From: an uncultured Gammaproteobacteria bacterium
GTDB lineage: Bacteria > Patescibacteriota > Microgenomatia > UBA10105 > UBA927
Direction: 5' to 3'
DNA: 64,000 nucleotides
Assembly (NCBI GenBank): GCA_964349125.1
Contig: CAYGFH010000003.1
Coordinates: 17,501-81,500, forward strand
Numbering within the stretch: the first letter of the stretch is position 1; every line of letters starts with the position of its first letter. The position numbers were made by a program, and so were the translations under genes. This document shows, piece by piece, positions 1 to 64,000 of the stretch. The notes under the pieces were generated by a model, which saw only the letters and a program-made list of their open reading frames with translations, was not told where the DNA came from and made no database searches.

Positions 1-3000
1 GTAACGCTCGGGACACAGGCACACTCAGAGTATTGAAAAATGTGGACTTGAACGGTGACGGCGATTATACAGATCAGGGAGAAACAGGAGCCACCAATTG
101 GGAATGGCAGGCAAATACATCAACATTCACCGGTATGACAGGAGATACAGCGATCACAGTACCTACCGGCACATACGCACTCACGGAAACGATGAAATCA
201 AACTTTCACTTTGTCAGTTTACAGTGTACCGGAGGAACTTTGACAGATAACAGCGTCGCAGTCACCACAGGCGCAACTGTCGTGTGTACATTTACAAACG
301 CTCGAGACACTGGGACGATACAGGTGGTCAAAGATGTAGATCCAAATGACAGTGGTGCAACAGGGTGGAATTTTTCTATCTCAGGAGCAACGGCGAATAC
401 AGCAAACGATCTTCAGGATGAAGAAAGCTCCAGTGTATTTACATCCATGACAGGTGCATACACAATCACCGAATCAGCACACACCGGCACAAATGCAGAT
501 CATTATGACACCACTTATAGCTGTGTTGACGGAGATCTGGTGGTTGCGACTGGCAGCGGGATGACCACAAGCGAATTTGCGCTTCAAACAGGCAAGAACA
601 TCGTGTGTACATTCACAAATACTTTGAAGCGCGGCACGATCATAGTTGAAAAGCAGATGGTTGGTGGCACAGGAAGCGCCCAGTTCACAGGTGATGTTGC
701 AGGAACCATCGTGACCAACGGCGGCGAGATACAAACATCAAATATTCTTCCGGGTACATACACCTCAGTTGAATCAGCTATGACTGGATGGGACCTGACT
801 GCACTTTCCTGTGATGATGGGAGAAGCACAACGCCCAGTACCACCGATATCCAGACTCGAACCGCAACATTTAAGGTCGATCCGGGCGAAACTATCGTCT
901 GTACATTTACCAACACCAAGCGCGGACAGTTAACTGTGTACAAATTCACAGATCCGCAAACGGATACCACAACAGCATTTGATATCACCGCAACGGGATC
1001 AGGTACCATTACAGCTCCCGCTGGTCGTACAATCACCGGAGGGTCTTCACAAGTCTATGAAGTGACACCGGGATCATACTGGATATCGGAATCAGTCGAG
1101 GCCGGATGGGCACAGACTGGCAACACATGTGTCAATGTATCTGTGGCTGCAGGAGCATCTGAAAGTTGTACCATAACCAATACGAAATTAGGCAACGTCA
1201 CAGTCGTCAAATATCATGATGAAAACGCCGATGGAGTGATGAATGGTGCTGAGGCAACATTGAATGACTGGGAGATGGTATTAAACGGCACCATGAATCA
1301 ATGGACCGGAGCTCAAAACGAAGGACAGGTTACATTTAGTGATCTGATGCCGGGAAACTACACGCTGAGTGAATCACTGCAAGACGGGTGGTATCAATCA
1401 AATATTGCCTGTGGTCAGGAAACGGGTACGGATGCTGACAATTCTCATACAGTAGTATTGGGTGCGGGAGAGAACATTACCTGCTACGTAGGCAATTATC
1501 AAAGCGGTTCAATCGTAGTAACGAAGCGGGTGGTAAATCCGGATGGTGGCGAGGTTGTCGATACATCCACCGAATTCCCATTTGCAGTCGGCGGCAGCTC
1601 GGATACTCCGACTCTTACCGATGATGAGTCCCATACATTTGTTGTGGCTCCGGGACTTCACACAGTTACTGAAACGACAAATGAAAATTATGATTTCGTC
1701 GGATGTTCCGAAGGAATTGCAGGCGATACATTTGCCGGCACCACTGTGACAGTGACGAGCGGCCAGACAGTAAACGTAGACTGTACGAACAAACAAAAGA
1801 AAGCGACAATCACAGTCGTAAAAGATGTGGTGAAGTATGACGGATCGACTGTTGATGATACCCATGAGTTTGAAGTTACACTGGATGGCATAGCAAAACC
1901 GTTTGCGGAAGGATCAAACGCTGTCTATAGTGTCAATCCGGGTACCTACTCAGGTATTGAATCAGCAGATCCCGCGTATACACTCGTAACAAATGACAGT
2001 CCTGCAACAGTATCATCTAACGGCACTGCCACAATTACGATAGTAAATCGACAAAATCCTGGAACAATTTCAGGATATAAATTTAAGGCTGACGGTGTAA
2101 CTGCGATTGCAAATTGGCTCGTGGAACTGTGGAGCTGTGCATCTGATTTCACAGGATGTGTCCTTGGAGACAGTACGACCACAAATGAGAACGGCTTTTA
2201 TAGCTTCACAAATCTTGTGACCGGATTTTATAAAGTCATGGAAGAATTGGTGAATACCTACACACCGGTTGGTGTGACTGAGTATGATCAACAGATCAGT
2301 CCGGGTACTGTGAGTGAAAACAACAACTTCGCAAACTTCAAAAATATAGATATCACAGCATGTAAGGTCAAGGATGCCGATGCGGATCTTGAAACCACAC
2401 AAGATCAAACTACTGTTTCATCATGGGATATGACACTTATTGTCGATGGCGTGGCACAGGAAACGTCCTATCCCACCGGTAAAGATGGCTGTTATACCTG
2501 GGAAAATCTGGGTCCCGACCATACCTATGGCGTGTCTGAGGAGTCCCGATCAGGATGGGCTGCGCTTGGTGATACCTCTGTTTCTTTTGGCGAACCAGAA
2601 GACGGCGTAAATGAATCCCACACGTTCTACAACACAGAGCTTGGGAGTATCCACGGTATGAAATGGCATGACATCAATGGAAACGGACAGCAGGATGAAA
2701 TTGGCACAGTCTTAAGTGGGTGGATGATAAATTTGTATAAAGACAATGGCGAATCCTATGAACTTGTAGACACCATGGATACAGACAGTGGCGTGGATCA
2801 CTATGGATGGTATTGGTTCGAAGATTTGTACCCGGGAAAGTATCGGGTGTGTGAAGAAAATCAATCAGGCTGGTCACAAACGTACCCGACACTGAACAAT
2901 GGCTGTCATGATGTGACATTGCCGGACGGTAACTCGGGTGGATTCCCTGAGGTTCAAAATGCGACATTTGGCGCAACATATAATTTTGGCAACCAGGAGC

Positions 3001-3995
3001 ACGGCATGATTCGTGTGTACAAATATGACGATGTGAACGGAAATGGCCAAAAGGATGAAGGCGAAGAGTATTTGAGCGGTTGGGAAATGAATCTTTCTGA
3101 TGGCGAGTCCCAAACAACACAAACGACCGGAGAAGATGGCTTTACCGACTTTGAAGACCTTGTGCCGGGAGCCTACGTGCTGAGCGAAACGCTTGAGCAG
3201 GGTTGGAACCAGACCGGTATTTCCTGCCAATCAAACCAGACACGTATTGATCGGGATTCACAGCTGACACTTGGGGTAACGCGCGTTCACGCTCAGGAGG
3301 AGACGAATAGTGAAAACATCGATCTGGATGCAAGTGAAACCGTGACCTGTGAGGTGGGAAATCAATACATCCAGCCTAAATTGTTAATCGAAAAAACAAA
3401 TAATGCTGCCGGAGATAAAGCACCGGGATCTGATGTCCAGTTTACGCTTACGATCACAGCTGTGGATAATGATGTACTTGGCGTCTCGGTCAGAGACTTG
3501 CCATCCAAAGGGTTCGCGTATCGGTCAGGCAGCTGGTCTGCAAAGAAAAACGGTGTACCGTTTGCCGTCAGTGAGCCGACGTATGCATCTCCAGGAACAT
3601 GGACATTGGGGGATATGAACGTTAATGACGTTATTGAACTCATATACACTGCAGATATTGCGACAGACCAGCAATCAGGAACGTACCGCGATCTGGCATG
3701 GGCAGCTGGCACAAATGTACTCTCAGATGAAGTTGTGGCAAATGATGAAACAGGCGTATTTGTAGGTACAGATGTGACGGTAGTACGGGGAAATGATGCA
3801 TCCACTGGAGTCAATGTTGTTACAGAAAAAACAGGAGAGGTATTGGGAGCATCGACAGAGCTTCCATCCACGGGAGCTTCACAATTCTGGCTTGGAGTAT
3901 CCGGTATTGGCTTGATGCTTGGTATTGCCAGTATGCTCTACGGGGCATCACTGAATAAACCGGCAAAGAAAGGAAAGAGGAAACTCCATGCGTAA
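1..3995 (+). CDS. Giant repetitive cell-surface adhesin, 5' end cut by the window edge. It has about 11 tandem Ig-like (Cna B / SpaA / prealbumin-like) domains plus a DUF11-like domain, and ends in an LPSTG sortase sorting signal.
   Basis: The frame is open from nt 3, and the upstream residues NARDTGTL match the internal repeat motif CTFTNARDTGTIQVVKD, so the gene continues 5' of the window. A recurring unit (CTFTN..G.I.V.K...G.Y...E...GW) appears about 11 times. The C-terminus is ELPSTGASQF followed by a hydrophobic helix and a KKGKRK tail, which is the tripartite cell wall sorting signal. Confidence 0.7.
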   Translation, partial: NARDTGTLRVLKNVDLNGDGDYTDQGETGATNWEWQANTSTFTGMTGDTAITVPTGTYALTETMKSNFHFVSLQCTGGTLTDNSVAVTTGATVVCTFTNARDTGTIQVVKDVDPNDSGATGWNFSISGATANTANDLQDEESSSVFTSMTGAYTITESAHTGTNADHYDTTYSCVDGDLVVATGSGMTTSEFALQTGKNIVCTFTNTLKRGTIIVEKQMVGGTGSAQFTGDVAGTIVTNGGEIQTSNILPGTYTSVESAMTGWDLTALSCDDGRSTTPSTTDIQTRTATFKVDPGETIVCTFTNTKRGQLTVYKFTDPQTDTTTAFDITATGSGTITAPAGRTITGGSSQVYEVTPGSYWISESVEAGWAQTGNTCVNVSVAAGASESCTITNTKLGNVTVVKYHDENADGVMNGAEATLNDWEMVLNGTMNQWTGAQNEGQVTFSDLMPGNYTLSESLQDGWYQSNIACGQETGTDADNSHTVVLGAGENITCYVGNYQSGSIVVTKRVVNPDGGEVVDTSTEFPFAVGGSSDTPTLTDDESHTFVVAPGLHTVTETTNENYDFVGCSEGIAGDTFAGTTVTVTSGQTVNVDCTNKQKKATITVVKDVVKYDGSTVDDTHEFEVTLDGIAKPFAEGSNAVYSVNPGTYSGIESADPAYTLVTNDSPATVSSNGTATITIVNRQNPGTISGYKFKADGVTAIANWLVELWSCASDFTGCVLGDSTTTNENGFYSFTNLVTGFYKVMEELVNTYTPVGVTEYDQQISPGTVSENNNFANFKNIDITACKVKDADADLETTQDQTTVSSWDMTLIVDGVAQETSYPTGKDGCYTWENLGPDHTYGVSEESRSGWAALGDTSVSFGEPEDGVNESHTFYNTELGSIHGMKWHDINGNGQQDEIGTVLSGWMINLYKDNGESYELVDTMDTDSGVDHYGWYWFEDLYPGKYRVCEENQSGWSQTYPTLNNGCHDVTLPDGNSGGFPEVQNATFGATYNFGNQEHGMIRVYKYDDVNGNGQKDEGEEYLSGWEMNLSDGESQTTQTTGEDGFTDFEDLVPGAYVLSETLEQGWNQTGISCQSNQTRIDRDSQLTLGVTRVHAQEETNSENIDLDASETVTCEVGNQYIQPKLLIEKTNNAAGDKAPGSDVQFTLTITAVDNDVLGVSVRDLPSKGFAYRSGSWSAKKNGVPFAVSEPTYASPGTWTLGDMNVNDVIELIYTADIATDQQSGTYRDLAWAAGTNVLSDEVVANDETGVFVGTDVTVVRGNDASTGVNVVTEKTGEVLGASTELPSTGASQFWLGVSGIGLMLGIASMLYGASLNKPAKKGKRKLHA

Positions 3996-4977
3996 TTTTG
4001 TCTCATCACTATCTGCAATTTTCGTTTCACTCGTGCTTTCCGGCACAGTGTATGCGGCCGTACCTAATCTGAGTATCAGGTTGCAGCAACCGAAAACACC
4101 AACGAATATTTCGGACCTCAAAATCACAGTGGTCACATTGGACCGGTTAGACAGAAATGTAACAGTAAAGTGCTATAAAAAGGGCCCATCAGACGGTTCG
4201 TTCAGCCAATTTGGATCCGATATGGTGGTTATTCCCGGTGGAAACAGTGTTACCTGTGATACAAATTCGGGCATCATGAATACGAACGGTACATACGAGT
4301 TTCAGGCCACTGCACAGGCAGATGCCGATCTGGAAACCAGCCCCATTGTCTCCGTGTCTTACAACACGAGCGGCCCGGGGACACCAGTTAATTACGGCAA
4401 AGAGCGGATGAATGTGTGTGACTATAAAATCAAATTCAGAACCGCTGATGATTCTGGGAAAACAGTAAAAGTAGAAGTATACCGCTCTGAGAACACATCA
4501 TTTGACCTGAATAACGGCTCCCGGGTGGACACCATTGTGATCGGTTCGAGCACCGATGGGCAATCCGTCACCACACCACCGCAGTGCGATAAAGACTACT
4601 ACTTTGCGGTGCGCGCTTTTGATACAAATGGAAACGGATCGGGCGCGGTGGGAGATAGTGTCATAAAAACAACCACTACGACCACAACCACCTCTACAAC
4701 AACGGGCGCAGCGTCAGGTGCTTCCGGAACATCAGGTGGCGCTTTGGCTTCCGGCAGTTCAGGAAACGTGCTCGGACGCCAAACTGAAGTGGATGCTGAC
4801 ACAACAGGCAGTGAAGGCGAAGTAAAAGGAGATGCGACTCCAAGCGCAACGCCAACGGCTGAAGTTGCCGAATCTGAAGAAAAGCCGCCATACGCAAAAA
4901 CTATAGCAATTGTTGCAGGCATTATCCTATTTGGTATATTGGCATTTCTGTTTCGAAAAAAGCCAACCGTACAGTAA
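3988..4977 (+). CDS. Secreted surface protein with two Fn3/Ig-like domains, a Thr-rich linker, and a C-terminal YAKT motif followed by a TM helix and basic tail. It is a putative sortase substrate.
   Basis: The N-terminal signal peptide ends in VYA-AVP. There is a TTTTTTTSTTTGAASGASG linker. The C-terminus is PPYAKTIAIVAGIILFGILAFLF-RKKPTVQ. The start overlaps the upstream stop by 8 nt. Confidence 0.5.
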   Translation: MRNFVSSLSAIFVSLVLSGTVYAAVPNLSIRLQQPKTPTNISDLKITVVTLDRLDRNVTVKCYKKGPSDGSFSQFGSDMVVIPGGNSVTCDTNSGIMNTNGTYEFQATAQADADLETSPIVSVSYNTSGPGTPVNYGKERMNVCDYKIKFRTADDSGKTVKVEVYRSENTSFDLNNGSRVDTIVIGSSTDGQSVTTPPQCDKDYYFAVRAFDTNGNGSGAVGDSVIKTTTTTTTTSTTTGAASGASGTSGGALASGSSGNVLGRQTEVDADTTGSEGEVKGDATPSATPTAEVAESEEKPPYAKTIAIVAGIILFGILAFLFRKKPTVQ

Positions 4978-4982
4978 AAACT

Positions 4983-5597
4983 GTGAAGGTTTCTTCTATG
5001 CGCACTGCCCGTATGTTTATAGCTGTCGGTTTTGTAGTATCTGCACTCTCTCTTGGTATCTTGCTACTCACGTTTTGGCCTGTCTTGAAGGTTGAATTCG
5101 GATATGTAGCCAAGCAGGCCGGGATCCAGTTATCGATAACCAAACCACCCAAAGACATTGTCCCTATAGATCCTGATTTTGGGATCGTTATTCCAAAGCT
5201 TGGCGCCAATGCCAAAATTATCCCAGACGTGAACCCTTATTCCGAATCAGCCTATCAGAGGGCACTCTCAAAGGGCGTAGCACATGCCAGAGGGACCGTC
5301 TATCCTGGAGATGTGGGAAATGTATTTTTATTTGCGCATTCATCGGTTGATTTTTATGAGGCGCTCCGGTTTAATTCTGTGTTTTATCTTATCTCAAAGC
5401 TAGAGAAAGGAGATGAAGTAATTCTTTATCATAACTCCCATAAATTTGTTTACATAGTAACCGAAAAACGTATAGTTTCATCGACCGCAGTCGAGTATTT
5501 ATCGCGCGAAACTAAAAACAAGCTGCTTACTATGATGACGTGCTGGCCACCCGGTACAACCCTGAAACGATTGGTTGTACAGGCTGAGCTTCGATAG
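4983..5597 (+). CDS. Sortase family transpeptidase
   Basis: An N-terminal TM anchor is present. The catalytic His sits in VFLFAHSS. The TLxTC-type active-site motif LLTMMTCWPPG is followed by a conserved Arg (KRLVVQ). Confidence 0.75.
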   Translation: MKVSSMRTARMFIAVGFVVSALSLGILLLTFWPVLKVEFGYVAKQAGIQLSITKPPKDIVPIDPDFGIVIPKLGANAKIIPDVNPYSESAYQRALSKGVAHARGTVYPGDVGNVFLFAHSSVDFYEALRFNSVFYLISKLEKGDEVILYHNSHKFVYIVTEKRIVSSTAVEYLSRETKNKLLTMMTCWPPGTTLKRLVVQAELR

Positions 5598-5715
5598 TGC
5601 CTCAAAACTGCATATTCTTATATTTGTGCTTAGAGTATGTGTTCACTGTATACTGCCTTCTCGTGTATATAGATATATATCTTTTATTCTATATATTGAT
5701 TCCAATTTATATATA

Positions 5716-5744
5716 TTGACATATTTGTATACACATGTTATTAT
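5716..5744 (+). promoter_or_regulatory. Sigma70-like promoter, TTGACA-17nt-TATTAT, inside an extremely AT-rich intergenic island (5598-5787) upstream of the PT-rich surface protein gene.
   Basis: TTGACA at 5716-5721, a 17 nt spacer, and TATTAT at 5739-5744. A GAGGAGG Shine-Dalgarno sits at about 5768-5774, ahead of the ATG at 5788. Confidence 0.4.
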
Positions 5745-5787
5745 AGGCTTAATATAAACCCCTGCCGAGGAGGTTTGTTTTTTTTAT

Positions 5788-6456
5788 ATGAACAAAACTA
5801 ATCTGAAAATCTCAGCCTTGATTGGAGCTATCTTGGCGGTCGCGACTATGGTTTCGACAAACACACCAGCTCAAGTTGCTGCAGCAGTTGATAAAATTCT
5901 TTGGTGTCATTGTGAACCAAATGGTAATTGTCAAACGCTTGAACTTCCCTCCGCAGCATTGCAGAATGCCGGACATATGGATGCAAGTGGGAATCCACTT
6001 CATGCAGGTGATTCAGCTGGCTCATGCCCGGATATTTCTCCAACTGTGACACCTACCGTGACACCAAGCGTGACGCCTTCTGCTACACCAAGTGTCACAC
6101 CATCACCGACACCGGTCGATGAATGTGATAGTGAAAAGGAATGCGAACCAACACCTACTGTGACTCCAACAGTGACGCCGGTTCCTACAACTCCTCCGAA
6201 TACCGGAGGACCGGGAGATGGTAAATCAGATGGAAGATCTGACGGCCGATCAAGTTGCCCAGAATGTACACAGGCGCCAATTGGTGGCGGTCAAGTACTC
6301 GGAGCATCAACAGAGGGTCAGGTCTTGGGTGCATCAACTGACTATGCCAAAACAGGTGGCACAGTGAATATGCTCATGAACCTACTCGGTTCAGTCGGAG
6401 CATTTTCAACTGCATCAGGTATCGCAATGATTCTAAAGAAAAAAAATCAAATCTAA
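5788..6456 (+). CDS. Secreted Cys-rich surface protein with a Pro/Thr-rich stalk and a C-terminal YAKTGG motif followed by a TM helix and KKK tail. It is a putative sortase substrate.
   Basis: A signal peptide is present. The stalk contains (TPTVTPSVTPSATPSVTPSPTP) repeats. The C-terminus is DYAKTGGTVNMLMNLLGSVGAFSTASGIAMIL-KKKNQI. Confidence 0.5.
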   Translation: MNKTNLKISALIGAILAVATMVSTNTPAQVAAAVDKILWCHCEPNGNCQTLELPSAALQNAGHMDASGNPLHAGDSAGSCPDISPTVTPTVTPSVTPSATPSVTPSPTPVDECDSEKECEPTPTVTPTVTPVPTTPPNTGGPGDGKSDGRSDGRSSCPECTQAPIGGGQVLGASTEGQVLGASTDYAKTGGTVNMLMNLLGSVGAFSTASGIAMILKKKNQI

Positions 6457-6480
6457 ATTGCTTACATAAGTACACAAAAA

Positions 6481-6505
6481 GGAGTCTGGAAACAGACTCC
6501 TTTTT
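6481..6505 (+). terminator. Rho-independent terminator (GGAGTCTG-GAAA-CAGACTCC followed by TTTTT)
   Basis: A perfect 8 bp GC-containing stem with a GAAA tetraloop is followed by a T-run, directly after the stop of the 5788-6456 gene. Confidence 0.55.
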
Positions 6506-6538
6506 GGTAGTATAAGGCTGTATACTAAATATATAGTT

Positions 6539-7105
6539 ATGAAAAAAAAGCGCGGAGATATAAACCGATCTCATTCTTTACTTTTTCCTTACACACTCCT
6601 TGCCCTGGGAATCTGCTTACTGACACTGTGGGGTACACATGTGTATTTTCGAACACGATCATTGACGTTAAACGAAGCCATATTGGCTACCCTTGAGCAA
6701 GCACCACAACATGCTGAGCTTCCTGTTCGCATCCATATTCCATCAATTACCACAGTCGATATAGTGAGAGCAGGGAAGATCAACGGTGAATGGACAATCT
6801 CAGAACATGCTGCAAATTTTGTGATGCAATCAGCAACGCCCGGAACACCCGGGAACTCCATTATTTATGGTCATAATACATACAATATTTTTGCAAACCT
6901 GATTCGCACCAAACGAGGTGATCGGGTCACCGTATACATGTCAAACGGCACTATACTCACCTACACTGTCGTTGACATACAGGAGGTTACACCGGACAGG
7001 ACAGACCTGTTAAAATCCACGGTCACTGAGGTACTTACCATATATACCTGCTCAGGGTGGTTGGATAGTAAACGATTCGTCCTGCGTGCCGTTCCTACGT
7101 TGTAA
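6539..7105 (+). CDS. Sortase family transpeptidase (second paralog)
   Basis: An N-terminal TM segment is present. The His is in IIYGHNTY. The active-site motif is VLTIYTCSGW, with a downstream Arg (VLRAVP). Confidence 0.75.
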   Translation: MKKKRGDINRSHSLLFPYTLLALGICLLTLWGTHVYFRTRSLTLNEAILATLEQAPQHAELPVRIHIPSITTVDIVRAGKINGEWTISEHAANFVMQSATPGTPGNSIIYGHNTYNIFANLIRTKRGDRVTVYMSNGTILTYTVVDIQEVTPDRTDLLKSTVTEVLTIYTCSGWLDSKRFVLRAVPTL

Positions 7106-7195
7106 TACTGAGAGAGGTCCGACATCACCAGGACCCGGTAACTTCGACACATATTTTCTGGAATGAAGAGGCTCTTGTGAGGTATACTACGATGT

Positions 7196-7711
7196 ATGGA
7201 GTACGGCGTTTTTATACTTGTCCAGATTTGTTTTGCGATATACCTCGTGTACTACATAATTGCATTTCTCTCCGGCGCACCGTACGTACCATCCACAAAT
7301 CCGACATCTGACTCCATGATCCGACTTGCGCGCCTTTCTTCCCGAAAACGCGCATATGATCTTGGTTCAGGTGACGGCAAGCTGTTACCGCGCATCGCAG
7401 CTACAGGAGCTCACGCAATTGGTATAGAAATAAACCCGCTGTTGGTGCTGTTTAGCACTATACGGTCCTGGTTGTCTCCCTACAGAAACTCCATCTCAGT
7501 CAGATGGGGCAGTTTTTGGGCGACAACATTTGCCGATGCGGATGTTGTATTTGTATATCTGTTACCGCTTCGTATGGAAAAGTTGGAAAAAAAACTGGCA
7601 AAAGAATGCAAAAAAGGCACAATCGTGGTTTCCAACAGTTTTTTGTTTCCACATTGGAAAATCCTGCGTCAAGACACTGTGAACCACGTATATGTGTATA
7701 AAATAGCATGA
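7196..7711 (+). CDS. Small membrane-anchored class I SAM-dependent methyltransferase
   Basis: An N-terminal hydrophobic helix is followed by the SAM-binding motif I, YDLGSGDGKLL, and then AHAIGIEINP. Confidence 0.45.
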   Translation: MEYGVFILVQICFAIYLVYYIIAFLSGAPYVPSTNPTSDSMIRLARLSSRKRAYDLGSGDGKLLPRIAATGAHAIGIEINPLLVLFSTIRSWLSPYRNSISVRWGSFWATTFADADVVFVYLLPLRMEKLEKKLAKECKKGTIVVSNSFLFPHWKILRQDTVNHVYVYKIA

Positions 7712-7743
7712 GGCAAGAGTGGTAAACTTGACCCATATGCCAC

Positions 7744-8331
7744 GTGCGATACAATCAGGCTATGGAAACACAATTTGACGGACAACAGGAAGGTGAGCGG
7801 ATACTCTACACGGTACATGAGCACCCGCTGACAGCATACATATCCTATGTGACAATCATTGCCGTGGGGCTTTGTATTTTCGCCTTTACCGCACTTATTT
7901 CCTCCACATTTCCCGATGCTTCGACACTTGTGTGGGCGATTGGTATTCTATTTGGACTACTCGAGCTTGCAGTAGGTGTCCTGTGGACGAAACGTCATCA
8001 TGAACAGTCTGTCGCATATATCACAGACCGGCGCATTATGAGATTTGAAGCTGTATCGCCGTTTTTTGTAGCCAAAAGAGCACTATTCTGGAATGAGGCG
8101 CTGAAAGCCAAGGCAGTCACGAAAAATATTTTTTGGAAGCTCCTGAACATCGGGATGGTCGTCGTGGAGACCCAGGTTCCTGATCAGGGCGAAGTACGGT
8201 TGGGGAATGTGTATTACTATGACGATCTGGTGAATTATATAGATAAAATTCTGTTTTTGTTTAAAAATTCGCCAAGGGAAATTTCTTCACTTAAGCCATT
8301 TGTCCCCAAACCAAAAGGGAAACGGGATTAA
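7744..8331 (+). CDS. Membrane protein with a bacterial PH-like (bPH_2 / YdbS-like) domain
   Basis: Two TM helices are followed by an ITDRRIMRFE...VETQVPDQGEVRLGNV region typical of bPH_2 domains. This is a weak assignment. Confidence 0.35.
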   Translation: MRYNQAMETQFDGQQEGERILYTVHEHPLTAYISYVTIIAVGLCIFAFTALISSTFPDASTLVWAIGILFGLLELAVGVLWTKRHHEQSVAYITDRRIMRFEAVSPFFVAKRALFWNEALKAKAVTKNIFWKLLNIGMVVVETQVPDQGEVRLGNVYYYDDLVNYIDKILFLFKNSPREISSLKPFVPKPKGKRD

Positions 8332-8355
8332 CCAATTTTCCCACCAGCACAATCC

Positions 8356-8384
8356 TTGACCCGACAGAGCTGTCGTCGTATACT
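8356..8384 (+). promoter_or_regulatory. Sigma70-like promoter TTGACC-17nt-TATACT for thrS
   Basis: TTGACC at 8356-8361, a 17 nt spacer, and TATACT at 8379-8384, about 260 nt upstream of the thrS ATG. Confidence 0.45.
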
Positions 8385-8390
8385 ACAGAT

Positions 8391-8647
8391 AATCTTTTCG
8401 ATTGTCCGCCTTCGGCGAGACAGGCATGAGGAGTCACTACCCTCACAGAAAAGCGCGCAATCTGCGAAGTGATTGATATTGAGATCACCGAATTTCAGAT
8501 GGAACCGCCCCGAAAGGAGCTCTGAATGACTGGTGATTTTTTTGATGGTTGCTTGATAGGCGAATTCTGATTCGCGAATCTAGAAACCATCAATCCAGTG
8601 AGGTACACCGAACTGGAGTCATTGTATTAATACAGTAAGGGGGTACT
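8391..8647 (+). promoter_or_regulatory. Long structured thrS 5' leader with a terminator/attenuator hairpin (8482-8543) followed by U7. It is a candidate Thr-specific T-box riboswitch.
   Basis: An extended imperfect hairpin runs AGATCACC...TTCAGA...TCTGAA...GGTGAT and is followed by TTTTTTT. Its 5' strand contains UGGAACCGCC at 8500-8509, which resembles the T-box antiterminator core UGGNACCGCG. An ACC (Thr) triplet lies in a candidate specifier region near 8435. Confidence 0.35.
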
Positions 8648-10402
8648 ATGTCAGACACAGACAAGCTAAATAACCTACGTCATTCAGCCGCACATCTACT
8701 TGCGGCTGCTGTCATGGAGATATGGCCGCACACGAAACGCACCATAGGGCCCGCTATTGAACACGGATTTTACTACGACTTCGATTTCGGTGATGTCAAA
8801 GTCTCAGAGGACGATTTCCCAAAGATTGAAGCAAAAATGAAAGAGCTTGTTAAGTCATGGAAATCATTCGATAGACGAGAGGTAACCAAAGATGAAGCGC
8901 TGTCACTATACTCGTATAATCAGTACAAACAGGAACTCATTGAGGAATTTGCATCAGAGGGACAGTCCCTTACTGTCTATACCTCTGGCACGTATGAGGA
9001 TTTATGCAGGGGAGGACATTGCCCGCATCCGAATAATGACCTCAAGCATTTCAAACTCCTTTCTATCGCGGGCGCGTATTGGAGAGGCAGTGAAAAAAAT
9101 AAAATGCTGACGCGCATATACGGCACCTGTTTTCCAAAAGCCGTGGAATTAGAAGAGCATCTGAAACTACTCGAAGAGGCTAAAAAACGGGATCACAGAA
9201 AGCTTGGGGCTGACCTGGGTCTGTTTGTGTTTTCCGATCTGGTAGGACGGGGACTTCCTCTCTGGACTGCAAAAGGTGCGACGGTGCGACGCGAACTGGA
9301 ACGGTTTGTCGTCGATGAAGAGGTCAAACGCGGGTATTCACACGTATACACCCCAGATATAGCCAACCTAGAGCTCTACAAGACCTCTGGACACTATCCG
9401 TACTATAAAGACACCATGTATGCCCCTATCACCATTGAGGATGAAGACTATATGCTGCGTCCCATGACGTGTCCGCATCATTTTGAGCTCTATAAATCTA
9501 AGCCTCACAGTTACCGCGAGTTGCCGATACGGTTTGCTGAACTGGCCAAGCTGTACCGGTTTGAAAAATCCGGTGAGCTTACCGGCTTAATGCGTGTCAG
9601 AAGCTTTTGTCTGGCTGATGCCCATATTATTGCGCAGAAAAGTCAGGCTACGGCCGAAATCAACGGAGTGCTGGATCTTATAGATTATCTGGCGCAATCA
9701 TTTGGCCTAAAACCGACAGTGAACTACCGGTTCCGACTTTCTCTTGGTGACAGATCTGATGAGAAGAAATACTTCAAAGACGACGCTTCGTGGGATCAGG
9801 CAGAAGAGGTCCTCCGAGGAGTGCTCAAAGAACGGAAAGCGGATTTCTATGAAGCGCCGAATGAAGCTGCATTTTATGGCCCAAAGATTGATGTGCAAAT
9901 GAAAAACATCGTCGGAAAAGAAGAAACCGCGTTCACAGTGCAGTATGATTTTGTCATGCCAAAACGCTTTGCTCTGGAATATACGACAGAAAGCGGGACT
10001 AAAGAAGAACCCATCGTCATCCACAGATCGTCCATAGGCGCCATAGAGCGAACCATCGCATTTCTCATTGAATTCTATGGGGGAGCGTTCCCACTCTGGC
10101 TTGCACCGACCCAAGCGGTCATCATCCCGATTGCCGAGCGCCATGCCGAGGCTGCGAAATTAGCCTCAGACGCCCTCTTGGCACGGGGAATTCGGGTGGA
10201 AGTGGATGGCAGGAGCGAATCCATGCAAAGCAAGATTCGCGATAATACTTTACAAAAAGTGCCATACTTAGGTATAATAGGGGATCGGGAAGCTGGGGCA
10301 GGCGAATTGTCTGTCAGAACCAGAAGTGGTGAAGATCTCAAAACGATGAGTATTGAGGCCTTTATCACCCGATTGACAAGCGAGATTGAGCATAAACTTT
10401 AA
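8648..10402 (+). CDS. thrS: Threonyl-tRNA synthetase (N-terminal TGS domain absent)
   Basis: The N-terminus is HSAAHLLAAAVMEIWP...GPAIEHGFYYDF, the start of the N2 editing domain. Class II motifs, RDHRKLG, and the anticodon-binding domain are present. It is 584 aa against about 640 typical. Confidence 0.9.
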   Translation: MSDTDKLNNLRHSAAHLLAAAVMEIWPHTKRTIGPAIEHGFYYDFDFGDVKVSEDDFPKIEAKMKELVKSWKSFDRREVTKDEALSLYSYNQYKQELIEEFASEGQSLTVYTSGTYEDLCRGGHCPHPNNDLKHFKLLSIAGAYWRGSEKNKMLTRIYGTCFPKAVELEEHLKLLEEAKKRDHRKLGADLGLFVFSDLVGRGLPLWTAKGATVRRELERFVVDEEVKRGYSHVYTPDIANLELYKTSGHYPYYKDTMYAPITIEDEDYMLRPMTCPHHFELYKSKPHSYRELPIRFAELAKLYRFEKSGELTGLMRVRSFCLADAHIIAQKSQATAEINGVLDLIDYLAQSFGLKPTVNYRFRLSLGDRSDEKKYFKDDASWDQAEEVLRGVLKERKADFYEAPNEAAFYGPKIDVQMKNIVGKEETAFTVQYDFVMPKRFALEYTTESGTKEEPIVIHRSSIGAIERTIAFLIEFYGGAFPLWLAPTQAVIIPIAERHAEAAKLASDALLARGIRVEVDGRSESMQSKIRDNTLQKVPYLGIIGDREAGAGELSVRTRSGEDLKTMSIEAFITRLTSEIEHKL

Positions 10403-10910
10403 ACATTATCGGATCAATTATCAGATCACCAGCGCGGAACTCCGCGTGCTTGACGAAGACGGCAAGCAAATTGGTGTAATGAGCAAACTGGAAGCTCTCC
10501 AGAAAGCGAAAGAATTGAATTTTGATGTGGTTGAGGTAAATTCAAAAGCCAGTCCACCTGTCGCAAAGCTGATTGATTTTAAAAAGTTTAAATATCAGGA
10601 AGCCAAAAAAGAACGGGATAGCAAAAAGAATCAGAAAAATGTGGGAGTCAAAGAAATACGACTCCGACCGTTTATCGGCCAACATGATTTTGATACCCGG
10701 GTTGCCAAGGCAAACGATTGGTTAGCCCATGGCGATCAGGTGAAAATAGTGGTGTTTTTCAAGGGAAGAGAGATTACGAGAAAAGAATTTGGGTTTGAAG
10801 TCATGAAAAAACTCATGGCGGCACTCGGGGCTGTGAAAATAGTCCGGGAGCCAAGAATTGAAGGAAAAACGCTGACGGCCATGGTAATAGCCGATAAGAA
10901 GAAAGAATGA
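10386..10910 (+). CDS. infC: Translation initiation factor IF-3
   Basis: INYQITSAELRVLDEDGKQIGVM aligns with the IF-3 N-terminus. The gene overlaps the thrS stop, and its start is non-ATG (TTG at 10386, or in-frame ATA/ATC at 10392/10413), consistent with the unusual start codons known for infC. Confidence 0.85.
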   Translation: MSINFKHYRINYQITSAELRVLDEDGKQIGVMSKLEALQKAKELNFDVVEVNSKASPPVAKLIDFKKFKYQEAKKERDSKKNQKNVGVKEIRLRPFIGQHDFDTRVAKANDWLAHGDQVKIVVFFKGREITRKEFGFEVMKKLMAALGAVKIVREPRIEGKTLTAMVIADKKKE

Positions 10911-10957
10911 CAATATTCCTATACGGATATATTGATTTATAAAAAGAAAGTAGGAAC

Positions 10958-11155
10958 ATGACTAAGGTAAAAACAAAAAAAATTGTACGAAAACGATTTA
11001 AACTGACCAAGAACGGTAAGCTTGTCCATCGAGGACAGGGTGCACGACACATACGAAGCAAAAAGAGTAAGGCACGACAAAGAAGGCAGGACGCGCCACA
11101 TCAGGTAACAAATACCAGAATAGCCCGAAAGGTAAAACGATTTTTAGAAACTTAA
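10958..11155 (+). CDS. rpmI: 50S ribosomal protein L35
   Basis: MTKVKTKKIVRKRFKLTKNGKLVHRGQGARHIRSKKS is a typical L35 sequence. Confidence 0.85.
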   Translation: MTKVKTKKIVRKRFKLTKNGKLVHRGQGARHIRSKKSKARQRRQDAPHQVTNTRIARKVKRFLET

Positions 11156-11170
11156 GAAGGAGCATATATT

Positions 11171-11521
11171 ATGAGAGTTAAACGAGGAGTATCATCACAC
11201 GCAAAACATAAGAAATTGTTGGTAGCCAACAAAGGCTATCGCATGACAAAGCGCAGATTGGTCCGCGTGGCCAAGCAGGCGTATCTTCATGCTGGAGAAC
11301 ATGCATTTGCAGGTCGAAAACTCCGAAAGAGAGAATTCCGATCACTCTGGATTTCCAGAATATCAGAATCAGTGAAACAAAATGATATGACCTACAGTTT
11401 GTTCATAAATAAACTGAAAAAAGCCAATGTCGAAATTGATCGTAAAATGCTTGCGAACCTGATCATCGATCATCCGGAAGCATTTACCGCAGTGTTTAAT
11501 ACGGCAAAATCCGTACACTAA
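11171..11521 (+). CDS. rplT: 50S ribosomal protein L20
   Basis: MRVKRGVSSHAKHKKLL...AYLHAGEHAFAGRKLRKREFRSLWISRI is an L20 signature. Confidence 0.9.
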   Translation: MRVKRGVSSHAKHKKLLVANKGYRMTKRRLVRVAKQAYLHAGEHAFAGRKLRKREFRSLWISRISESVKQNDMTYSLFINKLKKANVEIDRKMLANLIIDHPEAFTAVFNTAKSVH

Positions 11522-11548
11522 CCCGCGGGATACATCCGACATACGAAA

Positions 11549-11572
11549 ATCCCGCTACGGCGGGATTTTTTT
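11549..11572 (+). terminator. Rho-independent terminator after rplT (ATCCCGC-TACG-GCGGGAT followed by TTTTTTT)
   Basis: A perfect 7 bp stem with a tetraloop and a T7 run sits 28 nt after the rplT stop. Confidence 0.7.
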
Positions 11573-11665
11573 GTTGATCAGTTAGCAAGCGAATTCACAT
11601 TCGCCAGTTTACTGTCAACAATCCAGCAATGCTGGAATCTTTGATTACATAAGGCAAATGAATTC

Positions 11666-12727
11666 TTGATAATGCGGGGTTTGCAACATATACTTATGAA
11701 CATGACCGGCGATATTCTATCAGCGCAAAATATGCAAAGTTTACTCCTTGAAATACAGGGGAATGCACTGACTGAGATACATGCAGGGAAGAAATCAGCG
11801 GATATTTTACGAACCGAACTGCTCGGCTCCAAAAGTGAATTCACACGTGTGTCACGTAACATAGCACATATTCCAAAAGAGGATAAAGCGCAAATCGGTA
11901 TATTTATAAATCAGGTGAAGCAAAGCATAGAAGACGCAATTGGGAATATGGAGACAGGACCTGCCCAAAAGAGCCACGCAGAATGGGTGGATGTCACGAT
12001 GCCCGGTGTTCTCCCGATACAGGGACATTTGCACCCTACGACACTCGTCATACAGGAGATGAATCAAATATTTGCAAAAATGGGATTCAGTGTCGCCGAC
12101 GGACCGGAAATTGAGACGGATGAATACAACTACAACAGATTGAATCTGCCTCTTGATCATCCTGCGCGAGACCTGCAGGATTCACTCTATATTGAGGAAC
12201 CAAACTGGCTCCTTCGTACGCATACTTCCTCTGTAGAGAGCCACTTGTTAGCGGAAGTCGCCCCACCGTTTCGCTATGTCATCCCTGGGAAAGTGTACCG
12301 GTTTGAGAATGCAAATGCCACGAATAACATAATGTTTTACCAGTACGAGGGCATGGCGGTAGGCACTGATATTACGCTGGCACAACTCAAGGGCACTCTC
12401 GATCAGTTCGTAAAGCAATTTTTCGGATCGGACAGAGAAACCAGATTCCGCTGTAAGTATTACCCGCAAGTCGAGCCGGGTGTTGGGGTGGATATCAGCT
12501 GTATTTTTTGCGCAAAAAAAGGATGTACCGTCTGCAAAGGAAGAGGATGGATAGAGATGCTTGGAGCAGGGATGGTGCATCCGAATATGTTTACACGCGC
12601 CGGACTTGATCCCAATGTGTACTCGGGGTTCGCCTGGGGTATGGGCCTGGACCGAATCGTGATGCAGCGCTACGGTATCCGTGATATCCGTTCGTTATAT
12701 AACGGTGATATTGGGTATAGTGAATAA
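11666..12727 (+). CDS. pheS: Phenylalanyl-tRNA synthetase alpha subunit
   Basis: HPTTLVIQEMNQIFAKMGFSVADGPEIETDEYNYNRLNLPLDHPARD and the C-terminal FAWGMGLDRIVM are present. The start may be at 11666 or at a downstream ATG such as 11696. Confidence 0.9.
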   Translation: MIMRGLQHILMNMTGDILSAQNMQSLLLEIQGNALTEIHAGKKSADILRTELLGSKSEFTRVSRNIAHIPKEDKAQIGIFINQVKQSIEDAIGNMETGPAQKSHAEWVDVTMPGVLPIQGHLHPTTLVIQEMNQIFAKMGFSVADGPEIETDEYNYNRLNLPLDHPARDLQDSLYIEEPNWLLRTHTSSVESHLLAEVAPPFRYVIPGKVYRFENANATNNIMFYQYEGMAVGTDITLAQLKGTLDQFVKQFFGSDRETRFRCKYYPQVEPGVGVDISCIFCAKKGCTVCKGRGWIEMLGAGMVHPNMFTRAGLDPNVYSGFAWGMGLDRIVMQRYGIRDIRSLYNGDIGYSE

Positions 12728-12730
12728 TAT

Positions 12731-14755
12731 ATGAATGTACCATTGGATTGGCTAAAAGACTATGTAAAACTTCCGAAAACGGAAGTCGAGTTAACGGATA
12801 AACTGACCATGGTTGGTCATATGCTGGATAAACGGAAAGAAGTCGCAGGACAGGTCGTTATTGATCTGGAGCTTCGGGGAAATAGGGCGGATATGTTCGG
12901 ACTAATCGGGGTGGCGCGTGATATGTCCGCCATATTTAAAACTCCGCTACACTTACCCAAAATAGCGTCGCTGCCGAAGACTGATCCAACCAGCCCGCTC
13001 GTTAAGGCTGAATCAAGCGTAAAAGGATTAGTGAAGCGGTATATTGCAGTCAAACTGAATGTCGTCGTGGCACCGTCGCCAAAATGGTTGGCGGACAGAC
13101 TGGGGGCCTATGGAATAGAGCCAATAAACAACGTGGTGGATGTCACTAATTATGTCATGATTGAAACCAGTCACCCAATGCACGCCTTTGACTATGACTC
13201 ACTTGCCGGCGGCACGCTGCACCTTCGCCGAGCAAAACACCATGAATCGTTTGATACAATTGCGCAAGGGACAACACTTCGGCTCACTGCCGAAGATATT
13301 GCCATTTGTGACACAAAGATAGTGCAGTGCCTTACCTGCATTGGCGGGGCGGCATCAAAGGTGACGGAGAAAACCAACACTATACTTCTGGAAACGGCTG
13401 TGTATGATGCTGCATCCAGCAGAAGAACAGCACGCAGACATAAAGTCGCTACGGAGAGCGGTAACCGCCATGAAAAACATCAGGACCCCGAAGAACTGCC
13501 GTTTGCACTCGCCCGTGCGGTGGAACTTCTCAAAGACGTAGCCAACGCTTCAGTGCAGGGTAGTGTATCTGATTATTATCCGAATCCCGTTACGGCACTG
13601 ACTATTGATTTCTACCCGAAGACACTCAAAAGATTGGTGGGAATTGAAATACCCCAGAAAGAGATTACGTCGATTCTGGCCGCGCTTGGATTTCACGGGG
13701 AGATACACGGTGAAAAAATACAGGTTACTGTACCAACTTTTCGTACTGATATCTTACAAGAGGCAGATATAGTCGAGGAAATTATTCGAATTTACGGGTA
13801 CGAACGGATTCCGGTCCAGACCCTGTCTGGTGAATTACCCAGAGTGAGTACACCGGCTCATATCCTATTCCAAGAAAAAATCAGAATAGCACTCCACACG
13901 CTCACACTCAACGAAGTGATTACCTCTTCACTTCTTGCCAATGCGGGTATATCTACATTTGAAACTCACGGCAAGTTTGATCCACATATTACGCTTATCA
14001 ATGCACCCGACCCGGAAATTTCAGCGCTTCGACCTTCGTTGTTACCAAACTTGCTTGAATATGCGAAGCATAGTCTGGGATATAGACAACAGCGCATTTC
14101 GTTATTTGAAATAGGCAACATTTACACTCAGCCAATACCAAAGCACTACGCGGAAGCTATGAGTGTCGGGATGATTATGGGAGGGTTGACACCGTCATCG
14201 TGGAGCAGACCATCACAACCGCTCACATTTTTTGATCTCAAAGGTGTAGTGGAAGCACTGCTTTCACAACTCGGCATACAAACAAACATGAAGCCTATAA
14301 GTACACATCCGAGTCTGTCACACCCGAGCTTGAGTATATACGTCGGAAAAACTATTGTGGGTCACATAGGTCAAATTGACGCGAGCATATTGAAACTGTA
14401 TGGCATCACAGACCCCATGTACTACGGCGAACTGTCTGTTAAAAGCCTTCAGGACGTGCCATCCCAGAACGAGCAGCCGTACACGATAGCTCCCCTCTAT
14501 CCTCCTATTCTGGAAGACTTCTCATTCACAGTGCCTGATCAGTTTGAAATCGGGCCATGTATCACTGCCTTATCTGCCATCCACCCCTCTATAGAGTCCA
14601 TACAGTTATTGGATGTGTACCAGAATAAACGTATGCTTCGTGTTACGTACAGTAACCCTGCAAAAACGTTGTCAAATGAAGATATTGCTCCTGTCCGGAA
14701 AAAATTGATTGCTCTAGCCCAGGAAAAATTTTCACTCATCCTTAAAACAGCATAA
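12731..14755 (+). CDS. pheT: Phenylalanyl-tRNA synthetase beta subunit, short form lacking the N-terminal EMAP/Trbp111-like tRNA-binding domain
   Basis: The N-terminus aligns with the bacterial PheT start, then jumps directly to the B3/4 region (NRADMFGLIGVARDMSA). The protein is 674 aa against about 795 for canonical bacterial PheT. B5 and FDX-like anticodon-binding regions are present. Confidence 0.85.
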   Translation: MNVPLDWLKDYVKLPKTEVELTDKLTMVGHMLDKRKEVAGQVVIDLELRGNRADMFGLIGVARDMSAIFKTPLHLPKIASLPKTDPTSPLVKAESSVKGLVKRYIAVKLNVVVAPSPKWLADRLGAYGIEPINNVVDVTNYVMIETSHPMHAFDYDSLAGGTLHLRRAKHHESFDTIAQGTTLRLTAEDIAICDTKIVQCLTCIGGAASKVTEKTNTILLETAVYDAASSRRTARRHKVATESGNRHEKHQDPEELPFALARAVELLKDVANASVQGSVSDYYPNPVTALTIDFYPKTLKRLVGIEIPQKEITSILAALGFHGEIHGEKIQVTVPTFRTDILQEADIVEEIIRIYGYERIPVQTLSGELPRVSTPAHILFQEKIRIALHTLTLNEVITSSLLANAGISTFETHGKFDPHITLINAPDPEISALRPSLLPNLLEYAKHSLGYRQQRISLFEIGNIYTQPIPKHYAEAMSVGMIMGGLTPSSWSRPSQPLTFFDLKGVVEALLSQLGIQTNMKPISTHPSLSHPSLSIYVGKTIVGHIGQIDASILKLYGITDPMYYGELSVKSLQDVPSQNEQPYTIAPLYPPILEDFSFTVPDQFEIGPCITALSAIHPSIESIQLLDVYQNKRMLRVTYSNPAKTLSNEDIAPVRKKLIALAQEKFSLILKTA

Positions 14756-14786
14756 ACGTACGGGTAAACACCTGCCAATCTGATAT

Positions 14787-16022
14787 ATGAATTCTCACAT
14801 CCTTTTAGGTATTTCAGGAGGCATAGCCGCGATAAAGATACCGGATCTGCTGACACTGCTGTATGCACAGGGAATTACAACGAATGTGATTGAAACAGAA
14901 AGCGCAACACGTATACTTCCACCCGAGAATATTCAAAAGATTACTGGGTCACCTGTATACACGACAATGTACCCTGCTGATTTTGACCCCAGCGCTATCC
15001 TCAAGCAGCGGAGTGTAGAACATATTCGAATTGCCGATCGCGCGGGTATATATGTGATTGCGCCGGCGACGGCCAATTGTCTGGCAAAATTGGCTGCAGG
15101 CATCTCAGACGATTATCTGACGACTGTAGCACTCGCAGTAACATGCCCCGTGCTTATATGTCCGTCTATGAACACGAATATGTGGCAACACCCAGCAACA
15201 CAAAAAAATGTACGGACACTCAAATCGCTCGGATACCATATACTTCCACCAGATAGGGGCAGCCTCGCGTGCGGATATGACGGAGAGGGTAGGTTGCCGA
15301 GCGTGGATGTCATTGCGGGTGAGATCACCCGTATCCTTTCACAAAGGAGTGCACTTCTTGGTTTGCGAGTTGTAGTTACTGCGGGTGGCACAACTGAAAA
15401 TATAGACCAGGTCCGCACTATCTCCAACCGAAGTTCAGGGAAAATGGGCATTGCCATTGCAGAGGCGTGTTTTCTGGCAGGGGCGACAGTGACCCTTTTG
15501 CGCGCAATGACGAGTGTGGAATCCCGTTACAGCATTCGCGAGTTCACATTTGAGACGACCGGCGATCTTGAAGCTCTTTTGGACGTACATATTCCACAAT
15601 CTGATATTTGCTTTCACGTCGCTGCTGTGTCAGATTTCTCTGTACAGGCACCGCTTTGGGGTAAACACTCAAGCAAACATCCTGTCACAGTACAATTAGA
15701 GCCGCGAAAAAAATTGTTGGATCATATGAAACGCATGAACCCGACACTGTTTCTTGTGGCATTTAAAGCTGAATATGATCTTACAGATACCGAGCTGGTG
15801 ACCGTTGCCACTCATAGGATGGAGGAGAGTGGCGCTGATATGATTATTGCCAATGATGTCGGGAAAAAAGGCATTGGCTTTCAGTCGGATACCAACGAGG
15901 TAATCCTCATCGCAAAACATAAAAAAGCTGAGATCCTTCCACGTGCGTCAAAAACCGAAATTGCCCAACAAATTGTGACAAGACTCTGCGCACTTATGGA
16001 GTCGGGGAGGGCGTCTCGGTAG
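14787..16022 (+). CDS. coaBC: Bifunctional phosphopantothenoylcysteine decarboxylase / phosphopantothenate-cysteine ligase
   Basis: The N-terminal flavoprotein domain has ILLGISGGIAAIK...PATANCLAKLAAGISDDYL. The C-terminal CoaB domain has VVTAGGTTENIDQVRTISNRSSGKMG. Confidence 0.85.
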   Translation: MNSHILLGISGGIAAIKIPDLLTLLYAQGITTNVIETESATRILPPENIQKITGSPVYTTMYPADFDPSAILKQRSVEHIRIADRAGIYVIAPATANCLAKLAAGISDDYLTTVALAVTCPVLICPSMNTNMWQHPATQKNVRTLKSLGYHILPPDRGSLACGYDGEGRLPSVDVIAGEITRILSQRSALLGLRVVVTAGGTTENIDQVRTISNRSSGKMGIAIAEACFLAGATVTLLRAMTSVESRYSIREFTFETTGDLEALLDVHIPQSDICFHVAAVSDFSVQAPLWGKHSSKHPVTVQLEPRKKLLDHMKRMNPTLFLVAFKAEYDLTDTELVTVATHRMEESGADMIIANDVGKKGIGFQSDTNEVILIAKHKKAEILPRASKTEIAQQIVTRLCALMESGRASR

Positions 16023-18609
16023 GAGTGGGTGATGCGTACGGTGTATTTACACCAATATGCCGTTCAGCGTCTGCGGTCTTACCTGCTTCATCAGTAACCT
16101 TTGCCCGAATAACGTGTGATCCGTTGGGTATGTTGAGGGTCTCTGTGAATTTTGCATCGGAGCGCTCTTTTACCTTTGTCCCATCGACAAACAGTTCAAC
16201 TTTGGATATAGAACGCATACTTGATGCTTCTATTTTGAACGTCACATCGTTGGAATTCACCTGTGCTCTCTCATCAGGCTCACGAAATGCGATATTTATT
16301 TCTTCTCCTCCCGCGTATGTTTCCTTTGGCGGATGATATTTACTGTCTCCCTGTGTGGCTATCCACGCGTCGATACCTTCCTGCCATCGGTTTTTGTTAT
16401 CGCCTGATACGGGATCGCTTTCTGTGAATACAATAAACTTTTTGAGATCATACTCACCTTTGTTAATCTCCACAGAATTTGCAAGTTTATTATTTTCCTT
16501 CCGGGAAACTTTTATGGTCTGATAAATGGGGGATGCATTGGTCGGTTCGGTTCCCCTAATAAATCTCTCTTTCCGAGTCGGACTTCCTTCCACCGGTTGC
16601 CCGCCGCTTAACGCATCGATATCCATTTCCAATATCGAATCAGGTCGTACAAACGGTTCATCGGATTTACCTTTGAGTGCCTCCTGAATAATACGATTCC
16701 ATATGGGAGCCGCGCCTGTTATACCTGACGCAAGTGTCTGGCTCATGGGAGAATTGTCATTATTGCCAACCCAGGCACCCACCACAACAGACGGTGTGTA
16801 CCCGATGGTCCAGTTATCTCGTTTATCATCGGTGGTACCTGTTTTTACCCCTACGGATTTACCCGGAATAACAAGGTATGATTTTGGTCCGAATACCTCT
16901 TTGCGTGCATCGTTGTCAGACAACATATCATTGATAAGATACGCAATGTCATCAGCCATGACTGACCGAAGGGGAGGCGCTTTGTACTGATAGAGCACGG
17001 CGCCCTTGGAATCCTCTACCTTTAATATCGACACCGGGTCTATTCGTTTTCCTTCTGTGGCAAACACTCCAAATGCACTCGTCAAATCAAGAAGGGTAAC
17101 CTCACCGCCACCCAGCGTGAGTGACAATCCTATGCGTTTGAGATTTTCATCAGTGGGCTCAAGTGTTGGCAGCCCCATATCGTACGCGAGGCGAAGCACA
17201 TCTTTGACTCCAACCAGCGCGCTGAGCTTTACCGCCACCGTGTTTATGGAGTTACCCAGTGCATAGCGAAGTGTCACGGGCCCCATAAATTTGCCGTTAT
17301 AATTTTTTGGATTATATTCTGGCTTCTTGGGGTCACCTGACGGATATTTTGTATCCACATCCATAAGCAGGGAAGCCGCTGTGTAGCCTTTCTTGAGAGC
17401 TGCTGCGTAGGTGATCGGTTTGATTGTTGATCCAGGTTGCCGAAGTCCTTGTGTGACAACATTAAATTTAAATCCGCTGCTATCGGTCGCACTGTAATCC
17501 TTAGAACCCACCATAGCGAGTATCTCGCCGGTTCTTGGGTCCAAGACCACGGCAGCGCCATTTGATACCTTAAGATTTTTGGCTTTCGTTACCTCTTCCT
17601 TTACGATGCCTTGGGATTTTTCCTGCAGCTTCCAATCCAATGTCGTGGTAACTCTGAGGCCACCACCTTCAACTTTACTCGCACCGAATTTTTCGACCAG
17701 CTGTTCCTTGATGTACGCGATAAAATGAGGAGCCTTGAGACTGTCTGAATCTTCCGCAAATTTAATAGTTTCCAGTTGTTTTTTTGCATCGGCTTCCTGT
17801 GTCGGGGTGATATATCCGTCTTCACGCATACGGCGAAGTACCTGCTCCGTGCGCCACACGTACGCTTTGGGGACACCGCTGAACGGTGAATACTGAGAAG
17901 GGGATTGCGGTAATCCAGCGAGGATCGCGCTTTCAACCAATCCTAAACCTTTTACCGGTTTATTAAAATAATACTGTGATGCTGATTCGACGCCTACTGC
18001 AGTACCGCCGTATGGAGCTTCATTGAGATACATGAGGAGAATATCATCTTTCTTATACTTACGCTCTATCTGGATAGAGAGTATAGCTTCCTTTATCTTT
18101 CGCGGCAGTGACCGTTCGTTAGTTAACAGTACATTTTTTACCAGCTGTTGCGTGAGAGTGGATCCTCCCTGGCAGCGGTGCAGTACCACACATGCCAATG
18201 CTCCTCGCGTGATTCCTGCGATGGAAAATCCCTGGTGTTTGTAGAAATCCTTATCCTCGACTGCAATAGTGCCTAGTTTTAGATAATTTGGAATATCCTC
18301 ATACTTCACCGGCAATCTATTTTGATCCTGATAAATGTCGTAAAGTGTTTCGCCATTTCTATCCAATATTACTGTAGATAATCCGTCCGTTCGGCGAACT
18401 TTATCCGGTCTGGGCAGATCTTTCGCATACCAGGCAAACAGTATTCCAACGCCCAGCATACCGACAACGAGTGCTCCGAACGCTACAACGGCAATGGTTG
18501 CCCACGTAGCGGTTTTGATTTTGTGGTACCCAATTACTTTTTGTAATTGCCGTTTATTGAAGACATCGAGCATATAGATTATTGTAGGCCGATTTGACCG
18601 ATTTGACAA
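15994..18609 (-). CDS. Class A penicillin-binding protein (PBP1A-type transglycosylase/transpeptidase) with a C-terminal Ig-like extension and a Pro/Thr tail
   Basis: It has an N-terminal TM helix. The GT51 motifs are EDKDFYKHQGFS, GGSTLTQQLVKN and RKIKEAILSIQIERKY. The transpeptidase motifs are STIKP, SxN and KTGT. The C-terminus is PYASPTPTETPSPTP. Confidence 0.85.
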   Translation of the reverse strand: MSNRSNRPTIIYMLDVFNKRQLQKVIGYHKIKTATWATIAVVAFGALVVGMLGVGILFAWYAKDLPRPDKVRRTDGLSTVILDRNGETLYDIYQDQNRLPVKYEDIPNYLKLGTIAVEDKDFYKHQGFSIAGITRGALACVVLHRCQGGSTLTQQLVKNVLLTNERSLPRKIKEAILSIQIERKYKKDDILLMYLNEAPYGGTAVGVESASQYYFNKPVKGLGLVESAILAGLPQSPSQYSPFSGVPKAYVWRTEQVLRRMREDGYITPTQEADAKKQLETIKFAEDSDSLKAPHFIAYIKEQLVEKFGASKVEGGGLRVTTTLDWKLQEKSQGIVKEEVTKAKNLKVSNGAAVVLDPRTGEILAMVGSKDYSATDSSGFKFNVVTQGLRQPGSTIKPITYAAALKKGYTAASLLMDVDTKYPSGDPKKPEYNPKNYNGKFMGPVTLRYALGNSINTVAVKLSALVGVKDVLRLAYDMGLPTLEPTDENLKRIGLSLTLGGGEVTLLDLTSAFGVFATEGKRIDPVSILKVEDSKGAVLYQYKAPPLRSVMADDIAYLINDMLSDNDARKEVFGPKSYLVIPGKSVGVKTGTTDDKRDNWTIGYTPSVVVGAWVGNNDNSPMSQTLASGITGAAPIWNRIIQEALKGKSDEPFVRPDSILEMDIDALSGGQPVEGSPTRKERFIRGTEPTNASPIYQTIKVSRKENNKLANSVEINKGEYDLKKFIVFTESDPVSGDNKNRWQEGIDAWIATQGDSKYHPPKETYAGGEEINIAFREPDERAQVNSNDVTFKIEASSMRSISKVELFVDGTKVKERSDAKFTETLNIPNGSHVIRAKVTDEAGKTADAERHIGVNTPYASPTPTETPSPTP

Positions 18610-18851
18610 CCTTATGATATGATCCTTTATACAAGTTAATAGAAATGCATTGATGGAGATTCAAGTAGACTGTATACAGTGACACATGAGAGAGCAGGCG
18701 GTTGGTGCAAGACCTGACGAATGTATACGGATCGAAATACCCTCCTGAGCATCCCGACGAACAAACACGAGTAGTCGAGGACGGGTATGCCCGTAACAGC
18801 ACTATACTGTGTTGCCTTTTGCAAAGCAGTGAATGAAGGCTATGGATCAAT

Positions 18852-18877
18852 AACCCGCCTCCGGCCGGGTTTTTTTG
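18852..18877 (+). terminator. Intrinsic terminator-like hairpin (CCCGCC-TCC-GGCCGGG) followed by T7
   Basis: A GC-rich hairpin at 18852-18869 is followed by TTTTTTT at 18870-18876. It is on the plus strand although no plus-strand CDS ends here, which implies an untranslated plus-strand transcript. Confidence 0.5.
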
Positions 18878-18920
18878 TACATAGCGAAGTAAGGTGGTAC
18901 CGTCCTCTTTTATAAGAGAA

Positions 18921-18965
18921 CCCTTATATTCACCCCGTTTTGGGGTGTGTATAAGGGTTTTTTTA
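18921..18965 (+). terminator. Second compound hairpin plus U-run, 16 nt upstream of the RBS of the PRTase-like gene. It looks like an attenuator or expression platform.
   Basis: CCCTTATA...ACCCCG-TTTT-GGGGTG...TATAAGGG is followed by TTTTTTTT at 18958-18965. GGAGG at 18972-18976 and the ATG at 18981 follow. Confidence 0.45.
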
Positions 18966-18980
18966 TTATTTGGAGGATAT

Positions 18981-20036
18981 ATGAATACTATTTTTTGGAT
19001 GACAGATGAATTGTTTGCCAAATCCAGGGCAGAAGATTGGAATGCGGTAAAAAAGGCAAGTGAGGAGTTGATTTCTCTGATAGGGAATGAACGTTTCTCT
19101 CACACTATAATTTCGCCTGATAGCTGTATAGGACCGCTTGTACGATCACTTGCAGGTCATCAGTTTAGTGCTGTCGTTGATTTGACTGACAACGGATGGT
19201 TATCTCAGGGGCTTGAGAGTGCACTCTCGCGCGGTACGCCGATTATAACTGATCTCCATATCAGCCGCGTGAGAGAGATCAGTGATCCAACACTCCCCAC
19301 GTCGGGGCATATAGTTCGCACACCACTTGAAGATGTCGTGAGCCTCAGGCAGACTGTTGATTTTTCCCGATCGCTGATACTTGACGATGTATCATTTAGC
19401 GGCAAGAGCAGTGAGTTAGTTATGAGAATATTGGGTCTGGATCCGAGACACACAACCCACGGCTTTCTGATAACAAATACAGGAGACTTGGGGCCTAAAA
19501 CAGACGGAGCGTGGTCCCGGCTGTCAAAAGAAGGCGCAAGGATTCATACTGGGGCGGTCATAAATACTTCGGAAGGTGACGACGGATGGCACATCAAGGA
19601 TTTTGTCCGACATGAACATTTGGATCGTGCTCTCGGGCTTATTCCGGTTATCCACGAACTTTTCAAAGATTCGCGTGGAAATAGAGATATGCTCCAGATG
19701 CTTTTTTCGATGGATTGTACCCGATCCTTATTGTTTCCACACGCGGTTTCTGGTGGAGCCCTCGCAGGGGTGGACGAAGCACAATTTATACGTACAGCGC
19801 AGTTTAGAGGTGAGGGAATGCATACAACAAATCCGAACCTGCTTACATCACCTGCGTTCCTGGAACATATATCGACCGATTCATTCGCGCGACATATCAA
19901 TGAGGTCAGCGATATACTGAATGGCATACAGCAGCTGACAAATCTTCCGGAGGGTAACCGTGATTCGATCGAGGGAATACGTCGTATCGTGGAATCAGAA
20001 CTTCATCAGTCTTCACCAGAAAGAAGGCAACTATGA
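18981..20036 (+). CDS. Phosphoribosyltransferase-like (PRTase-fold) protein with N- and C-terminal extensions
   Basis: LILDDVSFSGKSS matches the PRPP-binding motif (hydrophobic x4-DD-V-x-[ST]-G-x-[ST]) of type I PRTases. The start is set at the ATG at 18981 with a GGAGG SD. The six-frame ORF start at 18894 is an upstream extension that spans the terminators. At 352 aa it is much longer than a canonical PRTase. Confidence 0.4.
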   Translation: MNTIFWMTDELFAKSRAEDWNAVKKASEELISLIGNERFSHTIISPDSCIGPLVRSLAGHQFSAVVDLTDNGWLSQGLESALSRGTPIITDLHISRVREISDPTLPTSGHIVRTPLEDVVSLRQTVDFSRSLILDDVSFSGKSSELVMRILGLDPRHTTHGFLITNTGDLGPKTDGAWSRLSKEGARIHTGAVINTSEGDDGWHIKDFVRHEHLDRALGLIPVIHELFKDSRGNRDMLQMLFSMDCTRSLLFPHAVSGGALAGVDEAQFIRTAQFRGEGMHTTNPNLLTSPAFLEHISTDSFARHINEVSDILNGIQQLTNLPEGNRDSIEGIRRIVESELHQSSPERRQL

Positions 20037-20884
20037 ACCCTGAATTGATTCATATTCCGGAACAGCAGCGTCACAAGCCGCAGATCTTTCTTTGTGATTT
20101 TGATATGACACTTGCGCATGTATATGCGTTTTCGCCGACATGGCAAACACATGTGCCGGTACTGGACCATGAGTTGGTGAGTATGTTGACGGTGCCTGAC
20201 CAATTACTCTGTATCGCGACAGCCAGAGGAGCCAGGGAACCTGTCTCATGGGTAATCGGTCACAGACTTCTTGATCCGAAGGTCCCACTCGTCGTAGAAA
20301 ACGGCGCAGCGCTCTTGTGGAACAGAACTGCTCTATCAAAGCCACCTGCTATTGAACTGCTTATCACTGACCAAGAAGCAACGTTGATTGAGCAGCTAGG
20401 GCGCGATATACAATCAGTGATCCACACCATACCCGCAGTGTCAAAGGATCATGCGGTGCTTATGCGTCCGAATAGGGTAGCATCCATTGAGCTTCGCGCC
20501 GAACACAAAAATACGCACCACGGAACTCCCCAAGAGTACGGGAATATATCCGATTTTCTGCTGACACAGTTCCCGGAAATCGAAACACTGTGCACCATCT
20601 CGACGACAGGAAGTTCGCTGACCATAGAACCAAAGTCGGCAGACAAGAAAGCCGGGATACTTGCTGCGATGAAGCGGGCACATATTGATACAGCAGTAGT
20701 ATTTCCTATCGCTCTTGGAGATAACAGGAATGATACCCCACTGTTTACCCTTGCAAGGGAAATGGGCGGAATTGCCATAGGAGTTTCCACGGACGTTGAC
20801 AAAAGCGCGTGTGATCTCGTTTTTGAAGCAGGAGAGGCGACTACAAAACAAATCGTACAACACATTCAATCACTCTGCCTATGA
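20033..20884 (+). CDS. HAD-superfamily phosphatase (IIB-like)
   Basis: Motif I is DxDxT in LCDFDMTLA, and motif IV is GDxxND in LGDNRNDTPLF. It overlaps its neighbours in ATGA fashion, indicating translational coupling. Confidence 0.6.
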   Translation: MNPELIHIPEQQRHKPQIFLCDFDMTLAHVYAFSPTWQTHVPVLDHELVSMLTVPDQLLCIATARGAREPVSWVIGHRLLDPKVPLVVENGAALLWNRTALSKPPAIELLITDQEATLIEQLGRDIQSVIHTIPAVSKDHAVLMRPNRVASIELRAEHKNTHHGTPQEYGNISDFLLTQFPEIETLCTISTTGSSLTIEPKSADKKAGILAAMKRAHIDTAVVFPIALGDNRNDTPLFTLAREMGGIAIGVSTDVDKSACDLVFEAGEATTKQIVQHIQSLCL

Positions 20885-21783
20885 CAACTTTTTTACTGGA
20901 TACAGACATAGGTACAGATGTGGATGATGCACTCGCTCTTTGCTTTATGCTGGAGAAAAAATCGAAACGATTGCTGGGTGTGATCACCACAAATGGGCCG
21001 ACGAAAACTCGTGCACAGATTGCCAAAACTATTCTGGGACTCAAAGGTTTCCTGCGCATACCCGTATTTCGCGGACAATCAACTGCTCGCACGAACGGTA
21101 TTACCCCATTTGTGACCGGTAACGAGTCTATTGGGATTGAGAGTCAGTCGCATGCATTCCCACTGCGATCGATCCTTCCGTTAATACTTTCCGAGCCCGA
21201 TGGTAGCATTGTGTATATTCTGATTGCTCCCGCTTCCACATGTTCAGCGCTACTGGAAATACCTATGATTCGAAAGAAAATAAAATCTGTAGTGATTATG
21301 GGTGGCGTCATCGCATCTGATCCGACAAAACCCAAGCAAGAGCACAATATCGCGGCCGACCCTGCGTCTTTTTCACGAATATGTGCGTTTCGGATACCTG
21401 TTTTTCTCGTTCCGTTGAACCTGACGCTACCGCACGTATTTCCCGAACGTGCGATTGAAGAGATTTCCCGGTCAGGCTTGCCGCTTGCATCAAAGATGCA
21501 TCTTTGGATTAAACTATGGCGCTCATTTACCCTCACGTTTGGTGAGAAAGACCATTGGTTTAAAAATCGCGTCCTCTTGCACGACCCCATCACTTGCATT
21601 GCCGCCATGCGTAAAAGCGCATTTAGGTGGCAGGATATGGCCGTGACAACGACGCAGGAAGGAGAACTAAAGATAGGGAAAGGTGGCACCGTACGAATTG
21701 CCACAGCAATAAAAAGAGGCGAAATTGCCAAACTGATATCACAGGTTGTATCGAGTATAGTTACGCATAAAAATATGGTATAG
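20881..21783 (+). CDS. Inosine-uridine preferring nucleoside hydrolase family protein
   Basis: The N-terminal LLDTDIGTDVDDALALCF carries the DxDxxxDD Ca2+-binding signature of IU-nucleoside hydrolases. Confidence 0.8.
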   Translation: MTTFLLDTDIGTDVDDALALCFMLEKKSKRLLGVITTNGPTKTRAQIAKTILGLKGFLRIPVFRGQSTARTNGITPFVTGNESIGIESQSHAFPLRSILPLILSEPDGSIVYILIAPASTCSALLEIPMIRKKIKSVVIMGGVIASDPTKPKQEHNIAADPASFSRICAFRIPVFLVPLNLTLPHVFPERAIEEISRSGLPLASKMHLWIKLWRSFTLTFGEKDHWFKNRVLLHDPITCIAAMRKSAFRWQDMAVTTTQEGELKIGKGGTVRIATAIKRGEIAKLISQVVSSIVTHKNMV

Positions 21784-21794
21784 TAGGAAGAATT

Positions 21795-22997
21795 ATGGAT
21801 GATATTGAACGATTACTGACACGGGGAGTTGATACGGTTTATCCGACCCGAAAGGCGCTAGAGGAGGTCCTTCGTTCCGGTAAGAAATTGACGCTCTACC
21901 AGGGGTTTGATCCGACAGGCACACAGTTGCACATAGGTCACATGGTTGGATTTCGAAAGCTACGACAATTTCAGGACCTAGGACACCATGTAATTTTCCT
22001 GATAGGGGATGGTACGGGGTTGGCTGGTGATCCATCCGGCAAAATGAAAGCACGTGGACGGTTCATGACCCGAGAGGAATTGCGCGATAATGCGAAAGCG
22101 TACCTGATGCAGGCCGGAAAAATTGTACGATTTGATGGAGAGAATCCTGTTGAAATACGATATAACGGGGATTGGCTCACAAAGCTGCAACTTCAGGATA
22201 TCCTCGATCTTGCAGGACATTTTACGGTGCAGCAGATGATCGAACGGGATATGTATCAGGTTCGTCTCAAGGCGAATGAACCCATTAACCTTCGCGAATT
22301 TTTATACCCACTACTTCAGGGATACGATTCTGTCGCGATGGATGTGGATTTGGAGCTCGGCGGGAGTGACCAAATGTTTAACATGCTTGCAGGCCGTACG
22401 CTTATGAAAGCGATGAAAGGCAAAGAGAAATTTGTCATGACAGCGCCGTTACTAGCTGATGCGAAGGGAGTAAAGATCGGCAAGTCAGAAGGCAATGTCA
22501 TAGGACTTATAGATGCACCCTCTGATTTCTATGGCAAAATTATGTCTCTCGGCGATGATGCCATCCTACCGTGCTTTACACTACTCACAGATACCGAACC
22601 GGGTGAACTTGATCAAATAAGGACAGCTATTGCCACAGGAACACAAAATCCTATGGTATTTAAAAAACGCCTTGCGTTTGAACTGACAAAAGCCCTCAAT
22701 ACAGAAGCTGATGCGACACAGGCCCAACTCGATTTTGAAACCAGGTTTCAAAAAGGTGATGCGGCTGGAAGTAACATACCGGAAATTGCATTGTCGACGC
22801 TTCCTTTGGATGGAACTCTTATTGACTACCTGGTTGCCGTACAATTCGCCAAAAGTAATTCTGACGCGAGACGTCTAGTGGAACAAAACGCTGTTAAGTA
22901 CAATGATACAGTCATGCATAATCCCAAAGTGCCTATGCATATAAAACCCGGTGATATATTCCAAGCCGGGAGAAAAGCTGTTAAGATAACCGCATAA
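21795..22997 (+). CDS. tyrS: Tyrosyl-tRNA synthetase
   Basis: YQGFDPTGTQLHIGHMVGF is the HIGH motif, KIGKSEGN is the KMSKS-like motif, and a C-terminal S4-like domain is present. Confidence 0.85.
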   Translation: MDDIERLLTRGVDTVYPTRKALEEVLRSGKKLTLYQGFDPTGTQLHIGHMVGFRKLRQFQDLGHHVIFLIGDGTGLAGDPSGKMKARGRFMTREELRDNAKAYLMQAGKIVRFDGENPVEIRYNGDWLTKLQLQDILDLAGHFTVQQMIERDMYQVRLKANEPINLREFLYPLLQGYDSVAMDVDLELGGSDQMFNMLAGRTLMKAMKGKEKFVMTAPLLADAKGVKIGKSEGNVIGLIDAPSDFYGKIMSLGDDAILPCFTLLTDTEPGELDQIRTAIATGTQNPMVFKKRLAFELTKALNTEADATQAQLDFETRFQKGDAAGSNIPEIALSTLPLDGTLIDYLVAVQFAKSNSDARRLVEQNAVKYNDTVMHNPKVPMHIKPGDIFQAGRKAVKITA

Positions 22998-23006
22998 TAG
23001 AAACAG

Positions 23007-23026
23007 ATTCCCGCCTACGCGGGAAT
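23007..23026. repeat. Perfect 8 bp hairpin ATTCCCGC-CTAC-GCGGGAAT immediately after the tyrS stop, with no U-run. It is a sequence relative of the rplT terminator hairpin.
   Basis: Compare 11549-11566 ATCCCGC-TACG-GCGGGAT. The shared core is TCCCGC(C)TACG(C)GCGGGA. Confidence 0.4.
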
Positions 23027-23041
23027 GACAGGAGTAAACAT

Positions 23042-23143
23042 ATGAATTTCTTCAGAAAACATGAACGGCTGTGGAAGGGAATAGTGATTGCTTCATCAAT
23101 CGCCCTTATCGCATCTTCATTTTTACCGCTGTTATCGTTGTAA
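23042..23143 (+). CDS. Candidate small hydrophobic protein (33 aa, single predicted TM helix)
   Basis: A strong SD (ACAGGAG) sits 7 nt upstream of the ATG at 23042. The product is MNFFRKHERLWKGIVIASSIALIASSFLPLLSL. It is absent from the ORF track because it is shorter than 60 aa. Confidence 0.3.
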   Translation: MNFFRKHERLWKGIVIASSIALIASSFLPLLSL

Positions 23144-23269
23144 TACGCGGCAGCTAAACCGAATCTTTCCGTTATCTCATTGCTGTGGGATCTTCTGTAT
23201 ATTTGTACTGATATTTTTAAATCTTCAGAACAAGAGCAATTGGGAAGCAAAACTTGCTATAATCGATGC

Positions 23270-25309
23270 ATGGATCTGACGCTTGATACTCCAGTTCGTT
23301 TTATCCCTCGTGTCGGACCTGTAATGGGCGAGAAATTAGAATCCCTCGGGATTGTCACCATCCGGGACTTTCTGTATCATATCCCGTTTCGGTACGATGA
23401 TTTTTCGCTCGTATCAAAAATTTCCGAGGTGCAGCCTGGGGAAACCGTCACAATTCAGGCTGAGGTGGCATCATTCAGTGCTTTTATCACAAAAAACGGC
23501 AAGAAACTTCAGGAAGCAAAAGTCACTGACGATACGGGCAAACTATCTGTCATCTGGTTTAATCAACCGTTTTTGCGATCGGTCATCCTCCCGGGATCAA
23601 CGATACGCCTGTCCGGACCCGTATCATGGTTTAACCATAAATTGGTACTCAACGCACCGCAATATGAGATTGTGTCCGGAGAAACCGGTGACTCACTCCA
23701 TACCGGTCGACTTGTTCCGATTTACCCTGAAACAGCCGGGATATCCTCGAAATGGATGAGAGGGCGCATTCATTTTCTGCTGGAGTCATTACGATCTGTT
23801 ATCGAGGATCCTATACCAGAGTCCATCAGATCACAGTATACTCTGCCAAATTTGTTCGATGCCCTTACTCAGATACACTTCCCGGAAGATATACAAAAGG
23901 CAGACTCCGCCAAAAAAAGACTTGCCTTTGATGAACTTTTAATACTACAGCTTTTGGCCTATACGCAAAAGCGGGAGAGAATGGCCATAACGAACGCGTA
24001 TATTTGCAAAACACCCACGAAGAAAATTGAAGCTATCATCAAATCGCTTCCATTTACCCTCACCGATGATCAAAGGACCGCGATAGATGAAATAACCGGT
24101 GACTTGTCAAAAGAAGTTCCCATGAATCGACTTCTTGAGGGTGACGTGGGATCAGGGAAAACAATTGTCGCTGCAATAGCCATGTTCAGCGCATTTCAAA
24201 ACAATCTGCAATCTGTCCTTTTGGCGCCCACACAGATACTGGCAGAACAGCACTACAGATCGCTAACGGCTGTGTTGGGTACTAGCGGTGTGGATATCCG
24301 ACTTATGACCGGTAACACCAAGGATCGAACGCCGGCGACCATTACCATCGGGACACACGCCGTACTTTCTGATGACGTGCACTTTAGCAAACTTGGTCTG
24401 GTGGTCATCGACGAACAGCATCGGTTTGGGGTAAAACAACGATCGAAACTGACGGATATGGTCACTAAATCAGCGCATGTACCACATCTTCTAACGATGA
24501 CAGCCACTCCGATTCCAAGGACACTCGCCAAAACTGTGTTTGGAACGCTCGATATCAGCAGACTCAAGACTATGCCGCGCGGGAGAAAACGGGTCAAGAC
24601 TTGGGTAATAAGGGACCAGAAGCGAAAGAATGCATATGAGTGGATACGCTCACAAATCATAGAACTTCATGTGCAGGCATTTATCGTATGTCCGCTTATC
24701 GAGGATTCGGAGAACTTTTCGGAGGTGAAAGCGGTCAAGACCGAATTTGAACAGCTTAAACGGGTCTTTCCGACGCTCAAATTGGGACTTATTCACGGGA
24801 AGCTCTCTGGTAGCGAGAAAAGTGCGATATTGCAGCAGTTCCGGGATGGCGAGTTTGATATATTGGTCGCAACTCCTGTTGTTGAGGTAGGTATCGATAT
24901 CCCAAATGCCACAATCATCGTCATAGAAGGCAGCGAGAGGTTTGGATTGGGTCAACTCCATCAGTTACGGGGAAGAGTCGGCAGAAGTGAAAAGGAATCC
25001 TACTGTTTACTGTTTACCTCAACAACCCAATCAGAACCTGTAACTCGCCTCAAAGCCATGGAAACAATGTACGATGGGGCAGAGCTTGCTGAGGTAGATA
25101 TGAAGCTCAGAGGACCTGGAGATATTTTGGGCAGCCGTCAACACGGTACGGCTTCGATGAAAATTGCATCGTATATGGATGTTAAGGCAGTGAACGACAC
25201 ATATGATGCAGTCAAACTCATCACAAAAGACGATCCGGAACTGACAAATCTTCCCCTCTTGAGGGAAATGGTAAAAAAGAGTAAAATAGAAACTATACAA
25301 CAGGATTAA
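23270..25309 (+). CDS. recG: ATP-dependent DNA helicase RecG
   Basis: Helicase motifs are present: GDVGSGKT (Walker A), DEQHRFG, TATPIPRTLA and QLHQLRGRVGRS. The start was moved to the ATG at 23270 (MDLTLDTPVRFIPRVGP), which matches RecG N-termini. The 23180 TTG start appears to be an upstream extension. Confidence 0.9.
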   Translation: MDLTLDTPVRFIPRVGPVMGEKLESLGIVTIRDFLYHIPFRYDDFSLVSKISEVQPGETVTIQAEVASFSAFITKNGKKLQEAKVTDDTGKLSVIWFNQPFLRSVILPGSTIRLSGPVSWFNHKLVLNAPQYEIVSGETGDSLHTGRLVPIYPETAGISSKWMRGRIHFLLESLRSVIEDPIPESIRSQYTLPNLFDALTQIHFPEDIQKADSAKKRLAFDELLILQLLAYTQKRERMAITNAYICKTPTKKIEAIIKSLPFTLTDDQRTAIDEITGDLSKEVPMNRLLEGDVGSGKTIVAAIAMFSAFQNNLQSVLLAPTQILAEQHYRSLTAVLGTSGVDIRLMTGNTKDRTPATITIGTHAVLSDDVHFSKLGLVVIDEQHRFGVKQRSKLTDMVTKSAHVPHLLTMTATPIPRTLAKTVFGTLDISRLKTMPRGRKRVKTWVIRDQKRKNAYEWIRSQIIELHVQAFIVCPLIEDSENFSEVKAVKTEFEQLKRVFPTLKLGLIHGKLSGSEKSAILQQFRDGEFDILVATPVVEVGIDIPNATIIVIEGSERFGLGQLHQLRGRVGRSEKESYCLLFTSTTQSEPVTRLKAMETMYDGAELAEVDMKLRGPGDILGSRQHGTASMKIASYMDVKAVNDTYDAVKLITKDDPELTNLPLLREMVKKSKIETIQQD

Positions 25310-25352
25310 GTCACATGTATGTCATGTGATTTGTTTTTTGTTATATCGATAT

Positions 25353-25550
25353 ATGGCACCATTACCAAAGAGAAGACATAGTACACGAAGAGGCGGCAAG
25401 CGAAAAGCTTCCATAGCACTTAAGGCTATCGGTTTAGACCGATGTCCAAACTGTGGCGTGCTTCGAATTCCCCATACAGTCTGCAAATCTTGCGGATTTT
25501 ACAATGGAAAAGAAGTTATAAAGCATAAAAGTACAGTGACCAAAAAGTAA
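25353..25550 (+). CDS. rpmF: 50S ribosomal protein L32
   Basis: MAPLPKRRHSTRRGGKRKA...CPNCGVLRIPHTVCKSCGFYNGKEV is L32 with a Cys4 zinc ribbon. The start is the internal ATG of the longer track ORF. Confidence 0.8.
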   Translation: MAPLPKRRHSTRRGGKRKASIALKAIGLDRCPNCGVLRIPHTVCKSCGFYNGKEVIKHKSTVTKK

Positions 25551-25633
25551 GGTGTCGGTGCATTCGCGCGTCAAATACCATTTTTTGTTGATACGCTGGT
25601 CCATAGACACCTCCCAAAAAAAGCGTAGGCATC

Positions 25634-25987
25634 ATGAAAACCTCAAACGATCCACGGCACCAGAAACGGGTTGACCTCATGCAGAAACTGTTTTCCATCA
25701 GCTTTGGACAACCAGATACGGATAGCGAAATTGCGAATATCATCACGAGAATGGCAGAAATAGACGAAAAAATTCAGAAATCCGCAACGGAGTGGCCCCT
25801 TCCAAAAATTGCCAAAATTGATTTGGCAATTCTCCGCCTCGCTGTGTACGAGCTCACAATTGCTAAATCCGAACCGCCCAAAGTGTTGATCGACGAGGCT
25901 GTGGAACTTGCAAAAGCGTATGGGAATGAACACAGCCCCAAATTTATAAACGGAGTGTTGGGAAGCATTTTGAAGGAGCTATCATGA
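25634..25987 (+). CDS. nusB: Transcription antitermination factor NusB
   Basis: [13 protein letters not shown]...[14 protein letters not shown]...INGVLGSI is a NusB signature. Confidence 0.85.
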
Positions 25988-26673
25988 TGACACTGGACGA
26001 ACTGCAAAAATCATTAGGAATCACATTTACCGACACTTCACTGCTTGAACGCGCGTTTATCCATAGATCATACCTCAATGAGGCGAAACACATTCGCGTA
26101 TCAAATGAGCGTTTAGAGTTTTTAGGTGATGCAGTCCTTTCTTTTCTCACATCTCACTTTTTGTATGAAACGTATCCCGATTATCCTGAAGGCACTCTGA
26201 CAAATATCCGATCCTCACTGGTAAAAACAAATAGCCTCGCTGAAACAGCCAAAACGCTTCATCTGGGAGATGTACTGAAACTCAGTCATGGAGAGGAAGC
26301 ATCAGGAGGGCGGGCAAATCCGTCACTTCTTGCAGACAGTTTCGAAGCCCTTTTGGGTGCGTTATTCCTGGATCAGGGCATAGATGCCGCAAAAGTATTT
26401 CTCACCAAGTACCTGTTCACAAAAACGACGGACATTATAGACAAAAAGGCCTACATTGATTATAAGAGTCTGCTTCAGGAAATTATCCAGCAGGAATCCC
26501 GTGTATCACCCACCTATCATGTGACAAAAAGCGAAGGGCCAGATCACGCCAAGACATTTTGGATCCAAGTGACCGTGGGAACAACCGTATTGGGAGCCGG
26601 AGAGGGCAAATCAAAACAGGAAGCAGAGCAGGCTGCGGCGCACGCGGCGCTTGAGAAGCTGGGTAAAACATGA
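25984..26673 (+). CDS. rnc: Ribonuclease III
   Basis: [11 protein letters not shown] is the RNase III signature. A C-terminal dsRBD is present ([21 protein letters not shown]). Confidence 0.9.
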
Positions 26674-26685
26674 TATGATACGACA

Positions 26686-26910
26686 ATGTTAAAGATCAGG
26701 CTCGCACAAACAGGCACGAAAAATAGAAAATCATACCGCATTGTCGCCATAGAGGAAGGCAAGCGTCGTGATGGAAAAAATGTCGAGGTCCTCGGATTTT
26801 ATAATCCTCTGGTAAAACCAGCTCAGGTAAAAATTGATAAAAAAAGGATGGACTATTGGGTAAGTGTGGGAGCACAGGTCACGGATGCTGTCGCCAAACT
26901 CATTAAATAA
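26686..26910 (+). CDS. rpsP: 30S ribosomal protein S16
   Basis: MLKIRLAQTGTKNRKSYRIVAIEEGKRRDGKNVEVLGFYNP. Confidence 0.9.
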   Translation: MLKIRLAQTGTKNRKSYRIVAIEEGKRRDGKNVEVLGFYNPLVKPAQVKIDKKRMDYWVSVGAQVTDAVAKLIK

Positions 26911-26915
26911 TACAC

Positions 26916-27170
26916 ATGAAAGATACTCTGCTGTTTATTCTCCAGAAGCTCGTTGACCATCCTGAAGATGTTGTCATAACTGACTCTAAAGATGGCGATA
27001 GTACTATTTTAACCATCAACGCCAATCAGGAAGACATCGGCAAAATAATCGGCAAGAGCGGTCGCATTATAAAAGCACTCCGTGATATCATTAAGCTCAT
27101 GGCCACAAAAGAACAGACATACGTAGATGTAGTTATAGCAGAGCCGGAACGGCCAGCCACAACAGAATAA
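26916..27170 (+). CDS. KH-domain RNA-binding protein (YlqC/UPF0109-like)
   Basis: The GxxG KH motif is IGKIIGKSGRIIKALRDI. The position between rpsP and trmD is conserved. Confidence 0.7.
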   Translation: MKDTLLFILQKLVDHPEDVVITDSKDGDSTILTINANQEDIGKIIGKSGRIIKALRDIIKLMATKEQTYVDVVIAEPERPATTE

Positions 27171-27198
27171 CATATAGTCAGGACATCCACGCCCGTGT

Positions 27199-27882
27199 AT
27201 GCAAATTAGCGTTATAACACTATTCCCACAGATGTTCGAGCAGGTCTTTTCCCAATCGATAATCAAGCGAGCTCTCAGCAAAAATCACGTATCTATTTCG
27301 TATATCGCTCTACGACAATTTGCAACGGATGCGTATGGATCTGTTGATGATCGACCATACGGCGGGGGACATGGTATGGTTCTGCGCGTTGATATTCTAG
27401 ATAACGCTATAGAATTTGCCAAAAACTCTATGAAGGCGCCCCACGTCCATACCGTACTTTTGGACGCATCGGGCACACCGTACAAGCAAAAAATCGCGCA
27501 GACGCTTGCAAGCCGGGACAGTATGATACTTGTGTGCGGGCATTACGAAGGAGTAGACGCCCGTGTTTTTTCTCTCGTTGATGAATGTATTTCCATCGGG
27601 GATTATGTATTGACCGGAGGTGAAATTCCCGCAATGGTACTTATAGACAGTGTTGTAAGGTTGCTTCCCGGTGTTCTTTCTAAAGAAATAGCGACACAGG
27701 ATGAGTCATTTTCTGCTGATGAAAAGCTTTTGGAGTATCCACAATACACGAGGCCTGATGATTATAAATCCATGAAAGTACCTGAAATACTTCTAAGAGG
27801 AAATCATGGCGAAATCGCCAAATGGAGAAAAGCGAAAGCCGCTGAAAAAACAGTCAAATACAGGCCTGATCTTACAAGCTAA
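27199..27882 (+). CDS. trmD: tRNA (guanine37-N1)-methyltransferase
   Basis: MQISVITLFPQMFE...GGGHGMVLRVD...LVCGHYEGVDARV is a TrmD SPOUT signature. Confidence 0.9.
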   Translation: MQISVITLFPQMFEQVFSQSIIKRALSKNHVSISYIALRQFATDAYGSVDDRPYGGGHGMVLRVDILDNAIEFAKNSMKAPHVHTVLLDASGTPYKQKIAQTLASRDSMILVCGHYEGVDARVFSLVDECISIGDYVLTGGEIPAMVLIDSVVRLLPGVLSKEIATQDESFSADEKLLEYPQYTRPDDYKSMKVPEILLRGNHGEIAKWRKAKAAEKTVKYRPDLTS

Positions 27883-28624
27883 ATGGATCTTCGCGTTGGA
27901 TAGTTTCAACAGGTATTACGCTTTCTTCGTTGGCTACAGGAATGCTGTCCTTTCCAAGCACGGGCATATTCACTACCCGCTCGATTACCGCTTGATCACT
28001 TTCAGTTAACGATTCCACTACTTGAGAAGCTGATCCTAGGTTTGTCGGCAGTGGCGCATAGTAGGCATCCATGCCCATATGTACGGAGAAAGTTTCTTTT
28101 TGATCAAAACTGATGGAAAAATGTCTTATTCTGAAAAACCGACGTACTAATACCGACCGCTCAATAAACGTACGAATTTGATCGTATGTGCCAGTCACAG
28201 TCAGTGTAAATGGCAGGAAGCTACTACCTACCTTACGTTCATCATTTGTGAGTCTCTTGGCAGACTCAGTTGCTATAGAACCCGGTTTTGTCAGCATGAA
28301 GTTCGAGAGTGTCACACCGGTTTCTTGACTAAGCCCGTCAATTGTTGCAAACACTGACGTGAGCGACTTGTCAGTCGGAACAGCAAATGATAATTCTGTT
28401 AAATATGACTTGTATGTTTCTTCATCTATGCTCTCAAGAATGGATACTTTTTGTCGAAGAACAGTAATTTGGTTCGTTAAATCAATCACATTTTTACGCA
28501 TAGAAATAATCGATGTAAACGCGGGCAATATGCCGGCAAAAACACCAATTACGATAATTACAATGATGATAAAAGATACCCCAAATCCCTGATATCGTTT
28601 TATTAACCGTTTATATGAGTTCAT
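27872..28624 (-). CDS. pilO: Type IV pilus assembly protein PilO-like
   Basis: It has an N-terminal TM helix, a coiled-coil region and a periplasmic domain. Its position downstream of the pilM-pilN homologs fits the canonical pilMNO order. Confidence 0.55.
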   Translation of the reverse strand: MNSYKRLIKRYQGFGVSFIIIVIIVIGVFAGILPAFTSIISMRKNVIDLTNQITVLRQKVSILESIDEETYKSYLTELSFAVPTDKSLTSVFATIDGLSQETGVTLSNFMLTKPGSIATESAKRLTNDERKVGSSFLPFTLTVTGTYDQIRTFIERSVLVRRFFRIRHFSISFDQKETFSVHMGMDAYYAPLPTNLGSASQVVESLTESDQAVIERVVNMPVLGKDSIPVANEESVIPVETIQREDPFSL

Positions 28625-29178
28625 AATGTCGTAAATACCGCATAAAATGATATGGCTATTTCAAAATCTCCTGTTTTTAAAATTTGAAACGATACCAATT
28701 GGGGGTTTTTGATTTTATTTGTCTCTGTATTTAGTTTCATAGCGTCAACTATTCGTAAAATATCTTCCAAGGAATCACTTCTTATAATAAGAGCAATCTT
28801 GTCCTGCTCGTCAACTGTGATTGAAGATAGAAACGGGGGCGCTACGAACGAGCTAACCAAGTTAAGCATTTGAATCCACGGTTTTTGGTTTCCGAGTGCC
28901 TTTTCTACTGTTTTTGTCCTATCTTTAATTGCTAATAAATATGCTTCTTTATTTTTGAGTGAATTCACCCGTGTAATCAGATCAGCCTTTTCTGCTTCTT
29001 CCCGATTTTGCTGATAAAAGTATAGACCATACACGCTGGCTGTTATAACCGCTACACAAATAAATCCAATCAGCGCGAAAATAGCGGCCTTACGCACGCT
29101 TGCATCAATTGCGTCTATCTCGGGTGATGCATTCGCCTGCGTATGAATTAAATTGATAGTATGTTGATTTGCAGCCAT
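28621..29178 (-). CDS. pilN: Type IV pilus assembly protein PilN-like
   Basis: A single TM helix (AAIFALIGFICVAVITASVYGLYF) is followed by a coiled coil. There is a 4 nt overlap with pilO. Confidence 0.55.
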   Translation of the reverse strand: MAANQHTINLIHTQANASPEIDAIDASVRKAAIFALIGFICVAVITASVYGLYFYQQNREEAEKADLITRVNSLKNKEAYLLAIKDRTKTVEKALGNQKPWIQMLNLVSSFVAPPFLSSITVDEQDKIALIIRSDSLEDILRIVDAMKLNTETNKIKNPQLVSFQILKTGDFEIAISFYAVFTTL

Positions 29179-29198
29179 ACCGATTTACAGTCTCAGTG

Positions 29199-30218
29199 TC
29201 AGCGCAGCGCAAGGCCGACGGCGATGCTGAAGTTTGCCCCTTCTGTATTCAAGACATTAAATCTCGCATCCTTAGCAATACCTACCCATGGGTTCGCGAG
29301 TTGCACCTCACAATTGAGGGCTTGTGCCATGTATATAACCATTCCGGGAAGTCTTGCGGTACCGCCACTTAATATAACGGTATCGACATGTTCTTCTTTG
29401 TATTTCTCAGAGTAAAAAGCCATTGCGCGCTTTATTTCCTGAATAATTGTATCCATGATTGGTTTGGCTGCAGCAATAATTTTTCCTTCAAGTTTATCCT
29501 GTTGTAATCCATACGCTCGCTTATATTCCTCCGCTTGCGTCAGATTGAAATCCAAATTCTGAGCAATAGCGCGAGTGAGTGCTTCACCTCCCGTGCTAAC
29601 AGACCTCGTGAACATCAATATACCGGAGCGCAGGATCGCTATATCTGTTGAGAGCGCACCAAGTGATACAATCATAACCGTGCGAACGTTCGGAAGCGAT
29701 CTACCGACAGCGCGTGAAGTTGCGATAATTTCAGTTTCGGCCGATACAGCATTTAGCTCTGCCAGCTCCATAATGCTGACGTATTTATCTACTAGCGCCT
29801 TTGGTGCTGCCACCAACAGCACTTCCATTTTATTTGTTTGGGTATTCTTACCATCCTGTAACACAGTAAAATCGACATTTACCTGATCCAAGGGCAATGG
29901 AATATACTGCTCCGCTTCCCATTTGATAGCGGAAGTAAGCTCACGCGGCGAAAGTTGTGGCACTTCGATGACGCGTGTAAATACTTTCGACTCGGGTAAA
30001 GCTAAATTTACTGTGCGGGTTTTTGTGCCGGTGCTTTGGATAAGTTGCTTTATAGCAACAGCCAGTGACTCTGTATCTGCCTGCAAAGATGAGGTGAGAG
30101 CTTTTTGCGGAGTGGGCATACTTCCCGCCGCCACAAGTGCAACCTGATCTCCTTCACGGGCGAGCTCAATCAGTTTTATTGAATGTGATCCGATGTCCAA
30201 TCCGGCAATAGTATTCAT
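29199..30218 (-). CDS. pilM: Type IV pilus assembly ATPase-fold protein PilM
   Basis: It has an actin-like fold. The N-terminus is MNTIAGLDIGSHSIKLIEL and the second domain carries VDIGALSTDIAI. Confidence 0.8.
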   Translation of the reverse strand: MNTIAGLDIGSHSIKLIELAREGDQVALVAAGSMPTPQKALTSSLQADTESLAVAIKQLIQSTGTKTRTVNLALPESKVFTRVIEVPQLSPRELTSAIKWEAEQYIPLPLDQVNVDFTVLQDGKNTQTNKMEVLLVAAPKALVDKYVSIMELAELNAVSAETEIIATSRAVGRSLPNVRTVMIVSLGALSTDIAILRSGILMFTRSVSTGGEALTRAIAQNLDFNLTQAEEYKRAYGLQQDKLEGKIIAAAKPIMDTIIQEIKRAMAFYSEKYKEEHVDTVILSGGTARLPGMVIYMAQALNCEVQLANPWVGIAKDARFNVLNTEGANFSIAVGLALR

Positions 30219-30233
30219 AGGGCAGTTTCGACA

Positions 30234-31094
30234 CTATTTTCGCAGTACTCCTTCACTATACAACGCAGCGTCAAATATTGTCGATGGGGAACGATACTGC
30301 TGGTAGACGATGATCTTCCTGTTCGTGCCACCCACTGTGGTACCTGTGGATTCTATAATGTATCCCTGAGCAGGTAGAATCGTTGCTCCAGCATCAACAA
30401 CGAGCTTGGAGTCGTAGTATACCGGTCGCAGACGCAACGCTATGAGAGTATCGACTGCAGGGTTAATCACTTCGGTAGGATTCATTGTTGCGAACGTCAC
30501 TGTTGCTCTATAGTCAGTTCCAGTAGTTCCTCCGCAGCCACCCACTGTGTAGGTTCCTGCGAAGTTATTTGCTGTTGTCCTGGAAACAGTATCCGGATCA
30601 AAAGTGGCTTTCGCCGTTTTATATATCCCTGCTTTCTTATATAAAAGCGTGGCCACAATTGCCGGAATTTCGGTCTCTGATTTTTTTGACCAGCAAAAAC
30701 TTATGGATCCTGATGTATATGTCGGCGTTTCCAGGAGATTACCATTTGATTGGTCATGGTCAACTAACCAAATTGTTTCGGTATTACCTTGTAGAGTTTT
30801 TTTGGGAAGCTCATACAGCCCTAGTGCACCACTCATGGTGGAAACATTAACGTTATATGATACACCAGCTGAAAGTGTAATCGTTCCATTGGTGCTAGAA
30901 GCGGAGAGAAGCGCTTGTTCGATACCTGCTTCAGCAGCACTAAACGCGCGTGCTGATTCTTCTACATCTCTTGTTATCGACGCATCATTTGTAGTACGCG
31001 ATATTAGGGATAACGCAACGGTAGTTGCTATAGCCAGTACTAAGAGTGTAATAAGCACAATTTGGCCAGAATTTTGTTCTTCCATATATTTCAT
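30234..31094 (-). CDS. Secreted/TM pilus-associated protein (PilX_N-like N-terminus), function unknown
   Basis: The N-terminus is MKYMEEQNSGQIVLITLLVLAIATTVALS and lacks a GFTLxE prepilin motif. The start is placed at the ATG at 31094. The track start at 31151 is a GTG inside the upstream gene end. Confidence 0.35.
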   Translation of the reverse strand: MKYMEEQNSGQIVLITLLVLAIATTVALSLISRTTNDASITRDVEESARAFSAAEAGIEQALLSASSTNGTITLSAGVSYNVNVSTMSGALGLYELPKKTLQGNTETIWLVDHDQSNGNLLETPTYTSGSISFCWSKKSETEIPAIVATLLYKKAGIYKTAKATFDPDTVSRTTANNFAGTYTVGGCGGTTGTDYRATVTFATMNPTEVINPAVDTLIALRLRPVYYDSKLVVDAGATILPAQGYIIESTGTTVGGTNRKIIVYQQYRSPSTIFDAALYSEGVLRK

Positions 31095-31137
31095 ATGTAT
31101 AAAATTATTGTAATAAGGTTCATCCGAATAATCAACC

Positions 31138-31698
31138 TTAATTGCGAACACTCACTGTCGTTTCGAATGTCTGGCTGGCGGTACCAAATGAATCATTCGG
31201 AGACCCAATTTGACGCAGTGTATACGTAACCTTTACACGCGATGGTTGATCAGGTGATGATGTGCAAGTAAATACCAACGAAGCACCAGAACACGATGCA
31301 CTTCCCAATGATACATTTTTACTTGTTAAATAATCAGATTGACCGGAGTAGGCACTGGTTGATGCTATACGCGTAGCTCCTGTGGATGCATCGAGGGAAC
31401 AGCCAAAGGTGGTCATCTGTCCGTCCGGATTGGTAATTTGGATGGATGATGCCTGTGAGCCATTGGTTGTGCATGCAGAATTGATTTCATGGGAGGCACG
31501 GATCATACGTGACATCGTGTCCATGGCGAATTGCCCATTTTGTTTCATATCTTTAAGCAACTCGGTTTTCGTGTTTACTCGGGTTGTAGTAAAAAAGACC
31601 TGAGAAATAAGAATACCAATGACAGCCATGATTGCTGTAGTGATCATAATTTCCAAGAGTGTGAATCCGTATTTCTGCCGTTTTAGAGTTTTTTGCAT
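31138..31698 (-). CDS. Prepilin-type minor pilin / pseudopilin
   Basis: KYGFTLLEIMITTAIMAVIGIL is a class III signal peptide with the G-FTLLE cleavage/methylation motif. Confidence 0.65.
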   Translation of the reverse strand: MQKTLKRQKYGFTLLEIMITTAIMAVIGILISQVFFTTTRVNTKTELLKDMKQNGQFAMDTMSRMIRASHEINSACTTNGSQASSIQITNPDGQMTTFGCSLDASTGATRIASTSAYSGQSDYLTSKNVSLGSASCSGASLVFTCTSSPDQPSRVKVTYTLRQIGSPNDSFGTASQTFETTVSVRN

Positions 31699-31705
31699 AT
31701 GTGCG

Positions 31706-32179
31706 TTATTTCCACTGTGTTAACTGTGTCGTCAGTGTGACAGATTGAACTTTGGCATTTTCAATAAATGAAACAGTCGAGACAACAGTTCTACTGCTGC
31801 CCGTTCCAGAAAATGTAAGCAGCCGTGTATACACAGTATCCGCAGTTGTTTTTTTGGAATCACAGGAAGAGGTGGTTGTGGCCACCAAGGGAGTTTGGGC
31901 GCTCGCGTCATAGCAATAGTCACCTGAGTAGGTGCTGAGTGTTGCCCAACTTTGATCACGAAGGGATCTGGCGTACTCAATCCCTTCTTCTGCGAGTTTC
32001 ACTGCCTGATCACGAGACCTTCCGCTTTGGGATGTCTTTAACGATGCGGTAGTTCCCGCTATGAGTCCCGTAACAAGCAATACCACCACACTGATGGATA
32101 TAATGGCTTCAACGAGTGTTTGACCAGATTGTGTAACACGATGTGTGCTCATATTATTGTATGCCTGAATCAGATACAT
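31706..32179 (-). CDS. Minor pilin-like protein with an atypical prepilin motif (G-QTLVE)
   Basis: TQSGQTLVEAIISISVVVLLVTGLIAG carries the conserved Glu+5 but has Gln in place of Phe/Tyr at +1. An alternative start at 32152 (MSTHRV...) would abut the upstream gene. Confidence 0.45.
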   Translation of the reverse strand: MYLIQAYNNMSTHRVTQSGQTLVEAIISISVVVLLVTGLIAGTTASLKTSQSGRSRDQAVKLAEEGIEYARSLRDQSWATLSTYSGDYCYDASAQTPLVATTTSSCDSKKTTADTVYTRLLTFSGTGSSRTVVSTVSFIENAKVQSVTLTTQLTQWK

Positions 32180-32621
32180 CCCCGTTTTTTCCTAGCTGCA
32201 CAATATACTGTTTCCCATTTCCTGTCAGAGTCAATGTAGCGGTACTGCCGAGGTTTGTACCCCTTGAGAGCACATAAAAGGTAACAGGATTAGGAGAGGG
32301 GAGAGCACTGAGTGTGATGCCTGAGGGATACGTCACGGTCGTCACATCGCCGGTTGCCACACCGTTGCAATTGGCACCATACGTATATCCAGTGGATGTA
32401 AATGTCATATTCCATCCAGTCAGCGTGCTGCATACTCCAAACGGCTTCACTCCTGTGGACGCTTTCGTTTGAACAAAGCGAATATCGTTTTTGAGTGTGA
32501 GAGCTGCCTGCTTTAATATTTGAGTGGTGTTGTAGGAATTGTAGTTCACTATAACCATTCCTGTGACCACCAACCCAACGCTGACTGCCACCATGAGTTC
32601 AATGAGCGTAAACCCTTTCAT
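32154..32621 (-). CDS. Prepilin-type minor pilin
   Basis: MKGFTLIELMVAVSVGLVVTGMVIV. The start is taken at the internal ATG, giving ATGA coupling with the upstream pilin stop. Confidence 0.65.
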   Translation of the reverse strand: MKGFTLIELMVAVSVGLVVTGMVIVNYNSYNTTQILKQAALTLKNDIRFVQTKASTGVKPFGVCSTLTGWNMTFTSTGYTYGANCNGVATGDVTTVTYPSGITLSALPSPNPVTFYVLSRGTNLGSTATLTLTGNGKQYIVQLGKNGDVSDSGIQ

Positions 32622-33073
32622 GGATTTTTTAAACCATAATTGCATGAGCTGTGAATGGAGGTGCAAGTACTTTGGGTGGTTCCTGCTGGAAGCGTTTCAA
32701 GATGCGCGCAGATGCAGTACGAGGTGTACTGACCACTTGTTGCTGTCGTCTGATAGTAATACGCGTTATCCTCATTTGGATCGGCCGGTATCGACGGCAT
32801 ATACGAACCTGTCACCAACGCGGCACTCAGACCGGCAGCATCAGCAAACGCGCCTGCGCCAACCACACGCGGATATTCACCTGGGTAGGTGGAATTATCT
32901 GAGCGGTACATTTCAAGAGCACTGCGAATTTGCTCCAAATCGCCCTTTCGTTTTACATCACGCGAGCGTTTATTTACCGACGAAAACGACACCAGACCAA
33001 TGGTCGTTAACACCGCTATGATCGTCGCGGATACCAACACTTCAAGCAGGGTAAATCCTTGTCGTTTGTTCAT
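32618..33073 (-). CDS. Type IV pilin (PilA/PulG-like)
   Basis: MNKRQGFTLLEVLVSATIIAVLTTIGLVSF, and KGDLEQIRSALEMYRSDNSTYP is typical of pilin alpha1-helices. The C-terminal Cys pair is a D-region disulfide. Confidence 0.7.
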   Translation of the reverse strand: MNKRQGFTLLEVLVSATIIAVLTTIGLVSFSSVNKRSRDVKRKGDLEQIRSALEMYRSDNSTYPGEYPRVVGAGAFADAAGLSAALVTGSYMPSIPADPNEDNAYYYQTTATSGQYTSYCICAHLETLPAGTTQSTCTSIHSSCNYGLKNP

Positions 33074-33076
33074 ACG

Positions 33077-33514
33077 TTATTGCAGCTGACTTACGCAATA
33101 GTGTGTTTTTGATGCAGCTCCATAATTACAACTTGAATTCGAGTTATCAGCCGCCGCAGATTCCATATCAGCGCAGAAACAATACTCTGTTGCAGAGCAT
33201 GTTGGGTTGGTATACGGATCTCCCTGTGGATCGGTTGGTATCCCCGCGGGAAGATATACCGAACTTATACTGGAGCAACTAGTAGGATAAGAAGCAGTTG
33301 CGCTATCCGCATAATACTGCTCAAAAGCGTTTTGTATAGCCTTTAGATCACCTCTCCGTCTGGCATCTCTGGATTTGGATTGCGCTGTTGAGTACGATGC
33401 GAGGCCTATTGACACTAAAATACCTATAATGGCGATAACGATCAGCACCTCTAGCAGTGTGAATCCTTTTTTAGCGGCGGATAACGGCGTGTGCTTTAAA
33501 AATAGATATTCCAT
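33077..33514 (-). CDS. Type IV pilin (PilA-like)
   Basis: AKKGFTLLEVLIVIAIIGILVSIGLASYS...RGDLKAIQNAFEQYY, with a C-terminal Cys pair. Confidence 0.7.
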   Translation of the reverse strand: MEYLFLKHTPLSAAKKGFTLLEVLIVIAIIGILVSIGLASYSTAQSKSRDARRRGDLKAIQNAFEQYYADSATASYPTSCSSISSVYLPAGIPTDPQGDPYTNPTCSATEYCFCADMESAAADNSNSSCNYGAASKTHYCVSQLQ

Positions 33515-34254
33515 ACTTGTATCAACTGACGATCAAAAACAACTGCTACCAATAAGCCAAGCAATAAAAAAGGCCCAAACGCAATTTTACTTTTGAGCGT
33601 TTTATTCTTCGTTAGAATTAGTATGACACCGACCAAAGCGCCCGTCAAGAACGCTGTGTAGAGAGCAAACAATATCCCTGGATATCCAAGTAATAGGCCG
33701 AGCATTGCTGACAATTTTACATCACCAAATCCCATGCCTTTTCCCTTCGTGCCATACCAAAGTGCATAAAAAAATGATACTGCACCGATCGCTGATGCGC
33801 CGTGGAGCACTATACTAGAAGCATCCTGTTTGGTCATTAGAACATAGATAATTGACGCAATACTTCCTATACCAACCATCTCATCCGGAATAATCTGATA
33901 TTTATAATCTGCGACAAGCATAACAATTGATGCTGAATATATTGCGGCGGCTGCGATATATGCAAGCCCAAATGGAATCGTGGTATACAACAGAACATAT
34001 CCAAAGGCAGTCACAAGTTCTATCAGGGGATACTGAAGAGAAAGGGAACGATGGCATCTTCGGCATTTTCCAAACTGAATGAGAAACGATACCACGGGTA
34101 TAAGTTCGTACCATCGGAGTGTTTTTTTGCAATAATCGCAGTGTGACCGTCCCCATAACACGCTTTCACCACTCTCCAGGCGATCAATAAGTACATTCGA
34201 GAACGATCCGAACAAGAGTCCAAAACAAAATTGAACAATCCACATACAACCCAT
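33496..34254 (-). CDS. pilD: Prepilin peptidase (A24 family)
   Basis: An N-terminal CxxC...CxxC zinc-binding region (CDYCKKTLRWYELIPVVSF...CRRC) is followed by polytopic membrane helices. The catalytic Asp is in the GFGDVKL motif. Confidence 0.8.
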   Translation of the reverse strand: MGCMWIVQFCFGLLFGSFSNVLIDRLESGESVLWGRSHCDYCKKTLRWYELIPVVSFLIQFGKCRRCHRSLSLQYPLIELVTAFGYVLLYTTIPFGLAYIAAAAIYSASIVMLVADYKYQIIPDEMVGIGSIASIIYVLMTKQDASSIVLHGASAIGAVSFFYALWYGTKGKGMGFGDVKLSAMLGLLLGYPGILFALYTAFLTGALVGVILILTKNKTLKSKIAFGPFLLLGLLVAVVFDRQLIQVWNIYF

Positions 34255-34301
34255 ACTACACTACTTGTCTTCACCTAGCAAAGCAATTACACTTAGTCAT
34301 C

Positions 34302-36476
34302 ATGCGGCGGAATATCCTGTACGATTTACTTGCGTTGCTCTGCATCACGATACCACTTATTTTATTTTTTCTTCGTTTCGTATATCCTGTCCCTCAACTG
34401 ATTATCACTCCAGATTTTGGACAGAGCGATGCTATTACTGGGTTTACTACAAAATTCATCTATAGCCAGGCGCTTTCAAATGGCACAATCCCATTTTGGA
34501 GTTCGCATATTGGAGGGGGCTACCCACTCTATGCCAACGGTGGAGTGGGGGTGTGGTATATACCGAATATATTGCTCTTTTATTTTTTGCCAGCTGAGCT
34601 GGGATACTTGGCATCTCTCTTTATATCCATGTTGCTTTTGGGATGGGGAATGTACGCGTGGCTGCGCGCTTTATCCCTAGATCGAATGGCATCACTGTTT
34701 GCAGGTGTCACAATAGCACTGTCAGGATATGTGATTGTCCAGTTTACCCATCTGACAATAGTGCAAAGTGTATCCCTTTATCCTTGGATCTTGTATGCAA
34801 GTCAATGCATAGTGAAAAGAGCCGAAAAAAAATACATACTTTTGCTTGCTGTTGTGTACGCACAGTTGTTATTTATCGGATTCGCACAAAGTATTTTTAT
34901 CACAACGCTCTCAATGATTGGATATGTTGCCTGGTTTTCAACTGCTCTGCATACACGTTTGCGATCGTTTATATCCATAGGCATCGCAACAATTATAGGC
35001 TTGTTACTGTCCGCGGTTCATTTGCTTCCCGCCATGGAATTTTTAGGACAGATCCAATCAAATGGCATTTTTGAACCGGGTGCGGCCACGCTCTTTTCAT
35101 ACCCGCTATCTCATGTAATTACGTTATTGGATCCATATCTTCGCGGAAACCCTGCCAACGGGACATTCCAACACGTGTTTGCATCAAACGGCAGTATATT
35201 TTGGGAAAACACAGCGTACATTGGCATTCTCCCGTTGCTTCTATGTGTGATTGCGCTACTGCGATACCTGACTGGTATCAACACACACGCATCAAAACGG
35301 AGCAATACCGACCTCTACAGTTTTTTTTCCTGTGCACTGGTAGCGGCGTTCTTTCTGATGACTGGAAAACATTCGCCCATTTATTTTATATTCTCATTTT
35401 ATCCTTTTTCACTATTCCGGGTGCCATCAAGATTTATTTGGGTATTTATCGTTTCGCTCGTGGTGATTGCGAGCATATCATTCGGCCGCGAACTCGAGTC
35501 CATCAAAAAGAAACGCACCAAGATACTCGTCGGGTGTTTACTTATCCTCATACAAATACTCAATAGTTTATATTTGTTTTCTGCCTATCATAATACAGAA
35601 CCTGCCCGTGAGTGGCTCCGTGACCCTTCGCTTGTAGCGCATATGAGGGAAGGGTATACATTGACAATAGGTGGGGAGTCTTTGTATAACAGCATTTATC
35701 AAACGCAGGGGTGGGTTCGGATGAACAATCAGGACAGACCCTCATACACACTCCGAAATACATTTACTCCAGATAAAAATTCACTGTGGGGCATATCACA
35801 GATACATGATTATTCCGGAAGAGAGCTGAAACGATCCAAGATTATGAGCGATCTATTAGCACAAGCTATGGCCATTGGTAATTCTTATGCAACCATTAGT
35901 GCAACGGGAGAAAAGTTGTTGTCGCTGTATGGTATCTCGAATGTTATCAGCACTCTTCCCTTAACGCATACGGCACTATCTCAAAAAGCAGCACTTTCTC
36001 ACCCGCGCGCCGAAATCACATTGTTTGATAACCCACATAGCTTGCCAAAGGCATATATTGCCCAAGAGACAATACAAGTGGAGACAATGAGTCAAGCAGT
36101 GGGGGCACTAGTTTCTGATTCATTCATACTTGGGAAAACAGCGTTGATTGACCGAGATATTCATGCATCCCTAGCCGGAGCACTTGCATCACTGACCATT
36201 GAATCGCGCCGAGACGGTCATTTTGAATTATCCCTGACACCTGTTGACCATGAATCTCTCGTTGTCGTGACTGAAAATTACTATCCGGGATGGCGTGCTA
36301 CTGCGGACGGAAAAACTATCGAACTAATACCGGTAAATGTCTCTCAAATCGGTCTTCTTGTTCCAAAGCATACAGCACGCGTAACGCTTGATTTTCTACC
36401 AACATACTTTATACCCGGACTATGGATAAGTGTGGTGACGTTCGTAATTATAGTGATTGCAGCAATACTTCTTTAG
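34302..36476 (+). CDS. Large polytopic membrane protein, YfhO-like. It is a putative GT-C fold glycosyltransferase.
   Basis: At 724 aa it has more than 12 predicted TM helices and large extracytoplasmic loops. The architecture resembles the YfhO / GT-C family. It has no sequence link to a specific substrate. Confidence 0.4.
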   Translation: MRRNILYDLLALLCITIPLILFFLRFVYPVPQLIITPDFGQSDAITGFTTKFIYSQALSNGTIPFWSSHIGGGYPLYANGGVGVWYIPNILLFYFLPAELGYLASLFISMLLLGWGMYAWLRALSLDRMASLFAGVTIALSGYVIVQFTHLTIVQSVSLYPWILYASQCIVKRAEKKYILLLAVVYAQLLFIGFAQSIFITTLSMIGYVAWFSTALHTRLRSFISIGIATIIGLLLSAVHLLPAMEFLGQIQSNGIFEPGAATLFSYPLSHVITLLDPYLRGNPANGTFQHVFASNGSIFWENTAYIGILPLLLCVIALLRYLTGINTHASKRSNTDLYSFFSCALVAAFFLMTGKHSPIYFIFSFYPFSLFRVPSRFIWVFIVSLVVIASISFGRELESIKKKRTKILVGCLLILIQILNSLYLFSAYHNTEPAREWLRDPSLVAHMREGYTLTIGGESLYNSIYQTQGWVRMNNQDRPSYTLRNTFTPDKNSLWGISQIHDYSGRELKRSKIMSDLLAQAMAIGNSYATISATGEKLLSLYGISNVISTLPLTHTALSQKAALSHPRAEITLFDNPHSLPKAYIAQETIQVETMSQAVGALVSDSFILGKTALIDRDIHASLAGALASLTIESRRDGHFELSLTPVDHESLVVVTENYYPGWRATADGKTIELIPVNVSQIGLLVPKHTARVTLDFLPTYFIPGLWISVVTFVIIVIAAILL

Positions 36477-38415
36477 ATGTCACATGGGTTCTATATTCAT
36501 TGAAATATTGTTCCGCTTTTTTCATATCTTTGACACAATCACGGTAGGTGATTGCCAAAAAATATATACCTGTAACTTTCGGCGATAAACTGATTTGCTT
36601 TGCCTGTAATAAATCTGTTACCGCCTGTTCACAATGTCCCACTACGGCTTCACTCACACCTTTATACATATACGCTTCATCCAGTGATGTGTCACCACCA
36701 TAGTGAATTGCTACGGTAAATTGTTCTATGGCAGCAGGGTGACGATGGTTTTTTTGCAACCATTTACCATATTCAATCCTTGCGACCGAATAAATATCAC
36801 GAACGTCAGAAAGGAGCAGATGATTGAAACGGGACAGAATACCAAACGAAGGGTCATGGAGTGACTCCCAAATTTTTCGCTGCACTTCAATATGCTGTTC
36901 GATTTTTGGACGCTGTTGTTCGGTAGATACTTCATACACTAATCCAAACGGAATCCATGTCCACGGAGATCTAATGGGTAGCATTGTATTTGAAAACACA
37001 CGGAATGATTTTGTATTACCCGTGATAAATTCCTCTACTGCGCCAGTTGAAGTGCTTGGCATGTGAATACGTGGAAATTCTTTTTTTAGGCGATCACGGT
37101 TATCTTTTGAATTGAGTTTTGATGCATGTATCACAGCCACATCGGGCCTAATATGAAGTGCATACCGGACATACTGTGTAATAAATAACGGAGTATCTCG
37201 ACTCAACAAAACAATGCTGTTTGGCGGTAACGGCTGCAGAATATCCAATCCTAAATTTTCCGCCGTCTTATCCTCTGAATAGCCGCTAAATTTACTTACT
37301 GTTGAGTAGCCTATAAATACGGGATAAATAAACAGTATAAGGCTCAATCCTGTGATAAATATTCGGGAAACCGAAATACTGGTGATTTTTTTTTCGATGC
37401 GGCGAAGTATGTCTGCATATCCCACGCCTATGCATATACTTAACAGGACGTAGGATGGTAGCATGAATCGTTCGAACGTGCCAAGTGTAAATCGATACAG
37501 TATCGGAAAACTTGCGTAAAAATAGAATACCGGCCCTACGCAGATAAATGCCAATAGAAACACCCTGCCAACCTGTCTGCGAGCGCGAAGAAGAAATACG
37601 AGTCCGATAAAGGCGAGAATACAACCTAACCATAAAAAATCACTAAAGATATACTGGATATATGTTTGCACATTAAGCAAACGCTGTATGGGTAATTGAC
37701 CAATTATATTTGCAGATTGAAATGTCCCATAATCTGCTCTGGTAATCAGTCGAATACCATTCGATACTGAAACTGCAGGATTCCAAATAAGTGGCGACGA
37801 CCCGAGCGGGGGAAATAGGATGTACAAGTAGGGGAGTAATCCCACTATGAATAATCCAAGAATCCAAGCAATACGTGTTCGAATCTCGCGTCGAAAGACA
37901 TAATAGGCATATACGCATGATGGTATAAAAAAGAGGATAACGTGATGGTGGGTGAGTGATAATCCAAATAACAAGCTAAACACATACACATAGACAGATT
38001 TTTTTGTCCTGATCCATTCCAATACACACCTTAACAGGAGCACCATAAACAGATCGAGCAACGCAAATACTTCAGGCGTCACACTGTATAGAAAGAACAC
38101 ATAGTTCCCGGCTAACACTGCTGCTGCATAGTAGGACGCAAGACGTGAACGGGTGAGTCGATACACAATACTGCCAACTTCAAAAAGAACGAACGCATGA
38201 GTTGCCGATGACAGTAGTGCAACTCTCCAAGCGGGCGTAAAAAACGGAACAGACTGCAATAGCCACCCAAAAAAAGTATAAAGAGGATATCCCGGAGGGT
38301 GCGGTACACCAAATGTAGCAGCAGCAGTAACAAGGTCACCACTATCACCTGCACTAATCCCCTGTGCCTGAAAGTAGGCAAAGAGTATGAAACTGGCTAT
38401 TGAGAACAAAACCAT
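36448..38415 (-). CDS. DUF2723 / TMEM260-like membrane glycosyltransferase (GT-C) with a C-terminal TPR-like domain
   Basis: The N-terminal loop motif is GDSGDLVTAAATFGVPHPPGYPLYTFFGWL. DSGD...HPPGYPLY is the hallmark of DUF2723 / TMEM260 O-mannosyltransferase-like proteins. About 10 TM helices are followed by a soluble C-terminal helical-repeat domain. Confidence 0.55.
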   Translation of the reverse strand: MVLFSIASFILFAYFQAQGISAGDSGDLVTAAATFGVPHPPGYPLYTFFGWLLQSVPFFTPAWRVALLSSATHAFVLFEVGSIVYRLTRSRLASYYAAAVLAGNYVFFLYSVTPEVFALLDLFMVLLLRCVLEWIRTKKSVYVYVFSLLFGLSLTHHHVILFFIPSCVYAYYVFRREIRTRIAWILGLFIVGLLPYLYILFPPLGSSPLIWNPAVSVSNGIRLITRADYGTFQSANIIGQLPIQRLLNVQTYIQYIFSDFLWLGCILAFIGLVFLLRARRQVGRVFLLAFICVGPVFYFYASFPILYRFTLGTFERFMLPSYVLLSICIGVGYADILRRIEKKITSISVSRIFITGLSLILFIYPVFIGYSTVSKFSGYSEDKTAENLGLDILQPLPPNSIVLLSRDTPLFITQYVRYALHIRPDVAVIHASKLNSKDNRDRLKKEFPRIHMPSTSTGAVEEFITGNTKSFRVFSNTMLPIRSPWTWIPFGLVYEVSTEQQRPKIEQHIEVQRKIWESLHDPSFGILSRFNHLLLSDVRDIYSVARIEYGKWLQKNHRHPAAIEQFTVAIHYGGDTSLDEAYMYKGVSEAVVGHCEQAVTDLLQAKQISLSPKVTGIYFLAITYRDCVKDMKKAEQYFNEYRTHVTSKEVLLQSL

Positions 38416-38449
38416 CTACGCCTTTCGGGTTAGCAGGATAGAGTACACG

Positions 38450-38959
38450 CTACTGGACACAATAACTACACGTATTCCCATTAGTAGGATCCTGAGACAA
38501 GCAAGTAGCCATGTCATCAGTTAAGCCTCCAGTTGAGTAAATGGTATTTGGGTCTACCTGGAAGCTCTTTGATTCAGGAGTAAAACATACGGCAACGTGC
38601 GTCGGATCTGTAGCAGTAACATAGATTTTATTTAAATTTCCGGTTCCTGCAAGAGACATAAACTTATCTTTTAACTCGCCAGCTGCAATAAGCTTATCCA
38701 CTTGGGAGGATAGGGATAATATTGACCCTCCAGTATTCCCAGTACCCCACGGGAATTCAGCCTTGATGGCATAATAACGAAGGTTTGCATTATAAAACTC
38801 AGAAACAGTATTTCTTTGGGATGTATCACGGCCTTTTTTCAACTGCTCAAACGGATCGATGGTCGCAAGAAGTCCTACTGCAAGTGCACCCAGAAGTGCG
38901 ATAACGATAAGAAGCTCAATAAGCGTAAATCCCTTTTTCATTGTGGCAGTGTATTTCAT
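38450..38959 (-). CDS. pilA: Type IV pilin (major pilin candidate)
   Basis: MKKGFTLIELLIVIALLGALAVGLLATIDP...KGRDTSQRN, with a C-terminal disulfide (C...C). The alternative start at 38941 gives a 6-residue leader. Confidence 0.7.
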   Translation of the reverse strand: MKYTATMKKGFTLIELLIVIALLGALAVGLLATIDPFEQLKKGRDTSQRNTVSEFYNANLRYYAIKAEFPWGTGNTGGSILSLSSQVDKLIAAGELKDKFMSLAGTGNLNKIYVTATDPTHVAVCFTPESKSFQVDPNTIYSTGGLTDDMATCLSQDPTNGNTCSYCVQ

Positions 38960-39022
38960 AAATTACCTCTTCTTTATGTGTATCACCTCCCAAAGCTTAG
39001 TGTCAATAGCCCATATACTGGC

Positions 39023-40234
39023 TTATTTAAATTGACTCGTCAGATTGTAAATAGGTGTGATAACCGAAATGACGATAAACCCTACACCAACGCCCAAAAA
39101 TACCATAATGAGCGGCTCGATAGCAGTAGTAAGCCCTTTTACCAAATGCTCCGATTCTGATTCAAAATAGTTGGAGAGTTTTGTAAGTGTATCATCAAGT
39201 TTTCCCGTTTCCTCACCAACCTTCATCATTTGAGACACAATAGGTGGGAAGACTGCGTACTGGGAGAATGTTTCGCCCAATGGAAACCCTTTTTCCACTT
39301 TCTTTGATATTTCCGTGATCGCGTTTCTAAATAATACATTACCAAGTGATTCCTTCAGAATCCTAAGTCCTTCGAGAATGTGTATGCCGGAAGCGATTAA
39401 CATTCCAAGAGTCCTGGTAAACTCTACCAAAATAATTTTTTTCTGTAGCTCGCCGAAGAGGGGTATTTTCAGTATCAGTGTATCTACAACAAGCTCACCT
39501 TCCGGAGTCTTTCGCCACCTACGAAATGCCTCCACTGCGCCAAAGCCGAGTATAAGTAATAGCCACCAGTAATGGACAAAGAACCCTGAGACACCCATGA
39601 GAATTTTAGTTGATGTTGGCAAATCGATATTAAAGTCCTTGTACAAATCCGTGAGCTTCGGCACCACCACCGTCATCATGACAAACGTCACGATAGTCAT
39701 ACCTATGATGATGATGATAGGGTATATCATGGCGCCTGACACTTTACTCTTAAACTCTCGTTGCCCCTCCATAATATTTGCAAGACGATTCATTACCTGG
39801 TCAAGGGTACCAGAGGATTCCCCTGCACGTACCAGTGCTATAAACGTAGGCGGAAATAAGTCTGGGTATTTTCCCAGTGAATCAGCAAGCGTGCCACCAC
39901 CCACTATCTGGTGCTCGACTTCCTGCAGCATAGTGGCAAATACTGGATTGGATGTTTGGCTGCGCAAGATTGTTAACGCCTCTGGCAAAGAAAGGCCGGC
40001 CGTGACCATGGTCGATAATTGACGGGTGAAATTGACTATATCGGTAAAACTTACTTTGTTAAATTGATTTTTGAATCCACCAAAGGCGAACGTATCAGAA
40101 TTTTCTTTTAGCTCAACTACAAAGAGCTGCTTGTCATGAAGTAATCGTGAAGCTGTGGAATGATTTGGAGCCTCTACCAATCCGGTAAGGATTTTTCCGT
40201 CACCACCCCGAGCTTTATATCGAAATATACTCAT
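39023..40234 (-). CDS. pilC: Type IV pilus inner-membrane platform protein PilC (GspF family)
   Basis: It has two T2SS_F domains, three TM helices, and the conserved GLSLPEAL / SGTLDQVM motifs. Confidence 0.85.
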   Translation of the reverse strand: MSIFRYKARGGDGKILTGLVEAPNHSTASRLLHDKQLFVVELKENSDTFAFGGFKNQFNKVSFTDIVNFTRQLSTMVTAGLSLPEALTILRSQTSNPVFATMLQEVEHQIVGGGTLADSLGKYPDLFPPTFIALVRAGESSGTLDQVMNRLANIMEGQREFKSKVSGAMIYPIIIIIGMTIVTFVMMTVVVPKLTDLYKDFNIDLPTSTKILMGVSGFFVHYWWLLLILGFGAVEAFRRWRKTPEGELVVDTLILKIPLFGELQKKIILVEFTRTLGMLIASGIHILEGLRILKESLGNVLFRNAITEISKKVEKGFPLGETFSQYAVFPPIVSQMMKVGEETGKLDDTLTKLSNYFESESEHLVKGLTTAIEPLIMVFLGVGVGFIVISVITPIYNLTSQFK

Positions 40235-40242
40235 ACGAATTA

Positions 40243-41295
40243 TTATTGCCTCAGTAATCTTCCAAGTTCTTCGGGACGTACGGCATATGCTGTAGCTATT
40301 TCCACGCTAATTCTGCCTTCTTTCACAGCATTGGACAACGCGGTTTCAAGTGTCCGCATACCCAATTCACCTGATGTTTGAATAATATTATCAAGCAAAT
40401 GTGTCTTCCCATCACGGATCGTCGTGCGCACAGCCGGTGTCCCAGTCATAATTTCAGCAACGGCCATGCGACCGCCCCCTAATGATGGAACCAACCGCTG
40501 TGACAAGACACCCTCAAGCACTTGAGCTAGCTGCATGCGAATCTGCACTTGCTGATTTTCAGGGAATACATCGACGATGCGATCAATGGTCTGTGACGCT
40601 GAATTTGTGTGCAATGTTGCAAATACTAAATGTCCTGTTTCGGCAATGGTTATAGCTGCCTGAATCGTTTCCAGGTCTCGCATTTCGCCGATAAGTACCA
40701 CATCAGGATCTTCCCGAAGGACACTGCGAAGGGCCACATTCCACGAGTGAGTGTCCTGATGCATTTCGCGCTGTGACACAATAGACATGACTTTAGGATA
40801 TATGTACTCGATAGGATCCTCTATTGTAATTATGTGATGTGATTGTGTTTCGTTTATCTTATTAACCATCGCGGCCAACGTGGTTGATTTACCGTGTCCC
40901 GTCGGACCGGTAACTAATATAAGTCCCTGCCGTAAAGCACAAAATTCATGACATATTGCCGGCAGGCCCAGCTGATCGATTGTCCTAATCGTGTTCGGTA
41001 TTAATCGGAAATCGGCTGCAATTGTGCCTCGCTGGTAGTAAATATTTGACCGGAAACGTCCGCCCTGACTTGCTATGGAAAAATCAATTTCTTTGTTTGT
41101 TAAAAACTGGTCTTTTTGTGCATCGGTAAATATTTGGAATACAAGATCTTGAACATCCTGTGCAGAAAGAGGGGAGCTACCCTCGATAGGCTGTAGTTTC
41201 CCCGAAACGCGAATCATGGGAAAATATCCCACGATTAAATGAATGTCTGATGCCGATACGCGTACTGCTTCTGAAAAGTAAGAGTGTATATCCAT
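40243..41295 (-). CDS. pilT: Type IV pilus retraction ATPase PilT
   Basis: GLILVTGPTGHGKSTTLAAMVNKIN is Walker A. The Asp box, the His box and the ATLHTNSA motif are present. It is 350 aa. Confidence 0.85.
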   Translation of the reverse strand: MDIHSYFSEAVRVSASDIHLIVGYFPMIRVSGKLQPIEGSSPLSAQDVQDLVFQIFTDAQKDQFLTNKEIDFSIASQGGRFRSNIYYQRGTIAADFRLIPNTIRTIDQLGLPAICHEFCALRQGLILVTGPTGHGKSTTLAAMVNKINETQSHHIITIEDPIEYIYPKVMSIVSQREMHQDTHSWNVALRSVLREDPDVVLIGEMRDLETIQAAITIAETGHLVFATLHTNSASQTIDRIVDVFPENQQVQIRMQLAQVLEGVLSQRLVPSLGGGRMAVAEIMTGTPAVRTTIRDGKTHLLDNIIQTSGELGMRTLETALSNAVKEGRISVEIATAYAVRPEELGRLLRQ

Positions 41296-41299
41296 AGTA

Positions 41300-43021
41300 T
41301 TAATCCTGCGCTACGCGCAGTACCTCCTCTATTGTTGTAATGCCTTCCAATGATTTCAAGTATCCATCCTGCTTCATAGTGACCATACCATCTTTGATAA
41401 CCTGTGCTTCAATTTCATTCATAGCCGCCCGCTTCATAATAAGTTTCCCAATGATGTCAGATACCGGAAAAACCTCAAATAACGCGACGCGACCATAGTA
41501 CTTCGCTCCGTTACACGACGGGCACGGGGCATTGTTTACGACACCTTTTCCACGGTAGAGGACAATCGGTTTATCTGCAGGGATCAGTTGACCCAAGACC
41601 GACCGCATATCCGCGACGATAGTCTCGTCCGGCGTATACTCCTCACGGCATTGCGGACATATTTTTCGCGCAATACGTTGTCCGACAATCCCTGAGAGTG
41701 CAGATGCGATAAGAAATGGTTCCGCACCCAAATCCATTAACCGAGGAATAGCGCCCGCGGCATTATTCGTATGGAGCGTTGAGAAGACCAAGTGTCCAGT
41801 AAGCGACGCTTGTATAGCAAGCTCAGTCGTTTCGCGGTCGCGAATTTCTCCCACTAGAATAATATTGGGATCTTGTCGTAAAAACGACCGCAGACCCGTA
41901 GCAAACGTCAGCCCTGCCTGCGGATTTATCTGCACCTGGTTTACGCCGGAAATCTGGTATTCCACAGGATCTTCCAGTGTCATGATATTCACTTTAGAGC
42001 TGTTGAGCTTTGCAAGCACAGAATACAATGTGGTGGTTTTACCTGAACCGGTAGGACCTGTTACCAGAATAATGCCGTGAGGTCTGGTAATTGTGGTATC
42101 CAAATTTTTAAGCGCCAAACCACGAAGTCCCAATTCCTGCATGGTAGGAATGCCACCTGATTTTTTAAGCAAACGCATAACGATTTTTTCACCATGGACA
42201 GTCGGGAGTGTGGATACACGTAAATCGACTTCTGACTCTCCCATTTTAAAGTTAAATCGACCATCCTGAGGGATGCGCTTTTCATCGATCTTCATGTTGC
42301 CTAATATCTTTATTCTGGATACGACAGCATCATGAAGTCGTTTTGGCAGTACTAACCGTTCCTGTAAAATGCCGTCTACTCGGTACCTGACACGGGTATC
42401 TCCATCCTGAGGCTCAATGTGTATATCGGAAGACCGCAGTCGTACAGCCTGTTCTAGTGCGGCGGATACGATCTGGGCAATAGGTGCTTCTCTGATAACG
42501 TCTCCCAGATGTCCTGCCTCGTATGTTTTAATTTCTGAAGTTTCTGTTTCTTTAAGTGCGGCAGTGACATCATCTCCCAGGTTTTGTGTATACGCTGCCT
42601 CGATCGCTCCGAGGATATCTTCTTTGACACCCATAAATGCTCTGACAGATTTGCCTGATTTTTTTTCCAAAAATTCAATTATCTGGAAGTCCAACGGATC
42701 GATCATTGCCACAGAAAGATTGTTTGTTGCAGCATCAAACTGGAAGGGGAGTAGGGTATACCTCCTAATAACCGGCTCGGGAATATAATTGACTATATCC
42801 GGCGCGATTGCACGACCTGCAAGAGTCACAAACGGTATACCCAATGTTTTTGCCCGTGCCTTAGATAAATCAAGCTCTGATACAGCACGCTTCCGTTTAA
42901 GAATGGATTCTATACTTTCACCACTGGAGAGAGACTCTGTAGTGACATTATCCGCATCAATACGTGAGATGCGGTGATCTTCGACAAGGACATTGAGAAT
43001 TTCTTGGGCAGTGGCAGACAT
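41300..43021 (-). CDS. pilB: Type IV pilus extension ATPase PilB (GspE family)
   Basis: An N-terminal T2SSE_N domain is present. The Walker A is GIILVTGPTGSGKTTTLYS. The CPQC...CPSC tetracysteine motif is present. It is 573 aa. Confidence 0.9.
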   Translation of the reverse strand: MSATAQEILNVLVEDHRISRIDADNVTTESLSSGESIESILKRKRAVSELDLSKARAKTLGIPFVTLAGRAIAPDIVNYIPEPVIRRYTLLPFQFDAATNNLSVAMIDPLDFQIIEFLEKKSGKSVRAFMGVKEDILGAIEAAYTQNLGDDVTAALKETETSEIKTYEAGHLGDVIREAPIAQIVSAALEQAVRLRSSDIHIEPQDGDTRVRYRVDGILQERLVLPKRLHDAVVSRIKILGNMKIDEKRIPQDGRFNFKMGESEVDLRVSTLPTVHGEKIVMRLLKKSGGIPTMQELGLRGLALKNLDTTITRPHGIILVTGPTGSGKTTTLYSVLAKLNSSKVNIMTLEDPVEYQISGVNQVQINPQAGLTFATGLRSFLRQDPNIILVGEIRDRETTELAIQASLTGHLVFSTLHTNNAAGAIPRLMDLGAEPFLIASALSGIVGQRIARKICPQCREEYTPDETIVADMRSVLGQLIPADKPIVLYRGKGVVNNAPCPSCNGAKYYGRVALFEVFPVSDIIGKLIMKRAAMNEIEAQVIKDGMVTMKQDGYLKSLEGITTIEEVLRVAQD

Positions 43022-43117
43022 ACTCGTACTGTACTATTATTGCATATATATTTACAATAACCGTACCTCTATTATTGATGTAACTGCAAAAAAAATGCAA
43101 GGCATGTCTAAAAAAAT

Positions 43118-43810
43118 ATGATCCAATCAAAGATTATACTAGCAGAGACAGATGCCCAACGGCGGCAATATATCACACGCGAACTTTCATCTGCCAGCAT
43201 AAACTCTGCTGATATAGTGTATCTCGAACGGATTGATGATAAAGAACACATTGGTATTTCACAGGTGCGTGATTTTGCTCGCCAGATGATACTTTCTCCA
43301 ATGGTATCCAGCAGTAGGGTAGGCGTAATATCAAACGCACAATTACTCACAATCGAGGCACAAAATGCATTGTTAAAAATTATTGAAGAACCTCCAAAAC
43401 ATGCATTATTTATTCTTGGATCCCACTCATCTGACGCGTTATTGCCCACTGTAGTATCTCGATGTCAAGTTATACAGGCTCCCGAACAAGCCAAAGCCAG
43501 TATGTCTGTATCAGAACCAATCGCTCCAACAGATCAATTGGAACTACTTATTCAATCCAGACCAAGTGTCATTATCAGCACAATCCAACCCATCGCCACA
43601 GATCGATTAGTTGCGAGGCAGTGGGCAATCGCGGCGATTCAAACCACACGTGGTTTGCTGTTGTCTGAAGTATCGGCAGGAAAAAATCCCCGCAGACTTA
43701 AACGACTGCATAGAATAATACGGGCACTCGAACAAGCCAGGAAAGAGTTGGACGTGAATGTTACACACAGGTTCGCACTTGAACATGTTTTTCTCTCGGT
43801 GGTGGACTGA
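43118..43810 (+). CDS. holB: DNA polymerase III delta-prime-like clamp-loader subunit (short form)
   Basis: ALLKIIEEPPKHALFILGSHSSDALLPTVVSRCQV matches the conserved delta-prime sensor region. It has no intact P-loop. Confidence 0.55.
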   Translation: MIQSKIILAETDAQRRQYITRELSSASINSADIVYLERIDDKEHIGISQVRDFARQMILSPMVSSSRVGVISNAQLLTIEAQNALLKIIEEPPKHALFILGSHSSDALLPTVVSRCQVIQAPEQAKASMSVSEPIAPTDQLELLIQSRPSVIISTIQPIATDRLVARQWAIAAIQTTRGLLLSEVSAGKNPRRLKRLHRIIRALEQARKELDVNVTHRFALEHVFLSVVD

Positions 43811-43831
43811 AGAACCCTACGGGGATCCATC

Positions 43832-44455
43832 CTACGCTTCATTGGCATTTTTTTTCTGCCTTGAACTCACGTGACCCTCCATATCAATTTTATAGATAAG
43901 CAATTCCCCTGTTTTAAGCTCAACTTTTTCTATATCACTATCTGAAATGTTTTCTAAAAATTTTATAAGCGCCCGAAGACTATTTCCGTGCGCCACCACT
44001 AGAACGCACTCACCCGACATAAGAAAGGGCAGTATGGATTCGGTATAATACGGGATAACCCGATCATATACCTGCTTCAAATTTTCACCTTGTGGGACAA
44101 CAGTATCCCACCCTCTACGAAGTGCTTTGTATCCTGATTCGCCCAATTCAGCCTGAACCTGGGTTTTGTTTTTCCCAGTATATATCCCATAATCACGTTC
44201 GTTTAGTGCACTGTTTTTTGCGATTGGTATCTGCGAATATCCTAACTCCTCCAAGATAATGAATAGTGTCTGTTGCGCACGAGATAGTTCGGATGTAAAT
44301 GCACGAGAAATAGCTCTGTTTGTGAGTTGTTTTGCTGCCTTAGCTGCTTCAATTTTCCCGTTATCAGACAATCCTATATCGGTAAGGCCTGTCCATACGT
44401 TTTGTGCATTCCACAACGATTCACCATGACGGACAAGAATAAGAGTGCCATGCAT
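43832..44455 (-). CDS. gpmA: 2,3-bisphosphoglycerate-dependent phosphoglycerate mutase
   Basis: LILVRHGESLWNAQNVWTGLTD is the RHGE catalytic His motif. The start is taken at the internal ATG. The track start at 44485 extends into pgk. Confidence 0.85.
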   Translation of the reverse strand: MHGTLILVRHGESLWNAQNVWTGLTDIGLSDNGKIEAAKAAKQLTNRAISRAFTSELSRAQQTLFIILEELGYSQIPIAKNSALNERDYGIYTGKNKTQVQAELGESGYKALRRGWDTVVPQGENLKQVYDRVIPYYTESILPFLMSGECVLVVAHGNSLRALIKFLENISDSDIEKVELKTGELLIYKIDMEGHVSSRQKKNANEA

Positions 44456-44465
44456 ACTGATACGA

Positions 44466-45659
44466 TTATGACACATGCAGGCCATTTTTCAACGTCTCAA
44501 TGGTTGGTAAGGTTCCTTTCTCAATAAACTCCAACATAGCGCCGCCACCTGTGGAAATCAGAGAGATTTTTGATAGGATAGCAGAATCTGTGATAGTGGA
44601 AATAGTATCCCCTCCACCTACAATACTCCGGCATTCAGTTCCTGCGATGTCCTCACAGGCTTGCCTCGTACCTATCGAGAACCTGGCATCTTCGTATAAC
44701 CCGAGAGGACCGTTCCAGATTATGGTTTTCGCCCCCCGTATTATTGTGCGCAGCTCAGTTCTGGCAACAGGTCCTACATCATAAATACCCATTCCCATAG
44801 GTACTTTGTCATAGGGAAACACCATTGGTTTTGTTGTTCTCTCTATGTTACTAACAACCACATCGCTAGGAAGCAACAATCGGGAAGGAACACGAGTCGC
44901 TTTCCAGAGGACACTTCTGGCCATTTCTATCATTTCATAATCCACCTTCGATACGCCCACTCCTATACCCCATGTCGCAAAGAAGGTGTTTGCTATGGCG
45001 CCTCCCAAATATATAGTATCGGCGACCTCCAATAACTTATCAATTACGCGAATTTTCTCGGGTGTCTTCCCACCCCCGATTATGACCAACAAAGGACGTT
45101 CAGGCTCTTTTACAGCGTGCGATATCATCTCTATTTCCCGCGCAAACAATAATCCTGCATATGAAGGAAGGTATGCGGTTATGCCGACAGTTGAGGCATG
45201 TGTCCTGTGGGCGGCTCCAAAGGCATCATTCACATAGATATCCCCAAGCCTTGAGAGTTTTTTTGCAAATACCGGATCGTTTAATTCCTCTCCCTTTTGA
45301 AAACGGATATTTTCGCACAATACGACTGACCCCGGCGGCAATGCGCGAATATCAGAAACCGCTTCATCTTCGAGGTATGAATCTATGAAAAATATATCTT
45401 TTTTCAACAACTTCGATAACCGTTTTGACACGCCCGATAGGGACAGTGACGGGTCCGCCTCACCTTTTGGACGTCCGAGATGGGAAAGCAAGATAACGAT
45501 TGCTCCATGGGCGATCAAATATTCAATGGTGGGTAATGCTTCGCGAATGCGTTTATCATTTGCTATCTCATTATCTGCAGTCAACGAAACATTAAAATCC
45601 ACTCGCACAATGACGCGCTTTCCCGAAACGTGTATGTCTTGAATTTTGGGAATTTCCAT
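44466..45659 (-). CDS. pgk: Phosphoglycerate kinase
   Basis: RVDFNVSL...ILLSHLGRPKG...GGGDT are PGK signatures. Confidence 0.9.
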   Translation of the reverse strand: MEIPKIQDIHVSGKRVIVRVDFNVSLTADNEIANDKRIREALPTIEYLIAHGAIVILLSHLGRPKGEADPSLSLSGVSKRLSKLLKKDIFFIDSYLEDEAVSDIRALPPGSVVLCENIRFQKGEELNDPVFAKKLSRLGDIYVNDAFGAAHRTHASTVGITAYLPSYAGLLFAREIEMISHAVKEPERPLLVIIGGGKTPEKIRVIDKLLEVADTIYLGGAIANTFFATWGIGVGVSKVDYEMIEMARSVLWKATRVPSRLLLPSDVVVSNIERTTKPMVFPYDKVPMGMGIYDVGPVARTELRTIIRGAKTIIWNGPLGLYEDARFSIGTRQACEDIAGTECRSIVGGGDTISTITDSAILSKISLISTGGGAMLEFIEKGTLPTIETLKNGLHVS

Positions 45660-45660
45660 A

Positions 45661-46662
45661 CTATATTTTTATTGCACAATGTACCGCCATATCAACAAGA
45701 CGGTTGGCATAGCCCCATTCATTATCGTACCAGGCCGTCACATGGATGAGGGTACCGGAAACAACATCTGTCAAAAAAGGATCGACGACAGCAGAGTGCG
45801 GGTTACCGATATAATCTGTTGAGACCAATTCCTCCGCTGCGACATCCAAAATACCGTGCAGCATAGCCTGTTTGGCATGCTCAAACGCAGCGTTGACAGT
45901 TTCAGGGGATACCGACTTGGATACTTCAACAACGAGATCTATGAGTGATACGGTTGGGGTAGGAACCCGCACGGCACGGCAGGGCAATACACCTTTGAGA
46001 TGGGGGAATAGCTTAGCAACATCTTTTGCCGATCCACTGGTAGCCGGAATCAGATTTACCAACGCACTTCTCCTATCACGAATACCTTTTGGCTGGGAGT
46101 TGTCCAGAAGATTCTGAGAGTCGGTTGCTGCGTGAACAGTCGTCATGGATCCGCGTATCACACCGAACTGTTCATCTAACACGGAAAGGACAGGAGCGAT
46201 GCAATTTGTGGTGCACGAAGAGTTCGATACGATCTGTTCTCCGGACCACTTCTGGTGGTTAACCCCCATCACAAATGTCGGTGTATCATCTTTGGCCGGT
46301 GCAGATATGACCACTTGTGTCACACTGTCTCGCATATGCGCACGTGCTGTATCCGTTGTAGTAAATTTCCCTGTACACTCAAGCACAGTCTCTACTTTGA
46401 GTGACTGCCATGGGATTTTTGAAGGATCTTTTTCACGAAAGCAGGCGACTGAATTGCCATCGATACCTATGGATGAGTCTGTATATGTTACCGCGCGGGA
46501 GAATGTTCCCTGTACCGAATCATGTGAAAGCAAATACGCGTGGGACTCAGGTGCCGCGCCGCTGTTGATTGCGACAAGTTCCACATCAGTTCGTCCCAGT
46601 ATCACACGGGCGGCATTTCGACCAATCCTGCCAAATCCATTGATGCCTATTTTTCGTTTCAT
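45661..46662 (-). CDS. gap: Glyceraldehyde-3-phosphate dehydrogenase (type I)
   Basis: The N-terminal Rossmann motif is IGINGFGRIGRN, and the catalytic motif is SNSSCTTNCIAPV. Confidence 0.9.
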   Translation of the reverse strand: MKRKIGINGFGRIGRNAARVILGRTDVELVAINSGAAPESHAYLLSHDSVQGTFSRAVTYTDSSIGIDGNSVACFREKDPSKIPWQSLKVETVLECTGKFTTTDTARAHMRDSVTQVVISAPAKDDTPTFVMGVNHQKWSGEQIVSNSSCTTNCIAPVLSVLDEQFGVIRGSMTTVHAATDSQNLLDNSQPKGIRDRRSALVNLIPATSGSAKDVAKLFPHLKGVLPCRAVRVPTPTVSLIDLVVEVSKSVSPETVNAAFEHAKQAMLHGILDVAAEELVSTDYIGNPHSAVVDPFLTDVVSGTLIHVTAWYDNEWGYANRLVDMAVHCAIKI

Positions 46663-46664
46663 AG

Positions 46665-48773
<2,109 letters not shown>

Positions 48774-48800
48774 CGCATATTAATTTGTGAAAGGAGTTAT

Positions 48801-49313
48801 ATGAATCTAAAAAACATTAAACCAGGTAAAAATCCTCCAGAAGACGTCAATGTCATTATCGAAATCCCTGAAGGATCGATGATAAAGTATGAGCTGGATA
48901 AGGAAGCAGGTGTTATCGCTGTGGACCGTTTTGTTCGCACAACGATGGGGTATCCCGCTAATTACGGATTTGTGCCAAATACGACAGCCGGAGATGGGGA
49001 TCCAGTCGATGTTCTGGTGCTCTGCAGCCAGCCGCTCCATCCGGGAGTCATGATAAACGTCACTCCCATTGCCATGCTTGAAATGGAAGATGAGTCAGGG
49101 AAAGACGAAAAAATTATTGCGGTACCCAGTGAAAAATCTGACCCAATGTATGGTGTGATGAAAGATCTCGGCGATATTTCTGAGCATGTGAAAGCAAAAA
49201 TTAAACACTTCTTTGAGCACTACAAAGAGCTTGAACCCGGCAAATGGGTGAAACTCAATGACTGGAAAGGCAAAAAAGAGGCTATGGCAGCAATTTTGGA
49301 GGGGATTAAATAA
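48801..49313 (+). CDS. ppa: Inorganic pyrophosphatase (family I)
   Basis: [14 protein letters not shown]...DGDPVDVLV is the family I PPase signature. Confidence 0.9.
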
Positions 49314-49346
49314 TTTATAATTATAAATTTTTAATTAGACACGGAT

Positions 49347-51908
49347 ATGGCAGACATCGGTAAAATCAATACATCAGATATATCAGTAGAAATGCAGAAG
49401 TCCTACTTGGACTATGCCATGTCTGTTATCGTGGCCCGCGCATTACCTGATGTACGCGATGGAATGAAACCGGTGCACCGGAGAATCCTCTACGCCATGC
49501 ATCAGATAGGGCTTCACCACAGTGCCAAATACAAAAAGAGCGCATCAGTAGTCGGAGAAGTATTGGGTAAGTACCACCCACATGGAGACAGTGCGGTATA
49601 CGAAGCCATGGTTCGACTCGCGCAGGATTTTACCATGCGCTACCAATTGGTAGACGGGCAGGGAAACTTTGGATCAGTTGACGGCGACCCCGCAGCAGCC
49701 ATGCGGTATACGGAGGCCAGGCTTGCGGGCATATCAGACGAGATGCTCTTAGATATTGAGAAAGAAACAGTTGATTTTATTCCAAATTTCGATGGCACGA
49801 TACAGGAACCTGTGTACCTTCCGGCCAAGTTGCCAAACCTGCTTCTCATGGGTAGTGAGGGTATCGCCGTTGGTATGGCGACAAAAATCCCGCCACACAA
49901 TCTCTCCGAAGTTATCGATGCTATTACGAAACTTATCAGTAAAACGAAGATAGAAGATACACACAGCGATACGCAGAAAGTCGCAGCAGCCAAAAAAGCC
50001 ACTGAAGAAATCACACAGACGGCAACAACTGACGCCCGCTTTAATTTTGTATTTGATGTGACAGTCGATGACCTGATGGAGCATATCCAGGGACCGGACT
50101 TCCCGACCGGGGGAGCTATCTATGATATTAATGAAATAAAATCTGCATACGCAACGGGACGGGGAAAGATAGTTATGCGCGGAAAAGCAGATATTGAAGA
50201 TATCGGGAACGGTAAATCAGCTATTATCATTACGGAACTCCCGTACCAGGTAAACAAGGCACAACTCGTGGCAAAGATTGCTGATCTGGTCAAAGATAAA
50301 GCCCTAGAAGGAATATCTGACCTACGTGATGAGTCTGACCGTAGAGGAATCCGAATTTATGTAGAACTAAAGCGTGACGCACGACCAAAGCAGGTTCTCA
50401 ATAACCTATTTAAACAAACAGCACTTCAAACGACGTTCCCGGTGAATACCGTTGCTCTCGTTGATAATACCCCTCAAACGTGCAGCCTGAAACTTATCCT
50501 TGAAGAGTATGTTAAACACCGCCATGATGTGGTGAGAAGAAGAAGTGAGTTCGAACTTCGACAGGCCCGAGCGCGTGAACATATACTGGAAGGGCTCAAA
50601 ATTGCCGTCGATCACATCGATGAAGTTATCGCCATCATAAAGAAAAGTAAGGATGCAGATGAAGCAAAAAAGAAATTAATGGAGCGATTTGGTCTTTCTG
50701 ATATCCAGACTACGGCCATTCTTGACATGCAGCTTCGCAAACTCGCGGCTCTTGAGAGACAGAAGATTGAAGATGAACTTGCAATGATCAGAGAAACAAT
50801 AGCATATCTCGAAGATTTGCTTGCCCATCCGGTAAAAATCCTCAAGGTGATCTCCGACGAACTGGCCAAACTGAAAGAAAAGTATGGGGATGAGAGAAGA
50901 ACAAAAGTATACAAGAGCAAAGTCGGTGAGTTTAGTGAAGAGCAGCTTATCGCCAATGAAGACGTTATTATCACCATGAGTGAATCTGGATACATCAAGA
51001 GACTTCCCAAGTCCACCTTTAAAATGCAGGAACGGGGAGGCAAGGGAGTGATCGGCATGGCAACAAAAGAAGAGGATTCCATAGATAAGATCGTTGCTGC
51101 ACAAACCCACGATAACATGCTCTTTATCACAGATCGCGGACGAGTATACCAGGTACGTGTATGGGATATCCCGGAGACTTCCAGACAGGCAAAGGGACAG
51201 GCCGTTGTCAACCTTATAAATACCGAATCAGGTGAAAAGGTGACCTCAGTATTGGCATATTCTCTCAAGCGTGCGGAACAGAAAGAACAGGGTGTCCAGT
51301 TTATAATCATGGCCACAAAAAATGGCACAGTCAAAAAATCAAAACTGTCGGAATATGAAAATATTCGAAGAAGCGGTATCGTTGCCATTAAATTAGAGAA
51401 AGGCGATGAACTCGCTTGGGCACGCCTTACCAGCGGATCAGATGATATCCTCCTGGTGTCACATGAAGGAAAATCCATCAGGTTCTCCGAGAGTGAAGTG
51501 CGCCCAACAGCACGAGATACGATGGGTGTACGGGGAATTTTGCTCAAATCCCCTGACTATGTCGTCAGCGTCGATATGATAAACGAAGAGACCAGAAAAG
51601 GGGATTTCCTTACCATAATGGAAAAAGGAATCGGTAAGAAAACAGCAATCAAAGATTTCCCGAAGCAAAAACGCGGAGGACAGGGTGTGAAGGTTGCTGA
51701 GGTCAAGGATAAAACAGGCAAAGTGGTGGTATCACAAATCGTGCCTGCGGATACGGAAAGCGTGATCCTGACATCCACAAAAGGACAAGTGGTGAAACTG
51801 CCGATTAACTCGATTCCACATTTGGGACGGGCAACTAGCGGCGTTATCCTTATGCGGTTCACGGACAAAGGCGATACCATCGCCGCTGCGACATGTCTGA
51901 CTAAATAG
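49347..51908 (+). CDS. gyrA: DNA gyrase subunit A
   Basis: [29 protein letters not shown]...[10 protein letters not shown] carries the catalytic Tyr. The C-terminal beta-pinwheel repeats are present. Confidence 0.9.
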
Positions 51909-52210
51909 TGCATCTCTGAAACCAAAACGTATACCTATCAGGGAATCATAGCATCTCAAAAAGAGCATTCATCAGCGTTGATTGGTGAACTTGCTGATCT
52001 GGATAATTATATGCACGATAATCCCGATTTGGTCACTCCCGATCTCGTAATGTTACAGGTACTGTCTATCCAAGCTACTAGCCTGCTGAACGCATTTTTA
52101 GATACTCTTCAAAAAAATGAAGACACAGCCTAAAAGCGAGAGGCGTAGCGAATTTGACGGCATAGGTCAATCATCAGTCAGTTCACCGGTGTTTTACCCA
52201 CACCCGTATA

Positions 52211-52972
52211 TCAGGGCACTAGCTCGAAGGTGACTGTGAGAGTCTTCGTGACCGTACCGGTTCCGGGTTCTATGCCGCCGCCACCTCCGCCACCGCCTTC
52301 CATTCTATATACAGGCATTGATTGATATCCTTCAATGACACTTGACACTGCGCCGAGCTTTTTATTCGATGCCCTGGCTATTTGAATTGCCTTGTCCTTT
52401 GCGTTTTTAAGTGCGGCATCGATAAGGGAATTTTCCGCTTCGCCCGTTTCATCAAGCACAAAGTTGGGCCCGTAGATATTTGTGGCACCACTCTTTGTGA
52501 GGATATCAGTCAAACCCTGAGCAGCATCCACATTGGTCAGTGTTATTTCGACAGTGTTATTCACCCTCCATTGCCCCTGGCGGACTTTCTGCCTGCCGTC
52601 TTCATAATACGTTTCTTCATTTTGGTAGACATTGAGATTTTGTGTTTTGATGTTATCGCTTGTCACACCAAATGTTTTTACCGCTTCGATGATTGCGGTT
52701 ACCTTTTTATTTACTTCGCTCATTGCGGTGTCCTTATTATCCGATATCGCATTTACACCTGCTGAGAAGGTAGCCTTTTGATTTTTTTGTTTTGTCTTGG
52801 CTTCTCCGACAACAGTGACGTAGTCTCCCTGGGAGAGCTTCACTTTTCCCCACAGGATATTTCTCCACGGAATAATATATGCAGCAACCATACAGGTCAT
52901 CCCAAGTATGATCGCGATCAGTACAATATCAAGTCTAGAATTTTTTGCGTCCATAGCTACCTCCACTTCCAT
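52211..52972 (-). CDS. SIMPL-domain (DUF541 / YggE-like) protein, membrane-anchored
   Basis: An N-terminal TM helix is followed by a SIMPL domain (...KTQNLNVYQNEETYYEDGRQKVRQGQW...). A C-terminal Gly-rich stretch is present. Confidence 0.65.
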   Translation of the reverse strand: MEVEVAMDAKNSRLDIVLIAIILGMTCMVAAYIIPWRNILWGKVKLSQGDYVTVVGEAKTKQKNQKATFSAGVNAISDNKDTAMSEVNKKVTAIIEAVKTFGVTSDNIKTQNLNVYQNEETYYEDGRQKVRQGQWRVNNTVEITLTNVDAAQGLTDILTKSGATNIYGPNFVLDETGEAENSLIDAALKNAKDKAIQIARASNKKLGAVSSVIEGYQSMPVYRMEGGGGGGGGIEPGTGTVTKTLTVTFELVP

Positions 52973-53076
52973 CGTATGAAGATTGCAGACCCTTTGTCAA
53001 TGACAATCTGGAGTGCCTCGGCGTCGATATCCTAAAAATTGCCAACCGTCACAAAATAAGAGAGAATACACTAGAT

Positions 53077-53946
53077 ATGATTCTTGATGGAAAACTGATA
53101 GCAGAGAGGATTCTCGATTCAATTGCGCGCTCGGTCACATCGCTTAGGGACAAAGGAATCACTCCCACGCTCAGTGTCATTTTGGTGGGGGACGATCCCG
53201 GATCATTGTCATACATAAAACAGAAGCAAAAAACAGCAGATAAAGTCGGTATACGCGTCATTTTCGAACATTTTTCCGATACGATAGCGCCAGATATTTT
53301 GGCATCCGCGATCGCACACTACAATGCGGATGATGAGGTACATGGGCTTATCATCCAACGACCTGTTCCTACATATATCGGAGATACGGGTGATATCCTA
53401 CAAACCGTCATCCCCGCTAAGGATGTTGACGGATTTCATCCACAATCACCGTTCCAGGTTCCTGTGGCGAAAGCGGTACTCACGCTTCTGTCCAGCGCGC
53501 ATTCAACACTTCTATCACAAGGATTGGTGCATGGCGAATTTCTACCGTGGCTTCAGGCTCAGAATATCTCGGTAGTCGGTAGGGGAGAGACGGCCGGTAA
53601 ACCAATAGCTAATGTACTAATGACATACAAGTGCTCCCCAACTGTCATACATTCCCGCACAGAACATCCCCAACAGATTCTAAAACAGTCGGATATCATT
53701 ATTAGCTGCGTGGGAAAACGCGAGGTCGTCAAAAAATCGTATATATCAAACGGAGCGATACTCATATCTGTAGGAATTTGGCGTGATGCAGATGGAAAAC
53801 TGCACGGGGATTATGAATCTGACGATATCGAACAGGTTGTCGCGTTTTACACACCCACACCCGGTGGCGTAGGCCCGGTAAATGTTGCATGCCTTATGCA
53901 AAATGTTCTGGAAGCCTGTATACTACAAAAAGATCTACATAAATAA
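53077..53946 (+). CDS. folD: Bifunctional 5,10-methylene-tetrahydrofolate dehydrogenase / cyclohydrolase
   Basis: MILDGKLIAERI...VVGRGETAGKPIANVLM...PGGVGPVNVACLMQN are FolD signatures. Confidence 0.9.
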   Translation: MILDGKLIAERILDSIARSVTSLRDKGITPTLSVILVGDDPGSLSYIKQKQKTADKVGIRVIFEHFSDTIAPDILASAIAHYNADDEVHGLIIQRPVPTYIGDTGDILQTVIPAKDVDGFHPQSPFQVPVAKAVLTLLSSAHSTLLSQGLVHGEFLPWLQAQNISVVGRGETAGKPIANVLMTYKCSPTVIHSRTEHPQQILKQSDIIISCVGKREVVKKSYISNGAILISVGIWRDADGKLHGDYESDDIEQVVAFYTPTPGGVGPVNVACLMQNVLEACILQKDLHK

Positions 53947-53963
53947 AGAAGGGGGAAACATCT

Positions 53964-54701
53964 ATGAAAGATATAAGCGGTGCAGTTATAGTTTTTTTCA
54001 TTGCGCTTTTTGCATTTATTAAACTCGCGGGACCAATTCCGCTTTCTATTTCGAGCGTTGTTACCAATAAAACAGATTCCTTTACCGTGACAGGCGAAGG
54101 AAAGGTATCACTCTCGCCGGATATCGCAAAGATCCAGGCTGGAGTCACAGCTCAAAGCTCATCGGTAAAACAGGCGCAGCAGGATATAAATAAAAAAATA
54201 AACGCAATATCAGACGCAATTAAAAAATTGGGCGTCGATACAAAAGATATTCAGACAGCACAATATTCGGTGCACCCGCAGTATGATTACCGTGACGGTA
54301 GACAGAAAATAACTGGATATGAAGCCGCCACCACATTATCCATAAAAGTGCGAGATATGGAAAAGGCAAATGATGTCATTGATGTGGCTACGGCAAACGG
54401 CGCAAATCAGATCGGTGGAATATCCTTCGATGTTGATGATCGTACAAAGGTGGAGAACGAAGCCCGTGCGAAAGCCGTGGAAGATGCCAAGAAGAAAGCC
54501 GAAATGGCAGCAAAAACAGCAGGATTCACGCTTGGGAGAGTTATTAACTATAACGAAAACACCGGTGGTGATATGAGACCCGTTCCTATGATGTACGCCA
54601 AGACTGAAATGGCAGGAGCAGCAGACCAAGTTGCATCAACAATAGAACCGGGAAGTCAGGATATCATGGTAACTGTGTCTCTCAGTTACGAAATACGATA
54701 A
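53964..54701 (+). CDS. SIMPL-domain (DUF541) protein, second paralog
   Basis: An N-terminal TM/signal is present, and ...TAQYSVHPQYDYRDGRQKITGYEA... parallels the paralog at 52211-52972. Confidence 0.65.
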   Translation: MKDISGAVIVFFIALFAFIKLAGPIPLSISSVVTNKTDSFTVTGEGKVSLSPDIAKIQAGVTAQSSSVKQAQQDINKKINAISDAIKKLGVDTKDIQTAQYSVHPQYDYRDGRQKITGYEAATTLSIKVRDMEKANDVIDVATANGANQIGGISFDVDDRTKVENEARAKAVEDAKKKAEMAAKTAGFTLGRVINYNENTGGDMRPVPMMYAKTEMAGAADQVASTIEPGSQDIMVTVSLSYEIR

Positions 54702-54743
54702 TCACAAAACCGAGAGCAGTACCTGTTTAGAGGAAACGGAAGG

Positions 54744-56033
54744 CTAACTTCGGATAAGTTTGTACCCGCGGGTTACAACGGTTTCGATGCTGTATGGGCT
54801 GGATTGAGACTTCAGTTTGCTTCGAAGTCTCGCTATGAGACGGTCAACCGCCCAATCTGATACACCCATCTCGTGGCTCTCAGGCCATACCGTATCAATT
54901 ATGGCTTCCCGTTCACAGAGTTGCCCGACATGAGATTCCAGGTAGCTAAATAATGCAAATTCTTTTTTGGTGAAGTCGCGTCCAAGCTGTGTGTTTCGTG
55001 AAAGTGAGTTCACATACGACGCAAACAATGGGCTAAAAAACGTGGGCTTACCGTCCGTACCCTGCACAATGCCGGTGTTCCACAGATACACCGCATGCTC
55101 TTTTTCCACGGTAGATATAGGACCACCTTTGTTTATTTGAATCACTATATCTTTCTCATGTTTTGTAAGGCTATCAAACAATTCCTCGGACTGGAATACA
55201 ATCTGCTCGTCCAATGGGAGTAATTCGATGAACGCGTCTTCAGACGCATCTCCAGCCTCTTCGTGCAGGCGTATGAGCGCATACTGCACAAACTGCACAT
55301 ACCCACCCGATACCTCCAGTATACGATCCAGCAACTTGGCAGATGGAGCTACATGATACTGTTCAATCAGTGTCTGTGCGACGATCTTCATATCGCCGTC
55401 AGTGGCAACAGGCAGATACATATCTTTGGTAAATACTGACAAAAATTGTTTTTTGAATATGGTTGGAGATAAGTCAGGAAGGGCTCGGTGGCTAGTAAAT
55501 ACATAGGATAGTTGTTGTTTTACTGAATCACGAAGACCTAACAGGTTACTGAAGAAATCCTGTGTGAACACTTCTGAGAGCCTGTCGAAGCGTATGAGAA
55601 ACAACGTCGGATACAATCCAGCCGCAATAATCGTTTCTATCACTTTCCGTACGCTATCAAGTGTAAAAAAATGATCCTTCAGCTGTATGCTTTGGACAAA
55701 CAATTTTCGGCATGCTTTCTTATCGGTCTCAGACAGACTGGAATGCTCAGCGGCATCAACAACCCGAGTCAGTAACAGTGTCCAAAACGCGCTTAAATTG
55801 CGCTCAATGAGATCATTTAAATCCACCTGCACAAATAATTGCGGTTGATTAGTCCGTATGTACGTGGATGGGACTTGTGGATGGTTGATGAAAAACCTGA
55901 GAAAATTACTGATACCCACACGTTTCATCCCGACGAGTACGACTGATTTCTGTTGCTGTATATAGTGTCCCAATTGTTCTGCTTCTTTTTTTCTGAATTC
56001 TATCGGATAGGTTGTTTCAGTCACCTGTTTCAT
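54744..56033 (-). CDS. Transcriptional regulator with an N-terminal AAA/ORC-like NTPase-like domain (degenerate Walker A) and a C-terminal OmpR/PhoB-type winged-helix DNA-binding domain
   Basis: The C-terminal LFSYLESHVGQLCEREAIIDTVWP...VDRLIARLRSKL...TVVTRGYKLI is a trans_reg_C domain. The N-terminal VVLVGMKRVGISNFL is P-loop-like but lacks GK[ST], and LFLIRFDRL is Walker B-like. Confidence 0.6.
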   Translation of the reverse strand: MKQVTETTYPIEFRKKEAEQLGHYIQQQKSVVLVGMKRVGISNFLRFFINHPQVPSTYIRTNQPQLFVQVDLNDLIERNLSAFWTLLLTRVVDAAEHSSLSETDKKACRKLFVQSIQLKDHFFTLDSVRKVIETIIAAGLYPTLFLIRFDRLSEVFTQDFFSNLLGLRDSVKQQLSYVFTSHRALPDLSPTIFKKQFLSVFTKDMYLPVATDGDMKIVAQTLIEQYHVAPSAKLLDRILEVSGGYVQFVQYALIRLHEEAGDASEDAFIELLPLDEQIVFQSEELFDSLTKHEKDIVIQINKGGPISTVEKEHAVYLWNTGIVQGTDGKPTFFSPLFASYVNSLSRNTQLGRDFTKKEFALFSYLESHVGQLCEREAIIDTVWPESHEMGVSDWAVDRLIARLRSKLKSQSSPYSIETVVTRGYKLIRS

Positions 56034-56294
56034 AGCCGTATTGTAGCATGATTTGCGTTTGACTCAAACGACACTCATGTTACCTACCATTCCACTCAAG
56101 ACACGTACCTTCTCGAGCCATATGATACTGATGTGTTCATGAAAATATTGTGATGTTCAGAATTTATCATTTTCACCTGATCGTGCCTGTTGTCAGATGG
56201 ATGTCAGAGAAAAAATACCTCTTAGTCAAGCGAGATGGGCTGTTGTAATCCACAATACAACATACACAGCTCCAGCTGTGAATTTTTTTGATAT

Positions 56295-58085
56295 ATGAGA
56301 AGCGCAGAATACGATCATTTGGGGAGTCTCGCAAACGCTCATAGCCAGGAAGGGCTCTGGAGCAATCGGGGGTTGCACCCTCGGGCACCGTTAGAGGATA
56401 TTTCGCACACTCCAGTACAAACGCTCCTTGATCAGGCACAATACAATGTATATGAAAGCATAAAAAGCCCTGAACACCTTCCTCCCAACGGTACTGTAGT
56501 GTATGTACGCACACATGAAACAGTTTCCGGAAGTAGGGTGAATATACCGGTTATACAAAGGTCGCATATACCTAAAATAGATCCCGAATCAATACAGAGG
56601 GCAAAAGACGCATTTGGACTTCATACTGACGCAGAATTTCAAGGGATATTGGATGAACGTGTGAGAATGAGATTGAATCATGTGGGACGATCTGAATTAG
56701 CTGAAAAACGCGGTGAAAAAACAGTTGCTGAGCTTATACATACAATAATGAATTTTGATCAAATATGGACCCATGATTTTGACGGAACACTGACTTATTC
56801 CAAAATTTTACGAACCAAAGAAGGCAAGCTTGACGTCAAAGAATATTATAGAAGAGGTGATATCCAAACGCTGATGAATCTTGATGCGATTATTGTGAAA
56901 TCTCTCTTGGGTATTCCGCAGCATATTTGTACAGGAAAAGGATGGAATTTTAGGATTGTGAAAGAGTATATGAGGGAACGAACCGCGCAACTCGCGGAAG
57001 CATTTGGCATGCAAAAACGCATGCATGACGGTGCGTTACAATCGCTTCTGGACAGAAATCGTGGTGTATTTCTTGCAATTTCTGTAGGCAACGGTGCTGA
57101 TACCGAAGAAATTATGAGGAATGAAAAGTTGGTACACAAAGTCTTACCAATTTCGGCTTGGGAGGGAATGGCTAAACATGCCGATTTGCTCAGGAAATCA
57201 ACGAAAAAAGAGAGAATTGAACAAATTGAAAGAGTTAAAGGCATTCATGGATATGTACCGTATAACGTTGAAGCGGATACGTATAAACCTGTTGATCCTA
57301 AAAAATGTACAAACGTTGTGCATCGGGTAATAAAGAAACCTTTGACTCAACGAAATTACAATAAACGTGAAATTTCGCCGAAGTTTACGGCAGAAGAAAC
57401 CGCTCACATCCAGAAGTTGCAACGCGCAGTTCAGGATCATGCGTTATTTGAGGAAGATCAGAATACAAAATGTAACTATGTCATTAATTTTGAAGCCATA
57501 ATAGCTAATCAGGATGGCATACAGGATGAATGGAAGAAGGCAACCGGTGTTACCATACGATCAGTAGATGATTTCATGAGGGCATTCAGACGATTATCAA
57601 AAGATTGGAATATAAAATCGTATGTCAATGAAGCGCATGGCACCATTTACGTTGATATTAACCCTCCACGCATGCATAAGGGAGTAAGCGCCAGACTGGT
57701 AAAGAATGCCGCGCAATTTTTTATGCGACGTGATCTCGAAAAAGCAGGAATATCCCCTAAAATGGCGCCAAAACTGATGACGTTTACAATGGCAGACGGA
57801 CATGTCATCGGTATACAGAATGACAGTGATCTGCTACACAGGACGCGGGGTGCTGTCGTAACCAAAAAGAAAGAACGATATCACAAACCTGATGCCAAGG
57901 GATACCCAGTATACTTGAGTGATATCCTGGGTATTGAGGATCCACTGACTCATGCGTACACGTATCTATATGACACAACACTGTTGAGTTGCCCGACCCC
58001 GATAGGAACTTTTGTTGAAGACGTGGTCCATAATCTGAATGATGAACATGTCAGAAATATGAAAAGATATAAGAGAAGAACATAA
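56295..58085 (+). CDS. Hypothetical 596 aa protein with a HAD-like DxDGT motif, first gene of the sugar-kinase / Leloir operon
   Basis: It has no TM segments. WTHDFDGTLTY at about residue 160 resembles HAD motif I, as in phosphomannomutase or cN-II type HADs. A possible motif IV-like SVGNGAD lies about 100 aa later. The rest has no recognisable family. Confidence 0.45.
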   Translation: MRSAEYDHLGSLANAHSQEGLWSNRGLHPRAPLEDISHTPVQTLLDQAQYNVYESIKSPEHLPPNGTVVYVRTHETVSGSRVNIPVIQRSHIPKIDPESIQRAKDAFGLHTDAEFQGILDERVRMRLNHVGRSELAEKRGEKTVAELIHTIMNFDQIWTHDFDGTLTYSKILRTKEGKLDVKEYYRRGDIQTLMNLDAIIVKSLLGIPQHICTGKGWNFRIVKEYMRERTAQLAEAFGMQKRMHDGALQSLLDRNRGVFLAISVGNGADTEEIMRNEKLVHKVLPISAWEGMAKHADLLRKSTKKERIEQIERVKGIHGYVPYNVEADTYKPVDPKKCTNVVHRVIKKPLTQRNYNKREISPKFTAEETAHIQKLQRAVQDHALFEEDQNTKCNYVINFEAIIANQDGIQDEWKKATGVTIRSVDDFMRAFRRLSKDWNIKSYVNEAHGTIYVDINPPRMHKGVSARLVKNAAQFFMRRDLEKAGISPKMAPKLMTFTMADGHVIGIQNDSDLLHRTRGAVVTKKKERYHKPDAKGYPVYLSDILGIEDPLTHAYTYLYDTTLLSCPTPIGTFVEDVVHNLNDEHVRNMKRYKRRT

Positions 58086-58092
58086 GTAACAA

Positions 58093-59196
58093 ATGATTGA
58101 CAAACTCATAGAGCAGAAGTACAGTGTGAACATTATGGATTTACAAACTATCACAAAAAACTTTGTACAAGAGCTTCAGGATGCCAACACTGGCAAAAAA
58201 ACCAGTCTGCCGTTTATAGTCCATGAAATTCCTGGGGCCTCAATCGTCCCTGAGGGGAAAACATTTCAGGTACTCAAAATCGGCGGATCGATACTCCAAA
58301 AATCCAGAGTCGTATCAGAGGGTGGAAAAACAATTATTAAAACATTGGAAGAAGAACAACTCCCCGTATTTACCACTAAAGATTTGTTTCTTTCTACGAT
58401 GGATAAACATATTGATCCGGATCTCGAATATCTCGCCCTCAATTTTGCATACCCGATGACACCTGTCATGCGAGATGGCGTACTGGACGGTATACTCACC
58501 AATGGAACAAAAGAGCATGCATTTCAGGGACTGGTTGGCCAAGCTGTGGGTGAAACCATAGAGTTATATATCCAGAGTAAGTACAATCGAAAGATTCGCG
58601 TGGCAGTTGCCAATGATACGATCTGCCTAACAATGGCGGGACTCAGTAAGTATCCTGCGACATCCATAGCAGGGGGAATTGTGGGAACGGGATTGAATTT
58701 TGCGTTTTTCCTCGACCATACGCATCTGGTCAACCTCGAAGCCGCAAATTTTGATAAATTTGAGCAGTCTGAAGAGGGCAAGCAAATCGATGCGCAGTCA
58801 CTCACACTCGGGAGATCCCTGTATGAAAAAGAAACCGCAGGGGGATACCTCTACTATCATCTCAATTTACTGCTGACCAAGAATCAGATTAAACACCCGT
58901 CTATAGAGAGTACAAAACAATTGGACCGGTTAGCCCGCGGAAATATCCAAAAGGTGTCGAAACTCGCCAGATCTCTATTTGAACATTCCGCGTCACTCAT
59001 AGCGTGTGAAGTGGCCGGCATAACAAATTATGCCAAGAGGGATATGACCTTTGTCATGGAGGGCAGTCTGTTTTGGGTCGGCTGGCACTATAAAGAAATG
59101 GTCGAAGAAAAGGTAAAACAGTTGACCCCCTATACGGTACAGTTCGAAGAGATAAAAGACTGTGGCATTATCGGGGCTGCAAAGCTCATTTCGTAA
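58093..59196 (+). CDS. Hexokinase-family (eukaryote-type actin-fold) sugar kinase
   Basis: AVANDTICLTMAG matches the hexokinase AIVNDTVGTL motif, GGIVGTGLNFAFF matches GIIVGTGTNACY, the C-terminal VMEGSLFWVGWHYKEM matches AVDGSVY..P, and GIIGAAKL is present. Confidence 0.75.
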   Translation: MIDKLIEQKYSVNIMDLQTITKNFVQELQDANTGKKTSLPFIVHEIPGASIVPEGKTFQVLKIGGSILQKSRVVSEGGKTIIKTLEEEQLPVFTTKDLFLSTMDKHIDPDLEYLALNFAYPMTPVMRDGVLDGILTNGTKEHAFQGLVGQAVGETIELYIQSKYNRKIRVAVANDTICLTMAGLSKYPATSIAGGIVGTGLNFAFFLDHTHLVNLEAANFDKFEQSEEGKQIDAQSLTLGRSLYEKETAGGYLYYHLNLLLTKNQIKHPSIESTKQLDRLARGNIQKVSKLARSLFEHSASLIACEVAGITNYAKRDMTFVMEGSLFWVGWHYKEMVEEKVKQLTPYTVQFEEIKDCGIIGAAKLIS

Positions 59197-59202
59197 GAAC
59201 GT

Positions 59203-60462
59203 ATGGACAAAGCCGTGCGACTACCTAACAAAGAATTCGATTTACCTTCGCGCATCACAAGAGAATCAGAGCATTTTGCCAACCTATTCGGGACACGTCC
59301 CACCGTCATCGCCAGAGCACCAGGCCGGGCGGAAATTCTGGGCTGTCATACTGATTACAATTGGGGATACGCCCTTGCTGCAGGGATCAACAAAAGCACG
59401 CTCACCTTTATGAGCAAGCGGGAGGATAACACCATCGCGCTGTTCTCGAACTCGTACCCTCAAAACACACCCGTGATCTTTTCTATAGATTCTCTGGTAC
59501 GGGATGAAGAACTGACATGGCCAAACTATAGTAAAGCGGTAGTTCGTGAGCTTCTTCGCAACCAGTACACAGTAGGAGGCGCAAATATCCTCATAGACAG
59601 TACCGTGCCAAAATCAGGAGGTGTATCCAGTTCCGCAGCGCTGGAACTTGCCATCGCTTATGGTCTTTTGGCACTCTATGATCAGGAAATTGATGTGACA
59701 AAGATCGCCCTGTTATGTAAAAATGCCGAAAACAGTGATCTGGTAAAAAGCCCGTGCGGTTTTCTGGATCAGGGAGCTTCGGCATATGCCAAAGATGACG
59801 GCATGGTATTTATGGATTTTTTGCCGTCCGGCACATCTCCGGTTTCTGCTATTGATGTTATACCTGCACAATTCTCTACATCCGCTTCGTTCGTAATACC
59901 TGTTGATCCCACGTTGGAGCGCCAATTGGGTGAATCCGGGTATGTGGTTCGAAGACAAATGTGTGAGGAGAGCTGGCCATTTTGGTCTCAGGTGCTCGGA
60001 CGCGAAATAAAAAGCTTACGTGACGTTTCGTACGATGAGTTCATGACACACCGGGATGCGCTCGAGAAACATAACCCGATCATGCGCATGCGTGTGGAAC
60101 ACATCATCACGGAAAATAAACGAGTGCTGGACGCTGTGGAGGCACTGAAACAAAAAGATATCGAGACATTTGGCAAACTCTTAACCGAAGCCGGAAGAAG
60201 CTCCCTCGAACTGTATCAGCTCGATGAAAACACACCACAACTCACATTTTTGGTTGAAAAAGGAAGGGATCTCCCCGGGGTGATCGGAATGCGCAATATG
60301 GGCGGCGGATTTTCTGCGATTGCACTCGCATTGGTCAAAGATGAGCAAATGAAGGAATTCCAATCCACGTTGTCCTCTCTGTATATGGCAGAGTTTGGAA
60401 GAACACTTGAGTTTATCGAGTTTACCCCAAGCCAAGGGGCTTCAGTACTCGTACAGCCATAG
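59203..60462 (+). CDS. galK: Galactokinase (GHMP kinase)
   Basis: ARAPGRAEILGCHTDYNWGYAL is the galactokinase signature, and PKSGGVSSSAALELA is GHMP motif II. Confidence 0.85.
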   Translation: MDKAVRLPNKEFDLPSRITRESEHFANLFGTRPTVIARAPGRAEILGCHTDYNWGYALAAGINKSTLTFMSKREDNTIALFSNSYPQNTPVIFSIDSLVRDEELTWPNYSKAVVRELLRNQYTVGGANILIDSTVPKSGGVSSSAALELAIAYGLLALYDQEIDVTKIALLCKNAENSDLVKSPCGFLDQGASAYAKDDGMVFMDFLPSGTSPVSAIDVIPAQFSTSASFVIPVDPTLERQLGESGYVVRRQMCEESWPFWSQVLGREIKSLRDVSYDEFMTHRDALEKHNPIMRMRVEHIITENKRVLDAVEALKQKDIETFGKLLTEAGRSSLELYQLDENTPQLTFLVEKGRDLPGVIGMRNMGGGFSAIALALVKDEQMKEFQSTLSSLYMAEFGRTLEFIEFTPSQGASVLVQP

Positions 60463-60469
60463 TGTAAGT

Positions 60470-61489
60470 ATGATAGATTTTACTAAACCTCACCGAAGAA
60501 GAAATCCATTGATAGGGGAGTGGGTATTGGTGTCTCCTCACCGGGCAAAGCGCCCCTGGCAGGGGAGTATAGAGCCCACACAACCAGCACAAGCACCAGA
60601 GTATATGGAGGACTGTTATCTGTGTCCTCACAATACCAGGTCAAACGGGGAGAAAAATCCTGACTACACCAAAACATTCGCGTTTACCAACGACCATGCT
60701 TCGTTGCTCCCTGACGCTCTAGGAGATTCTCCGGAAGATACCGATTTGCTATACGCAGTGCAGGAGCGGGGGCTCTGTCGTGTCATCTGTTACTCGCCAA
60801 AGCACAATACAACCATGGCGGATTTATCTGTGGATGAAATCAAAGAAATAGTCCTCACATGGAAAAATGAGTATGAAACCATCGGGAAAATGGATCAAAT
60901 ATCCTATGTTCAAATATTTGAAAACAAAGGCCCTCTTATGGGAGCAAGCAGCCCCCACCCACATGGACAAATATGGGCAAACGAACACTTGCCGACGATT
61001 GTCCAAAAAGAACAACAGCATCAATTGGCATATAACCGGGAACATTCATCTCCGTTGCTCCTTGCATATGTACAGAGGGAACTGGAGAAACAGGAACGAC
61101 TTGTCATTGAAAATGAAGCATTTGCAGTCGTGGTACCGTTTTGGGCAACATGGCCATATGAGACGATGGTCTTACCAAAACGGCATATCCGATCCCTGAG
61201 CGATATGAGAAGTACAGAGCACACCCAGCTTGCGGACATATTAAAACGGCTCACATCCCGCTATGATAAGCTTTTTTCCACACCATTTCCGTACTCAATG
61301 GGCATCCACCAAAAACCAACGGATAGAGAAGAACATCCCGAATGGCAATTCCATATGCACTTTTACCCGCCGCTCCTTCGAAGTAGTACAATAAAAAAGT
61401 ATTATGTAGGGTACGAAATGATGGCTGAAGGACAACGGGACATATCGCCTGAGTCAGCAGCAAAAACGTTACAGGAGATCCATGACTGA
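60470..61489 (+). CDS. galT: Galactose-1-phosphate uridylyltransferase
   Basis: RRNPLIGEWVLVSPHRAKRPWQG, the CxxC zinc site (CYLCP), and the HPHGQIWA HxHxQ active site are present. The start is taken at the ATG at 60470, after the galK stop. Confidence 0.85.
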   Translation: MIDFTKPHRRRNPLIGEWVLVSPHRAKRPWQGSIEPTQPAQAPEYMEDCYLCPHNTRSNGEKNPDYTKTFAFTNDHASLLPDALGDSPEDTDLLYAVQERGLCRVICYSPKHNTTMADLSVDEIKEIVLTWKNEYETIGKMDQISYVQIFENKGPLMGASSPHPHGQIWANEHLPTIVQKEQQHQLAYNREHSSPLLLAYVQRELEKQERLVIENEAFAVVVPFWATWPYETMVLPKRHIRSLSDMRSTEHTQLADILKRLTSRYDKLFSTPFPYSMGIHQKPTDREEHPEWQFHMHFYPPLLRSSTIKKYYVGYEMMAEGQRDISPESAAKTLQEIHD

Positions 61490-62468
61490 TACCCAGTTTT
61501 CATCGACAATAGAACATACAGAAGTGTACGGTACGGTTGTTACGTTACGCTACACGCCATCGTCCGACGGAAAAAAACCCATTACCGTATCCGTAGCCCC
61601 CGATCGGGGGAGCAATATGTTTGCTTTTCGGTATGGGGAGAGTGACATTATCTATACAGAACCAGAACTTCTAAAGACCTGTGGATTTACGGGAAATTTT
61701 GTTCTGTTTCCCACACCCAACAGAGTCAAGGATGCACAGTACACGTGGCATGGTCGAACCGTCAGACAGAAAAAACACACCGAGGCACGGATACTCCATG
61801 GACTCGTGTACGATGAGTCCTGGCAGTTCGATGCCCCGATCGTTTCCGACGATGCTGTTTCAGTAACTACGTTCATATCCATCACAGGGCAATCGTCTCT
61901 ATATGAGTCTTATCCATTTTTATCTACATTGAGGCTTTGCTATACACTTCGATCCAGTGGAGTCACTGTTACATATACAGTGAATAATGACGGGGATGAG
62001 GACATGCCGTTTGGGTTTGCCTTGCATCCGTATTTTTCCCTCCTATCCGGCAGTGAAAACACATACATATCCGTACCTGCAAAAAGCTGGATGGAATCAC
62101 CCAGCGATACGTTACTGCCAACTGGAAATCTTATAGACGTTTCCGGTAAACCCTATAATATAAATACTCCACGGCCTATAGCAGAATTATCGCTTGATCA
62201 TGTGTACACAGACCTGGTGCCCAGGCAGTATGCGACTATCGAATACAGGACACTCGGCCTACGGCTATCACTTCTCACCACGGAAGATTTCACGCATACG
62301 GTGGTGTATACCGGTCACAAAAATGCGGTGTGTATCGAAAATCAAACGTGTTCCACAGACGCCGTTAACCTTTCAAACCGCGGGTACATACGGGAATCGC
62401 ACGTACTCACACTCAAGCCGGACGCCACACACAAAGGAACTATTTCATATACCATCAATTCCTTATAA
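61482..62468 (+). CDS. galM: Aldose 1-epimerase (galactose mutarotase-like)
   Basis: FALHPYF is the aldose-epimerase motif. It has a beta-sandwich family size. There is an ATGACTGA overlap with galT. Confidence 0.7.
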   Translation: MTDTQFSSTIEHTEVYGTVVTLRYTPSSDGKKPITVSVAPDRGSNMFAFRYGESDIIYTEPELLKTCGFTGNFVLFPTPNRVKDAQYTWHGRTVRQKKHTEARILHGLVYDESWQFDAPIVSDDAVSVTTFISITGQSSLYESYPFLSTLRLCYTLRSSGVTVTYTVNNDGDEDMPFGFALHPYFSLLSGSENTYISVPAKSWMESPSDTLLPTGNLIDVSGKPYNINTPRPIAELSLDHVYTDLVPRQYATIEYRTLGLRLSLLTTEDFTHTVVYTGHKNAVCIENQTCSTDAVNLSNRGYIRESHVLTLKPDATHKGTISYTINSL

Positions 62469-62588
62469 ATCGATTTTGCTCCTATACAAGATAGCCGATC
62501 TAAGAATATCCTTGACCAGGCCCTACCCTGATATGATCCTCCTGCTATCACTCATGCCCACGATTTCAACAGATTAAAACCTATAGTA

Positions 62589-62617
62589 TTGACTCGCAGC
62601 TCACATTCAGATATACT
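62589..62617 (+). promoter_or_regulatory. Sigma70-like promoter TTGACT-17nt-TATACT upstream of the 62621 gene
   Basis: TTGACT at 62589-62594, a 17 nt spacer, and TATACT at 62612-62617. Confidence 0.4.
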
Positions 62618-62620
62618 TTT

Positions 62621-63454
62621 GTGGCTAAATTGCCGTTGTTATACGTTTCATGTTTCTATTCATACATACACGTTATGGGTGCAGAACAACCAACATCATT
62701 TGAGGGGTTTGAACAAGAAGCATATCAGCTATTATTCAAGCCAAGGATATCAGAGGCATTTCTTTCCAGGTCGACTGTGAACTGGGAATTAATTACTGAT
62801 ATTGGCGATGATGGTGTAGCGTTTCATTTTTTCCAGACTAGGAATTCATTTCAGGTTACAGATGTAGCAAACGCTCTATTTAACGATGGGAGTGATCTGT
62901 ATATCGCATCATATGAGAACGGCCAGATACATCCGGTAGCACAAATTAAACGTGGAAATATGCTTGCTCGATTGATAGAGCGCTTTGATCTCGCAACGCA
63001 TAATCTAAAATATTACCATCACGCCCTCGCATCTGACTGGCTTTTATATACATCACTTGATGAGGAGTTCGCTCTCCTTCACAAACATCACACGTGTATT
63101 GAACTAGAAGATAATTGGGTGAGTGTTTTTACAAATTACCAATTCGCTAAGGAACATACTCGGTTCATCAATTCAACTAACTTAACCTGGAAACACCCCT
63201 GGATACCTAAAGGGTCAACTATAACATCCAAATATCCCACTCTAGTAAAAAATCCTGATGTGCGCGGTAACGGATTTACACCATATGGTAATAAAAATGG
63301 CATAGTTCCTATAGAGATCGATAATACTGACACTATTATGTTTGCCTGCTCTGTAACTGACTCCGGACTTGTTATCCCAGCCCGTCCGATTCATGAGGAT
63401 TATCGAGAATCCATGTATAGGTTGTATATGAATGCGCACAGCGCAAACGAGTGA
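62621..63454 (+). CDS. Hypothetical protein (no recognisable domain)
   Basis: An open frame of 277 aa. An alternative start lies at 62675 (MGAEQPT...). It follows the gal operon. Confidence 0.4.
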   Translation: MAKLPLLYVSCFYSYIHVMGAEQPTSFEGFEQEAYQLLFKPRISEAFLSRSTVNWELITDIGDDGVAFHFFQTRNSFQVTDVANALFNDGSDLYIASYENGQIHPVAQIKRGNMLARLIERFDLATHNLKYYHHALASDWLLYTSLDEEFALLHKHHTCIELEDNWVSVFTNYQFAKEHTRFINSTNLTWKHPWIPKGSTITSKYPTLVKNPDVRGNGFTPYGNKNGIVPIEIDNTDTIMFACSVTDSGLVIPARPIHEDYRESMYRLYMNAHSANE

Positions 63455-63466
63455 GAACAAATCGTA

Positions 63467-63955
63467 TTACAGGTCATATGCAGGCAATTCTGATGGCCTG
63501 AATCTAGGTGTTTTAGTCCAGAGTTTTTGACGTGGAGATCTAAAGTGCTGTAACTGATCAAACACATCCTGATGCACACTCACAACTGATCCATTCAGTA
63601 AAAATTTCTGTTTATTTCTTGCTGTGAGTGACTGAATAAATGACTCGCGTATTATAGCGTCAAAATACCCGGTTGGTTTTCCCGTACTACGTGATAATTC
63701 AGAAACCAGCGGGGCAAGAAACAAATAACTTAACCCATGATCATACTCACCCAATACCCACTCAAGTGATCGCTTAGGGGTGTGCGCACTTAATATCCGG
63801 TTAGACGCAAAGTCTTTTGTCAGAATATCTCCGCGAATTGTTTGCAGTACGCTATCCCACACATAGTAAAAATTAGCCCCGTGCATTTCAAACGCCAATC
63901 CTGTATGTCCCTTTTCAGGGTCCTCAAGTGATAAGAAGTAATTCCACGCTGACAT
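63467..63955 (-). CDS. Hypothetical protein (no recognisable domain), convergent with the 62621 gene
   Basis: A 162 aa open frame. The frame may continue upstream toward the window end. Confidence 0.35.
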   Translation of the reverse strand: MSAWNYFLSLEDPEKGHTGLAFEMHGANFYYVWDSVLQTIRGDILTKDFASNRILSAHTPKRSLEWVLGEYDHGLSYLFLAPLVSELSRSTGKPTGYFDAIIRESFIQSLTARNKQKFLLNGSVVSVHQDVFDQLQHFRSPRQKLWTKTPRFRPSELPAYDL

Positions 63956-64000
63956 AATCGGCTGAATCAGGCGGGTACTGATAAATTCGTCCTGTCCCGA

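Follow-up and report, generated by a model that had tools for sequence, protein, structure and literature searches.

Almost nothing is known about gene control in the CPR/Patescibacteria, organisms whose genomes are tiny and poor in regulators and for which genetics is lacking. The locus considered here raises the question of what is controlled, and by what means, by a gene that is transcribed divergently from a sugar operon and whose product joins an OmpR-type DNA-binding domain to a large N-terminal domain of another kind. The gene lies within the window, i.e. the whole 64-kb stretch of DNA that was analysed, in the following setting.

54744..56033, minus strand: regulator gene (429 aa), an ATG-to-stop open reading frame
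56295..58085, plus strand: U596, a 596-aa HAD-IIB-like protein without a Pfam match, first gene of the putative target operon
58093-59196, plus strand: hexokinase-like gene (Pfam)
59203-60462, plus strand: galK (Pfam)
60395-61489, plus strand: galT (Pfam)
61482-62468, plus strand: aldose 1-epimerase gene (Pfam)

The divergent layout, with a spacer of 261 nt between the regulator and the operon, is as an earlier sequence-only reading had described it.

The regulator family

The regulator protein combines a pseudo-STAND NTPase module with a C-terminal OmpR-type winged helix. A homologue search returned more than 1500 proteins, each of about 430 aa, and relatives occur in at least 201 species-level Microgenomates genomes; the current annotation of the family is 'helix-turn-helix domain-containing' and nothing more. 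Taken as a whole, and with moderate confidence, the protein is best explained as an uncharacterised one-component transcription factor confined to the Microgenomates (CPR/Patescibacteria). The annotated genes adjoining it in the window include no histidine kinase. The literature searched held nothing relevant on this architecture, on AAA_35 or nSTAND1 linked to OmpR domains, or on CPR regulons. A role in defence was rejected, as no PADLOC model matched the regulator at E <= 0.01; its neighbours are housekeeping and sugar genes.

The C-terminal DNA-binding domain

54756..54974, minus strand: OmpR/PhoB-type winged-helix DNA-binding domain (aa 354-426; Pfam Trans_reg_C)

An OmpR/PhoB-type winged helix makes up the last 75 residues of the protein. 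Trans_reg_C (PF00486) matches aa 354-426 at E 6e-16 (58.7 bits vs a cut-off of 26.2), is the sole Pfam match in the regulator, and is found in 60/60 aligned homologues. The fold can be superposed on solved OmpR-family DNA-binding domains, and a flexible linker precedes it, with pLDDT dropping under 50 at aa 347-349. The sequence-only reading had recognised this domain and had erred in placing it at the N-terminus of response regulators, where the NCBIfam matches fall at positions ~150-225 of proteins of ~225 aa. Since fold and position are thus shared with the OmpR/PhoB response regulators, the position here is ordinary and the N-terminal partner is the unusual part. Unlike response regulators, the protein has neither a receiver domain nor a phospho-acceptor Asp: Response_reg (CheY-like) gave no Pfam match in the regulator or in 60 homologues, and the N-terminal fold is that of a P-loop NTPase. 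Searches for a BTAD domain in the regulator and the same homologues were likewise negative, and the domain order is not that of SARPs. The protein also falls outside the MalT/LAL group, its C-terminus being Trans_reg_C, not GerE, and its Walker motifs being degenerate.

The N-terminal pseudo-NTPase module

55416..55952, minus strand: P-loop NTPase-like core (aa ~28-206), with strands 30-34, 65-71, 141-147, 176-181 and 202-206
55908..55931, minus strand: degenerate Walker A, GMKRVGIS (G35 to S42, aa 35-42), the Lys replaced by an invariant Ile
55578..55601, minus strand: degenerate Walker B region, FLIRFDRL (aa 145-152), with Asp replaced by Ile and Glu by Arg
55260..55400, minus strand: helical lid (aa ~212-258) with SGGYVQ, from the AF2 model and alignment
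55038..55241, minus strand: internal winged-helix domain of the NOD module (aa ~265-332), from the AF2 model and alignment lengths

The N-terminal 340 residues form a STAND-type nucleotide-binding oligomerisation module made up of a P-loop core, a helical lid and a winged helix, the order of NBD, helical domain and winged-helix domain found in STAND NTPases. In the AF2 model (pLDDT 88.6, pTM 0.82) the internal winged-helix domain has helices at 291-301, 308-313 and 315-320 and a hairpin at 323-332, and structural alignments to 2qen, Cdc6 and CED-4 extend over 259-281 residues, spanning this domain. The best structural neighbour is an archaeal ATPase (ATPase_2, PF01637), whose Pfam profile and intact Walker A are absent from the regulator. 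No repeat-domain match (TPR, WD40, LRR) indicative of a C-terminal repeat sensor was obtained; the OmpR domain is the last part of the chain, which stops at aa 429.

Direct searches with the regulator's N-domain were poor in matches, with none to Pfam or NCBIfam at E <= 0.1, NTPase models included, and a marginal Walker A match to 2qen in a PDB profile search (E 0.037-0.083). Among 60 family members, Pfam found AAA_35 weakly in 10 (best E 2.5e-5) and nSTAND2 in one. A profile search with the N-domain gathered 1142 cluster representatives at E <= 1e-3, including a tier at E 1e-23 to 1e-31 with GxxGxGKS and DEFD/DQFD motifs and, in several cases, a C-terminal Trans_reg_C; some members of this tier exceed the nSTAND1 gathering cut-off (P0220 at 35.6, P0232 at 32.7 and P0239 at 38.3 bits). 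The module descends from such relatives, above the cut-off and with intact Walker motifs. Its STAND homology follows because these intermediates reach the nSTAND1 cut-off, though the window protein itself does not. An ATPase-derived domain, and not a receiver, had been proposed from the letters, with kinship to ORC/Cdc6, STAND or NACHT named as a point to check, and both the AF2 fold and the intermediates bear this out.

Both degenerate motifs lie within blocks that are invariant or nearly invariant across 60 homologues. GMKRVGIS aligns with GIRRVGKS of 2qen and with GxxGxGKS of distant relatives; G35, R38, G40 and I41 are invariant in the family, and Ile41 occupies the Lys position of the absent GxxxxGK[ST] consensus in alignments A1, A2 and A3 alike, in agreement with the earlier claim of a Walker A-like loop without its Lys. 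FLIRFDRL, noted earlier as Walker B-like, aligns with FFLDEFD, FLFDQFD and VMDRFD of relatives and is more degenerate than had been claimed: the Walker B strand terminates at residue 147 in the AF2 model, alignment with intact-motif relatives puts I147 at the Asp position and R148 at that of the catalytic Glu, and hhhhD[DE] is lacking. D150 was considered as the Walker B Asp and rejected on the same alignment, in which it falls on the last of the three acidic positions in the ancestral DEFD motif. The Lys to Ile, Asp to Ile and Glu to Arg substitutions are invariant or nearly so among aligned family members, which come from 201 Microgenomates species genomes, and the lid motif, GGHP in relatives, is SGGYVQ here. 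With the Walker A Lys, the Walker B Asp and the catalytic Glu gone, the canonical ATP switch should be impossible. These data support an ATPase-derived P-loop domain of the STAND/ORC-Cdc6/archaeal-ATPase kind that is predicted to be catalytically dead. The former pocket has gained invariant K37, R38, R148 and R151. The hydrophobic replacements I41 and I147 might merely fill it.

A three-repeat element in the divergent spacer

56191..56208, plus strand: tandem direct repeats TGTCAGA-tgga-TGTCAGA with an 11-bp period (TCTGACA in the regulator's orientation)
56225..56231, plus strand: GTCAAGC, a third repeat in phase with the other two, at 22 bp from the second and 24 nt before the sugar-operon -10
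56256..56261, plus strand: putative -10 box TACAAC of the U596-hexokinase-galKTM operon, in a block conserved with locus L003 (TACAAT)
56040..56067, minus strand: the regulator's own promoter-like element TTGAGT-16-TG-n-TACAAT, from a promoter scan and conserved in L003
46705..46721, plus strand: weaker candidate site TTGACA-ggga-a-CTGACA with an 11-bp period, between gapA-pgk-gpm (minus strand) and gyrB (plus strand)

Direct repeats, which the earlier reading had proposed to look for between 56034 and 56294, are present. The full element, TGTCAG-N5-TGTCAG-N16-GTCAAG at 56191-56231 with spacings of 11 and 22 bp, is new here, and its pattern has one match in the 64-kb window vs 0.00 expected. 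With a 26-nt weight matrix built without this window and without L003, the top score of the entire 64 kb, 22.3 bits, falls on the element at 56191; a 20-nt core matrix gives 21.0 bits there vs a maximum of 18.2 in 20 shuffles. No -35 hexamer is recognisable at the right distance for the U596-operon promoter. With respect to the regulator's own promoter, the element sits ~125 nt upstream in this window and does not adjoin it. A 17-nt repeat, D1 (56072-56109, 21-bp spacing), was dismissed as a binding site, not being conserved in the close orthologue at L003. An RNA element was likewise rejected, the spacer giving no Rfam match at E <= 1. The candidate at 46705 scores 11.8 bits, which alone is not significant; stronger equivalents lie upstream of gyrB at loci L012 (19.7 bits) and L017 (20.8 bits), and the true gyrB start is near 46851.

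Distribution of the element and of neighbouring genes

Upstream of the regulator gene CTGACA is found in 37/70 loci, nearly always in gene orientation, with a reverse-strand copy in three. The commonest spacing between copies is 11, GACA stands at offset -11 in 18/37 sites vs four or fewer at any other offset, and GCTTGAC is 20-fold enriched upstream of regulator genes. The three-repeat pattern yields 19 matches in 18/88 loci, in a single orientation throughout. The tandem repeats immediately adjoin the regulator's own -35 in most species, and the element accompanies the regulator gene regardless of the upstream neighbour. About half of the regulator genes, mainly in Levybacteria, have no element upstream.

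Other promoters carry it as well. Sites of at least 13 bits occur upstream of 33/81 regulator genes, 7/9 U596-like genes (9/9 by eye, with the same layout), 2/3 PGI and 2/4 FGGY genes; the element is also upstream of several gapA and FBP aldolase/phosphatase genes, plus GT2, and at U596-like genes kilobases from the regulator. Strongly syntenic neighbours mostly go without (FBA 1/14, PGK 0/28). Away from the regulator's own promoter, 23 of the 25 matches of at least 17 bits are intergenic. The upstream regions of ~400 control genes gave one match only, below 17 bits and 259 nt from a LeuRS start. The CTGACA repeat unit resembles the sigma-70 -35 hexamer; that the repeats are plain -35 boxes was rejected on their spacing to the -10 and on this near-absence upstream of control genes.

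Carbohydrate genes lie within 4 kb upstream of the regulator in 44/72 loci, divergently in 43, and downstream in 2/72, as counted with a list of 'sugar' gene clusters drawn up after the neighbours had been seen. The same architecture without neighbouring sugar genes, which the sequence-only reading had named as a refutation, is seen only for part of the relatives. Both galK and galT are found within 4 kb in only 2/72 relatives; the conserved partners are the HAD-like protein with a hexokinase-like kinase, FBA/FBPase/PGK, and other central-carbon genes. U596 itself has D161, D163, T165, T213, G214 and K462 invariant in nine orthologues. A homologue search returned just two close sequences, and the 556-aa protein of locus L004 matches at E 1.5e-35 (BLASTP). 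The neighbours at L001 (641 aa), L002 (672 aa) and L005 (635 aa) were discarded as orthologues for want of BLASTP similarity.

Comparison with known systems

The nearest relatives of the same design are uncharacterised Anaerolineaceae proteins with nSTAND1 (PF20703) and a C-terminal Trans_reg_C (P0232, P0220, P0264 and P0228), of the same domain order and similar length (~450-480 aa). They can be aligned with the regulator end to end (N-domain E 1e-23 to 1e-31) and share its SNFLRF, VDLN, NLRxLRD and SYVxT blocks and its OmpR-type C-terminus. They differ in keeping the Walker A GKS and mostly the Walker B D[EQR], and in their unrelated gene neighbours (sortase/pilin; AAA_35/FGE-sulfatase); some nSTAND1 relatives are fused to Ser/Thr kinases or have no DNA-binding domain. 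The window's family is the degenerate, sugar-gene-linked CPR branch of the nSTAND1/Trans_reg_C relatives.

The large SARPs, e.g. AfsR of Streptomyces, also hold an OmpR-type DNA-binding domain and a STAND NOD in one polypeptide, the NOD modulating the DNA-binding domain, and SARPs bind direct repeats 11 or 22 bp apart beside or overlapping the -35 and activate transcription (PMC10936776). The 11- and 22-bp geometry of the present repeats matches that spacing (PMC10936776). The order in SARPs is reversed, however, with an N-terminal DNA-binding domain and BTAD, then the NOD, then TPR, whereas the regulator has neither BTAD nor a TPR sensor; AfsR binds and hydrolyses ATP, the residues for which are gone in the regulator, and SARP targets are antibiotic clusters, where the predicted targets here are sugar or central-carbon genes. 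MalT of E. coli, the STAND activator of the maltose regulon, has ~900 aa, a SUPR/TPR-like sensor that binds maltotriose, a requirement for ATP and a LuxR-type HTH, in contrast to 429 aa, no sensor repeats, a predicted dead P-loop and an OmpR-type winged helix. The archaeal 'Walker-type ATPases' PAB2304 (2qen) and SSO1545 (2fna), members of ATPase_2 and of unknown function, have an intact GKS and no OmpR domain, and the sequence match to these proteins is marginal (E 0.037). PhoP recognises repeats of 7 bp that a 4-bp spacer separates (PMC4832192); the regulator's repeats have this geometry, as for PhoP and PhoB.

Regulatory model and alternatives

The regulator very likely controls the divergent sugar operon, as suggested by a conserved direct-repeat site in the spacer that tracks the orthologues of the first operon gene. 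As gal genes are rarely nearby and the element recurs at unlinked promoters, the protein probably controls sugar entry and central carbon metabolism as well as its own gene, without being specific to galactose. The simplest explanation of the three-repeat element is that the protein binds there, the link being one of co-occurrence. Our best explanation of the whole, favoured at somewhat better than even confidence, is a pseudo-STAND/OmpR regulator that would bind the three repeats, activate the sugar operon and govern a small carbon regulon. The winged helix would bind the three in-phase direct repeats at 56191-56231, as comparative genomics suggests, within the shared promoter region from which the regulator and the HAD-like/hexokinase/galKTM operon are divergently transcribed. 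Judging from the putative -10, it would most likely activate that operon in the manner of PhoB and the SARP activators, since this promoter has a -10 and no -35 and the proximal repeat adjoins the place where the -35 would be. It would also control its own gene, and the same element would mark a small family-wide regulon comprising the HAD-like protein and hexokinase, the FGGY kinase, PGI, the gapA operon, and FBP aldolase/phosphatase.

Local regulators of sugar genes are often repressors, and the same protein could sit on the same element in the absence of a sugar signal, blocking both divergent promoters until an inducer releases it. The overlap of the proximal repeat with the region of -35 contacts, and the adjoining of the tandem repeats and the regulator's own -35 in most species, fit repression; the U596-type promoters, with a -10 and no -35-like hexamer at the right distance, are typical of activator-dependent promoters, and domains of the OmpR/PhoB/SARP type, when bound to repeats that overlap the -35 or lie upstream of it, are usually activators (PMC10936776). 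We consider repression unlikely.

It is less probable still, and doubtful overall, that the element belongs to another factor, either a second regulator or else an alternative sigma factor, and that the regulator gene is simply one of that factor's targets. The repeat core is one base off TTGACA, GCTTGAC includes TTGAC, CTGACA-16-GAAAAT was scored promoter-like in the promoter scan, and half of the regulator genes have no element. However, the proximal CTGACA stands ~31-35 nt from the TACAAT -10 with a separate TTGnnn -35 in between, the upstream regions of ~400 control genes, which carry promoters too, gave one weak and distant match, direct repeats in tandem with 11- and 22-bp spacing are the signature of OmpR-type domains, and the element follows the regulator gene whatever lies upstream.

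A narrower alternative has the protein serve the neighbouring hexokinase-galKTM operon alone, as a local regulator induced by galactose or another sugar that its N-domain senses. It is suggested by the divergent layout and the element common to the window and L003, and is nonetheless very improbable given that galK/galT are so seldom near, that the element is also at PGI, FGGY, GT2, FBP aldolase/phosphatase and gapA/gyrB promoters and at distant U596-like genes, and that conservation within the family is high (43-96% identity) between classes whose neighbours differ. Of the earlier proposal of a local sugar-responsive regulator, the link to the divergent sugar operon is supported and specificity for galKTM is not. 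An N-domain still working as a nucleotide switch, as in MalT/AfsR, with non-canonical ATP/ADP binding and K37/R38/R148 in place of the Lys, has equally little chance: S42 and the P-loop glycine scaffold are retained, invariant basic residues lie in and beside the loop, and relatives with DR or DQ in Walker B and an intact Lys suggest graded loss, but the three co-occurring substitutions remove the phosphate- and Mg-binding ligands and the lid motif GGHP has become GGYVQ.

Under the preferred model of an activator with a dead NTPase module, that module might, speculatively, provide the oligomerisation that joins repeat-bound subunits, and a metabolite, e.g. a sugar phosphate, might switch it from the remodelled Arg/Lys-rich former pocket (K37, R38, R148, R151). 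The fuller proposal, that a STAND switch has been turned into a nucleotide-independent metabolite sensor in which a glycolytic sugar phosphate would drive OmpR-domain oligomerisation, and that it is a Microgenomates master regulator of sugar entry and glycolysis/gluconeogenesis, is tentative and somewhat unlikely.

Implications

The family gains a concrete predicted DNA site and a predicted regulon covering sugar phosphorylation and central carbon metabolism. Its putative HAD-IIB-like target, 500-600 aa long, has no family assignment, is always found together with a sugar kinase and merits characterisation as an enzyme. The regulator contains a STAND/AAA+-type module that has lost every canonical nucleotide-contacting residue, yet has stayed under strong purifying selection, and the family is thus a useful case of pseudo-NTPase domains reused as scaffolds or sensors. 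If the metabolite-sensor reading were true, this would be, as far as the literature searched shows, the first CPR regulon with a DNA motif and effector logic.

Regulator gene and DNA-binding domain

The regulator gene is divergent from a sugar operon, and the layout claimed for it in the sequence-only reading (an unknown gene, hexokinase and galKTM, all on the plus strand) is borne out by the ORFs and by Pfam, with a spacer of 261 nt between the regulator and the next gene (56295).

54744..56033, minus strand: regulator ORF, 429 aa, ATG start
56067..56040, minus strand: regulator's own putative promoter, TTGAGT-16-TGcTACAAT
56225-56231, plus strand: proximal repeat GTCAAGC, 24 nt upstream of TACAAC
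56256-56261, plus strand: -10-like box TACAAC (TACAAT in L003, the close orthologue locus)
56295-58085, plus strand: U596, a 596-aa protein without Pfam match, followed in order by hexokinase-like, GalK, GalT and aldose 1-epimerase genes

The galT ORF as listed has a TTG start and a 68-nt overlap with the end of galK (60395-60462); since the Pfam match does not start until residue 30, the true start probably lies further downstream. Paralogous SIMPL/DUF541 genes, 52211-52972 (minus) and 53964-54701 (plus), flank folD, as they do in L003 and in L007, another fetched locus of a regulator relative.

The regulator is a bona fide Trans_reg_C protein. Pfam reports one domain, Trans_reg_C (PF00486) at aa 354-426 (E 6e-16; 58.7 bits vs a cut-off of 26.2), and matches in NCBIfam and PDB sequence searches are confined to the DNA-binding ends of PhoB, WalR/YycF, RstA, CadC and ToxR. 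The domain had been described as N-terminal in response regulators, which is wrong: by the NCBIfam matches it is C-terminal in OmpR/PhoB regulators also, at about residues 150-225 of some 225. What sets the regulator apart is the domain joined N-terminally to its winged helix, rather than where that winged helix sits. A cysteine at aa 373 (54915-54917; LCERE) inside the OmpR-type domain is kept in at least 90% of the regulator family and also in a distant relative, P0216.

Fold and descent of the N-domain

An AlphaFold2 model from a 60-sequence alignment (mean pLDDT 88.6, pTM 0.82) divides the regulator as follows.

aa 30-34, 65-71, 141-147, 176-181, 202-206: strands of a five-stranded alpha/beta core
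aa 212-258: helical lid
aa ~276-332: winged helix of the N-domain
aa 347-349: disordered linker
aa 354-428: OmpR-type domain

Structural neighbours of the regulator model, with scores (order unchanged in Foldseek)
Pyrococcus 'Walker-type ATPase' PAB2304 (2qen): 16.7
Wheat NB-ARC resistosome: 15.6
CED-4: 15.4
Archaeal Cdc6/Orc1: 15.1
MalT: 14.7
TnsC: 13.8
SSO1545 (2fna): 13.7
BrxC: 13.5
OmpR-family DNA-binding domains (regulator C-terminus): ~11-12

Searched against PDB sequences, the N-domain profile matches 2qen alone, over its Walker A segment (liGmkRvGisnFlRfflnh vs LLGIRRVGKSSLLRAFLNE, E 0.037), and Pfam matches within the family are weak, to AAA_35 in 10 of 60 members (best E 2.5e-5) and to nSTAND2 in one of 60. 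The decisive link to NTPases is the profile search over 1.84 billion cluster representatives, with 1142 representatives at E <= 1e-3. Next below the regulator family come proteins at E 1e-23 to 1e-31, the second tier; many are an NTPase followed by a C-terminal Trans_reg_C domain (~450-480 aa), others being without a DNA-binding domain or carrying an N-terminal Ser/Thr kinase. Most second-tier proteins have canonical motifs (IGLHAIGKS, IGVASVGKS, VGMSGVGKS; FFLDEFD, FLFDQFD, VMDRFD), and several surpass the Pfam nSTAND1 gathering score of 27.1 bits (P0220, 35.6; P0232, 32.7; P0239, 38.3). Among distant N-domain relatives, P0236 (781 aa), P0242 (642 aa) and P0261 (759 aa) have an N-terminal Ser/Thr protein kinase. 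Two of these, P0236 and P0261, have an OmpR-type domain at the opposite end, giving a kinase-NOD-winged-helix architecture, and P0236 has its own Walker A Lys-to-Leu change.

GMKRVGIS (aa 35-42) and FLIRFDRL (aa 145-152), the motifs singled out in the sequence-only reading, are real and lie in the family's most conserved blocks. Alignment with the second-tier relatives places Ile41 at the Walker A lysine, Ile147 at the Walker B aspartate and Arg148 at the catalytic glutamate, while the lid motif GGHP becomes GGYVQ. In the three family alignments Ile41 never varies, Arg148 is fixed or close to it (at least 90%), and most sequences have Ile147. The idea of an ATPase-derived, degenerate domain is thus confirmed and sharpened. 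Asp150, taken in the sequence-only reading for the Walker B acid, falls on the last of the three acidic positions in 'DEFD', the ancestral motif. By the alignment to intact-motif relatives together with residue conservation, the N-domain is a STAND-type NOD descended from real NTPases, with all three canonical nucleotide/Mg2+ ligands lost: a pseudo-NTPase under strong purifying selection. The domain may, as had been suggested, bind a ligand.

Family and distribution

Regulator homologues number more than 1500 at 90% clustering. The best 120 are nearly all of 390-450 aa, with 46-96% identity and near end-to-end query coverage; where named, their sources are Gottesmanbacteria, Levybacteria or 'Patescibacteria group' and their labels 'helix-turn-helix domain-containing' or 'hypothetical', nothing more. 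When one genome per GTDB species was scanned by pattern, relatives turned up at 201 places; the top 80 each lie in a separate species assembly and include Gottesman-, Levy-, Davies- and Woesebacteria, all Microgenomates. The gyrB/gyrA, gapA-pgk, folD and SIMPL genes of the window are syntenic with Gottesmanbacteria contigs, which places the window in a CPR bacterium of this group. The title 'uncultured Gammaproteobacteria bacterium' is borne by many TPA metagenome-assembled genomes with the Microgenomates-type regulator gene and synteny (loci L007, L009, L010, L012, L013 and others), and Vitreimonas, Sulfotelmatobacter or Acidiferrales by a few; these titles look like placeholder or wrong taxonomic labels. 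In locus L002 (9321-10827; GCA_040960095.1, Microgenomates) the regulator gene is directly followed by a 135-aa stand-alone receiver gene (Response_reg) and a 368-aa unknown gene, an arrangement seen in no other locus fetched.

Gene neighbourhood and U596

Upstream sequence of 3 kb or more was available for 72 loci. In 44 of these a carbohydrate or glycolysis gene lies no more than 4 kb upstream of the regulator, on the opposite strand in 43; downstream, only 2 of the 72 have one. The list of 'sugar' clusters was compiled after the neighbours had been inspected, so this asymmetry is the fairer control. Partners vary with lineage: U596-like genes with hexokinase-like genes, FGGY or hexokinase-like kinases beside large unknown proteins of other kinds and, in Levybacteria, FBA-FBPase-PGK. 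The proposal of a local regulator of the gal operon is too narrow, since galK and galT lie near the regulator in only 2 loci. The association is with sugar phosphorylation and central carbon metabolism generally.

U596 itself gave no PADLOC match. Orthologues occur in L003, L004, L008, L009, L012, L013, L082 and L084, and HAD-type motifs (D161-x-D163-x-T165, T213-G214, K462 and a GD..ND-like motif) are invariant in 9 orthologues of this fast-evolving protein (18-31% identity outside the closest pair). The gene is usually followed, directly or one gene later, by a hexokinase-like kinase. By its motifs U596 may be a HAD-IIB-type hexose-phosphate phosphatase or mutase.

A conserved three-repeat element

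The direct-repeat search of the spacer that the sequence-only reading proposed found a conserved element, TGTCAGA twice at 11 bp (56191-56197, 56202-56208). As a chance test, regions upstream of the regulator gene were gathered from 70 non-redundant loci. Apart from promoter hexamers (TACAAT, TTGnnn), two words are enriched, CCTGACA (24/69 loci, 13-fold) and GCTTGAC (28/69, 20-fold). CTGACA occurs in 37 of the 70 regions, nearly always in the gene's orientation (a reverse-strand copy in 3 loci only) and mostly 50-130 nt from the start codon; the commonest spacing between copies is 11. Anchored on the proximal CTGACA alone, GACA stands at offset -11 in 18 of 37 sites, other offsets having at most 4. 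With a weight matrix trained without the window and its close orthologue, the top score over the whole 64 kb, both strands, is 56187-56212 (22.3 bits; runner-up 16.8), where the 20-nt core scores 21.0 bits vs a maximum of 18.2 in 20 window shuffles.

In the direction of the sugar operon the element reads TGTCAG-N5-TGTCAG-N16-GTCAAG, with three repeats in phase, 11 and 22 bp apart. A strict search for this pattern gives a single match in the window (56191-56230; expected 0.00) and, across 88 fetched loci, 19 matches in 18 of them, all oriented alike relative to the regulator gene. Alignment of the window and L003 spacers leaves as conserved islands the proximal repeat, the -10-like box and the regulator promoter. 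An insertion of ~110 nt (56070-56185) parts the three-repeat site from the regulator's own promoter in the window. This segment contains a 17-nt imperfect direct repeat at 21-bp spacing (56072-56088, 56093-56109) and is partly missing or poorly conserved in L003; elsewhere the repeats mostly abut the -35. Between the U596 ATG and the putative -10 box stands a perfect palindrome, CACAGC-TCCA-GCTGTG (56265-56280), with a T-run after it. It is unique in the window (0.14 expected), its arms are kept in L003 with a different central 4 nt, and it might serve as a 5' hairpin or as an additional operator, bound by a different factor; an Rfam search of the spacer, palindrome included, found no element.

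Upstream regions with sites of at least 13 bits
Regulator gene: 33/81 loci
U596-like gene: 7/9
PGI: 2/3
FGGY kinase: 2/4
GT2 glycosyltransferase: 2/2
gyrB (gapA/gyrB spacer): 2/6
~400 control genes (LeuRS, RuvABC, L25, YidC, FolD, SIMPL, GyrA, others): one match below 17 bits, 259 nt from the LeuRS start

By eye, the element precedes 9 of 9 U596-like genes, even where the regulator gene is 0.8-3 kb off or past an intervening gene, and the same layout precedes an FBP aldolase/phosphatase gene (FBPase_3, E 3e-75), FGGY kinase genes, a hexokinase-like gene and gapA. Outside the regulator's own promoter, 23 of 25 matches of at least 17 bits are intergenic. The element is thus tied to promoters of sugar and central-carbon genes as well as to the regulator gene. 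Some half of the regulator genes, Levybacteria supplying most of these, have a plain promoter without the site, and at 13 bits or more it was found upstream of only 1 of 14 FBA and 0 of 28 PGK genes among the syntenic neighbours. A single base separates the repeat core from the sigma-70 -35 consensus; its spacing from the -10 box, together with the near-absence of matches in the control regions, speaks against its being just a promoter element.

A weaker copy, TTGACAgggaaCTGACA (TTGACA-N5-CTGACA; 46705-46721), lies between gapA-pgk-gpm and gyrB; at 11.8 bits it is not significant alone, and L012 and L017 have stronger equivalents. The listed gyrB ORF, with its TTG at 46695, is too long at the 5' end: the conserved N-terminus starts near 46851; a true start there leaves a ~190-nt spacer to the divergent gapA-pgk-gpm operon, which holds this copy. 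The string GTCAAGCGAG is common to the gapA/gyrB spacer (46663-46851) and the U596 promoter side.

Proposed mechanism and relation to known systems

The OmpR-type domain would bind the repeats, as their spacing matches that of SARP OmpR-type domains, which use repeats 11 and 22 bp apart (PMC10936776), and the PhoP geometry of a 7-bp repeat with a 4-bp spacer (PMC4832192). The regulator would then autoregulate, and most likely activate the U596-hexokinase-galKTM operon, since the proximal repeat takes the -35 position of a promoter without a -35. In the U596-like promoters generally, the GTCAAG repeat is ~20-30 nt upstream of a -10-like box, with no -35 evident. More speculatively, the dead NOD might supply oligomerisation coupling subunits on the three repeats, and may be switched by a metabolite in a remodelled pocket with invariant basic K37, R38, R148 and R151; possibly I41 and I147 simply fill the former nucleotide pocket.

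Functionally the regulator is like MalT and AfsR, which are STAND-linked activators of transcription, and like direct-repeat binders of the OmpR/PhoB/SARP type. It is not a response regulator (no receiver domain), a SARP (domain order reversed, no BTAD) or a MalT/LAL protein (no LuxR-type HTH), and it keeps the STAND NTPase fold while lacking the defining motifs. Its nearest relatives are uncharacterised nSTAND1 proteins with C-terminal Trans_reg_C and intact motifs, e.g. in Anaerolineaceae, whose gene neighbourhoods are unrelated. PADLOC gave no defence match, and literature searches found no description of the NOD-winged-helix architecture, the regulator family or any CPR regulon. Among one-component regulators of the NOD-plus-winged-helix kind, the regulator represents a lineage-specific pseudo-NTPase branch for which a site and a regulon are predicted. 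As to the domains, the result largely bears out what had been read from the sequence; the predicted site and regulon are new and directly testable.

Follow-up and report, generated by a model that had tools for sequence, protein, structure and literature searches.

A divergent HAD-IIB protein encoded with a hexokinase-family kinase in a sugar operon of Patescibacteria

What does the first gene of a five-gene sugar operon do when no sequence model recognizes its product, and to which of its neighbours does it belong? The operon lies in a 64-kb stretch of DNA, analyzed as a whole and referred to here as the window. An earlier note on this DNA described five tightly packed genes headed by a protein of no recognizable family, and both points hold: the five plus strand ORFs are separated by 7, 6, 7 and -8 nt, and the product of gene 1 (56295-58085, + strand; 596 aa, or 570 aa from the alternative start TTG 56373), which we call X, gave no family match in Pfam or NCBIfam. 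Gene 2 (58093-59196, + strand) encodes a 367-aa hexokinase-family sugar kinase. The Leloir genes proposed to follow it were largely recovered. Gene 3 (59203-60462, + strand; 419 aa; Pfam GalKase_gal_bdg, GHMP_kinases_N/C) encodes a galactokinase-like GHMP kinase (GalKase_gal_bdg 51.2 bits, GHMP_kinases_N 53.6 bits) that scores 214.2 with NCBIfam gal_kin, just below the cut-off of 226.65. Gene 4 (60470-61489, + strand; 339 aa from the ATG, ahead of which the mechanical ORF opens at TTG 60395) is GalT, with 500.5 bits for the NCBIfam PRK11720 equivalog (cut-off 448) and both Pfam GalT domains. Gene 5 (61482-62468, + strand; 328 aa), proposed to be a mutarotase, is an aldose-1-epimerase family protein (Pfam Aldose_epim, 124.7 bits) but does not match the canonical GalM equivalog (galM_Leloir 28.9 versus 397.65). 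Genes resembling gap-pgk-gpmA are present nearby on the minus strand (43832-46662), and neither phosphoglucomutase (PGM) nor GalE was found among the scanned window ORFs of at least 150 aa, in line with the earlier description. Base composition gives no indication that the region is foreign. No defence or phage elements were found.

Public gene calls place the start of X at TTG 56373, with a conserved GGAG 10 nt upstream, while comparison with the related locus L001 favours ATG 56295: the first 11 codons after this ATG encode the same amino acids in both loci with five changes at third positions, after which comes a 9-nt in-frame indel. Residues are numbered below according to the 570-aa form; adding 26 gives the 596-aa form, in which the stretch WTHDFDGTLTY occupies residues 158-168. 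Relatives of X were hard to find. A word-indexed homolog search returned only 2-3, a genome scan with patterns specific to the window lineage gave zero matches, and a metagenome scan recovered locus L007 again and nothing else. The family alignment comprises 16 members with 23-76% identity, the relatives being 370-570 aa long and the window protein 570-596 aa. None of these 16 members matched the Pfam HAD clan or NCBIfam at E<=1, PADLOC and PHROGs searches returned nothing for X, and a PDB profile search reached an E-value of 0.31 at best, at motif I. An NCBIfam SglS match (18 bits against a cut-off of 170) and PDB matches to ATP-grasp (E 0.005) and STING (E 0.64) proteins were set aside as noise.

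The signatures D-x-D-x-T, (S/T)-G-K, K and (G/A)D...ND show little or no variation across the 16 members. The predicted catalytic residues are D135 and D137 (motif I), T187 (motif II) and K436 (motif III), with D475 and N483-D484 predicted to form motif IV. All members that span this part of the alignment have D135 and D137, nearly all have T139, K436 and D475 are invariant, and N483-D484 is invariant or nearly so. The residue after the second motif I aspartate is H or K, not G, in most members, and the motif IV spacing is x7 in the window protein, x6 in several relatives and x4 to x12 in others. The N-terminal ~125 residues form a poorly conserved extension that is modelled with low confidence.

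AF2 run on a two-sequence alignment gave a pLDDT of 32, and only the 16-sequence alignment yielded a usable model. In this model, motif I lies at the end of strand 129-135, T/S187 follows strand 183-186, K436 starts helix 436-457 and D475 ends strand 468-475. Foldseek with the model returned HAD-IIB proteins as all 11 of the top 11 PDB matches (E 1e-5 to 2e-3). The model has no C1 cap after motif I and carries an alpha/beta cap between motifs II and III, where ~250 residues separate T187 from K436 and cap strands are predicted at 234-255, 367-371 and 415-430. Alignments to IIB proteins take in both core and cap, over 201-234 residues of chains that are mostly 225-293 residues long; the extra helices and long loop of X (256-410) found no match. 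The conserved motifs and the predicted Rossmannoid core mark the DxDGT stretch, which had been noted as reminiscent of HAD motif I, as a genuine one, and the cap predicted with this core is of subclass IIB, as in eukaryote-type phosphomannomutase (PMM). Judged by its motifs and its modelled fold, X is a very divergent member of HAD subclass IIB with a cap about twice the usual size. It is a new variant of this subclass, restricted to a small group of Patescibacteria.

The nearest known proteins differ from X in several respects. Cof-type HAD-IIB phosphatases (Pfam Hydrolase_3; BT4131 1ymq, YidA 1rkq, SupH/YbiV 2hf2, PfHAD1 4qjb) are ~230-290 aa long, whereas X has 570-596 aa, ~250 residues between motifs II and III and an N-terminal extension, is recognized by no sequence model and is almost always paired with a hexokinase-family gene. 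When the Cof-type protein encoded in the window itself was compared with X by hhalign, motif IV alone aligned (probability 1.6%). PMM and Lactococcus lactis PgmH (Pfam PMM; 2fuc, 6i5x, 4bnd) have GGSD as motif II, and X is more than twice their size.

Gene 2 was confirmed as a member of the hexokinase family (Hexokinase_1 30.6 bits, gathering threshold 24.3; Hexokinase_2 49.7 bits, gathering threshold 24), and alignment to glucokinase and hexokinase chains showed that the sugar-site positions T-K, N-D (with the catalytic Asp), N, E and E are kept. The suggestion that it is an unusual, eukaryote-like hexokinase for a bacterium needs correction. It belongs to a clade of short kinases that is widespread in Patescibacteria and has at least 689 relatives, and all six relatives that carry an organism name are assigned to Patescibacteria, Microgenomates or Beckwithbacteria. 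There is also no sign of a recent transfer from eukaryotes, since gene 2 shares little identity with eukaryotic enzymes (best PDB E-value 2e-9). Eukaryotic hexokinases and glucokinases share the Pfam domains and the sugar-binding and catalytic residues with gene 2, but they are ~450-480 aa long compared with 350-370 aa in the gene 2 clade, and identity is very low. The hexokinase phosphate-1 motif is D-L-G-G-T. Gene 2 has K-I-G-G-S at this position, and nearly all of the 119 aligned clade members have (K/R)-(I/V)-G-G-S, which does not match the D-x-G-G-T of the hexokinase family.

Which genes accompany X is apparent from 11 lineages. A hexokinase gene lies directly downstream of X in eight, including the most distant member (23% identity); in a ninth, the two genes are in one operon, in a tenth, X is followed by a PfkB kinase, and in the eleventh (L022), X has no neighbouring sugar kinase. 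Thus, a sugar kinase shares the operon of X in 10 of 11 lineages, rather than X occurring in unrelated contexts. The gal genes, in contrast, accompany X in only four, and in the other seven neither gal genes nor another visible source of glucose-1-phosphate is found near X. The sister lineage L004 has galK-galT-galM-hexokinase and no X, and L005, also without X, has a HAD-PfkB-hexokinase-gal operon whose first gene encodes a non-homologous HAD protein (PF12710). The earlier idea that X supplies the missing PGM of a Leloir operon is therefore weak, and it is the hexokinase-family kinase, rather than the Leloir genes, that is conserved as the partner of X. Other genes of the island vary between lineages while the X-kinase pair persists, and the best explanation is that X and the downstream sugar kinase form a fixed, co-transcribed module. 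All X lineages share one syntenic island and belong to one clade, so part of this linkage may be inherited rather than selected. A 641-aa HAD-like protein in L004 was considered as a replacement for X and rejected; it travels with an FGGY-DeoC-PfkB module, and the same type coexists with X in L020 and is thus not a non-orthologous replacement.

Upstream of X, a divergent gene (54744-56033, - strand) encodes a 429-aa regulator (Pfam Trans_reg_C, 58.7 bits). Its C-terminus (residues ~340-429) is an OmpR/PhoB-type winged-helix DNA-binding domain, and PDB sequence matches to the DNA-binding domains of WalR, CadC and PhoB cover residues 340-429 only; the N-terminal ~340 aa belong to no known family and are not a receiver domain. 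All related loci that extend far enough carry an ortholog of the regulator next to the island. A repeat pattern search revealed a putative operator (56191-56231, + strand) composed of three direct TGTCA-type repeats in helical phase: TGTCAG at 56191-56196, TGTCAG at 56202-56207 (+11 nt) and aGTCAAGC at 56224-56231 (+22 nt). The 64-kb window has a single occurrence of the pattern TGTCAK-N5-WGTCAG, where 0.01 would be expected, and 17 of 20 loci likewise have one each. Wherever a matching locus contains X, the pattern precedes X, and in L005 it precedes the leading gene of the HAD-PfkB-hexokinase-gal operon; L004 and L020 have relaxed variants. We infer that the neighbouring winged-helix regulator binds this element, and it probably switches the X-kinase module on through these phased repeats. 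Between the putative operator and ATG 56295, a terminator-like match was detected, consisting of the hairpin CACAGC-tcca-GCTGTG and seven T (56265-56289, + strand). The stem and T-run are kept in L001 with a different loop (two comparable lineages), and the hairpin could be a terminator or attenuator in the leader or a 5´ stem-loop. A promoter consensus scan was at background (17 matches versus 14.8 expected) and gave no confident promoter placement.

We tentatively favour, at somewhat short of even chances, the reading that X is a sugar-phosphate phosphatase feeding the downstream kinase. X is predicted to be a catalytically competent Asp-nucleophile, Mg2+-dependent phosphoryl-transfer enzyme, and its most likely chemistry would be the hydrolysis of a hexose phosphate carrying the phosphate elsewhere than at C6; the candidate substrate in the window, at a guess, is alpha-glucose-1-phosphate released by GalT. 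The hexokinase would then phosphorylate the freed hexose to hexose-6-phosphate, such that X and the kinase would constitute a two-step, ATP-consuming route to the glucose-6-phosphate pool. X may alternatively act as a relief valve against sugar-phosphate build-up. Both the substrate and the preference for phosphatase over mutase chemistry are presumed; the fold and motifs of X fit either activity. For a phosphatase, the motif II TGK and the GNG that follows it are reminiscent of phosphatases of the Cof, T6PP and MPGP types rather than of PMM with its GGSD, and the order of X first and kinase second matches that of product and substrate. The PF12710 HAD protein in first position behind the same operator in L005 was also counted for this reading. 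Characterized HAD-IIB enzymes are mostly phosphatases. On the other side, co-expression of a kinase and a phosphatase costs ATP and risks a futile cycle, which would be costly for an energy-poor fermenter, and the long GD-x6/7-ND spacing of motif IV resembles that of PMM; Cof-type enzymes have GD-x2-ND. Glucose-1-phosphate as the substrate is further argued against by the seven of 11 lineages without a visible source and by the Leloir genes and hexokinase of L004, which occur without X.

The main rival, possible though on the doubtful side, is that X is a HAD-IIB phosphohexomutase like eukaryote-type PMM or L. lactis PgmH. Such an enzyme would interconvert hexose-1-phosphate and hexose-6-phosphate via an aspartyl-phosphate and a bisphosphate intermediate. 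With free hexose entering through the kinase and glucose-1-phosphate through X, the two products that arise from disaccharide cleavage or the Leloir pathway would both reach glucose-6-phosphate, and in reverse X would provide hexose-1-phosphate for nucleotide sugars. This would be energetically cheaper than hydrolysis and re-phosphorylation, and it would suit the lack of a PGM among the scanned window ORFs. Precedents exist: L. lactis relies on an alpha-PGM of the HAD type (Neves et al., 2006, JBC 281:36864, as referenced in PMC4595796), and the eukaryotic mannose route consists of hexokinase followed by HAD-type PMM (PMC8808168). The motif IV spacing, x7 in X and x6 in several relatives but ranging from x4 to x12 in others, is close to that of PMM2 (GDKTMPGGND, x6), and the only local profile alignment of X was to PMM, over motifs III and IV, and was weak (hhalign E 0.0086, probability 4.7%). 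In structure, however, X resembles PMM or alpha-PGM no more closely than it does plain phosphatases. It has CTGKG as motif II where PMM2 has VGGSD, and Pfam PMM is absent from all 16 family members at E<=1. Nor is it obvious why a mutase should have to be encoded strictly next to a kinase; linkage to GalT or phosphorylases would be expected instead, yet gal genes are optional beside X and L004 has Leloir genes without it.

Improbable, too, is a biosynthetic role for X like that of the SPP, T6PP, MPGP or GpgP phosphatases, in which it would dephosphorylate a disaccharide or glycoside phosphate (for instance sucrose-6-P, trehalose-6-P or glycosyl-3-phosphoglycerate). T6PP, MPGP and sucrose-phosphate phosphatases (6upb, 3ztw, 1s2o) are encoded with their synthases, whereas a partner synthase (glycosyltransferase) was found near X in none of the 11 lineages, the partners being kinases and catabolic genes. 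We consider it very unlikely that X is a non-catalytic or regulatory partner of the hexokinase, such as a sensor or scaffold: the kinase adjacency is very persistent and no function is known for the N-terminal extension or the cap insertions, but the catalytic HAD residues are all invariant or nearly so across 23-76% identity, and pseudo-enzymes usually lose theirs. A nucleotidase like ISN1 or cN-II, an alternative raised earlier, is equally remote: such enzymes score below some 25 sugar-phosphate enzymes (cN-II falling outside the top 60), with no Pfam nucleotidase matches and a sugar-kinase context throughout.

The literature searched held nothing relevant on a Candidate Phyla Radiation hexokinase with galactose, on a Microgenomates galactokinase or on a glucose-1-phosphate phosphatase/hexokinase bypass. 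Reconstructions of Candidate Phyla Radiation metabolism generally lack glucokinase or hexokinase and show an incomplete upper glycolysis (PMC9166423). The locus shows that Microgenomates-like genomes widely carry a divergent clade of the hexokinase family and that, in one sub-clade, this hexokinase is tied to an unannotated, double-sized HAD-IIB enzyme with a dedicated regulator and a putative operator, within an island that is a variable kit of sugar genes. Conceivably, though we regard it as doubtful, X and the kinase provide a route between hexose-1-phosphate and hexose-6-phosphate without classical phosphoglucomutase, either through an independent HAD-type mutase or through an obligate phosphatase-plus-kinase bypass. 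If true, the mutase form would be a separate invention alongside PMM/PgmH and beta-PGM, and either form would represent a previously unrecognized entry into glycolysis in a Patescibacteria clade. Should X merely be another promiscuous sugar phosphatase, the gain would mainly be better annotation. Knowing which reaction X catalyses would close a gap in the picture of how these uncultivated organisms metabolize sugars, and X would add a new HAD branch with an unusual cap to a phosphatase superfamily that is among the best studied.

Five genes form a putative operon on the + strand, with intergenic gaps of 7, 6, 7 and -8 nt, as the earlier note had described from the sequence. The first gene (X, 56295-58085), 596 aa from its ATG, also has an alternative TTG start at 56373 that would give 570 aa, and residue numbers here refer to the shorter form. 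It is followed by a hexokinase-family kinase (58093-59196), which scored above the gathering thresholds for both Pfam Hexokinase_1 and Hexokinase_2, and by a galactokinase-like GHMP kinase (59203-60462) that just missed the NCBIfam equivalog cut-off (214.2 vs 226.65). The last two genes encode GalT (60470-61489; NCBIfam 500.5 vs 448) and an aldose-1-epimerase family protein other than the canonical GalM equivalog (61482-62468). A GAPDH-PGK-histidine-phosphatase (gpmA-like) cluster is located 10 kb upstream of the operon, and neither PGM nor GalE was found among the scanned window ORFs (150 aa or longer). Base composition is uniform in the window.

X belongs to no family in Pfam or NCBIfam, and sequence models (Pfam, NCBIfam, PDB profile search and hhalign) do not recognize it. 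An alignment of 16 X family members (23-76% identity) revealed a set of invariant or near-invariant residues, D135 and D137 (DxDxT), T/S187 in (S/T)-G-K, N240-G241, K436, D475 and N483-D484, that correspond to the four HAD motifs in their usual order. The AlphaFold model built from this alignment (pLDDT 77.4, rising to ~90 across residues 130-570; pTM 0.73) places each motif at its expected element, three at strand ends (129-135, 183-186 and 468-475) and one where helix 436-457 begins. In a Foldseek search against the PDB, the top 11 matches, among them BT4131, YidA, human PMM1 and a T6PP, were all HAD subclass IIB (E 1e-5 to 2e-3). X carries an N-terminal extension, and the ~250 residues that separate its motifs II and III are far more than these structures of 230-290 residues could accommodate. 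Because motifs, model and structural matches agree, X is predicted to be a HAD-IIB enzyme with a large insertion between motifs II and III. The earlier suggestion that the DxDGT sequence is a HAD motif is thus borne out at the level of the fold, while the proposed likeness to cN-II nucleotidases found no support.

The family is small. A word-indexed search of 5.8 billion proteins returned only the identical 570-aa public protein, starting at TTG 56373, and one 76% relative. Exhaustive HMMER searching of 1.84 billion representatives gave 17 proteins (12 at E<=1e-10), and in each the match begins at the DxDGT motif. Members were present in only four of 185,579 species-representative genomes, and a JGI metagenome scan detected one locus. 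The N-terminal ~125 residues, modeled with low confidence, are restricted to the window lineage and fast-evolving (dN 0.42 vs 0.11 for the core, window compared with the related locus L001). In the same comparison (56373-58085 vs L001 7972-9687), X is saturated at synonymous sites (pS at least 0.75), with dS of 0.8-1.8 for the neighboring hexokinase, galK, galT and epimerase genes and dN of only 0.04 for hexokinase; X may be older in history than its neighbors, or the neighbors may have been swapped by recombination.

We compared gene context across 11 lineages with X and two without. All of the loci correspond to one syntenic island, bounded on one side by a ~430-aa regulator whose winged helix is of the OmpR/PhoB type and on the other by an integrase/AP-endonuclease pair. 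Its content varies and includes gal genes, kinases of the PfkB and FGGY families, a DeoC/DUF2090 aldolase, GH1, a GDE_C protein and several unknown proteins. A hexokinase gene directly follows X in eight of the 11 lineages, including that of the most distant family member (23% identity), where two tandem hexokinase-family paralogs are found (L023, 3059-5101). Of the remaining lineages, one has the order X-galK-galT-galM-hexokinase (L009), one shows a fructokinase-like PfkB gene after X and then the contig end (L012/L013), and L022 alone has no kinase gene beside X. Only four lineages combine X with gal genes. A Candidatus Gottesmanbacteria MAG that shares synteny, with GyrA 83% identical to that of the window, has X and hexokinase as the only recognized island genes between regulator and integrase, and L004, a lineage without X, carries galK-galT-galM-hexokinase-GH1. 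Given the constant pairing with a kinase, the optional gal genes and a Leloir set without X in L004, X is tied to the kinase and not to the Leloir pathway. The idea that X supplies a missing Leloir enzyme is therefore unsupported, as the L004 Leloir genes manage without it.

The compared loci also encode other HAD proteins and unannotated genes. In L005, the second lineage without X, a 340-aa PF12710-type HAD of the subclass IB type (5734-6756; FIFDMDLTLT) is the first gene behind a TGTCA operator, in the order HAD-PfkB-197aa-hexokinase-galK-galT-galM. Another unannotated family of HAD-IIB-like proteins (612-641 aa; L004 2694-4619; L020 6012-7850) has the motif I D-I-N-(G/S)-T, with Asn for the second Asp, together with T-G-R-P, N-K-x-S and G-D-S-x-x-D. 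It always adjoins the FGGY kinase, DeoC/DUF2090 aldolase and PfkB kinase genes, and occurs alongside X in L020. The FGGY kinase gene is whole in L020 (4522-6006, 494 aa) and split into two overlapping ORFs in L004 (1204-2689, in a 1.22-Mb genome), probably a pseudogene or frameshift. Proteins of 313 aa (L007 7221-8162) and 271 aa (L005 4784-5599) are homologous (29% identity, E 5e-15) and, like three ORFs (245-260 aa) that precede X in L015 (5133-7721), match no Pfam family; L007 also has a second hexokinase-like gene (5885-7216, 443 aa). L018 and L020 (CAZQTD010000007.1 and CAYUKU010000011.1) are labeled 'uncultured Gammaproteobacteria bacterium' yet show the same Patescibacteria synteny as here, and CAZQTD010000007.1, also the contig of L015, encodes a GyrA 81% identical to that of the window. 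Their Gammaproteobacteria label is probably wrong.

In alignment, the kinase retains the sugar-site and catalytic residues of glucokinase/hexokinase, in a clade that is short (about 350-370 aa). The phosphate-1 motif of hexokinases is D-L-G-G-T, whereas this loop (residues 61-66 of the window kinase) reads (K/R)-(I/V)-G-G-S in nearly all of 119 aligned Patescibacteria clade members, which may reflect a different metal or phosphoryl-donor arrangement. Since there are at least 689 relatives, the named ones being Patescibacteria, Microgenomates and Beckwithbacteria, the kinase is a resident CPR family rather than one acquired recently from eukaryotes. Its presence stands out, since glucokinase/hexokinase is described in surveys as generally missing in CPR (PMC9166423).

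The loci also share a putative operator. The sequence TGTCAK-N5-WGTCAG occurs once in the window (56191-56207, vs 0.01 expected), between X and the divergent regulator gene (54744-56033, - strand), and as a single copy in each of 17 of 20 loci. It lies upstream of X in every matching X locus, including L007 and L015, where genes intervene between regulator and X, and in L005 it precedes the HAD(PF12710)-PfkB-hexokinase-gal operon. Most loci have a third repeat, GTCAAGC, 22 nt further on. Direct repeats phased by 11 and 22 nt are a suitable target for an OmpR-type winged helix, and we infer that the regulator binds these phased TGTCA repeats. A hairpin with a T-run (56265-56289) is kept in L001 with a different loop. 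X is a new, clade-restricted HAD-IIB variant whose kinase partner and operator are conserved.

Elsewhere in the window are genes for type IV pili, for sortases and for a large surface protein of the SpaA/SdrD type, besides a compact housekeeping set. This gene content, the taxonomy of the named kinase relatives and the synteny shared with the Gottesmanbacteria MAG assign the window to a Microgenomates-like member of the Candidate Phyla Radiation (CPR). After the 1320-aa prealbumin-fold surface protein (33-3995) come two genes for sortases (4983-5597 and 6539-7105) and small unknown ORFs, an arrangement resembling a sortase-dependent locus for a pilus or adhesin. The type IV pilus region (27872-43021) is large and encodes PilM, a PilO-like protein, several N-methyl pseudopilins, a prepilin peptidase, T2SSF and two T2SSE ATPases; genes for YfhO-like and TMEM260-like glycosyltransferases are scattered among these. 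A canonical Cof-type HAD (Hydrolase_3, 20033-20884) is closely flanked by an inosine-uridine nucleoside hydrolase (20881-21783) and an unknown 380-aa ORF (18894-20036), and the three could serve in salvage of nucleotides or nucleosides. Beyond the operon, two ORFs (62621-63955; 277 aa, + strand, and 162 aa, - strand) have no Pfam, PADLOC or PHROG family, the larger matching only IS256 in NCBIfam, far below the cut-off (12.2 bits vs 150); the L002 counterpart of this region runs on to an integrase gene.

Fold and motifs predict aspartyl-phosphate chemistry on a phospho-ester for X, and gene context points to hexose phosphates as substrates. We tentatively regard X as a phosphatase paired with the kinase, a reading we hold at somewhat under even chances. 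Characterized HAD-IIB enzymes are mostly phosphatases, as are the nearest structures; motif II and the NG turn resemble those of Cof-type phosphatases; X precedes the kinase gene; and a subclass IB-type HAD occupies its position in L005. Glucose-1-phosphate, because GalT makes it, would be a natural candidate substrate in the window, a guess against which stand the L004 Leloir genes without X. That X is instead a mutase is the main alternative and somewhat less likely. This route would be cheaper in energy, has precedents in L. lactis PgmH and the eukaryotic hexokinase-to-PMM route, and would agree with a weak alignment to PMM and with the spacing of motif IV, which is near the x6 of PMM2 in the window protein (x7) and several relatives (x6) but x4 to x12 in others. 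The chemistry of X is likely conventional, but X offers a useful lead for CPR sugar metabolism and for HAD evolution.
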